Positions 1-34,073 of a stretch of 34,073 nucleotides of DNA are shown in pieces. The stretch lies in assembly GCA_964623485.1 (NCBI GenBank), contig CAZUTC010000002.1, forward strand, positions 1-34,073, written 5' to 3'. Below the pieces are notes generated by a model. That model did not search any database and was not told where the DNA came from. It saw only the letters and a program-made list of their open reading frames with translations. Both the position numbers and the translations under genes were made by a program. The stretch is from an uncultured bacterium (GTDB taxonomy: Bacteria > Hydrothermota > Tepidihabitantia > B3-TA06 > CAYQJV01). The stretch's first letter is position 1. Every line of letters begins with the position of its first letter.

Positions 1-1
1 C

Positions 2-1189
2 CATCTTTGCATATCAGGGGATGGGGTGTATGTGGTGTGGGAGGATTATAGGGCATGGAATTCAGAAGGTATTGGGATGGTATATATGCAAAGAGTTACA
101 CTTGACGGTGATATATGCTGGGATAAAGAAGGAATTAAGTTAAGTCTAATGAATGCGTGGCATGGTTCTCCCAAGATTCTTTCTGCCTTTCAAAATGGAG
201 CATGTATGTTTTGGAAGGAATATCCTGATAATTATATGATAGTAAGAGGACAGAGAGTTGACTCTTTGGGGAATTTTTTATGGGGTGATACAGGTATAGT
301 AATAATTTCGTATGGTTCTTCTATGAATTTATCAACGGGCAATTATCGGGATCCTTTTTATGTTGGATATGATGGAAAAGGGAATATAATTGTTTCTCAT
401 TTCATGCGTGCTCAGAAGGTAAATATGTTGGGAGAGTTATTGTGGGAGGGTGGATATGAGATAAAGGATTATCCTTATCGGTGTGCTGATGGAAATGGAG
501 GGTTATTTATTTTTACGAGCACTAATGACTTTTTTGAATATCCCAGGATAATGGTGGCGCATTATGATTCTTTATGCTTAGAGGATTGGGATAAGATGGT
601 ATGGCAGGGTGAGTATGCGGATTCAAATGATACGGAGATGTATATTTCATCCTCACTTACCGGGAGTGATAGGGCGCTTATAATAGGATGGGATTATTAC
701 AGGACGGGGAGTATATTGATGATGAAGATAGACAGGGATGGGAATTCTTTATGGGGTGGTGCTGTTGAGGTTTCAAAAGGAGGGGATTTTGTAAGGGATT
801 TGATGAATACAAGAGTTATAGGGTATAGAGGTGGGGGGATAATAGTGTGGCAGGAAAAGAGGTATGGAGATATGGATATATTTGCTGGTTATGTAGATTC
901 TACAGGTAATGTAGTGGGTATTGAAGAGAGGGAAGAGAAACCTGAATTTAAGATAGAAAGTTTAATAGTATCTGATTGGGTTAGGATAAAGTTTTTTAGA
1001 GGGATGGAGAATGTTAGGATTACTTTATATTCTATTGACGGAAGGAGGATAAGGGAGGTTTTTAGGGGTGGTGTGAGGTCTGGGGAGTTGAGGATTCCTT
1101 TATCTTCATTACCTTCTGGGGTGTATTTTTTAAATATATTTAATGGTGATAGAGAGGTTGTGAAGAAGGTGTTAAAGGTAAGGAGGTGA
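2..1189 (+). CDS. L-type secreted repeat (beta-propeller-like) protein with T9SS-type C-terminal sorting domain; 5' end outside window
   Basis: The frame is open from nt 2 (..ISGDGVYVVWEDYR), so the GTG at 26 is only the first in-window start. It carries recurring W-x-D-Y-R ... IY-x-Q-[KR]-V-D-x-x-G-x-x-x-W units. The last ~80 aa (about 941-1186: RITLYSIDGRRIREVF...SGVYFLNIF...KKVLKVRR) fit the T9SS/Por CTD pattern. Stop TGA is at 1187-1189. Confidence 0.8.
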   Translation, partial: HLCISGDGVYVVWEDYRAWNSEGIGMVYMQRVTLDGDICWDKEGIKLSLMNAWHGSPKILSAFQNGACMFWKEYPDNYMIVRGQRVDSLGNFLWGDTGIVIISYGSSMNLSTGNYRDPFYVGYDGKGNIIVSHFMRAQKVNMLGELLWEGGYEIKDYPYRCADGNGGLFIFTSTNDFFEYPRIMVAHYDSLCLEDWDKMVWQGEYADSNDTEMYISSSLTGSDRALIIGWDYYRTGSILMMKIDRDGNSLWGGAVEVSKGGDFVRDLMNTRVIGYRGGGIIVWQEKRYGDMDIFAGYVDSTGNVVGIEEREEKPEFKIESLIVSDWVRIKFFRGMENVRITLYSIDGRRIREVFRGGVRSGELRIPLSSLPSGVYFLNIFNGDREVVKKVLKVRR

Positions 1190-1192
1190 AAG

Positions 1193-1564
1193 ATGAGAGT
1201 GATAGTGATAATGTTTTCTGTGGTAGCCCTTTTATATGGAGGGCGTGTGAATCAAGAAACACAGGGGATGCAGTTATTTCCGAAGATAGCGAGGATAGGG
1301 AATGATGAATACATAGTTGTATGGGAGGACACAAGGAATGGGAGTGTGGAAATATATGCACAAAAGATAGATGGAAATGGGAATCCGCAATGGAATGAGG
1401 ATAAGGTGTTATCACAGGGAAGTGAGCCTTCCTATCAGGGTTTCATAGGTCATAGGATGGTATCAAGATTGGTAGGGAGTGGAAATCAGGGGATAGTAGG
1501 GTATGTGAATTATGCTGATGTAACAGAGACTTATAAAAAAAGGGGTATATGCCAGAGGGACTAA
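1193..1564 (+). CDS. S-type paralogue S1, N-terminal fragment (reading frame broken after an A7G4 run)
   Basis: ATG 1193 follows AGGAGG (1181-1186). The N-terminus is signal-like (MRVIVIMFSVVALLYG). It contains the repeat IVVWEDTRNGSVEIYAQKIDGNGNPQW. It is collinear with the N-termini of S2 (3454-4215) and S3 (5863-7422). The frame ends at TAA 1562-1564, just after A7 (1535-1541) and G4 (1542-1545). Confidence 0.7.
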   Translation: MRVIVIMFSVVALLYGGRVNQETQGMQLFPKIARIGNDEYIVVWEDTRNGSVEIYAQKIDGNGNPQWNEDKVLSQGSEPSYQGFIGHRMVSRLVGSGNQGIVGYVNYADVTETYKKRGICQRD

Positions 1565-1859
1565 TTGGGGGAATCCGGTTCTCATTACCTCAACAGTTAC
1601 AGAGGATTATGCTTTATGTGAAGATGGAAATGGTGGGGCAGTGTTTGTATGGGTGGCAAAGTCAGGGAGTGAATATTATTTGAAGGCGAGGCATTTGAAT
1701 GCTGATGGTGGGGATGTTTGGAATAATCCTGGGTGGGAAGACCCTCATGTCGCTGTGCTTCATACCGTCTCTAATGTGTTTGAACACCCGAAGGTGGTCC
1801 AAAAGCTTAACTTTTTAGGGAATAAATATAAAATTTTATTAGGTAGGAGGTCATTATGA
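1524..1859 (+). pseudogene. S1 C-terminal remainder in the +1 frame (frameshifted S-type paralogue)
   Basis: The frame of the 1641 ORF is open back to 1524. It continues the S-type homology (..KGVYAR..FVWVAKSGSEYYLKARHLNADGGDVW..HPKVVQKLNFLGNKYKILLGRRSL, the same tail as S2). Deleting one nt in 1535-1545 fuses 1193-1859 into one ~221-aa ORF. Confidence 0.6.
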
Positions 1860-1950
1860 GAAAAATCATTTTATTTTCTCTTTTGCTTTTATCTTTTGGG
1901 TTTAGTTGGGATAAAAATGGAACTCCATTGGTGTATGACCCAGGAGACCA
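1787..1950. repeat. Junction repeat copy 1 (S1 3' end, L1 upstream region, L1 signal peptide)
   Basis: It aligns without indels to 4143-4306, with 12 mismatches in 164 nt counted by hand. The flanks on both sides are diverged. Confidence 0.9.
1806..1834 (+). promoter_or_regulatory. Equivalent putative promoter for L1
   Basis: CTTAAC (1806-1811), N17, TAAAAT (1829-1834). The -35 is weaker than in the L2 copy. Confidence 0.25.
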
Positions 1951-3445
1951 GGAGTTAATTGATGTTAAATTAGTGAACGGTAGGAAGATTGCTATCCTAT
2001 ATTGGGATAGGGTTAAGTTAAATACATTTTTACAAATGGTAGATTTATCTGGAAGTGTAATATTTTCTGAGCCTGTGCAGGTTACCCAGACACTTGGGGC
2101 AGGTAATGAGATGGGGATAGACAAGGATGGCAATATATGGGTGGTGCTTACCAAGGCAGGAGATAAAGATGTGGATGTATGGGTGCAGAAGATAGAGGGT
2201 GGAAGTGGCGAGAGGTTATTTGGAGAGGAAGGAAAGGTGGTGTGCAGTGCGGATGGGAATCAGAGATACCCCCGGCTTGCCCTCTCCCCTGATGGGGGGT
2301 GTTGGGTGGTGTGGCAGGATTATAGGGAAGAAGGAACTTATTTCCCGGATATTTATTGTGCTTATGTCTCTTCTTCGGGCGAGGTGCGGTGGGAAAAGAA
2401 AATAAAGGAACAGTGTTCTCCTATTGGGATAATTCCTTCTAATGAAGGAAGTGCTATCTTGTTGGGGGGAAGATGGGTATGGAAAATAGATAGCACGGGT
2501 AATTTTAGATGGGATTCTTCTGGAGTAGAAATAGAGGGCATGTGGTATCCTATAGATATCATCTCTGACGGAGAGCATGGGGTTATTACTCTTTATGAGG
2601 ATGAAAATTACTGTTTGAGGGTTCAGAAAGTTAATGCCAGTGGTGAGATTTGCTGGGATTCGGGAGGAGTTTTATTGCAAAGCTGGGGAAATATCTCCTT
2701 ACAAATTATCCAAGATGATAAAAGATTTGGAATTTCTACAGATTACAATAAAGGGTGTTTGGTTTCCTCTTATAGGCACTCCTCTCCTGAAGATCACTGG
2801 GTATACCATGTGGACTCATCAGGTGTTAATTTATGGGAAGGAGGGGTGAAGGTTTGGGAATCCTCTGAATATGACGCCACAGGTTACAATCTTTATAGTG
2901 ATGTGACCTATGATTATGGGGGTGGTGGAGTGCTTACTTGGGATGATAAAAGTGATTCCTCTTTAGGTGATATATGGGCTGGAAGGGTGAATGCCTTGGG
3001 TGAGGTGGTATGGGTTAAGGAAGTATGTAAAGCTTGGGATGACCAAATAAATCCCAGGATAATCTCAGTGGACACAAATAAGTTTCTAATATACTGGGAA
3101 GATTATCGGGATGGAGATTGTGACATTTATGCTTCTCTTGTAGATTCTCTGGGTAATGTGCTGGGGATGAAGGAAGTATGTATGGATTTATTTTATCCTG
3201 AATTTGAGATAAGACTACTAAATAAAGGGGTTTTGATAAAGTATTGTATTGAGGGAGGAAACAGAGTTAAGATTTCTGTATACGACATTTTGGGTAGGAG
3301 GAGGAAAGAAGTGTTGAATCGGTGGATGGGAAAGGGGGTGCATAAGGTGGAAGTAGATTTTGGAGAGTTATCTTCTGGTGTGTATTTTGTGAGTTTAAAA
3401 GTAGGTCAAAAAGTTATTACAAAAAAGATTACATGGATAAAATAG
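1856..3445 (+). CDS. L-type secreted repeat protein L1 with T9SS-type CTD
   Basis: AGGAGG is at 1845-1850, and ATG 1856 overlaps the S1 stop (ATGA). Signal peptide MRKIILFSLLLLSFGFS. About 6-7 repeat units are present (CWVVWQDYREEGTYFPDIYCAYVSSSGEVRW; FLIYWEDYRDGDCDIYASLVDSLGNVLG). The CTD lies at about 3192-3442 (VKISVYDILGRRRKEVL...SSGVYFVSLKVGQKVITKKITWIK). Confidence 0.9.
   Translation: MRKIILFSLLLLSFGFSWDKNGTPLVYDPGDQELIDVKLVNGRKIAILYWDRVKLNTFLQMVDLSGSVIFSEPVQVTQTLGAGNEMGIDKDGNIWVVLTKAGDKDVDVWVQKIEGGSGERLFGEEGKVVCSADGNQRYPRLALSPDGGCWVVWQDYREEGTYFPDIYCAYVSSSGEVRWEKKIKEQCSPIGIIPSNEGSAILLGGRWVWKIDSTGNFRWDSSGVEIEGMWYPIDIISDGEHGVITLYEDENYCLRVQKVNASGEICWDSGGVLLQSWGNISLQIIQDDKRFGISTDYNKGCLVSSYRHSSPEDHWVYHVDSSGVNLWEGGVKVWESSEYDATGYNLYSDVTYDYGGGGVLTWDDKSDSSLGDIWAGRVNALGEVVWVKEVCKAWDDQINPRIISVDTNKFLIYWEDYRDGDCDIYASLVDSLGNVLGMKEVCMDLFYPEFEIRLLNKGVLIKYCIEGGNRVKISVYDILGRRRKEVLNRWMGKGVHKVEVDFGELSSGVYFVSLKVGQKVITKKITWIK
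2266..2314. repeat. GC-rich identity island in L1 (encodes YPRLALSPDGGCWVVW)
   Basis: The 49 nt have 1 mismatch against 4652-4700. GC is 33/49 in an AT-rich context. Confidence 0.9.
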
Positions 3446-3453
3446 GAGGAAGT

Positions 3454-4215
3454 ATGAGAGGAATAGTGATAATGTTTTTCCTTATTGTTGGCTTTATAGA
3501 TGCAGATTGGGATGTGAGCATAGCAAATGGGTATCAGTTGTTTCCTAAGGTTGTGTCAGATGGTGCTGGAGGAGTATTTGTGGGATTTTTGGATATGAGG
3601 CAGAGAGGAGGAGGACCTGAAACTTCACATGGATATGAGGTATATTTCCAGCACCTTGACGAGAATGGAAACAGATGGTCTCAGGATGTAATGGTATCTG
3701 AGCCTAAAGGTGGTGAAAAGCATGGGCATAGGTTGAATCATGTAATATGTGAAGGAGAAGAGGGAAAAGTAATTGTATGTTGGATAAATTATCATGATTT
3801 ATCCGGTTTCAGCGGTGATCCAAAAGGTATATATTGCCAGAAAGTAAATATAAGTGGGAATTTATGTTGGGATAGAGACGATAATGTAGGTAACGGAATA
3901 CAACCTATAAAGATAGTGGAAAACATTCTTTTCCCTCCCTCCATCTGCTCTGATGGGGATGGAGGATGTGTGGTGGTGGTAAGAGAAAAAAGATACAATG
4001 CTGGTCTGAAAAAGAATGAGTATAGGATAAGGGCATGGAGAATACTTTCGGATGGAACATTCGCAGATGATCCATACTACCCTGGTTGGAACGGAAAAAC
4101 AGGTATAGAGATTGTCTCCTGGACTACTGAGGTGTTGGGGGACCCGAAGGTGGTTCAAAAGTTTAACTTTTTAGGAAATAAATATAAAATTTTATCAGAT
4201 AGGAGGTCATTATGA
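3454..4215 (+). CDS. S-type paralogue S2: signal-peptide repeat protein without CTD
   Basis: AGGAGG is at 3444-3449, followed by ATG 3454. The ORF-track start 3433 overlaps the L1 stop and lacks an RBS. Signal peptide MRGIVIMFFLIVGF. It shares the FPPSICSDGDGGCVVVVREKRYNAGLKKNE block with S3. Its last 19 aa (QKFNFLGNKYKILSDRRSL) are read from the conserved L-gene upstream region. The stop overlaps the L2 ATG. Confidence 0.85.
   Translation: MRGIVIMFFLIVGFIDADWDVSIANGYQLFPKVVSDGAGGVFVGFLDMRQRGGGPETSHGYEVYFQHLDENGNRWSQDVMVSEPKGGEKHGHRLNHVICEGEEGKVIVCWINYHDLSGFSGDPKGIYCQKVNISGNLCWDRDDNVGNGIQPIKIVENILFPPSICSDGDGGCVVVVREKRYNAGLKKNEYRIRAWRILSDGTFADDPYYPGWNGKTGIEIVSWTTEVLGDPKVVQKFNFLGNKYKILSDRRSL
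3929..4035. repeat. Identity island in S2 (encodes FPPSICSDGDGGCVVVVREKRYNAGLKKNE)
   Basis: 3929-4021 is identical over 93 consecutive nt to 6320-6412. Two mismatches follow, then 12 more identical nt. Confidence 0.95.
4112..4154. repeat. Second S2/S3 conserved segment (VSWTTEVLGDPKVV)
   Basis: The 43 nt have 3 mismatches against 6482-6524. Its 3' end (cccgaaggtggt) is also the start of the S1/S2 junction repeat. Confidence 0.85.
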
Positions 4216-4306
4216 GAAGAATCATTTTATTTTCTCTTTTCCTTGTATCTTTTGGGTTTAGTTGGAATAAAAATGGGACCCCATTGGTGTGTGACCCAGG
4301 AGACCA
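4143..4306. repeat. Junction repeat copy 2 (S2 3' end, L2 upstream region, L2 signal peptide)
   Basis: This is the partner of 1787-1950, at an offset of 2356 nt. Confidence 0.9.
4162..4190 (+). promoter_or_regulatory. Putative sigma70-type promoter for L2 embedded in the S2 3' end
   Basis: TTTAAC (4162-4167), N17, TAAAAT (4185-4190). AGGAGG at 4201-4206 and ATG 4212 follow. It lies inside the conserved junction repeat. Confidence 0.35.
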
Positions 4307-5861
4307 AATAGAACCTATTGTATTAATGCCTCCGGGAAAAGACTATTTTTATCTGGTGTATGTGGATAAAGGAGAAGGAAGTATACAAGGTGAGAGAGTA
4401 TTGAGTGTAAAAGTAGACTTAAAGAGCGGTGATCTTCTATGGGATACTTCTATTAAGGCTTGTAACTCTGACAGTGGAATGTGGCAACCTGATGCCGTGG
4501 TAACAGAGAATGGGGATTTAGTAATTGCTTTTTTAGATGGGAGATTTGGTTATAATAAGTGTAGGCTTTACATCTCTAAAATTAGTGAAGATGGGGAATA
4601 TAAATGGGGAGCAGATGGAGTACCTGTCTGTACTTTGGATAATGTTGCGGCATACCCCCGGCTTGCCCTCTCCCCTGATGGAGGGTGTTGGGTGGTGTGG
4701 AGAGATTATAGACCTGATAGTAGTGGAATATTTGTAAATAGAATAAAAAAAGACGGTACCCCTGTCCAGGAAAATGGAAAATTTATTTTTAGATATGGTT
4801 TTTATCCTCTGGTGGTATCCTCTAATAAATGTGCAATAGTGCTGTGGAAAGGGGAAAAAGATGGCATATCCGGCATTTATGGACAAAGGTTTTATCCTGA
4901 TTTAACTCCCCAGTGGGATTCCGGAGGTAAGCTTATTATATCTTTTTATCAACCTTCTTTAATCCTTGAATCCGAGAGAGAATATCCTTATGCTATTTCT
5001 GACCTCAAAGGAGGCGCTATTATTTATTACGATGTGTATGATACTCTGAATTCGGAAAACCCTTATTATACTTTATTCCAAAGGGTAGATTCTCTGGGAA
5101 ACCTATTATGGAGTGAAATGCCCAAAACTGAAGATGCCTATTATATTGCTTCTGACGATAACTCAGGTGTATTTGTAGTTTGGGGACGCTTACGAAACTG
5201 GGATTATAATTATTCAGAAGTCTATGGCACACATATAGATTCCTCTTCCAATTTTTTATGGGAAAATCCCTTATTGATATGGAAGAGTGATTATTGGGAT
5301 ACCACGGAGTATTGGGTATATCCCACAGCTACTCATGATATGCATGGAGGGGCAATAATTACATGGATTGAGTCTACTGAGGATGGAGATGAGTTATGGG
5401 GATGCAGAGTAGATTCTTCAGGAGATGTTAAATGGAGTAAAATATTAATAGATGACTATTCTGAAAAAAAATATCCCTTGGTGAAGTCGGTGAGTGATAG
5501 TTTATTCCTCATTATTTGGGAGGACTATAGAAGTGAGGATTGTGATATTTATGGCTTAGTGGTTACTCTTAATGGAGAGGTGGTGGGGATAAAAGAGAGT
5601 AAAGAGAGCAAAGATTTATTAAGTTTCAATTCCTTGATTACCAATGGCATATTAAAGATAAAAGGTGATTTAGGAAGGGGTATAAGAATAGAGTTATATG
5701 ATGTTTTGGGCAGGAAGGTAAGGTCTTTTGAGGGGAGGTTCAGAGGTGGTGAGGTATTAATTAATCTTGAGAGGTTTTGTCTCTCGGATGGAGTGTATTT
5801 TATTGTTTTGCAAGATAAAAGTTATGTAAAGGTAGGGAAGATAATAAAAATAAGGAGGTAG
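4212..5861 (+). CDS. L-type secreted repeat protein L2 with T9SS-type CTD
   Basis: AGGAGG is at 4201-4206, followed by ATG 4212. The signal peptide MRRIILFSLFLVSFGFS is nearly identical to that of L1. It has YPRLALSPDGGCWVVWRDYR and FLIIWEDYRSEDCDIYGLVVTLNGEVVG units. The CTD lies at about 5616-5858 (IRIELYDVLGRKVRSF...DGVYFIVLQDKSYVKVGKIIKIRR). Confidence 0.9.
   Translation: MRRIILFSLFLVSFGFSWNKNGTPLVCDPGDQIEPIVLMPPGKDYFYLVYVDKGEGSIQGERVLSVKVDLKSGDLLWDTSIKACNSDSGMWQPDAVVTENGDLVIAFLDGRFGYNKCRLYISKISEDGEYKWGADGVPVCTLDNVAAYPRLALSPDGGCWVVWRDYRPDSSGIFVNRIKKDGTPVQENGKFIFRYGFYPLVVSSNKCAIVLWKGEKDGISGIYGQRFYPDLTPQWDSGGKLIISFYQPSLILESEREYPYAISDLKGGAIIYYDVYDTLNSENPYYTLFQRVDSLGNLLWSEMPKTEDAYYIASDDNSGVFVVWGRLRNWDYNYSEVYGTHIDSSSNFLWENPLLIWKSDYWDTTEYWVYPTATHDMHGGAIITWIESTEDGDELWGCRVDSSGDVKWSKILIDDYSEKKYPLVKSVSDSLFLIIWEDYRSEDCDIYGLVVTLNGEVVGIKESKESKDLLSFNSLITNGILKIKGDLGRGIRIELYDVLGRKVRSFEGRFRGGEVLINLERFCLSDGVYFIVLQDKSYVKVGKIIKIRR
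4652..4700. repeat. GC-rich identity island in L2
   Basis: This is the partner of 2266-2314, at an offset of 2386 nt. Confidence 0.9.
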
Positions 5862-5862
5862 T

Positions 5863-7422
5863 ATGAGGTATTTAGGGGTATTAGTGGTGTTTATTTCCTT
5901 TGGGGTTGCGGATGTAGATGTGTGTAATGCTTCTGGTTTACAATTATTTCCTGAAATTGTTAAATCTGGTTCAAGGGTGTATGCGTGCTGGATAGATAAT
6001 AGGGACGGTCCTTACGAAGTGTATGTACAGAAGATAACCGAGGATTTGGAGATGGAGTGGGGTAATGGAATAAGAGTATCAAGGACTCCTCATGATTCTT
6101 CTGACCATGCGTTATGGAATGGGCATAGACTGCATCAGAAGGTAATTTCTTCAATAAAGGGTTTGGATGAGGGAATAATAGTTACATGGGTGAATTACCA
6201 TAGGCTTAAAGGAGGTAAATATAGTCCTGGGATTTACCTGATAAGGATAACATCTTCAGGTATTTTTGACCCTGATTGGCCTGGTAAGGGCGATTCAACA
6301 CTTTTTATTTCTTCCTCCATTTTCCCTCCCTCCATCTGCTCTGATGGGGATGGAGGATGTGTGGTGGTGGTAAGAGAAAAAAGATACAATGCTGGTCTGA
6401 AAAAGAATGAGTGCAGGATAAGGGCAAAGAAATTGGATTCTAAAGGAAGAGATTTTCCTCCTTATGGATGGACAGTAGATGTTGTCTCCTGGACTACTGA
6501 GGTTCTGGGAGACCCGAAGGTGGTAAAGGTAGGGAATAAAGTAATGGTTTGTTGGTGCAGTGTGGATGCAATATACCAATCCGAAGGTTCTGATGAGTAC
6601 ACACGCTTTTATGCAAGAACAATCTCTCTTTCCTCTGGAGTTATGAGTAATCCTTTAACCATTGAAAAAAAACATAATAAACCTGATGAAAATGGCGTAG
6701 TGAAATATTACTGGGATATCCTTGATTTTGATTTAAAAGCAAGGGATAATGGAACAGTATATGTAGGAGCAAGATGGGCATATAGACAAAAACGAACAGA
6801 CTTGACATATACTACCAAGGCAAAAGGATTAATGGTGAAACTCTATAAAATATCTCTTGGAAGCAATAATGTTGAAAAGAAGCTGGTAAGTGGATATAAC
6901 ATAAACTATGATGAAGAAATAATTGACAATGCGGTTGTCATGCCTATAGAACAGATGCCCATAAGACCTGCTGTGCTTGCATTAAGAGATGAAGGCGGAG
7001 TAATTGTTCACCCAGAAGGAAGAAATTCACCCTCCAATAATAGTGATACCACCAGAACATGGGGTATAAAGGTTGTTTATTTTGAAGAAAATTTAAACCT
7101 CTATTCTCCTTACTATTATGGATGGCATGCCCATCTTCCGGATATAATAGGAATCGGGAACAAAAGTATACTGGTATACAGTGAGCATAACTCTTCTGAC
7201 TTTTCAGGAGATATGGATGCTAAGATAAAGGTATTGAAACTTGATGAGGATGGAAATGATTCCCTTGAATGGCACACCTCCTCCATCACCCCTAAGAGTT
7301 CACCAAAAATAATAAAATCTGATGATTCTCACTGTATCATTGTATGGGATGAAAAGAATAGCTCCACTGAATGGGATATAAAAGCAGTAAGGCTAAACAT
7401 AGAGGATTTATGGTCTGAGTAA
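5863..7422 (+). CDS. S-type paralogue S3, long form (519 aa, no CTD)
   Basis: AGGAGG is at 5853-5858, followed by ATG 5863. Signal peptide MRYLGVLVVFISFG. The first ~230 aa are collinear with S2, including a 93-nt identical block. After ..TTEVLGDPKVV it continues in frame (KVGNKVMVCW...) for ~290 more aa instead of ending. Confidence 0.9.
   Translation: MRYLGVLVVFISFGVADVDVCNASGLQLFPEIVKSGSRVYACWIDNRDGPYEVYVQKITEDLEMEWGNGIRVSRTPHDSSDHALWNGHRLHQKVISSIKGLDEGIIVTWVNYHRLKGGKYSPGIYLIRITSSGIFDPDWPGKGDSTLFISSSIFPPSICSDGDGGCVVVVREKRYNAGLKKNECRIRAKKLDSKGRDFPPYGWTVDVVSWTTEVLGDPKVVKVGNKVMVCWCSVDAIYQSEGSDEYTRFYARTISLSSGVMSNPLTIEKKHNKPDENGVVKYYWDILDFDLKARDNGTVYVGARWAYRQKRTDLTYTTKAKGLMVKLYKISLGSNNVEKKLVSGYNINYDEEIIDNAVVMPIEQMPIRPAVLALRDEGGVIVHPEGRNSPSNNSDTTRTWGIKVVYFEENLNLYSPYYYGWHAHLPDIIGIGNKSILVYSEHNSSDFSGDMDAKIKVLKLDEDGNDSLEWHTSSITPKSSPKIIKSDDSHCIIVWDEKNSSTEWDIKAVRLNIEDLWSE
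6320..6426. repeat. Identity island in S3
   Basis: This is the partner of 3929-4035, at an offset of 2391 nt. Confidence 0.95.
6482..6524. repeat. Second S2/S3 conserved segment, S3 copy
   Basis: This is the partner of 4112-4154. Confidence 0.85.
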
Positions 7423-7432
7423 GGAGGTGAAT

Positions 7433-8359
7433 ATGTTTGTTTTTTTGTATTTATTATATCCTTCTTTCTATCCGATAGGATATTTCTCACATGTGACGGA
7501 TATAAAAATGTTAACCGAAAATGGGGAAAGAGCAATCATGTTTGTAGAAGCAGGAGATTGGAGTAATCCTGCAGACTCGCTTTATCTTTTTTATATTTAT
7601 GAAGATAACCATCCCTCTTCATATCTGATGCTGAAGAATCCGTTATATAAAAGGGGTTATTATGAACCTGAAATCTGGAAGTATTACGATGTAATGGATA
7701 TAAGCGATAATGAAGTGGGGTTCATTACTTCTGAGGAAGATGGACTGTATTTAAGGAGATATGATTTTTCAGGAAATGAATTGTATAGTAAAAGATTAGT
7801 TGAAGATGATATAGAAAACACAAAGATAAGAGGATTCAAGGCGGTCTGGTTTGAGGAAATTAATGAGTTCATGCTTATATGGTTTTCAGAAGATACTTTA
7901 AAATTGATGCTTTATAATAAGAATGGTGTTCCGAAATTTTCAAAGGTAATTTCTTTTTCTGGAATAGAGACTCAGGGAGTCCTGAGTGCAAATGCCTTGC
8001 TTCTGGATGATACTTTTTATATCTTCTGGCATCAAGCAGGATTTAACGCAGTATACTCTCAGAAGATGAATATGAATGGTAAGTTTCTTCTTTCTTCCCC
8101 AGTATGGGTGGTAAAAGGCTGGAATACAGGAGAATTTAGGCTCACAATGAATAAAGAAAAAAATATCATACTTATTTCAACTTATGAAAGAACTCAATGC
8201 ACCAATAGAAGTTTAGAGAGAATATGGGGTCCCGGGGGATTGAGAGAAGGGACCCTTATAGGTTTTACCAGAAATGAAGATGGAATTTATCTTCTCCGGA
8301 TGGAATACGAAAAGAATCTCATCCCCAAGGGGTGGATTATAGGGAAAGAGCTTATTTGA
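7433..8359 (+). CDS. Divergent repeat-family protein X, N-terminal part (likely 5' portion of a frameshifted L-type gene)
   Basis: AAGGAGG is at 7421-7427, followed by ATG 7433. The N-terminus is hydrophobic (MFVFLYLLYPSF). Degenerate family units are present (LYLRRYDFSGNELYSKRLV; AVYSQKMNMNGKFLL). It has no CTD of its own. It ends at TGA 8357-8359, inside a 28-nt overlap with the next ORF. Confidence 0.7.
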   Translation: MFVFLYLLYPSFYPIGYFSHVTDIKMLTENGERAIMFVEAGDWSNPADSLYLFYIYEDNHPSSYLMLKNPLYKRGYYEPEIWKYYDVMDISDNEVGFITSEEDGLYLRRYDFSGNELYSKRLVEDDIENTKIRGFKAVWFEEINEFMLIWFSEDTLKLMLYNKNGVPKFSKVISFSGIETQGVLSANALLLDDTFYIFWHQAGFNAVYSQKMNMNGKFLLSSPVWVVKGWNTGEFRLTMNKEKNIILISTYERTQCTNRSLERIWGPGGLREGTLIGFTRNEDGIYLLRMEYEKNLIPKGWIIGKELI

Positions 8360-8988
8360 TGAAAGCGGATATATCCAATGGAGAGGTTATGGATACTGTG
8401 GAGGTTTTTTATACTTCCCATGGATATAATTATCCATTGGGAGATTGGGGAGAGGAACTGAAGAACATTCACTGGCTTTTTAATTCGCAAAAGGACCTTT
8501 GCTTTTTTGTAACCATCTATGATTGGGAAGAGAAAGATTATACTCCCTATTACAAGATATATCTTACAGAGCAAGATTCCCTTCTTTATACTGGATTGGG
8601 GAAACCAGTATTTACTGAAAAACCAAAGAAAAATATAAGCATTTTAGCAATAGGAGAAGATGGTTCGGGAGGAGCAGACATGTTACTCCGCAGTGGAGAT
8701 TCTCTCTTTTATTCTCACATGAATAAAAATGAATTAGAAGGTATAAAAGAAGAAAGTAAATCTCTCTGTTGGGAATCCATTGAAGTATTAGGAGATAAGA
8801 TTATTGTAAGAGGCATTGGAGCTTACAGAGTAAAGATATACGATGCTTCGGGTAGGATGGTTTACGAAAATAGGTTAATGATAAGAAGAAGAAAAAAGAT
8901 AAATGTTGATTTTCCTCCAGGGATCTATTTTATTGTTGTGGAAGGTAAAGATAGAGTTTTCAAACACAAACTGTTAAATATAAAATAG
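8332..8988 (+). CDS. Repeat-family protein X, C-terminal part carrying the T9SS-type CTD
   Basis: This frame is open from 8278. The ORF-track start is a GTG with no RBS and no signal peptide. It begins inside a repeat unit (VDYRERAYLMKADISNGEV). The CTD lies at about 8770-8985 (YRVKIYDASGRMVYENRL...PGIYFIVVEGKDRVFKHKLLNIK). A CTD without an N-terminal signal peptide argues that it belongs with 7433-8359. Confidence 0.65.
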   Translation: MDYRERAYLMKADISNGEVMDTVEVFYTSHGYNYPLGDWGEELKNIHWLFNSQKDLCFFVTIYDWEEKDYTPYYKIYLTEQDSLLYTGLGKPVFTEKPKKNISILAIGEDGSGGADMLLRSGDSLFYSHMNKNELEGIKEESKSLCWESIEVLGDKIIVRGIGAYRVKIYDASGRMVYENRLMIRRRKKINVDFPPGIYFIVVEGKDRVFKHKLLNIK

Positions 8989-8997
8989 GAGGTTAAA

Positions 8998-11900
8998 ATG
9001 AAGACCATTAAAATCTTATTTTTATTGTGTCTTTTAATCGGTATTCCACTTATTGCTGATGGATCGGCTGGAAAGCTCCCGGAGATATTTCCAATGGGTT
9101 TCTGGGGGATAAAACCACCCAGTGGGAATACCGCACTTATATATTTCCGAAGTGGAGCAACTCTTGGACTTTATCACTGGGAATGCAATGACTTTGCACA
9201 GTTTGCAAAAGAAGATAAAGAGAAAAGAAAACTTTCAGTATATAGCTTAAAGTACTGGTCAGATAATAATTATGTGGGAGCATTTTATACTGCTCCAATC
9301 ACACTCAGTGATAAATATCCAGTACAGTATGACCCGGATAGTATAGAGTTCTGGAGTTGTCTTGCTGAAATAGTTGTGGATAGCTTTAAAACAGAAATCT
9401 CAGAAAACTCTCCCTTAGTGTATAATGTGAAGATAACGAATGCAGATCATCACATTGCAAGATGGAGCCCGTTATTTTGGGAAGGAATAAGAAAAATAAA
9501 TACACTCTTTCACTTGAGTTCTATAAAGACATTTTGTTATCCAGGAACTTTTGATACCAATTTTCTTAACAATAAAGAAGGTAAAGGGTTTGATGCTGCT
9601 ACAACCATAAACACTGGATGTTATTTTTACTGGTATGTTTCATTGAATGACCCTGATTATTCTTACCAAATACAACGAGCCCTTGGAAGTCTGGTAAATG
9701 AAGAGTGGAAGAAATATCAATATTATGAAAACCAAAAAAAGCCCACCCCGGTGAGTATTTTCTATCGCAATACTTCAAAAGGGAGAAAAGTCAATACAGA
9801 GTACTGGCCAGAGCTTGGGATCCAATGGAAAGAAAATGATTTAAGAACCATTACAGAACCGGAACTCAGGGTAATTACCTCTTTGGCGGTAACTTATGGA
9901 GTTAAAGGAATTACTTTTTATTCCTGGTGTTCTGGATGGGATGAACGTAATGGAATTGTGGATACAGAAGGTAAGCCTTATATGCCTCAGGACTCGGCGG
10001 ATGCAATTTTTGGAGAAAATGTAGTTACCGCAAACGAAAATAACTCTGTATGGCTGTATTTTTACCATGTTGCCAGTGAACTTGCAGATTATGGAAGAGC
10101 ATTTAGAGAATTAACATGGGATACCGCATTTTCCTATCCTCTATGGGATGATGGTGAAAATATAGCAACTATTCCACCTGAGAAATTGATTGAAGGGGTA
10201 GAAGGTTGGAAAAAAGGAAATCCAGATAAGCCTTTACAGTATGCAGAGATAGGGCTGTTTAAAGATAATCACCACAGAGATTATATAATGGTTGTTAATA
10301 GACATTGCCTACACGATGACACATTTTATATAACTTGCTATACTAAGGAAACTGAGCCACAACCTCCGGAGGCTCCTCATAAGTTCTTTGTTGATATGAA
10401 GAACTTTAAATACAAGGAGAAACAGTATTATAATGGTAAACCAGGATTCCGTAGTGAATACCAGCCAGGAGAGGGAAAACTCTGGGCAGTTGTAACAGAT
10501 GCAATCCCCCCTCCAAATAAACCATGGGGAGTATGGGCAATAATAATATTAGAACATAATGGCACAAAATATACCATATACACTCCCTGGGATAGACCGG
10601 ACTGGCTGGATGAAATAGATAAAAATGCAGAGGTTACTTATACCATTAAAATTGCTGTAAGAGGAGAACTATTCAGACACGGCCCAAGGGCAAAAGATGT
10701 GGACTCTGTGGTTGTGGAGTTGTGGGATATTGAAGGAGCAAATGCTAAACTTATAGATAATACATGGAAGAAAGAAAAAGTTTATGAAAATTATGTGCCT
10801 GAAAATGTAGAATGGGCTGATGATGAATGCTACCTCTTCACATACATCCCATCCCAAATCAATTCAAAGAAATTTGGACATTCCTATAATGCATATATAA
10901 AAGTAAAAGCATACAACTCATTTGGTAGATTGATAGATGAAAAAGTTTTCCCATTTACCCCCTGGTGGTTTGTCCCAGGAAATACAAAACACACATGTCA
11001 GAGAAACGATGTAGACCCTGATGGTAAATGGTATATCGCATATACTGAAGAAACAGAGGATACTCCCCGGGTGCATCTTTTCACCTTGGGAAACAATGAG
11101 ACCATCTCTTCTGGTAAGTTTCCAACACTTGCAGTAAAAGGAGATACCATAGGAGTTGCATTTCTATCAAAGAACTCTGATACAATATACTATACCTATA
11201 AGATAGACTCCACATGGTCATCTCCTTATCCTATTGTGAGTTCCTTGCCCCATTCACTCTCTGTTCCAAGAACAGGAGTGTATAAAGACACTGTTTATCT
11301 TTCCTACCAGAAGAGAACGGATTTAACATCTTTTTCTAAAATCCTTTCCGAACCAGGGGATAACACAGGGATATACCTTGAGCGCTTTCCCATTACAAAA
11401 CCTGAGGAAAGGGTTAGCCAAGAGGTTTCAACATGGTACGAGGATATCTCTGATATAGAGCCAAGAGGAGCAGGAATAGGGGTGGATGCCTTTGGGAATG
11501 TGTATATGGGATGGAGAGAGAATGATCTGTTAAGATTTGGAGTTATATATCCCTCCGGGGATAAAAGGATATACGGAGGAAACTCTCAACCATTTGATGA
11601 CCCTATAACCTGTATGCTTTCACCTGGTGGAGGAGGTTCTGGCTTTGTCCCTGGAATACTTTACACTTCCCAAGATAAGCTCATCCTTTCCCTGTTCCAT
11701 CCAGCAGACACAACTGAGATTTTAAGAGATACCCTTTATGAGGGAAATGAAATAAGAAGTGCAAAATCAGTGGGTGGAGGAGTTGTGTTTGATGAGGCAG
11801 GATGCATTAAGTTTCTTAAATGGGATGCAGTGAACAATGGTATATCCGAGGTCACCGAACTTACCCAGGCTCAAAAATCCTCTTATCCATCTATTGATGG

Positions 11901-12786
11901 AGTCTCTTATATCAAGGATAACACAATTCACAGGGATTATTATCTTATATGGACCGAGGATGTCACCGGAGCCTCTTTCTTGCCCGATTCATTGAAGGAG
12001 GATACCCTTTCTATGGTTGCAACCGAGATACTATCATATTCTGGGGATGGTCATGAGGGTTTGATGCCTTATGTGTATCTGAGGGGAGGTTTTGAACCAC
12101 CTTCAATATTTACCCTACACCGGGATAGTTTTGCAGTATACGGGGATGAGATATACGAAAAGGTGGATATAGGATACGACAGTCTGGTGTATGAGTTTCC
12201 TGGCTCAAGACAAAGGATAAGGATGTTTTTTGAGTTTTATACTCCAGATGAAACCTATGAGACATCCGAGGTAAATCTCAAAATAAATGGACTAAATCTT
12301 GCAAGTTTCACCATCCAACCCTCTGAGGTGGAAAGGTATGAGTTCTGGATTCCTGATAGTTTATCTCTGGATACTGTCAGGGTGTTTTTAAAGAGGCTTT
12401 CTGGAGATTATATACCCTTATCCAGAATGATAGTGGAGAGTTTTGAGATAAGGGATGATGGAGCGAGTTATAGGGGTTATTCTGGGATAAAAGAGGTTAG
12501 AGATTATTCTACATTCTCATTCTATTCCTTAACAAATGTTATATCCAAGGGAAATGCTCTGTTTTTCTATACATTGCCTTATGGCACACAGGTTAAGGTG
12601 AAGGTTTATGATGTCGGGGGTAGGTTGTTAAGGGTTCTGGAGGATGGATATCAGGAAAAGGGAAGGTATAAGATGGAGTGGGACTTAAGGGATGCCTCCC
12701 AGAGAAAAGCTCCAAAAGGTGTATACTTTGTAAGATTTGAAGCAGGAGGTTATAAAAGAACCGAGAAGATTTTAATTACCGAGTAG
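8998..12786 (+). CDS. Large (1262 aa) secreted multidomain protein with T9SS-type CTD; enzymatic or binding function unknown
   Basis: RBS TAGGAGG precedes ATG 8998. Signal peptide MKTIKILFLLCLLIGIPLIADG. The body is a long non-repetitive N-terminal region plus a propeller-like middle. The CTD lies at about 12520-12783 (VKVKVYDVGGRLLRVLEDG...KGVYFVRFEAGGYKRTEKILITE). Confidence 0.9.
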   Translation: MKTIKILFLLCLLIGIPLIADGSAGKLPEIFPMGFWGIKPPSGNTALIYFRSGATLGLYHWECNDFAQFAKEDKEKRKLSVYSLKYWSDNNYVGAFYTAPITLSDKYPVQYDPDSIEFWSCLAEIVVDSFKTEISENSPLVYNVKITNADHHIARWSPLFWEGIRKINTLFHLSSIKTFCYPGTFDTNFLNNKEGKGFDAATTINTGCYFYWYVSLNDPDYSYQIQRALGSLVNEEWKKYQYYENQKKPTPVSIFYRNTSKGRKVNTEYWPELGIQWKENDLRTITEPELRVITSLAVTYGVKGITFYSWCSGWDERNGIVDTEGKPYMPQDSADAIFGENVVTANENNSVWLYFYHVASELADYGRAFRELTWDTAFSYPLWDDGENIATIPPEKLIEGVEGWKKGNPDKPLQYAEIGLFKDNHHRDYIMVVNRHCLHDDTFYITCYTKETEPQPPEAPHKFFVDMKNFKYKEKQYYNGKPGFRSEYQPGEGKLWAVVTDAIPPPNKPWGVWAIIILEHNGTKYTIYTPWDRPDWLDEIDKNAEVTYTIKIAVRGELFRHGPRAKDVDSVVVELWDIEGANAKLIDNTWKKEKVYENYVPENVEWADDECYLFTYIPSQINSKKFGHSYNAYIKVKAYNSFGRLIDEKVFPFTPWWFVPGNTKHTCQRNDVDPDGKWYIAYTEETEDTPRVHLFTLGNNETISSGKFPTLAVKGDTIGVAFLSKNSDTIYYTYKIDSTWSSPYPIVSSLPHSLSVPRTGVYKDTVYLSYQKRTDLTSFSKILSEPGDNTGIYLERFPITKPEERVSQEVSTWYEDISDIEPRGAGIGVDAFGNVYMGWRENDLLRFGVIYPSGDKRIYGGNSQPFDDPITCMLSPGGGGSGFVPGILYTSQDKLILSLFHPADTTEILRDTLYEGNEIRSAKSVGGGVVFDEAGCIKFLKWDAVNNGISEVTELTQAQKSSYPSIDGVSYIKDNTIHRDYYLIWTEDVTGASFLPDSLKEDTLSMVATEILSYSGDGHEGLMPYVYLRGGFEPPSIFTLHRDSFAVYGDEIYEKVDIGYDSLVYEFPGSRQRIRMFFEFYTPDETYETSEVNLKINGLNLASFTIQPSEVERYEFWIPDSLSLDTVRVFLKRLSGDYIPLSRMIVESFEIRDDGASYRGYSGIKEVRDYSTFSFYSLTNVISKGNALFFYTLPYGTQVKVKVYDVGGRLLRVLEDGYQEKGRYKMEWDLRDASQRKAPKGVYFVRFEAGGYKRTEKILITE

Positions 12787-12787
12787 A

Positions 12788-13129
12788 TTATTTTATAATA
12801 AGGGTTACCTTTTCCTTCTCATCCCCTACAGAAACTTCACATACGGGTAGAGAGATTCTTTGAGAAATAAAAAGGGCTATTCTTTCTGCTGTTGGGTTGT
12901 CTTTAAAAAAATCTATTTTATTCAGGTCTTTTCTATGAAGGAGTGAAAGCACCTTTTTTAGTTCTTTTCTTACTTTTATAAAATCCCAGCTTATCCCCGT
13001 TTCGTCAATTTCTTCTCTTTTTATCTTTACTGTCACCATCCATTGATGCTCATGAGGTTTTTCGTACCCCGGATAGGAAACAAGGCGATGCTTAAACCTT
13101 AAGGGCTCTGTGACTGTTACTATAAACAC
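12788..13129 (-). CDS. 6-pyruvoyl-tetrahydropterin synthase / QueD-fold protein (divergent; catalytic Cys and Asp-His not evident)
   Basis: At 113 aa it aligns by eye to E. coli QueD. KHRL matches AAHRL, PHEHQW matches LHGHSF, ETGISWDF matches HTGWIIDF, and DNPTAERIA matches ENPTSEVLA. However, LHRKDLN replaces LDHHYLN, and there is no Cys four residues before the H-x-H. Confidence 0.55.
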   Translation of the reverse strand: MFIVTVTEPLRFKHRLVSYPGYEKPHEHQWMVTVKIKREEIDETGISWDFIKVRKELKKVLSLLHRKDLNKIDFFKDNPTAERIALFISQRISLPVCEVSVGDEKEKVTLIIK

Positions 13130-13629
13130 CTAAGTATTTCTTTAAATAGTTTTCTTATTTTATTAAAAAAATCAATGTGATCTCTATAATCAGGGTATGT
13201 CCAGGGGAGAGTTTGAAAGCTTCTGTTTTCAAATACAAGGGTCAGTTCTGCCCATACTCCATCTCCCAAATATATCCGATGGGGAGCATGTTTTGTGGAT
13301 AAGAGTACGAGACTTCCCAGATATAAAAGACCAGGATCAATATTCACCCTCCTTTTACCCTCCTTTGAAAATCTTTCCTCCAGTTTCCGGGTTACCATCT
13401 TTACCTGGGCAATGTTTTCAATCTCTCTTATTCCTTCATGAACCACCCATAACCTCTTTATACCTTTTCCCATCTCCTTCTCATAATATGATGAGTAGGT
13501 AAATGGTATAACCCTACTTTTTTCTATTATTCTTCCAAAATTTTTTTCAAGAATCTCCTCGGTTCTTTTTCTCATCTCCTCTTCTGTGAAAAGAAGTCCG
13601 TTTAAGAGGAGTGACTTTTTCTCATTCAC
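13120..13629 (-). CDS. DUF4416-like protein
   Basis: It is 169 aa and carries the motifs F-x-x-S-x-YY-x-x-EMG, RRVNIDPG-L, L-S-TKH-x-x-HRIYL and WTYPDY. I recall these from the DUF4416 family, recognised from memory only. Confidence 0.45.
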   Translation of the reverse strand: MNEKKSLLLNGLLFTEEEMRKRTEEILEKNFGRIIEKSRVIPFTYSSYYEKEMGKGIKRLWVVHEGIREIENIAQVKMVTRKLEERFSKEGKRRVNIDPGLLYLGSLVLLSTKHAPHRIYLGDGVWAELTLVFENRSFQTLPWTYPDYRDHIDFFNKIRKLFKEILRCL

Positions 13630-14122
13630 TCTTTCCCTTATCCTCTATTTTGGGAAGTTCATCTAAGGATGAAAGTCCGAAGTATTCCAAAAACCTCTGG
13701 GTGGTTATATAAAGGAAGGGGTGTCCTGGTCTTTTATCTCTCCCCTTTATCTTTATAAATCCTCTTTCTAAGAGTTCTTGTAGCACCCATCCAGAATCAA
13801 CTCCTCTCAGCCTATCTATCTCCGGCTTTGTCACTGGCTGATTGTATGCAACTATTGCAAGAGTTTCAAGCATTGTTTTTGTGAGGAGGTTTTTTCTCCC
13901 CTTATGGTCAAACTCTCTCACCCACTTCCCATACTCTGGTCTTGTAACCATTTGGAATCCGTTTCCCACCCTCCTTATCATAAATGCATTTCCCTTCTCT
14001 TCATACTCTTTGTTTAAAGATTCTATAACTGTAACAAGATTAGAAAAAGAAAGTCCGGTAATTTTTTTTAATTTGTGTAAAGAGACTGGAGGGGCGGAGG
14101 AGAAGAGAACCGCTTCCACCAC
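13622..14122 (-). CDS. scpB: Segregation and condensation protein B
   Basis: VEAVLFSS..PVSL..L, FQMVTRPEY, LETLAIVAYNQPVTKPEIDRLRGVD, LLERGFIKIKGRDKRPGHPFLYITTQRFLEYFGL. Confidence 0.9.
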   Translation of the reverse strand: MVEAVLFSSAPPVSLHKLKKITGLSFSNLVTVIESLNKEYEEKGNAFMIRRVGNGFQMVTRPEYGKWVREFDHKGRKNLLTKTMLETLAIVAYNQPVTKPEIDRLRGVDSGWVLQELLERGFIKIKGRDKRPGHPFLYITTQRFLEYFGLSSLDELPKIEDKGKSE

Positions 14123-14133
14123 CCTTTTTATCT

Positions 14134-14790
14134 CTATCTCCCCTCCTCTATTCTTTTTATGATTATCTTACCCTGTTTCCCATCTGTAAACTTAACAAGA
14201 TAATGAGGGTAATCCTTTGCATACCAGAAATCAAAATCAAGCGGTCTGCCTATGAGTCTGCTTATCAGTCCTCCCAGTCCGAGGATTCTAAGGCGAAGCC
14301 TGTGGGAGGCAATTTTACCAAGGGGAGTAGAAACAGTATCAATTCCTACATACTCTACCGATGCTTTCACGGTCTTATACTCTGGAACATAAAGAGGAAT
14401 CTCCATCTTTTCAGGATTTTCAAAGTCATAAAACCTAAGGACCTCAAACAGTGTATGCCTATCAAACACCCGGGGATTAGAGACCTCTTTTTTTCTCCCT
14501 TCCAAATTCACCTTTATCTTTCCCTTCTCTCTTTTCTCTTTTAGGACAAGCCTTCCCTTTTTATGCTTCTCCACATAAGAGGTATAAAGTGAGTCTTGAT
14601 ATACCTTTACAACAAGAAAGAGATTGCTCTCATCCAGATGTGCCTGGGTGGCACACACAAGACCGTCTTCAAACCATACGCTCCTTAAAATATCCCTTTC
14701 TGTTTTCTTTTCATATCCTCGGTACCTTATGGTTTCCTTTCCTTCTATATTAAACATCTTAAAACCCAAAAAAATTAAAAGTATCATCAT
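14134..14790 (-). CDS. Hypothetical protein with N-terminal hydrophobic anchor or signal
   Basis: The 218-aa ORF has an ATGATG start overlapping the alaS stop by 4 nt. N-terminus MMILLIFLGF. I recognise no motif. Confidence 0.6.
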   Translation of the reverse strand: MMILLIFLGFKMFNIEGKETIRYRGYEKKTERDILRSVWFEDGLVCATQAHLDESNLFLVVKVYQDSLYTSYVEKHKKGRLVLKEKREKGKIKVNLEGRKKEVSNPRVFDRHTLFEVLRFYDFENPEKMEIPLYVPEYKTVKASVEYVGIDTVSTPLGKIASHRLRLRILGLGGLISRLIGRPLDFDFWYAKDYPHYLVKFTDGKQGKIIIKRIEEGR

Positions 14791-17333
14791 ACCTCCATTA
14801 AGAGTTGTTCAAGTTTTTTACATATCTCCCTTTCCTTATCAAGGGATATTCCGCCTCCTTCACCAAGTCTTTTTGAACCCCCACCACCACCTCCAAGCAG
14901 TTTACATAGCCTTTTTGCCATACTACCTGCATCTACTTTATCAGAGGCTAATACAAACTCTATCTTCTTATTTTTCTCCAAGAATAAAAAAACCAAAAAA
15001 TTTGAAAGCTTTTCCTTTATGGAGTCCAGGAGCAGTTTTGTATCCTCCCTTGATTGGGCAGATACCTTTCCGCATATAAAGTTTATCCCGTTTACCTCCT
15101 TGAGACTCTTTATGAACTCTTCTCTTTTCAGTTTTGCGAGCTCCTTCAATAGTCTTTCCTTTTCCCTTGTAAGTTCTTCCTCCTTTATCCTCTTTTCTTT
15201 TATCTTCTTTATCACATGCTCGTATGGAACCCCAAGTTCTCTTTCTATTTCTTTTAAAAGGCTTCTTATTTTTATCTCTTTTTCTTTTGCTCTTTTCCCT
15301 ACATATGCCTCTATTCTCCTTATTCCTGCTGCCACTGCTGTCTCTGATATTATCACAAAATCTCCTGTTTCTCCTGTTTTTCTGAGATGGGTGCCAGCAC
15401 ACAGTTCCTTTGAAAAGCCGGGAATTTCCACTACCCTTACTATCTCTCCATACTCCTCTCCAAAGAATGCAAGTACCCCTTCCTTTTTTGCCTTCTCCAG
15501 GGTGGTATGGTATTTCTTAATCTCAAGATCCTCTATTATTTTTTCATAAACCATCTCTTCTATTTTTTTTATCTCTTCTTCCTTAAGGGCTCTTGGTGAT
15601 GTAAAGTCAAAGCGGAGTCTTCCAGGTTCAACCAAGGACCCTTCCTGCCTTGCAATGGGTCCAAGAATACTTCTTAATACTGCATGAAGCATATGGGTTG
15701 CAGTATGGGCTCTTTCTATCTCTCTTCTTCTTTCCTTGTCTATCCTTGCATATACCTTAAGATCTTCTATCCTTCCCTTTATTCTTCCCAGCATCACCCG
15801 ATACGGACCTTCATAGACAGTATCCTCCACAGTTATCTTAAAATTTCTACCCTCTATTATTCCAGTATCTCCGACCTGTCCTCCTGCTTCAGCATAGAAA
15901 GGGGTCTTGTTTAAAACCACCGCTATTTTATCTTTTTCTATTCTGTATCTTAAGATTTCTGTCTCTATCTCATCCTTTTCGTATCCTACAAACTCTCCAA
16001 CCCCCTCTTTTAAAACTATCCAATCTCCTGGCTTCATAAACTGGGATGATTTTTTTGAAAGTGTTCTCTGCCTTTTCATTTCCTCCTCAAACTCCTCAAA
16101 ATCTATCTCAAACCCTTCCTCCTCCGCCATCTCCTTTGTTAGTTCAAAGGGAAAACCATAGGTATCGTATAGTTTAAATACCTCCTTTCCAGGGATCCTT
16201 TTTTTCTCTTTATAGGAGGACACCATTTTTTTAAAAAGAAAGATTCCTGCATCAAGGGTCTTCAAAAATCTTTCCTCCTCGGATCTTATTATAAGGGAAA
16301 CCACTTCTCTTTTTTCTTCCAGCTCGGGGTAGAAGGGGTGCATAATCTCCACCACTACTCCTGCTGCAAGGTAAAGAACCGGCTTATTAACCCCTATCTT
16401 TTTCAGTTCCCTTAATGCTCTTCGTAGTATCTTTCTGAGCACATACCCCCTTTCCTCATTGGAAGGGACCACTCCATCGGTTATTGCAAATGTTAAGGCT
16501 CTCACATGGTCTGCCGCGATATACAGAGGTATTCTTGTGTCATCTTTAATCTCAATTCCCATCTTATCTGCAAGATGTTCCACAATAGGGGCAAACAGTT
16601 CTGTTTCAAATATGCTCTTTTTATTTTCCAAAACCATGGTTGTTCTTTCAAGTCCCATCCCGGTATCTATTCCTCGGTTTTTTAAAGGAAGCCTTTTCCC
16701 GTCGGGTTGCTGATCAAACTGGGGAAACACAATATTCCATATCTCAACAAACCTTTCTCCTTCTGATGCGGGTCCCTTCTCAGGTTCCTTACAAAAGAAC
16801 TCCTCCCCCATATCATAAAATATCTCGGATGAAGGACCGCATGCTCCGGTTCCTCCTGCAGGACCCCAGAAATTGTCCTCTTCTCCCAGTTTTGTTATTC
16901 TTTTTTCATCCACTCCTATCTCGTCTCTCCATATTTTATAAGCCTCTTCATCCTCATAAAAAACAGATACCCAAAGCCTTTCAGCGGGCAATCCAAGAAC
17001 CTGGGTTACATACTCCCATGCCCATTTCAATGCCTCCTTCTTAAAGTAATCCCCAAAAGAGAAGTTTCCAAGCATCTCAAAAAATGTATTATGCTTTATT
17101 GTTTTCCCCACCTCCTCCAAATCGGTCACCCTTAAGCATTTCTGGACACTTGCTGCCCTTCGGTAGGGAGGGTCTATCTCTCCGGACCAGTATGGCTTGA
17201 ACTGGACCATTCCTGCGGATGTGAAGAGGAGGGTAGGGTCTTTCTGGGGAACCAGGGAAGAACTGGGAACAATAACATGCCCCCTTTCTTTAAAAAAATC
17301 AAGAAAACTCTTTCTTATAAACCTTGAATCCAT
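14787..17333 (-). CDS. alaS: Alanine--tRNA ligase
   Basis: FLDFFKERGH..VPSSSLVP..DPTLLFTSAGMVQFKP, FFEMLGNFSFGDYFK, the editing-domain HTATHMLH, CAGTH, and a C-terminal GGGGGS motif. The recA-recX-alaS order is also conserved. Confidence 0.97.
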   Translation of the reverse strand: MDSRFIRKSFLDFFKERGHVIVPSSSLVPQKDPTLLFTSAGMVQFKPYWSGEIDPPYRRAASVQKCLRVTDLEEVGKTIKHNTFFEMLGNFSFGDYFKKEALKWAWEYVTQVLGLPAERLWVSVFYEDEEAYKIWRDEIGVDEKRITKLGEEDNFWGPAGGTGACGPSSEIFYDMGEEFFCKEPEKGPASEGERFVEIWNIVFPQFDQQPDGKRLPLKNRGIDTGMGLERTTMVLENKKSIFETELFAPIVEHLADKMGIEIKDDTRIPLYIAADHVRALTFAITDGVVPSNEERGYVLRKILRRALRELKKIGVNKPVLYLAAGVVVEIMHPFYPELEEKREVVSLIIRSEEERFLKTLDAGIFLFKKMVSSYKEKKRIPGKEVFKLYDTYGFPFELTKEMAEEEGFEIDFEEFEEEMKRQRTLSKKSSQFMKPGDWIVLKEGVGEFVGYEKDEIETEILRYRIEKDKIAVVLNKTPFYAEAGGQVGDTGIIEGRNFKITVEDTVYEGPYRVMLGRIKGRIEDLKVYARIDKERRREIERAHTATHMLHAVLRSILGPIARQEGSLVEPGRLRFDFTSPRALKEEEIKKIEEMVYEKIIEDLEIKKYHTTLEKAKKEGVLAFFGEEYGEIVRVVEIPGFSKELCAGTHLRKTGETGDFVIISETAVAAGIRRIEAYVGKRAKEKEIKIRSLLKEIERELGVPYEHVIKKIKEKRIKEEELTREKERLLKELAKLKREEFIKSLKEVNGINFICGKVSAQSREDTKLLLDSIKEKLSNFLVFLFLEKNKKIEFVLASDKVDAGSMAKRLCKLLGGGGGGSKRLGEGGGISLDKEREICKKLEQLLMEV

Positions 17334-17764
17334 GAAAGACTCTCCTCTATTGCCTCCTGACTGAACCCTTTTTGATAAAGCTTTCTCTTTATCTCAAATA
17401 CCTCCATATCTTTCAATTCTTCTGTTATCTTTTTTGCAATCTCTTTCTCCTTTTCCCTCCATTTCTCCCATTCTTTTTCTATCTCTTGCTCATTTACCCC
17501 TCTTTTTTTAAGTTCAAAAAAAACCGCTCTCTTCCCTTTTTTCCGGAAAACAAGAATTTCTTCTATCCACATGTTTATAAACCTCTCATCATCCAACAGT
17601 CCTCTTTGACTTAAGGTTTCCACTACCTTTTTAACAACGGACTCTTCAAAACCCTTTTTTTTCAATCTTTCTTCCATCTCTCTTTTACTTCTTTCCCGGT
17701 ATCTTAAAAGAATCATTGCGTACTTCTCTGCTTCCTTTTCATCCCTCTGCATAGGGGAATGCAA
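17315..17764 (-). CDS. recX: RecA regulator RecX
   Basis: The small helical repeat protein ([38 protein letters not shown]) lies directly downstream of recA. The exact start is uncertain because the ORF overlaps the recA 3' end by 26 nt; internal ATGs at 17752 and 17716 are possible. Confidence 0.8.
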
Positions 17765-18770
17765 CTTCTCTTATCTTCTTTTCCACCTCCTCCTTGATTG
17801 ATGGGTTCTCATCAAGGAATCTAATGGCTGCGTCTCTTCCTTGACCCATTCTTTGGTCTTGGTAGGAATACCAGGTACCGGTTTTATCTATTATCTTATA
17901 TTTTACTCCAAGGTCCACTATCTCTCCGGTTTTTGAGATTCCCTTTCCATACAGTATATCAAACTCAGCCTCCTTGTATGGAGGTGCAAGTTTATTCTTA
18001 ACAACTTTGACCTTCGTTCTGCTTCCTATGATCTCATCTCCCTTTTTTATAGATGCGATTCTTCTTATCTCCAGCCTTATTGAGGCATGGAATTTTAAAG
18101 CAAGTCCTCCTGGGGTGGTTTCCGGGCTTCCAAACATTACACCTATTTTATGTCTTATTTGATTTGTGAAAATCGCACATGTCTTTGACCTATTTATTAC
18201 TGCTGTGAGTTTTCGGAGAGCCTGAGACATAAGCCTTGCAATCAGCCCTATATGGGCATCTCCCATACTCCCTTCTATCTCTGCTCTTGGGACAAGTGCA
18301 GCCACCGAGTCAATAACAAATACATCTATTGCTCCCGCTCTGGTAAGCTCCTCTGCAATCTCAAGTGCCTGCTCTCCGGTATCGGGTTGGGATATCAATA
18401 AGTTATCAAGGTCTACTCCCACCGCCCTTGCATAGTTAACATCCAGGGCGTGTTCGGTATCTATAAAGGCTGCGATGCCTTTCTTTTTTTGAACCTCTGC
18501 TATAACTTGTAGGGCAAGGGTTGTCTTACCCGAAGCCTCTGGACCAAATATCTCCACCACCCTTCCTCTTGGAACACCTCCAATCCCAAGGGCAATATCA
18601 AGACTCAGGGAGCCTGTGGGGATAACATCCATGCTGGGCAGAGCAACCTTCTCTGTGAGTTTCATTATGGTCCCTTTTCCATACCTTTTTTCTATATGTG
18701 AGATTGCTCTTTCAAGAGCCTTCTTTTTTTCTATGCTCTCATTTAAATCATCTTTTTTATTTTCCTTCAT
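17739..18770 (-). CDS. recA: Recombinase RecA
   Basis: [19 protein letters not shown] (Walker A), [62 protein letters not shown]. Confidence 0.98.
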
Positions 18771-19321
18771 TTTTTCCCCTTTCCTGCCCTCTTTGAAACA
18801 ATATGGGCAATTCTTAAAGGTTCTGGAATTTTATGTTTTAAAAATCTCAAAACTATTGCATAGGCTTCATCAACCTCTACCTTAAATCCTGGTGAGACAA
18901 ATATAACTCCTTTTCCTTCACCTGTTCTAATCGCAACTCCCCTTACCTCCTCTCCCACATGCACATAGGAAAAGCATCCTTTAAATCTTTCTGGAGGCTC
19001 AAAACTCCCCACCAAAAGCTCCTTTGCAACCCCAAGGCTTGGCAATCCGGTTATTTCTCCTACAACGGTTGCAAGCCCTCTTTTCTCAGGATGGAGTATT
19101 CCATGACCATTACAGAAAAGAACATCAAAGAAGGAGTCAATTTTTGAAAGGGCATTGATAATTAAGGGACCCTCTCTTAAAGAGAATCGAGATGGAATAT
19201 AGGGGTAGGGAATTAAGGATTCAAACACCCTTTTTACCTTAACCTCGTTCTCATCCATTATCACAACCCCGGTGAATGCTTTTTTATCAGTATAGAACAC
19301 ATCCACACCTGCTACCTTCAT
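18767..19321 (-). CDS. nfi: Endonuclease V family protein
   Basis: [48 protein letters not shown] and IPEPLRIAH are all collinear with E. coli and T. maritima EndoV. Confidence 0.85.
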
Positions 19322-21153
19322 TCCACAGTCACACTTTTTGCAAGGTTTCTGGGTTTATCCACATCACACCCTCTTAAAATGGCAGTATGATAGGCAAGGA
19401 GCTGAAGAGGCAATGCAATGATCATGGAGGAAAGATACTCCGGGGTCTTTGGTATGGGAATAAACCGGTAAGCCTCTTTTCGGAGCATGGCATCATCCTC
19501 ATCGCCTATTGCAATCACCTTCCCTCCCCTTGCCTTAACCTCTTTAAGATTTGAAATTATCTTGGTATATGTTGAGTCCCTGGGAGCAATCACAACTACT
19601 GGAGTATTTTCATCAACCAAGGATATTGGACCATGCTTCATCTCTCCAGCAGGATATCCGGTAGCATGGATATAGGAAATCTCTTTTAATTTAAGAGCAC
19701 CCTCCAAGGCAGAGGGATAGTTTATCCCCCTTCCAAGAAAAAGAAAATGGTTTGCATCCTTAAACTCTTTTGCTATCTCCTTTATCCTCTTGTCGGTCTT
19801 AATTACTTTTCTCATCTTATCAGGCAGTTGCAGTAACTCCTTTTTCACCTCAAGGTAAAGAGAGGAGGAAAGCCTCTGCTTTATCTTTGCAAGGTAAAGT
19901 GAGAATATAAGCAATGCAAAAATTTGAGCAGTGTATGCCTTTGTGGAAGCAACCCCTATCTCAGGTCCGGCATTGATATAGAGTACACTATCTGACTCCC
20001 TATCCAGGGATGACCTTTTTACATTTACTATCCCAAGCAATGGGATATTTGTCTCTTTCTTTATGCTTCTTATGGCATTTAAGGTATCGGCTGTTTCCCC
20101 GGACTGACTTATAGCAATTAAGAGGTCGTAATTGTTAAAAATAGGTCCTCTTGTAAAGTATTCAGATGCTATCTCCACCTCGGTATGAATACCTGCAAAA
20201 TTCTCTATATAATACCTCCCCACCAGACCTGCATGGTAGGAGGTACCGCATGCCTCTATAATTATCCTCTCGATTCTTTTTAAATCCTCAGGAGAGAGTT
20301 TAATCCCCTGTCCTAAGAAGAATCTTCCATTCTTTATTCTTAACCTGATGTTTTCCTCAAGAACCTCTGGCTGTTCCATTATCTCCTTTCTCATAAAGTT
20401 TGGATACCTCTTCTTTGTCACTGCAATATCCTTTATCTGAATGGGCTGAATCTTAGCCTCCTTTTTCTTCCCATCAAAGGTGTATATCTTAACAGGATTT
20501 CCTTGTTCCAAATCACATACTTCTCCATCCTCCATTACTATCATTCTTTTACATACTCCAACCAGTGCAAGGGGATCTGAAGCAAGAGCATACTCTTTTC
20601 TTCCTATCCCTATTATTAAAGGACTCCCTTTCTTTACTCCAACTATCCTTTTAGGATGCTCTGTGGATATAAACACTGCAGCAAAGCTCCCTTCAAGCTC
20701 CTTCACTGTTTTTATCACAGCCTTAAGAAAGTCTCCTTTATAGTGGTCTTCCAAAAGGTGAACCACCACCTCTGAGTCAGTATCTGATTTAAACCGATGT
20801 CCCTTTTTTAAAAGTCTCTCTTTAATCTCTCTATAGTTTTCTATTATTCCATTATGGACAATTGCAAATCGCTGGGTACAGTCGGTAAATGGGTGGGCAT
20901 TCTCCTCGGTCACCTCTCCATGGGTAGCCCACCTCGTATGTCCTATTCCTGCATTTCCGGTAACCCCCTTTCCATCAAGCCTTCCCATAAGGTTCTGTAA
21001 CCTTCCAACCACCTTTTCTATTTTTATCTTGTGTTCTTCAGTAATAATTGCGATACCACAGGAGTCATAGCCTCGGTACTCCAATCTTTCAAGCCCTACA
21101 AGAATAACCGATTGTATATCCTTATTTCCAGTGTATCCCACTATTCCACACAT
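19318..21153 (-). CDS. glmS: Glutamine--fructose-6-phosphate aminotransferase (isomerising)
   Basis: N-terminal MCGIVGY, GIGHTRWATHG, two SIS domains (SQSGETADT), and the C-terminal [15 protein letters not shown]. Confidence 0.97.
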   Translation of the reverse strand: MCGIVGYTGNKDIQSVILVGLERLEYRGYDSCGIAIITEEHKIKIEKVVGRLQNLMGRLDGKGVTGNAGIGHTRWATHGEVTEENAHPFTDCTQRFAIVHNGIIENYREIKERLLKKGHRFKSDTDSEVVVHLLEDHYKGDFLKAVIKTVKELEGSFAAVFISTEHPKRIVGVKKGSPLIIGIGRKEYALASDPLALVGVCKRMIVMEDGEVCDLEQGNPVKIYTFDGKKKEAKIQPIQIKDIAVTKKRYPNFMRKEIMEQPEVLEENIRLRIKNGRFFLGQGIKLSPEDLKRIERIIIEACGTSYHAGLVGRYYIENFAGIHTEVEIASEYFTRGPIFNNYDLLIAISQSGETADTLNAIRSIKKETNIPLLGIVNVKRSSLDRESDSVLYINAGPEIGVASTKAYTAQIFALLIFSLYLAKIKQRLSSSLYLEVKKELLQLPDKMRKVIKTDKRIKEIAKEFKDANHFLFLGRGINYPSALEGALKLKEISYIHATGYPAGEMKHGPISLVDENTPVVVIAPRDSTYTKIISNLKEVKARGGKVIAIGDEDDAMLRKEAYRFIPIPKTPEYLSSMIIALPLQLLAYHTAILRGCDVDKPRNLAKSVTVE

Positions 21154-22445
21154 ATCTTTTTTATCCTTTTATCTTGTTCTTTTACAAAACCCTCATCCCC
21201 TCCCTCTATTATGATTCTTGTCACAGGTTCTGTGTTGGAGTTTCTTATATGGATAAAGTAATCCTCTCCTTTTATCCACAATCCATCCTCTTCAGAGTAC
21301 TCCTTAAAATCCAAGGAGGAAAGCATCTTCTCTTTCAACCTTTTTAACTTTTTAATTCTTGGAATCTTCTTTTTCACCATATAAAAGTGTGGTAAGGAGT
21401 CTATAACATCCTTTAAACTTCCAAATTTTCTTTTCAGAGAGAGCATGAACGCCATAGCGAGAATTCCATCCCGAGTTTTATTGAATTCATACATAATAAA
21501 ACCACCGTTTCCCTCTCCACCTATCTTTATATTCTCCTTTTCCATCATTTTGACAATGTTTGCCTCTCCCACTGGTGCTCTTTTTACCTTTACTTTGTAT
21601 CTCTCTGCTATCTCATCCCCAAGCATGGAGGTAGAGTAATTCACCACTGCGTCGGTTTTTTCATGCTCAAGGAAGAAAAGAAAACAGAGAGGGAATGTAT
21701 ACTCTTCTCCTACAGCCCTTCCTTCCTCATCCACCAATGAAATCCTATCACCATCCGGGTCAAAGGCAAACCCAATTTCTGCCTCCTTATTTTTAACTAT
21801 TTTTTCAAGCTCTTTAAGATTGGAGGGGACTGGTTCAGGACCTCTCTTAAAATCTCCGGAGGGTTCTTCATTTACCATTATCACTTCAAATCCCATTTCC
21901 TCTGCCACTCGTTTTGCCTCGTACCCTGCGGCTCCATTCCCAGGGTCTATTGCTACCTTTATCCTTTTCCCCTCTTTAATTACTAAAGAATTTTCCACCA
22001 CTGCTTCTGCATGAAGTGATGCACCATGGAAAAAGAGTTCAAAACCTGATGTTTTGTGTTTCTTCTCAGGGGTCTTTTTGAGAGCCTCCATCTCCTCTGG
22101 ATAAAGAAATCTTGCTTCTCTGTGTATAAACTTCATCCCGTTCCATTCCGGAGGATTATGACTTGCAGTGACAACAATACCTCCTGATGTTCCGAGTGCT
22201 TTTGTGAGATATACGGTCCCAGGGGTTGAAATGACACCTGCAGAGTAAACCTCTGCCCCGGAGTTAAGAAGCGAAAGCAGAGATGCTCCATAAAAAAGGT
22301 TCCCGGTTTTTCTTGTATCTCTTCCTATAACAAATATACTACCATTTGTATAATTCTTAAACTTCAAAGACCACCTTTTGTAATCCTCTATATCAAGGTC
22401 CTTTCCTGCTATTCCTCTTATTCCTGAAACCGATATCATCTGCAT
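21141..22445 (-). CDS. glmM: Phosphohexomutase, probably phosphoglucosamine mutase
   Basis: GIRGIAG, the active-site loop TASHNPPEWNGMKF, the metal loop FDPDGDR, and GGEGNGG. Its position immediately upstream of glmS suggests the GlmM role. Substrate specificity cannot be read from the sequence. Confidence 0.8.
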   Translation of the reverse strand: MQMISVSGIRGIAGKDLDIEDYKRWSLKFKNYTNGSIFVIGRDTRKTGNLFYGASLLSLLNSGAEVYSAGVISTPGTVYLTKALGTSGGIVVTASHNPPEWNGMKFIHREARFLYPEEMEALKKTPEKKHKTSGFELFFHGASLHAEAVVENSLVIKEGKRIKVAIDPGNGAAGYEAKRVAEEMGFEVIMVNEEPSGDFKRGPEPVPSNLKELEKIVKNKEAEIGFAFDPDGDRISLVDEEGRAVGEEYTFPLCFLFFLEHEKTDAVVNYSTSMLGDEIAERYKVKVKRAPVGEANIVKMMEKENIKIGGEGNGGFIMYEFNKTRDGILAMAFMLSLKRKFGSLKDVIDSLPHFYMVKKKIPRIKKLKRLKEKMLSSLDFKEYSEEDGLWIKGEDYFIHIRNSNTEPVTRIIIEGGDEGFVKEQDKRIKKICVE

Positions 22446-22451
22446 TATACA

Positions 22452-22479
22452 ATTTTAATTACAACTTCCAATATGTCAA
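22452..22479 (-). promoter_or_regulatory. Putative promoter of the glmM-led gene string (leaderless-type spacing)
   Basis: On the minus strand: TTGACA (22479-22474), N16, TAAAAT (22457-22452). Six nt follow, then the glmM ATG (22445-22443). There is no SD. Confidence 0.45.
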
Positions 22480-22499
22480 ATTGATGCTTTCCCCATATA

Positions 22500-22527
22500 T
22501 TGACTTTTATAAAAGAATGGGTAAATT
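22500..22527 (+). promoter_or_regulatory. Putative promoter of the OMP-like gene / birA-coaX-tsaEB-rimI string (leaderless-type spacing)
   Basis: TTGACT (22500-22505), N16, TAAATT (22522-22527). Five nt follow, then ATG 22533. There is no SD. Confidence 0.4.
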
Positions 22528-22532
22528 TAAAT

Positions 22533-23693
22533 ATGCTTTTATGGTTTTTATTCTCAAAGGTCATCATAATAGAGCCTGAAGATAAATGTGAGATATATCT
22601 CGTGGATATGAATATAGCAAAGTTCTATCCTGATTGGGAGCTGGCATACGACTCAGTCCCCCAGGGATTTCGCACCTCCCATGGATGCCTGGACCTTATA
22701 AAATGGTATGCTTTCTATGAAGCAAAACTCATCTTTCCACTTTATAAAAATTTTGGAGCAAGATACTTTTACAAAAGGATCGATGATTATGGTATAAACT
22801 ATTATCAACACAGGATTGAACCCTATCTAAGATTTAAAAATCTTTGGTTGTTTTTGGAAGCAGTCCCCTATTTTTATAAATACAATGATGAGGCAGGAAT
22901 AGGAATAGGATACATCAAGAACTGGCTAAATTATATAGAGTTTTTCTTCATTCTTAAAGATTTTGATAGAAACTTTGCCTCCCGATTCACAGAGGAGGGA
23001 GAGGAGTTGATGCTGTATTCCCAAATTCCCTTTAGATTTGAGATAAAGGCAAGAAAGGTTTCAGAAAGGATAAGACTCAAACTAAACCACACCTTTACAA
23101 CCCTTGGGAAAAGAGTATACAAAAATCCCATAAATTACATTACAGAAAGATTCGACTCTATATGGAGCAGCACTACCGTTGAGTTTTCCCCGTTCAGGAA
23201 TATATGGATTGGAGTTCTTTTCAACTGCCGAAGAGAACAAAGGGTTTTCAACCAGTTTACCCCTGAAAAAAAGATAAAATATGATACCCTATTTTCCTAT
23301 TATCTTGAGCCTTTTTTATCTTTAGAGAATAAAAAAAATAAAGTTATCTTTGAATATACCCTTCTTCCCAAGAATCACCTCACAGATACCTCCTCCTATA
23401 TAAGGAACTGGAGAGGTATAAACATAAAGTATAGAAGGGACATCTCCTCAATTTTTAAATTCTGGGTAGGTTACCAGAGAAGTTGGAGAAAAAGAATATA
23501 CAATGGGGAGGAGGTGGAGGACAAGAGAAAAAAACAGTCAAGACTTATCTTCTCCATAGAGTTTACATTTAAAAATGGCACAAGGCTCATACTTCATGAG
23601 GGGATAGAGATGGATGGTTCTATAGAATACCGACTAAAACATCCTCACAACCATACATATATTTTATTATCCAGCCCGATAAGGAGCTTCTGA
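22533..23693 (+). CDS. Hypothetical protein, outer-membrane beta-barrel-like
   Basis: The long ORF has a Tyr/Phe/Arg-rich alternating pattern and a C-terminal ..LLSSPIRSF with terminal Phe, typical of OMPs. The start is uncertain: ATG 22533 has no SD, and the ORF-track start TTG 22500 coincides with a -35-like hexamer. Confidence 0.6.
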   Translation: MLLWFLFSKVIIIEPEDKCEIYLVDMNIAKFYPDWELAYDSVPQGFRTSHGCLDLIKWYAFYEAKLIFPLYKNFGARYFYKRIDDYGINYYQHRIEPYLRFKNLWLFLEAVPYFYKYNDEAGIGIGYIKNWLNYIEFFFILKDFDRNFASRFTEEGEELMLYSQIPFRFEIKARKVSERIRLKLNHTFTTLGKRVYKNPINYITERFDSIWSSTTVEFSPFRNIWIGVLFNCRREQRVFNQFTPEKKIKYDTLFSYYLEPFLSLENKKNKVIFEYTLLPKNHLTDTSSYIRNWRGINIKYRRDISSIFKFWVGYQRSWRKRIYNGEEVEDKRKKQSRLIFSIEFTFKNGTRLILHEGIEMDGSIEYRLKHPHNHTYILLSSPIRSF

Positions 23694-24379
23694 TGCGTAT
23701 AATTCGCTTTGAGAATATAGACTCAACTCAGGAGCATGCAAAGAGAGTGAAGATACCTCCTCCCTTTGTGGTGGTTTCAAAGAAACAGCTGAATGGAAAA
23801 GGGAGATTTGGAAGGCAGTGGTTCTCTCCAGAAGGAGGATTATGGATGACCTATGTGGAGAAATCAAAAAAATTAAGACATCCAGGAATCCCCCTTGGAG
23901 TATCCATCGCCATTACCAGATACTTAGAAAAGGAAAAAATTAAGACCAAAATAAAGCCCCCAAATGATGTATATACAAAAAATGGAAAGATGGGAGGAAT
24001 ACTTGTTGAATTCTCCGGGGAAAACATTTTCATAGGAGTTGGACTTAATGTCAATTTAGAATACTTTCCCTCTTATATAAATGCGACATCCATGTATATT
24101 GAAACAGGAAAAAAATATGATATTGAGGAGGTAATGTATGGGGTGATAGATGAGATAAAGAGCTTTTTAAAGACCTTTAAAGATAAGGGATTTTCTTACT
24201 TCCTAAAAGAGATAAAGGAAAAAACATCTATAATAGGAGAGAATGTAAAAATAGAAACATCTGACCGGTGGTTTGAGGGAACAATAAATGATATAGATGA
24301 AAAAGGAAATCTTGCCCTAACCTCAAATCATGGTAAACCATTTACCGTAAATTTGGAGGAGGTGGTTAAGATATTATGA
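23693..24379 (+). CDS. birA: Biotin--[acetyl-CoA-carboxylase] ligase (class I, no HTH domain)
   Basis: The motif is GKGRFGRQWFSPEGGLWMT (consensus GRGRxGRxWxSP). At 228 aa it has no N-terminal DNA-binding domain. Its ATG overlaps the upstream stop. Confidence 0.85.
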   Translation: MRIIRFENIDSTQEHAKRVKIPPPFVVVSKKQLNGKGRFGRQWFSPEGGLWMTYVEKSKKLRHPGIPLGVSIAITRYLEKEKIKTKIKPPNDVYTKNGKMGGILVEFSGENIFIGVGLNVNLEYFPSYINATSMYIETGKKYDIEEVMYGVIDEIKSFLKTFKDKGFSYFLKEIKEKTSIIGENVKIETSDRWFEGTINDIDEKGNLALTSNHGKPFTVNLEEVVKIL

Positions 24380-25125
24380 ACATAGGAATAATAATAGGAA
24401 ACAGTTCTGTAAAGATAGCAGGGTTTGAAAATAATTCAATAAAGAAGAGATTTGCAATATCTGCTCAGAAGGAACATACCCCCGATGAGATATATTTAAT
24501 CTTCGAACTCTTTGGACTCACCCATGCAGATGATGCAATAATGGCATCGGTGGTTCCCTCCCTTTCTCCTATCTATGAAAAGGTGCTTCGCACCAAGTTT
24601 GGGATTGATAATCCATTAAGAGTATCATGGAGTCTAAACACCGGAGTATCCACAGAATACAAAGCCCCGGAAACAATGGGAGAGGACAGAATTGCAAACA
24701 TTGTGGGAGCATTCCATGAGTTCAAAAAAAATATTGTGGTTATTGATTTTGGAACCGCAACAACTGTGGATATTATCACCGAGGATGGGAAACATCTCGG
24801 AGGGATAATCGCCCCTGGAATAAAAGAAAGCCTTGAAAATCTCATTCAAAAGACATCTAAGCTTTTCCATGTGGAGATAGAAAGACCGAAAAGCTTTCTG
24901 GGAAGAAACACCCAGGAATGCATGGTCTCAGGCATCTACCTTTTAACTGTAGGGTTTATAGAATCAGTAAAGGCTGCAATAAAAAGGGAAACAAGAAAGG
25001 ATTTTGTGTTTATAGCCACTGGAGGACTTGCTGAAAAAATCTCCTCAGTAGCCCCTGCAGTGGATGCCCTTGACCCTGACCTGGGAATAAAGGGACTGAT
25101 ACATATCTATCGGTTGAACCGGTGA
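24376..25125 (+). CDS. coaX: Type III pantothenate kinase
   Basis: IIIGNSSVKIA, MGEDRIANIVGA, VIDFGTATTVDII, GGIIAPG and IATGGLA. It also shows the common birA-coaX adjacency. Confidence 0.85.
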   Translation: MNIGIIIGNSSVKIAGFENNSIKKRFAISAQKEHTPDEIYLIFELFGLTHADDAIMASVVPSLSPIYEKVLRTKFGIDNPLRVSWSLNTGVSTEYKAPETMGEDRIANIVGAFHEFKKNIVVIDFGTATTVDIITEDGKHLGGIIAPGIKESLENLIQKTSKLFHVEIERPKSFLGRNTQECMVSGIYLLTVGFIESVKAAIKRETRKDFVFIATGGLAEKISSVAPAVDALDPDLGIKGLIHIYRLNR

Positions 25126-25550
25126 AGGAGATAGTAACAGAAGCACCAGAAGAGACAGTTAAATTAGGAATAAAAATAGGCAAACTCTTAAAAGAGAATG
25201 ATATTGTGGGATTGTATGGAGAACTTGGAGCAGGTAAAACTCTCCTTATAAAAGGAATTGTAAAAGGAGCAGGAATTTCAGAAGAGGCAAAGAGCCCAAG
25301 TTTTACCATAATAACAACATACCGAAATAAAAAGACAGTTTATCATATAGACCTTTACCGAATAGAAGAAAAAGACCTGAAAAGCATAGATTTCTATGAT
25401 TTTTTGCAATCCCCGGCAATAGTGGTAATAGAATGGGCTGAAAAGGCTGAGAATTTACTCCCACCAGATACAATAAAAATAAGGATAAATATACTCTCAG
25501 AAAATAAAAGAAGGTTTCAAATAGAAGGATGGATAGAGAAGTTTATTTAG
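25122..25550 (+). CDS. tsaE: tRNA t6A37 biosynthesis ATPase TsaE
   Basis: LYGELGAGKTLLIKGI (P-loop), SPSFTII, HIDLYR and VIEW. The GTG start overlaps the coaX stop. Confidence 0.85.
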   Translation: MKEIVTEAPEETVKLGIKIGKLLKENDIVGLYGELGAGKTLLIKGIVKGAGISEEAKSPSFTIITTYRNKKTVYHIDLYRIEEKDLKSIDFYDFLQSPAIVVIEWAEKAENLLPPDTIKIRINILSENKRRFQIEGWIEKFI

Positions 25551-26209
25551 GGATAGAAACAAGCACAAAATTCTCATCTGTTGCAATTATAGAGGAGGAA
25601 AAAACTCTCTCAGAGTATAGCATGTATACCCCCTCAAACCATAATGAAAAGATATTTTTAATGCTTGAGGCAGTGATGGAACATACCGAGTTAAAGTATG
25701 ATGAAATAAAGGGGATAGGGGTTTCTGCGGGTCCCGGGATGTTCACCTCCCTTAGAACCGGCATATCCATTGCAAAAACTCTTGCCTTTATTAAAGAAAT
25801 ACCCATTAAAGCGATAAACACTTTGGATGCAATTCAGGCGGTTTTAAAAATACAGGCTCCGGTTATAGTAATAATTCCTGCTGGAAAAGGGGAGGTTTAT
25901 GCAGGGTTTTATCAGAATGAAGAAAAAAAGTATCTCATACTTAAGCCAGAAAAAATAAAGGACCATGTAAAGAAAAAAACCTATATAACAGGTCCAGCAG
26001 TTATTCAGTGTCTTCCTTTTTTTGAAAAAGAGAAAAACATTAGTATAATAACTCCCCCGATACTCTTTCCCCCTGCATCGGTTGTTGCATTTCTTGCAAA
26101 AGAAAGGATAAAAAAAGAGGGTTCAGACGATGTTTTTGAACTGGAACCTTTCTATCTCAGGCCAACCGATGCTGAAATACATAGAGATAAAAAGAGCAAC
26201 CGAAGATAA
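25529..26209 (+). CDS. tsaB: tRNA t6A37 biosynthesis protein TsaB
   Basis: LGIETSTKFSSVAI and GVSAGPGMFTSLRTGISIAKTLA. It lies between tsaE and rimI, as in many bacteria. Confidence 0.85.
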   Translation: MDREVYLGIETSTKFSSVAIIEEEKTLSEYSMYTPSNHNEKIFLMLEAVMEHTELKYDEIKGIGVSAGPGMFTSLRTGISIAKTLAFIKEIPIKAINTLDAIQAVLKIQAPVIVIIPAGKGEVYAGFYQNEEKKYLILKPEKIKDHVKKKTYITGPAVIQCLPFFEKEKNISIITPPILFPPASVVAFLAKERIKKEGSDDVFELEPFYLRPTDAEIHRDKKSNRR

Positions 26210-26612
26210 AATAAACGAGATTTATGAAATAGAAAAAGAATCCTTTAAATTCCCCTGGTCAAAAGATATATTCTTTTACGAAATGAAAAACAGTAAAGTT
26301 TTATTCTACATTGCAGAAATTAAAAAAAGGATTGCAGGCTACATCATTGCCCAGGAAATGGGAGACGAACTGCATATTTTAAATCTTGCAGTAAAAAAAG
26401 AAGAAAGAAAAAAAGGAGTTGCCACATCCTTAATAAAGAAGTTAGAAGAGGAGGCGATAAATAAAAACTTCCGGGTATTTTATCTGGAGGTAAGAGTCTC
26501 AAATATCCCTGCGATAAAATTTTATAAAAAAATGGGATTTAAGATTGCCTATACAAGAAAAGGATACTATCAGGATGGAGAGGATGCATATGTGATGGTA
26601 AAATTTATTTAG
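26169..26612 (+). CDS. rimI: Ribosomal-protein-alanine N-acetyltransferase (GNAT)
   Basis: LHILNLAVKKEERKKGVATSLI (the acetyl-CoA motif), YLEVRVSNIPAIKFYKKMGF and YYQDGEDAYVM. I prefer ATG 26169 (MLKYIEIKRA); the ORF-track start 26130 is also possible. Confidence 0.8.
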   Translation: MLKYIEIKRATEDKINEIYEIEKESFKFPWSKDIFFYEMKNSKVLFYIAEIKKRIAGYIIAQEMGDELHILNLAVKKEERKKGVATSLIKKLEEEAINKNFRVFYLEVRVSNIPAIKFYKKMGFKIAYTRKGYYQDGEDAYVMVKFI

Positions 26613-26619
26613 GTATAAC

Positions 26620-27219
26620 TTATACAAACTCTATATCCTCCCCTTTTTCAACTATTATTCCATTATAAAGAAAATCAACCTGCCGGAATAAAACATGCAT
26701 ATCGAACTCTGTTATTGCTGATACCCCATCTTTGGGTATGATTATCTTGTACCCTAAAAGACTTGCCGTTCCCACGGTATGCAGGACGCATATGTTTGCC
26801 ACGGTTCCGGTCACCACAAGATTCTTTATTTTAAAAAGCCTTAAAAGATGGTCGAGGGGAGTTCCAAAAAATGCATCATAGCGGAGCTTCTTTATTCTAT
26901 GTTCGTTCTCAAGAGGCTTAAGTTCCTCTATTATTTCTGCTCCCCATGTATCCTTCTCTGCATGTTTTCCCCATATTTCAAACTCATAATCTTCTGGGTC
27001 ATGCCAGTCCTGGGTAAAAAATACCTTCACCTTGTTTTCTCTTGCTCTATCAAGCAACCTCTTAATAGGGGATACTGTACCCTCTGCGTTAGAAACCACA
27101 AGTCTTCCTCCCTTCTTTACAAAATCATTCTGCATATCCACTATCAAAAGAGCAGTTTTATCCTTTTTTAATTTTATACCTTCTCTTATTTTATATTCTG
27201 GAATTTCTACTTGCATCAT
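26620..27219 (-). CDS. Isochorismatase-family cysteine hydrolase (nicotinamidase-like)
   Basis: TALLIVDMQNDF (Asp), KKLRYDAF (Lys) and VTGTVANICVLHT (Cys) form the catalytic triad pattern. An ATGATG tandem start follows AAGGAGGAG, and the second ATG (27216) has better SD spacing. Confidence 0.75.
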   Translation of the reverse strand: MMQVEIPEYKIREGIKLKKDKTALLIVDMQNDFVKKGGRLVVSNAEGTVSPIKRLLDRARENKVKVFFTQDWHDPEDYEFEIWGKHAEKDTWGAEIIEELKPLENEHRIKKLRYDAFFGTPLDHLLRLFKIKNLVVTGTVANICVLHTVGTASLLGYKIIIPKDGVSAITEFDMHVLFRQVDFLYNGIIVEKGEDIEFV

Positions 27220-27234
27220 CTCCTCCTTTTTAAA

Positions 27235-27263
27235 ATTATAATCCGCAATCCTTAAAAAATCAA
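27235..27263 (-). promoter_or_regulatory. Putative promoter of the isochorismatase-family gene
   Basis: On the minus strand: TTGATT (27263-27258), N17, TATAAT (27240-27235). A short leader carrying AAGGAGGAG follows, then ATGATG. Confidence 0.5.
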
Positions 27264-27264
27264 T

Positions 27265-27292
27265 TTGACATTTTTATTTTGGTATGTATATT
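27265..27292 (+). promoter_or_regulatory. Putative purD promoter (leaderless-type spacing)
   Basis: TTGACA (27265-27270), N16, TATATT (27287-27292). Five nt follow, then ATG 27298. There is no SD. Confidence 0.5.
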
Positions 27293-27297
27293 GATTT

Positions 27298-28572
27298 ATG
27301 CGTGTAATGGTTATTGGAAAAGGTGGAAGAGAACATGCAATTGTCTGGAAACTTGCTCAATCCTCTTCAGTAAAAAAAATATATGCATTGCCTGGCAATG
27401 CAGGAATAAATGAGATAGCAGAACCGGTGAATATTTCTCCCTCAGACATTCCCGGGATAATAGAGGCAGCAGACTCATTATCTCCTTCCCTTGTGGTTGT
27501 GGGTCCTGAAGAGCCCCTATTTCTTGGAGTAACAGATGCTCTCTCGGAAAAACATTTTCTGGTTTTCGGTCCCACCAAAAAGGCATCCCTTTTGGAGAGG
27601 GAAAAGGCATTTGCAAAGAGGTTTATGGCAAAGTATAAAATACCCACAGCTCCCTTCGAGATATTCAATAACCCCAACAAAGCAAAGGATTATATAAAAA
27701 CTAAAAAAACTCCTCTGGTAGTTAAGGCCTCAGGACCTGCTTTTGGAAAGGGCTCAAAGGTATGCTTCAGCCAAACAGAGGCTCGGAATGCAGTCGAAGA
27801 CATAATGATAAGGAAAATCTTTGGAGCCTCCGGGAGTACCGTGGTGATAGAGGATTACTTGGAAGGAGAAGAGGCTTCGGTTATGATACTCACCGACGGG
27901 AAAAACTATACCCCTTTACTCTGCTCTCAGGACCACAAAAGAGCATATGACCGGGACAGGGGACCCAATACTGGAGGAATGGGTGCCTATGCTCCTATCC
28001 CTCTTGTGGATGAAGACACCTGGAGAAACATCCAAAAAAGGATAATAGAGCCTTTGTTTGAAGGACTTGAAAAAGAAGGTATTCTCTTTAAAGGAATCCT
28101 GTATTTAGGTTTGATGATAAATGAAAAAAACCCATTTGTCCTTGAGTTCAATGTAAGGTTTGGAGACCCAGAGACCCAGCCCGTGCTTTTTCTTTTAAAA
28201 TCCGACCTTTTCTCGCTTTTGTATGAAGCATCCTCTGGTAATCTATCAACCAAAAAAATCGAATGGGAGAAGGGATATGCAGTATGCACGGTTCTTGCGT
28301 CAGGGGGTTATCCTGGAAGATATGAGAAGGGTAAAAAAATAACTATAGGAGAGATAGAGGATGATGTATATATATTCCATGCAGGCACAAAGAAAATAGA
28401 TGAGGAATTATTTACCGATGGTGGAAGGGTAATGGGGGTGACTGCAAAGGCTTCTACCCTTGAAGAGGCAAAAAATAAAGTATACCGAAACATTCAAAAA
28501 ATTTATTTTGAAAACATGCATTATAGAAGAGATATAGCTGATAAAGGAATAAGGAGGTTACATGGAGTTTAA
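27298..28572 (+). CDS. purD: Phosphoribosylamine--glycine ligase
   Basis: [24 protein letters not shown], the ATP-grasp segment [41 protein letters not shown] and FHAGT. Confidence 0.95.
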
Positions 28573-28978
28573 GGTTGCAGTTGTTGCAGGTTCAAAAAGT
28601 GATGAGAAGTATGTAAAAATAGCAGAGGAGGTATTGAAGGAGAAAAATATAAGTTATGAAACGGTTTTCCTTTCAGCCCATAGAGAACCGGAAAAGACAA
28701 GAAAGTTCGCATTAGAGGCAGAAAAAAAGGGCTTTAATCTCATAATAGCAATTGCTGGATATTCTGCCCATCTCCCTGGGTTTCTTGCCTCCTTCTCCTC
28801 CCTTCCAGTGATAGGGGTTCCTATCCCATCCTCTCCTCTTTTTGGACTTGACTCTCTTTTATCAATGGTCCAGATGCCTAAGGGAGTTCCAGTCGCAGTG
28901 ATGTCTGTGGGAGAAGCGGGAGCAAAGAATGCAGCACTGTTTGCAGAAAGAGTTAAAGCTCTCTTTGACTCAGGATAG
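28562..28978 (+). CDS. purE: N5-carboxyaminoimidazole ribonucleotide mutase (PurE)
   Basis: [35 protein letters not shown] and MPKGVPVA. It overlaps the purD stop. Confidence 0.9.
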
Positions 28979-30023
28979 TAAAACCATAAAAAAAATCTCT
29001 GCCATTCTAAAAAAAGGAGACTGTATAATCGTCCCAACCGATACAGTATACGGTCTGTTATGCCTTGCTACAAAGGAATCCTTAAGAAAAATTCAAGAGA
29101 TTAAAAAAAGACCCCTTAATAAACCTGTGGCAATATATCTCTCCTCTAAGAAAAAAATCAAAGAGGTTGCATATATCAAAAACTGTGCAGAAGAAAAGAT
29201 AATAGAAAAACTCATGCCAGGAAGGATAACTCTTGTTCTTCAAAAGAGGAAGGATTTTGACTATCCATGGGAAAAGGTAGGAATAAGGGTTCCCTTAAGC
29301 AGTTGGTTAAGAAAACTAACCCAAGAAGTAAGAATGCCTCTTTATGCAACCTCTGCGAATATCTCAGGAAAGGAGATGGAGGAGGAAGAAATGGTAAGTT
29401 TTTTTAAGGATAAAGTCTCCTTTATTAAAAAGGGAAAGGTTTACCCGGTTCCCTCAACAGTTCTTGAGGTAGCAGATGATAAAATTGTTGTAAAGAGAGA
29501 GGGGGTGGTATCCATATGGGAGATAAAGAGAAAGACAGGGGAAAAGGTTGTATATCCTGAAAACTATTTCCCCTCTCTGCTCGTGGTGTGCACTGGAAAC
29601 ACATGCAGAAGCCCCATGGCATACGGGTTCTTTAAAAAACTACTCCCTAAAATAAAAGTAGAAACCGCAGGTATTAGGGCATTCCCCGGGGACTCTCCCT
29701 CCCCCAATGCAGTAAAGGTGATGGAGGAAAAGGGAATAGACATCAGAAGGCATCTGTCCAAAAGAATTACAGAAGATAAGGTTAAAAAAAGCTCTCTTAT
29801 TCTTGTGATGGAGAGAATGCATTACTCTTATATTATAAAAAAATGGGAATGGGCAAAAAGTAAGACATTCATGCTTTCCGGCTTTCCTTTTCCATATCCT
29901 AAGGGGAAAAACATACAAGACCCTATCGGTGGAAGCATCAACTTTTATCGGAGGATAAGAAATATAATAGAAAGATGCTGCATTCGGGTCTCAGAGGAGT
30001 TCAATAAAGTTATAAGTAGTTAA
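28929..30023 (+). CDS. tsaC: Fusion protein: L-threonylcarbamoyladenylate synthase (YrdC/TsaC domain) + low-molecular-weight phosphatase domain
   Basis: The N-terminal half carries [29 protein letters not shown] and ATSANISG. The C-terminal ~150 aa (from about 29574) carry [15 protein letters not shown] (P-loop) and QDPIGG (the general-acid Asp). It is one continuous ORF. The ATG at 28929 overlaps purE by 50 nt, so a later non-ATG start is possible. Confidence 0.85.
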
Positions 30024-30041
30024 GTAATTATTTAATAAACC

Positions 30042-30716
30042 TTAGTAAAGACAACCTGCTGCTCCCGCTCCAAAAGCTCCTAAGGTTCCAACTCCCAAGA
30101 AAAACAGACCTTCAAGGGAAAAACCAAATATAACCTTTTTTGTTTCATGGTTTAAGGGGATTCCCACTTCTATCAATAGCCCGGTTGGTAAAAAAAGCTG
30201 ACTCTCTATACTTCCCTTCTCCTCTTTGTAAACATGAAACCCAGCGTAAAGGGTTATATCTGTAAATGGTTTACTCTCGTTTCGGTAGTATGAGTCAAAA
30301 ATCATTCGTGGATGATAAAAAATTTTTAATCCAGAATAAAAGGCAGATGTTTCCGTAACATCTTTTATAAAAGAAAGGGAGATTTCAGGAGATACAAGAA
30401 TATCGGGGAATGTAAGATGTATCTCTGTCTCAGCATAAAGCATGGGAATAAATCTCGTACCCACATAAAAACCTGCCGAAGAGTTTTGGGAGAGCTGACC
30501 CTTCAATCCAATTCTAAACCTATTATTCACCCCTATATCCAGCTTTGCTCCTCCGGAGAAGGAAATTCTGCTTTCCCCAATACTATCTCCTTTTATTTTC
30601 TCTGCGTAAGAGAAGTATGCAGGAACAGTAACATAGTTTATGAGGTCTATATCTCCTGGGATTATACTTCTTGTATTACAGAAAAGCCCGTAAGTTGTGA
30701 ATAATAAATATATCAT
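30042..30716 (-). CDS. Hypothetical 224-aa membrane / beta-barrel-like protein (paralogue A2 of 31745-32419)
   Basis: It is collinear with A1: MIY..F..YG.F.N...GDI...Y.T.PAY.SY.EKI, SFY.G...FY.PRM, L.AGF, and P.GL..E.G...K..IFG..LEG. Alternating hydrophobic strands are present, and the C-terminal tail is Gly/Ala-rich. The ATG overlaps the upstream stop by 4 nt. Confidence 0.75.
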   Translation of the reverse strand: MIYLLFTTYGLFCNTRSIIPGDIDLINYVTVPAYFSYAEKIKGDSIGESRISFSGGAKLDIGVNNRFRIGLKGQLSQNSSAGFYVGTRFIPMLYAETEIHLTFPDILVSPEISLSFIKDVTETSAFYSGLKIFYHPRMIFDSYYRNESKPFTDITLYAGFHVYKEEKGSIESQLFLPTGLLIEVGIPLNHETKKVIFGFSLEGLFFLGVGTLGAFGAGAAGCLY

Positions 30717-31246
30717 TTTCCCTCCTTTCTCTTAACTATTACATCTACATAACAAGGAAGTATATCCGGAATGGAATAACTCCTCCATTCCCATGGCCAG
30801 ATCACATCGTCTATTATCATTGATAAAAGCCGTATTTTAAATACTGCCTTTCCATAAAAATCTTGGGGAGCTGTATAATAACTGTCCATTTGAAGTACTA
30901 TTAAAGAATCAATAAAAATTTCAAGGGATGTCTCTGTTGTATCTTGGGGAGGAATTTCTACATACCATTCCTCCCACTCATACCATACACCATATATACT
31001 ATTTCCTGTAATTATTTCAATATCTGCCCCTTCTGTCTCCCATCCTTCATCTCCGGTATTTATAATTCTCAAAGGAATACTTAAAGAGTTTTCTACAAGA
31101 TATGAAAAATCCCATGCTGTATCACCTTTTGTTGGGATCTCAAAATATACTGGATTCTCAATGGGTTCAACAATTATAACCCACTTTTCGGAACTTCCAC
31201 ACCCTGAAAAAATGACCATTAAAATAACCCAAACTATCCTTTTCAT
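30713..31246 (-). CDS. Hypothetical lipoprotein
   Basis: I prefer ATG 31246 (MKRIVWVILMVIFSGCGSS, a lipobox-like FSGC), which overlaps the upstream stop as ATGA. The ORF-track start 31318 would lie inside the upstream gene. The mature part is Trp/Glu-rich and looks like a beta-sandwich. Confidence 0.7.
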   Translation of the reverse strand: MKRIVWVILMVIFSGCGSSEKWVIIVEPIENPVYFEIPTKGDTAWDFSYLVENSLSIPLRIINTGDEGWETEGADIEIITGNSIYGVWYEWEEWYVEIPPQDTTETSLEIFIDSLIVLQMDSYYTAPQDFYGKAVFKIRLLSMIIDDVIWPWEWRSYSIPDILPCYVDVIVKRKEGK

Positions 31247-31737
31247 TTCCTTATCCTCAATTTTAAAACATTTTGCTCTTCTAACTCCTCTTCTCCTTCC
31301 TTTTGATATACATAACAATTTATTTTAATCCCTCCGGATGTTTTTACTTCAAAGTTATTGTCATAATCCAGTTTTTTAGCATCGTGATTGGTAATAGAAA
31401 TCTGTATCCTTTGGCTTTCCTTCTCAAAAGGAGCCAAAGCAATGGGAGGATGAAAAGAGAAGTTTTTAACAACTTCATAAGCAGGGGTGAAAAACTCCCC
31501 ATAAAAAATGGAAACGTGGGTGTTACCTCTATTCTCAAATTTAAGGGTCACCGTTAAAGTATCCGCAGAGTAAATTGAATCGGGAGAATCCCATCCATTA
31601 GAGGAGTCACTATCCGGGTCGGGAATATGAAATTCAAGAACAGAGGGAGAGGAGGTAACCAATATCTCGGTTTTATATTCCACTTTGTATTCACAGGTAT
31701 TAAATAACAGGGGAATAATCAAAACCATTTTTTTCAT
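31243..31737 (-). CDS. Hypothetical secreted / lipoprotein-like protein
   Basis: ATG 31737 (MKKMVLIIPLLFNTCEYK) follows GAGGTG, and that SD overlaps the A1 stop. The Cys after the hydrophobic segment is a non-canonical lipobox. Confidence 0.7.
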   Translation of the reverse strand: MKKMVLIIPLLFNTCEYKVEYKTEILVTSSPSVLEFHIPDPDSDSSNGWDSPDSIYSADTLTVTLKFENRGNTHVSIFYGEFFTPAYEVVKNFSFHPPIALAPFEKESQRIQISITNHDAKKLDYDNNFEVKTSGGIKINCYVYQKEGEEELEEQNVLKLRIRK

Positions 31738-31744
31738 ACCCACC

Positions 31745-32419
31745 TCACATCAAAAAGAGAAAAACGGGATAAAGCACTCCCTCCAATGCAATGCCAAATA
31801 TTATATTTTTATGCTTCTGGGTGGCAGAGAAGCCTGTCTCCAGCATGAGTCCCCGGGGTATAAAGTAATCTAAAAATTTCTTTCTTTGTAGATTGAACCT
31901 CATATAAAATCCAGCACACAAAAGAATCTCTAATTTTGAACTTATAATTTTTTCTGAAAGAAAGTATCCGTTGTATTCTTTATACCCTATTCCAAGGTAC
32001 ATTCTTGGATAGTAAAATCCTCTAATTCCTCCATAGAAGGAGGTATTTTTTGAGATATCAATCCCTGTTCCTAAGAAAGCCTGGGCTGTGAACAACAGAT
32101 TCTCAAAGGTAAATCCTGAGGATAGATTTAATAACCCTTTTAATTTTTCTCCTTTAACAACCCAAATCCCTGCTCCTCCCCAGGGATTCATTGAGAACAC
32201 AGTCTCAATTCCCATCCCCAGATAATCTGAAAGAGAAACAGTAACCTTTACTCCTGCTTCTCTGTTCAACATGGTTATCCCCTCTGCATCTGCCATTATC
32301 TTCTCCTCATAGGATAGATAGGCAGGGTAGGTTCCATACACAATAATACCTATATCTCCTTTCTGAGGAAGTTTTGGATTAATAAATACTCCATAATAGA
32401 GAAAAATAATATAAATCAT
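31745..32419 (-). CDS. Hypothetical 224-aa membrane / beta-barrel-like protein (paralogue A1 of 30042-30716)
   Basis: AAGGAGG (32424-32430) precedes ATG 32419. It has the same length and conserved blocks as A2, and is the first gene of a tightly overlapped four-gene set. Confidence 0.75.
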   Translation of the reverse strand: MIYIIFLYYGVFINPKLPQKGDIGIIVYGTYPAYLSYEEKIMADAEGITMLNREAGVKVTVSLSDYLGMGIETVFSMNPWGGAGIWVVKGEKLKGLLNLSSGFTFENLLFTAQAFLGTGIDISKNTSFYGGIRGFYYPRMYLGIGYKEYNGYFLSEKIISSKLEILLCAGFYMRFNLQRKKFLDYFIPRGLMLETGFSATQKHKNIIFGIALEGVLYPVFLFLM

Positions 32420-32440
32420 TTTTCCTCCTTTACATTTTAA

Positions 32441-32468
32441 ATTTTATTTTTATAGTTTTATTTGTCAA
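32441..32468 (-). promoter_or_regulatory. Putative promoter of the four-gene OM cassette
   Basis: On the minus strand: TTGACA (32468-32463), N16, TAAAAT (32446-32441). AAGGAGG (32430-32424) and ATG 32419 follow. It lies in the only sizeable intergenic gap on this side (32420-32557). Confidence 0.45.
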
Positions 32469-32557
32469 ATAAAGTTTTATCTAAGTTAAAAGAGTCTCTG
32501 CTATATTATATATCCTTTATCTCTTAGATTTACAATTCTTACCGGAAAAAGAAATCT

Positions 32558-33187
32558 TTAAAATAAATACCTTACCGCTATCCCTATCTGTTCCACTCCA
32601 ATAAAGGCTCTGGAAGAGTAAAGGAGTTCATCTCCATGGTATATATATCCTAAATCTTCATGATACCAGAGAAACTTTCCATTTGCTGAAAAGCCAGAAA
32701 TCTCACCTCCTCTTAAAAATACTTCTATGCCAATCTTTTTAAATCTCTTTAAGATTCCTATCCTGATAGAAATATCCTTTGAAACAAATCTCATTGTGGA
32801 GTCATTTATCTTTACTCTCAACCACGAGACCCATATATCAAACCCTGTTTTTAACGAAAATTCTTTAAGAGAGGAGTATATTCCAATATAAAATGGGAGC
32901 ATCAAAAATCTCCATTCTTCTTTTATTTTTTCTTCTTTTCTGGTAAAAATTCCTTGGGCTTCATTAAAATAAAACCCTGTGGAGACATAATAAAAGATAT
33001 CCTCCCTTGGATAGAGTTCTAATTCTGGGCATATCATAAACTCTTTAAAATTCTCAAACTTTCCATACCATCCATTTTCCTCTGCCCTTTTTTCAAGAAA
33101 TAGAAGATGCTTATTAAAACATGAAAAATCAAAAAATCCAAGAGAGCCTCCAAATGAGAGGGATATTGAAAATAGAAAAGAAATCAT
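32558..33187 (-). CDS. Hypothetical OMP-like protein
   Basis: The 209-aa protein has the N-terminus MISFLFSISLSFGGSLG, alternating strands, and a C-terminal GIAVRYLF with terminal Phe. Its ATG overlaps the upstream stop by 4 nt. Confidence 0.6.
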   Translation of the reverse strand: MISFLFSISLSFGGSLGFFDFSCFNKHLLFLEKRAEENGWYGKFENFKEFMICPELELYPREDIFYYVSTGFYFNEAQGIFTRKEEKIKEEWRFLMLPFYIGIYSSLKEFSLKTGFDIWVSWLRVKINDSTMRFVSKDISIRIGILKRFKKIGIEVFLRGGEISGFSANGKFLWYHEDLGYIYHGDELLYSSRAFIGVEQIGIAVRYLF

Positions 33188-34073
33188 GGATTAATCGGAT
33201 ATAGAAATGTCTCACCTGTACCCGGAAATATTAAAAGATAGGCATCTTCTCCTACAGCGATTTTCAACTCCTTAAAATCTTCTGGCTCATCGGACACAAT
33301 TAATCCGTATGAAATATTTTTCTCTTTGCTATCTTTTACCTCTTTAAGAATCTCAAAATACTCCCCAAAATCACCGAGAGCCAGTATCCCATCTTTAATT
33401 CCTTTTATATCGTATAATTCTTTCCCCTCAAAAAATATCTTCCATCCATCATTCTCTCTCCTTAATACTTTATTTTCTTCAAGCAGATACATATTTCCTT
33501 GTTTATCAAAAGCCACTGCTTTCAATTTTTTTAAGGAGTTATACACAATGTCTTCTTGAGGGTAGAGGGTATATAATCTCTTCTGGGTAAGTAGGTATAG
33601 AGTATCATTCCGCTTAAGCAAAGATAAAATATTTGGGGTAGAAAAAAATGTATCAAAGGAGTTTCCCCGGTTATAGCTCACAAAAACCTTCTCCCAGGAT
33701 GCAATGAAAAATGTATCAGGATTTTTAAAAGGGATTGAAACAGAAACTGCCTGCTCCGGAATTACAAAGGTATCTACTTTGTTTTCTTTCCGGTTTATGA
33801 TAAAGCCGGTATCCAAGTCATTACATAAAATCAAATAAGAATCCTGGAAATCAAAGCATGTAAATGAGGCATCTGGGTTTTGATTTTTAAAGACCGCTTT
33901 ACTTTCTGGAAAAACAAGAGAATGCAATACAGTATCTTCCATTATAAGAAACTCCCCTACACTTCCCTTTAAAATCTGGACTGTATTAGGGTATCTCAAT
34001 TTGGTATCTACCCAGAACTTATCAAACACATCTCCCAATGGCTTTGGCGCTCCAGCGGGTTTCTCACAAAAGA
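33184..34073 (-). CDS. Hypothetical protein, 5' end probably outside the window
   Basis: The reading frame stays open upstream of the TTG at 34038 right to the window edge (..FCEKPAGAPKPLGDVF..). I recognise no motifs; the periodicity is beta-rich. Confidence 0.6.
   Translation of the reverse strand, partial: FCEKPAGAPKPLGDVFDKFWVDTKLRYPNTVQILKGSVGEFLIMEDTVLHSLVFPESKAVFKNQNPDASFTCFDFQDSYLILCNDLDTGFIINRKENKVDTFVIPEQAVSVSIPFKNPDTFFIASWEKVFVSYNRGNSFDTFFSTPNILSLLKRNDTLYLLTQKRLYTLYPQEDIVYNSLKKLKAVAFDKQGNMYLLEENKVLRRENDGWKIFFEGKELYDIKGIKDGILALGDFGEYFEILKEVKDSKEKNISYGLIVSDEPEDFKELKIAVGEDAYLLIFPGTGETFLYPINP

Follow-up and report, generated by a model that had tools for sequence, protein, structure and literature searches.

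What do alternating long (L) and short (S) genes, tightly packed on the plus strand over nine kb according to the ORF calls, encode, and do their two kinds of product belong together? The question is raised by the left end of a 34,073-nucleotide stretch of DNA (hereafter the window) from an uncultured candidate division WOR-3 bacterium, a free-living inhabitant of sediment. An AGGAGG Shine-Dalgarno sequence is found at every real start in the array, and stop and start codons overlap as ATGA, as the earlier note had described, at both S1/L1 (1856-1859) and S2/L2 (4212-4215). Since neighbouring L and S genes are either separated by spacers of at most 10 nt or overlap by 4 nt, their co-transcription and translational coupling are likely. 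Gene X, immediately downstream, is probably part of the same transcription unit. A scan for promoters and terminators returned the counts expected from shuffled DNA and therefore carried no information. The idea that S and L form a single gene joined through a frameshift or read-through was ruled out, as a separate Shine-Dalgarno sequence and an apparent signal peptide belong to L.

The array had been suspected to run past the left edge of the window. It does: a full L0 of 531 aa was recovered as a separate protein (P0004), and a related contig from Guaymas Basin (locus L047) reads L(-1)-S0-L0. Tandem amplification of the L-S module has reached at least L(-1)-S0-L0-S1-L1-S2-L2-S3-L3.

Table 1. 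Genes, exchanged patches and frame breaks of the array, in window coordinates
Feature	Position	Strand	Remarks
L0, 3' part (395 of 531 codons)	2..1189	+	ORF; propeller blades, type A CTD at ~983-1186
S1, short CTD-less paralogue	1193..1859	+	three ORF fragments; one +1 frameshift
A7 homopolymer followed by G4	1535..1541	+	frame break of S1
S-tail/L-head junction patch	1771..1950	+	90-95% identical to 4127-4306; remainder of the 2.4-kb unit 30-50%
L1 (529 aa)	1856..3445	+	signal peptide (by eye); predicted 8-bladed propeller, residues ~23-430; CTD, residues ~450-527
60-nt L1 patch (YPRLALSPDGGCWVVWQDYR)	2266..2325	+	93% identical to L2 4652-4711
S2 (253 aa)	3454..4215	+	signal peptide (by eye); predicted 3 blades, with 2 more strands belonging to a fourth; CTD absent
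129-nt S2 patch	3929..4057	+	91% identical to S3 6320-6448
S2-tail tract	3966..4165	+	12 of 41 assembly differences; variant matches S3-/P0121-type sequence
S-tail/L-head junction patch, second copy	4127..4306	+	
L2 (549 aa)	4212..5861	+	signal peptide (by eye); 8 repeat units; CTD at ~5643-5858
S3 (519 aa)	5863..7422	+	full-length, propeller-like; no CTD
L3, highly diverged, L-like	7433..8988	+	-1 frameshift; type A CTD at ~8815-8985
CCCCAAGGGG run	8323..8332	+	frame change of L3; one extra G restores ...IPKGVDYRERAYLMKADISNGEV...
X (1262 aa)	8998..12786	+	type A CTD; outside the repeat family

The repeat, its fold and the CTD

A repeat of ~45-55 aa is common to L0, S1, L1, S2, L2 and the N-terminal half of S3. 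Thus six of the seven genes to which the repeat had been attributed share it; the seventh, L3, is only marginal on the family profile when restored to 518 aa (one blade at iE 9e-4, the CTD at 5e-6). The sharing is not due to chance, because a database search with L1 retrieved 100 relatives at E-values down to 1e-70. A self-trained HMM counted eight repeat units in L2, seven (plus one) in L1, at least six in the partial L0 and three each in S2 and S3. Relatives carry eight regular repeats followed by a CTD. The L proteins have a predicted eight blades, not the six to seven repeats first proposed.

The repeat is not unclassified, as had been thought. Canonical relatives, which the S profile matches at E=1e-92 to 1e-113, pass the NCBIfam model TIGR04275 (beta_prop_Msarc), whose curated cut-off is 85 bits for the whole protein (P0124, 112.7 bits; P0143, 111.1; P0123, 92.5). 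Two relatives matched by L1 at E=1e-33 to 1e-43 (P0009 and P0021) score 65-77 bits, and the window proteins themselves stay below the cut-off (L0, 15.8; S1, 18.4; L1, 17.1; L2, 17.0), with matches at profile positions 18-35, the core motif. Since the relatives pass the model and the window proteins weakly match the same motif, the window repeat is a diverged form of the TIGR04275 repeat. Both have the tandem pattern W-x-D-x-R-(loop)-D-[IV]-Y-x-Q-[KR], recurring every ~45-55 aa, whereas the model describes neither a truncated S form nor an S/L module. TIGR04275 is a named but functionally uncharacterised repeat, known through this NCBIfam model and lacking a Pfam model or a solved structure. 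We found no paper citing it, and nothing in the literature on the DIYAQR motif.

The family is large, as the S-protein profile matches 13,275 clusters of proteins grouped at 50% identity. When the S alignment was run against 185,579 species genomes, no relative turned up, so that the organism or lineage is apparently unrepresented there or the peptide patterns missed it, and the same alignment retrieved only three distant L-type loci, without arrays, from JGI metagenomes. At E<=1, Pfam yielded only CTD matches for the array proteins and no propeller repeat (BNR/Asp-box, SBBP, PD40, Kelch, FG-GAP or WD40). Matches of the canonical relatives to DUF1491, Mtf2_C, DUF4114 and similar models were dismissed as spurious because their whole-protein scores sum over the repeats without any significant single stretch; a PD40 match (0.03) was sub-threshold.

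The beta-propeller proposed from the periodicity of the repeat is borne out by modelling. AlphaFold2 predicted L1 as all-beta (pLDDT 85, pTM 0.76), with 30 strands in eight groups of about four and a seven-strand CTD sandwich, and its Foldseek matches were all propellers. L is accordingly modelled as a single beta-propeller built of TIGR04275-type repeats, with roughly eight blades and a type A CTD at its end. The residues DG-GG, W-D-R, DIY-Q-R and G..W are conserved in every blade, as repeated structural positions rather than one site. In contrast to the A-B and C-D loops (mean pairwise identity 0.41 and 0.36), the B-C and D-A loops are variable (0.18 and 0.15). Variable B-C and D-A loops are usual in most propeller families, an observation that speaks against reading them as a sign of binding.

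Could these be enzymes? The L proteins might be secreted carbohydrate-active propellers (sialidase-, GH- or PL-like) of a fermentative WOR-3 bacterium, with S as a periplasmic paralogue acting on the imported products. The Foldseek matches include sialidases, GH145 BT3686, PL42 rhamnose-glucuronate lyase and PL25 ulvan lyase for L1, and sialidases, GH117 and GH43 for S2; moreover, the next gene, X, also encodes a large CTD cargo. Yet TM-scores do not exceed 0.45 and identities are 9-15%, a generic propeller likeness from which no specific function can be transferred. No GH, PL or BNR family matched the window proteins at E<=1 in Pfam or NCBIfam, and a profile search of PDB sequences found the solved CTD chains 8glk_D and 8glj_D and no solved structure outside the CTD. 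Conserved residues that recur in each blade with no single site, and paralogues only ~30% identical that vary most on one face, also argue against catalysis, and we consider this explanation unlikely.

The claim of T9SS-type CTDs held: L0, L1, L2 and the L3 tail score 32.5, 33.8, 29.7 and 29.0 bits on TIGR04183 (cut-off 23 bits), a model that detects no CTD in S1, S2 or S3. Signal peptides, judged by eye, have MRK or MRR ahead of a stretch of 12-15 hydrophobic residues in L1 and L2, with A-x-A-like sites in S; the N-terminus of L3 is atypical, and those of L1 and S2 are of low confidence in the AlphaFold2 models. Counting against T9SS export, no machinery gene (SprA, PorV, PorU or PorK-N) was found within the 34-kb window. 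The system has been described for Bacteroidota and, in one review, for the FCB superphylum; the T9SS literature consulted does not mention WOR-3.

The short paralogue and its pairing with L

The S protein is modelled as a paralogue of L with a Sec signal (by eye) and no CTD, ending after three blades and one or two further strands. For S2, which has a Shine-Dalgarno sequence at ATG 3454, AlphaFold2 returned three blades and the strands A4 and B4 (pLDDT 72, pTM 0.72). The S proteins form a clade separate from L, with S-S identities of 30-45% and weak or partial S-L BLAST matches (E=1e-5 to 1e-6). Frame-restored S1 (221 aa) is 34% identical to S2. S3 had been grouped with the S-type genes, but it is not short, being full-length minus the CTD alone: an S-type N-terminal part of 230 aa is followed by a full-length, propeller-like protein that ends in a terminal blade, and S1 and S2 resemble S3 cut off after 'DPKVV'. 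S3 shows that an S module can also start a complete propeller, a point against the reading proposed below.

The functional pairing of S and L suggested in the earlier note predicts that homologues elsewhere keep the two genes side by side, and several do. Locus L002 has L-S with an ATGA overlap (its S matches S2 with 48% identity at E=7e-69), and loci L047, L048 and L049 have L-S-L with 4-nt overlaps. Because this adjacency recurs in four other metagenome loci, we regard the pair as a conserved module. In locus L045, an intact S lies beside an L remnant comprising only the last ~65 residues (the CTD), so that S is not strictly dependent on an adjacent L.

The S genes might still be N-terminal debris without function, left behind when an L-like array duplicated and recombined unequally, which would make the alternation functionally meaningless. 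This would fit the frameshift in S1, the likeness of S1 and S2 to a truncated S3, a locus that is visibly recombining and the deleted L partner in L045. It does not explain why S orthologues (P0121, P0270, P0271, P0275 and P0280 for S2) are intact, at 28-58% identity, in at least six loci drawn from different samples, nor why all of them keep the apparent signal peptide, the S-specific motifs GHRL and N[YH]H, a common end point after '(N/D)PKVVKAG' and overlapping stop and start codons. With Shine-Dalgarno sequences of their own in the window copies and a clade distinct from L, debris is a highly improbable account of S.

How, then, would S work? S would be unable to close a ring by itself, so it is probably oligomeric or, alternatively, docked to L. 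Two S chains could combine as 2 x (3 blades + 1 composite blade) to give eight blades, as in L. A stronger proposal makes S and L an obligate two-component surface system, in which S dimerises to an eight-bladed pseudo-propeller or docks on its cognate L, and would be carried over the outer membrane by hitch-hiking on the CTD of L. We consider that version decidedly unlikely; if true, it would provide, in a phylum unstudied for T9SS, a two-component cargo whose dedicated partner is both a paralogue and translationally coupled.

Sequence exchange and frameshifts in the array

The array paralogues are ~30% identical except for patches of 90-95% identical DNA (Table 1). A second assembly (L001) is 99.6% identical to the window, and all 41 differences fall in two tracts. 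When S2 of one assembly is matched to S3 of the other, identity is 97-98%. The differences cluster in conversion-like tracts, one of which converts the S2 tail to S3/P0121 sequence. The 90-95% identity at the S/L junction was also considered as a conserved RNA or DNA element and rejected, being lineage-specific and absent in L048 and L049.

S1 and L3 had each been taken for one ORF. In S1, the frame changes once at the A7 run, where removing one A restores the protein; in L3, it changes by -1 within a C4A2G4 run. A separate gene starting at ATG 8359 (L3b) was rejected, as it lacks both a Shine-Dalgarno sequence and a signal peptide, and its frame still carries the repeat motif further upstream. 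The second assembly has the same ORF splits and identical DNA throughout both genes. A systematic homopolymer error is unlikely because the long alaS, recA, glmS, glmM and purD ORFs of the window are uninterrupted despite ~50 other A/T runs of at least 7. Single-base indels at homopolymer runs have inactivated S1 and L3.

The same breaks could be regulatory, with A7G4 and C4A2G4 as phase-variable tracts, or as places where polymerase or ribosome slips, so that individual array members are switched on and off as in contingency loci. Both lie exactly within homopolymer runs and are confined to a surface-protein array that undergoes gene conversion, while the housekeeping ORFs remain intact. However, efficient slipped-strand switching would call for longer tracts than these of 4-7 nt, L3 is highly diverged, consistent with decay, and the same off state in both assemblies makes the frameshifts look fixed. 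Switching is thus a very unlikely explanation of the breaks.

Proposed role and comparison with known systems

Putting our confidence at about even, we propose that the locus encodes variable, T9SS-exported binding propellers and a co-translated, Sec-exported partner. T9SS would take L over the outer membrane for display at the cell surface or release, and the variable face formed by the B-C and D-A loops would bind an external ligand, much as an adhesin or lectin does. Together the paralogues may then constitute a repertoire of binding specificities. The L and S copies, diverged to ~30% identity, still swap short tracts through gene conversion. S would remain periplasmic or associate with L as its cognate partner. 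This suggests that uncultured WOR-3 bacteria of hydrothermal sediments devote resources to a set of surface propellers that recombines, a hint at how they contact substrates or other cells. In addition, a functionally blank repeat family of ~13,000 clusters now has a confidently modelled fold, and the conserved, testable module of a CTD-bearing eight-bladed propeller and a CTD-less 3.5-blade paralogue could show how T9SS cargo work with partners.

Contingency-type surface-protein families such as pilE/pilS, vlsE and tprK are diversified by gene conversion. The array resembles them in its tandem paralogues, its homopolymer frameshifts and the brief, nearly identical stretches of conversion within genes that have otherwise diverged. 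Unlike them, it has no expression site or silent cassettes, each copy having a Shine-Dalgarno sequence and an apparent signal peptide of its own, and it belongs to a free-living sediment bacterium in which switching has not been observed.

Among T9SS components, PorZ (PDB 5m11) likewise combines propeller and CTD and was matched from L1 by Foldseek at E=8.5e-9. However, it has two propellers against one in L1, the TM-score is 0.15-0.20 and the NF052228 T9SS_PorZ model matched none of the window proteins. According to PMC9143113, genes for type B CTD cargo adjoin those of cognate PorP-like anchoring partners. This is the same arrangement of a cargo gene beside a dedicated partner gene as in the window, where by contrast the CTD is of type A and the adjoining S is a truncated cargo paralogue, not PorP-like by sequence.

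Finally, compared with type A CTD cargo (TIGR04183/PF18962) of Porphyromonas gingivalis and Flavobacterium johnsoniae, the host here is a WOR-3 bacterium, and export, PorU cleavage and anchoring would be putative. On the other hand, the L proteins share with that cargo a putative N-terminal Sec signal (by eye) and a C-terminal beta-sandwich of ~70-80 aa that scores above the cut-off, which places T9SS-type cargo prominently outside Bacteroidota.

Architecture and fold of the array proteins

Positions 1-12786 of the window carry only plus-strand genes, which are separated by spacers of at most 10 nt or overlap by 4 nt, and AGGAGG lies upstream of every bona fide start. Outside this stretch the genes are of the housekeeping type (alaS, recA, glmS, glmM, purD and others). 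The ATGA stop/start overlaps of S1 with L1 and of S2 with L2, proposed in the earlier note, were confirmed in the sequence.

Genes and near-identical DNA patches of the array
Feature	Coordinates	Strand	Remark
L0	2-1189	+	partial
S1	1193-1859	+	frame broken once
L1	1856-3445	+	529 aa
S2	3454-4215	+	253 aa
L2	4212-5861	+	549 aa
S3	5863-7422	+	519 aa
L3	7433-8988	+	frame broken once
X	8998-12786	+	1262 aa; gene unrelated to repeat family
S-tail/L-head junction patch	1771-1950 vs 4127-4306	+	90-95% DNA identity class
Second L1/L2 patch	2266-2325 vs 4652-4711	+	90-95% DNA identity class
S2/S3 common patches	3929-4057/6320-6448 and 4106-4154/6476-6524	+	DNA comparison

Coding-strand GC skew was very strong over 1-6000 (+0.29 to +0.54 per kb, against approximately +/-0.1-0.3 elsewhere in the window); it is probably compositional, as the propeller genes are rich in Gly, Trp, Asp, Glu, and Val.

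With a repeat HMM iterated on the window proteins themselves, L2 showed 8 units and L1 showed 7, preceded by a degenerate one; the incomplete L0 had no fewer than 6, S2 had 3, S3 had 3 and some weak ones, and S1 had 1-2. The repeat said to be common to all seven genes was thus recovered in these six, while L3 yielded one weak unit only and X none. A database search with L1 retrieved 100 relatives, whose alignment resolved into eight regular units (Q..P.IvSDG.GGAIIaW.D.R.G..DIYAQRin..G...W..nGv.ic) followed by the C-terminal sorting domain (CTD). Based on this alignment, AlphaFold2 modeled L1 with a mean pLDDT of 85 and a pTM of 0.76: residues 23-430 hold 30 strands (counting those of 3 residues or more) in eight groups, an N-terminal strand (residues 23-26) would be available to close the last blade, and a seven-strand sandwich follows at 450-527. 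The Foldseek matches to this model in the PDB were all beta-propellers (CylK, sialidases, PorZ, PHL lectin, PL42, GH145, and DPP-IV), which agrees with the fold suggested earlier from the periodicity. These matches had TM-scores of at most 0.45 and 9-15% identity, so that no specific structural relative emerged, and the CTD alone had sequence matches among solved structures.

The type A sorting domain of type IX secretion (T9SS), TIGR04183 (cut-off 23 bits), was detected in L0 (32.5 bits), L1 (33.8), L2 (29.7), and the L3 tail (29.0), and was missing from S1, S2, and S3, just as the division into L-type and S-type genes had been drawn. X also exceeded the cut-off (27.7 bits), and Pfam PF18962 agreed with these calls; apart from the CTD, X matched no family and, by sequence, no solved structure. 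Sec-like signal peptides were read by eye at the N-termini of the array proteins. No T9SS machinery genes were found within the window, and L would be exported via T9SS.

No Pfam model matched the repeat at E<=1, although the label "unclassified" used in the earlier note does not hold: canonical relatives pass the curated cut-off (85 bits) of the NCBIfam model TIGR04275 "beta_prop_Msarc" (P0124, 112.7 bits; P0143, 111.1; P0123, 92.5), and the window proteins match it weakly, precisely at W-x-D-x-R...DIY. An exhaustive HMMER search with the S profile returned 13,275 cluster representatives at E<=1e-3, of which 7,388 also reached E<=1e-10, and giant multi-repeat proteins were numerous among them; source names of relatives include Bacteroidota, Ignavibacteria, Latescibacteria, Margulisbacteria, Armatimonadetes, Anaerolineales, and Thorarchaeota. 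Taken together, these sequence comparisons place the window repeat on a diverged branch of a repeat that is named, very widespread, and functionally uncharacterised, and of which our literature search found no mention in any paper. In five relatives from outside the window (P0123, P0124, P0143, P0206, and P0021), DUF1491 (PF07372) exceeded the whole-protein gathering score of 25 bits purely because repeat matches below threshold added up, and no single stretch was significant. Summing of this kind may be one way in which TIGR04275-type proteins come to be falsely annotated as DUF1491.

Conservation of the S/L module

Among species genomes, AlaRS was matched best by one MAG (75%) and by numerous MAGs of candidate division WOR-3 (~50%), and related contigs were from samples taken at Guaymas Basin and at hydrothermal vents. 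Adjacency of S and L in homologues, whose lack would have counted against the claim of the earlier note, was present in four other contigs. L002 (an 87-kb JGI contig) encodes an L of 548 aa, 35% identical to L1, followed by S with an ATGA overlap; L047 (Guaymas Basin sediment) holds, in this order, an L C-terminus with CTD, an S (P0121), and an L0-like N-terminus; and both L048 (hydrothermal vent metagenome) and L049 have the order L-S-L, with each junction formed by an ATGA or GTGA overlap. The alternating, probably translationally coupled arrangement is thus conserved across lineages, judging from gene order, with S diverged to 28-58% identity. In L045 (5900-6838), from a different organism in the same ENA sample as L001 (a second assembly of the window region), S (P0271) is intact and the upstream L is reduced to its last ~65 residues (the CTD); ~430 nt without an ORF precede the surviving L codons, a natural case of S without L. 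On L046 (a 2.3-Mb contig of a distant organism; 4683-10860), a 274-aa CTD-less canonical-repeat protein adjoins a 502-aa repeat protein, and the opposite strand encodes an 803-aa CTD protein with 8 repeats. CTD-less and CTD-bearing members may therefore cluster beyond the WOR-3-type module as well.

True S orthologues are rare but real (identity to S2: P0121, 58%; P0270, 48%; P0271, 45%; P0275, 31%; P0280, 28%). Each possesses a signal peptide in which an A-x-A-like site is present, shares LQLFP, GHRL, N[YH]H, and CSDG.GGC as motifs, and stops shortly past "(N/D)PKVVKAG", the first strand of blade 4. In the S2 model (pLDDT 72, pTM 0.72) three blades are complete and a fourth is represented by its strands A and B; Foldseek gave only weak partial-propeller matches. 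S3 resembles S over its N-terminal 230 residues and then continues as a full-length propeller-like protein, ending in a terminal blade (IIVWDEKNSSTEWDIKAVRLN) without CTD. S would be a Sec-exported partner that is unable to close the ring alone, and probably oligomerises or docks to L; that S is debris remains a rival explanation.

Recombination and inactivation of copies

The module is amplified in the window, with paralogues 28-33% (L-L pairs) and 30-45% (S-S pairs) identical. Between the S1-L1 and S2-L2 units, DNA patches of 90-95% identity stand out from a 30-50% background. The window and L001 show 41 differences, all in two tracts, the S2 tail (12) and X (29), and the S2-tail variant is the sequence of S3 and P0121; this pattern is a hallmark of gene conversion still under way among the copies. 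A deep nucleic-acid element at the S/L junction was rejected: L048 and L049 lack the DNA identity seen there, which therefore reflects homogenisation. The differences in X fall in 10506-11110, include a 3-nt indel, and suggest recombination from an unseen paralogue. Compared with residues 1-50 of P0004 (full-length L0), positions 1425-1574 of L047 encode an L0 allele that agrees over the first ~21 residues and then diverges sharply. In the S tail next to it, every residue agrees with the S2 allele of L001 and only a few depart from window S2, which amounts to strain-level mosaicism in L.

S1 and L3, previously taken as intact, are each broken. S1 changes frame once, at an A7 run (1535-1541), and removal of one A restores a 221-aa protein 34% identical to S2. 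L3 has a -1 frame change within CCCCAAGGGG at 8323-8332; in its downstream frame the repeat motif (GVDYRERAYLMKADISNGEV) is already present upstream of the ATG at 8359, which has no Shine-Dalgarno sequence. Identical splits were called in L001, independently assembled and 99.6% identical to the window, with zero differences in S1 and L3 DNA, and long housekeeping ORFs are uninterrupted despite ~50 further A or T runs of at least 7 in the window. The breaks are therefore probably real, and two array copies are inactivated; a regulatory role of the frameshifts remains a rival reading.

Elsewhere in the window, two minus-strand paralogues of 224 aa (30042-30716 and 31745-32419; 31% identity, E=1e-30) have hydrophobic N-termini and no Pfam family, with small family-less ORFs interleaved (30713-31743), suggesting a second small paralogous envelope-protein cluster.

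Proposed role and relation to known systems

The locus is real and tidy, and the earlier account of it stood as regards overlaps, fold, CTDs, and pairing. Pairwise identity was 0.15-0.18 in the B-C/D-A loops versus 0.36-0.41 in the opposite loops. Since the B-C/D-A face is the least conserved part of L, it would carry the specificity of L as a putative surface binding module; an enzyme function remains a rival to such binding. The locus combines known kinds, a TIGR04275-type propeller and type A CTD cargo; what is original about it is that the S/L module is conserved and that the array recombines.
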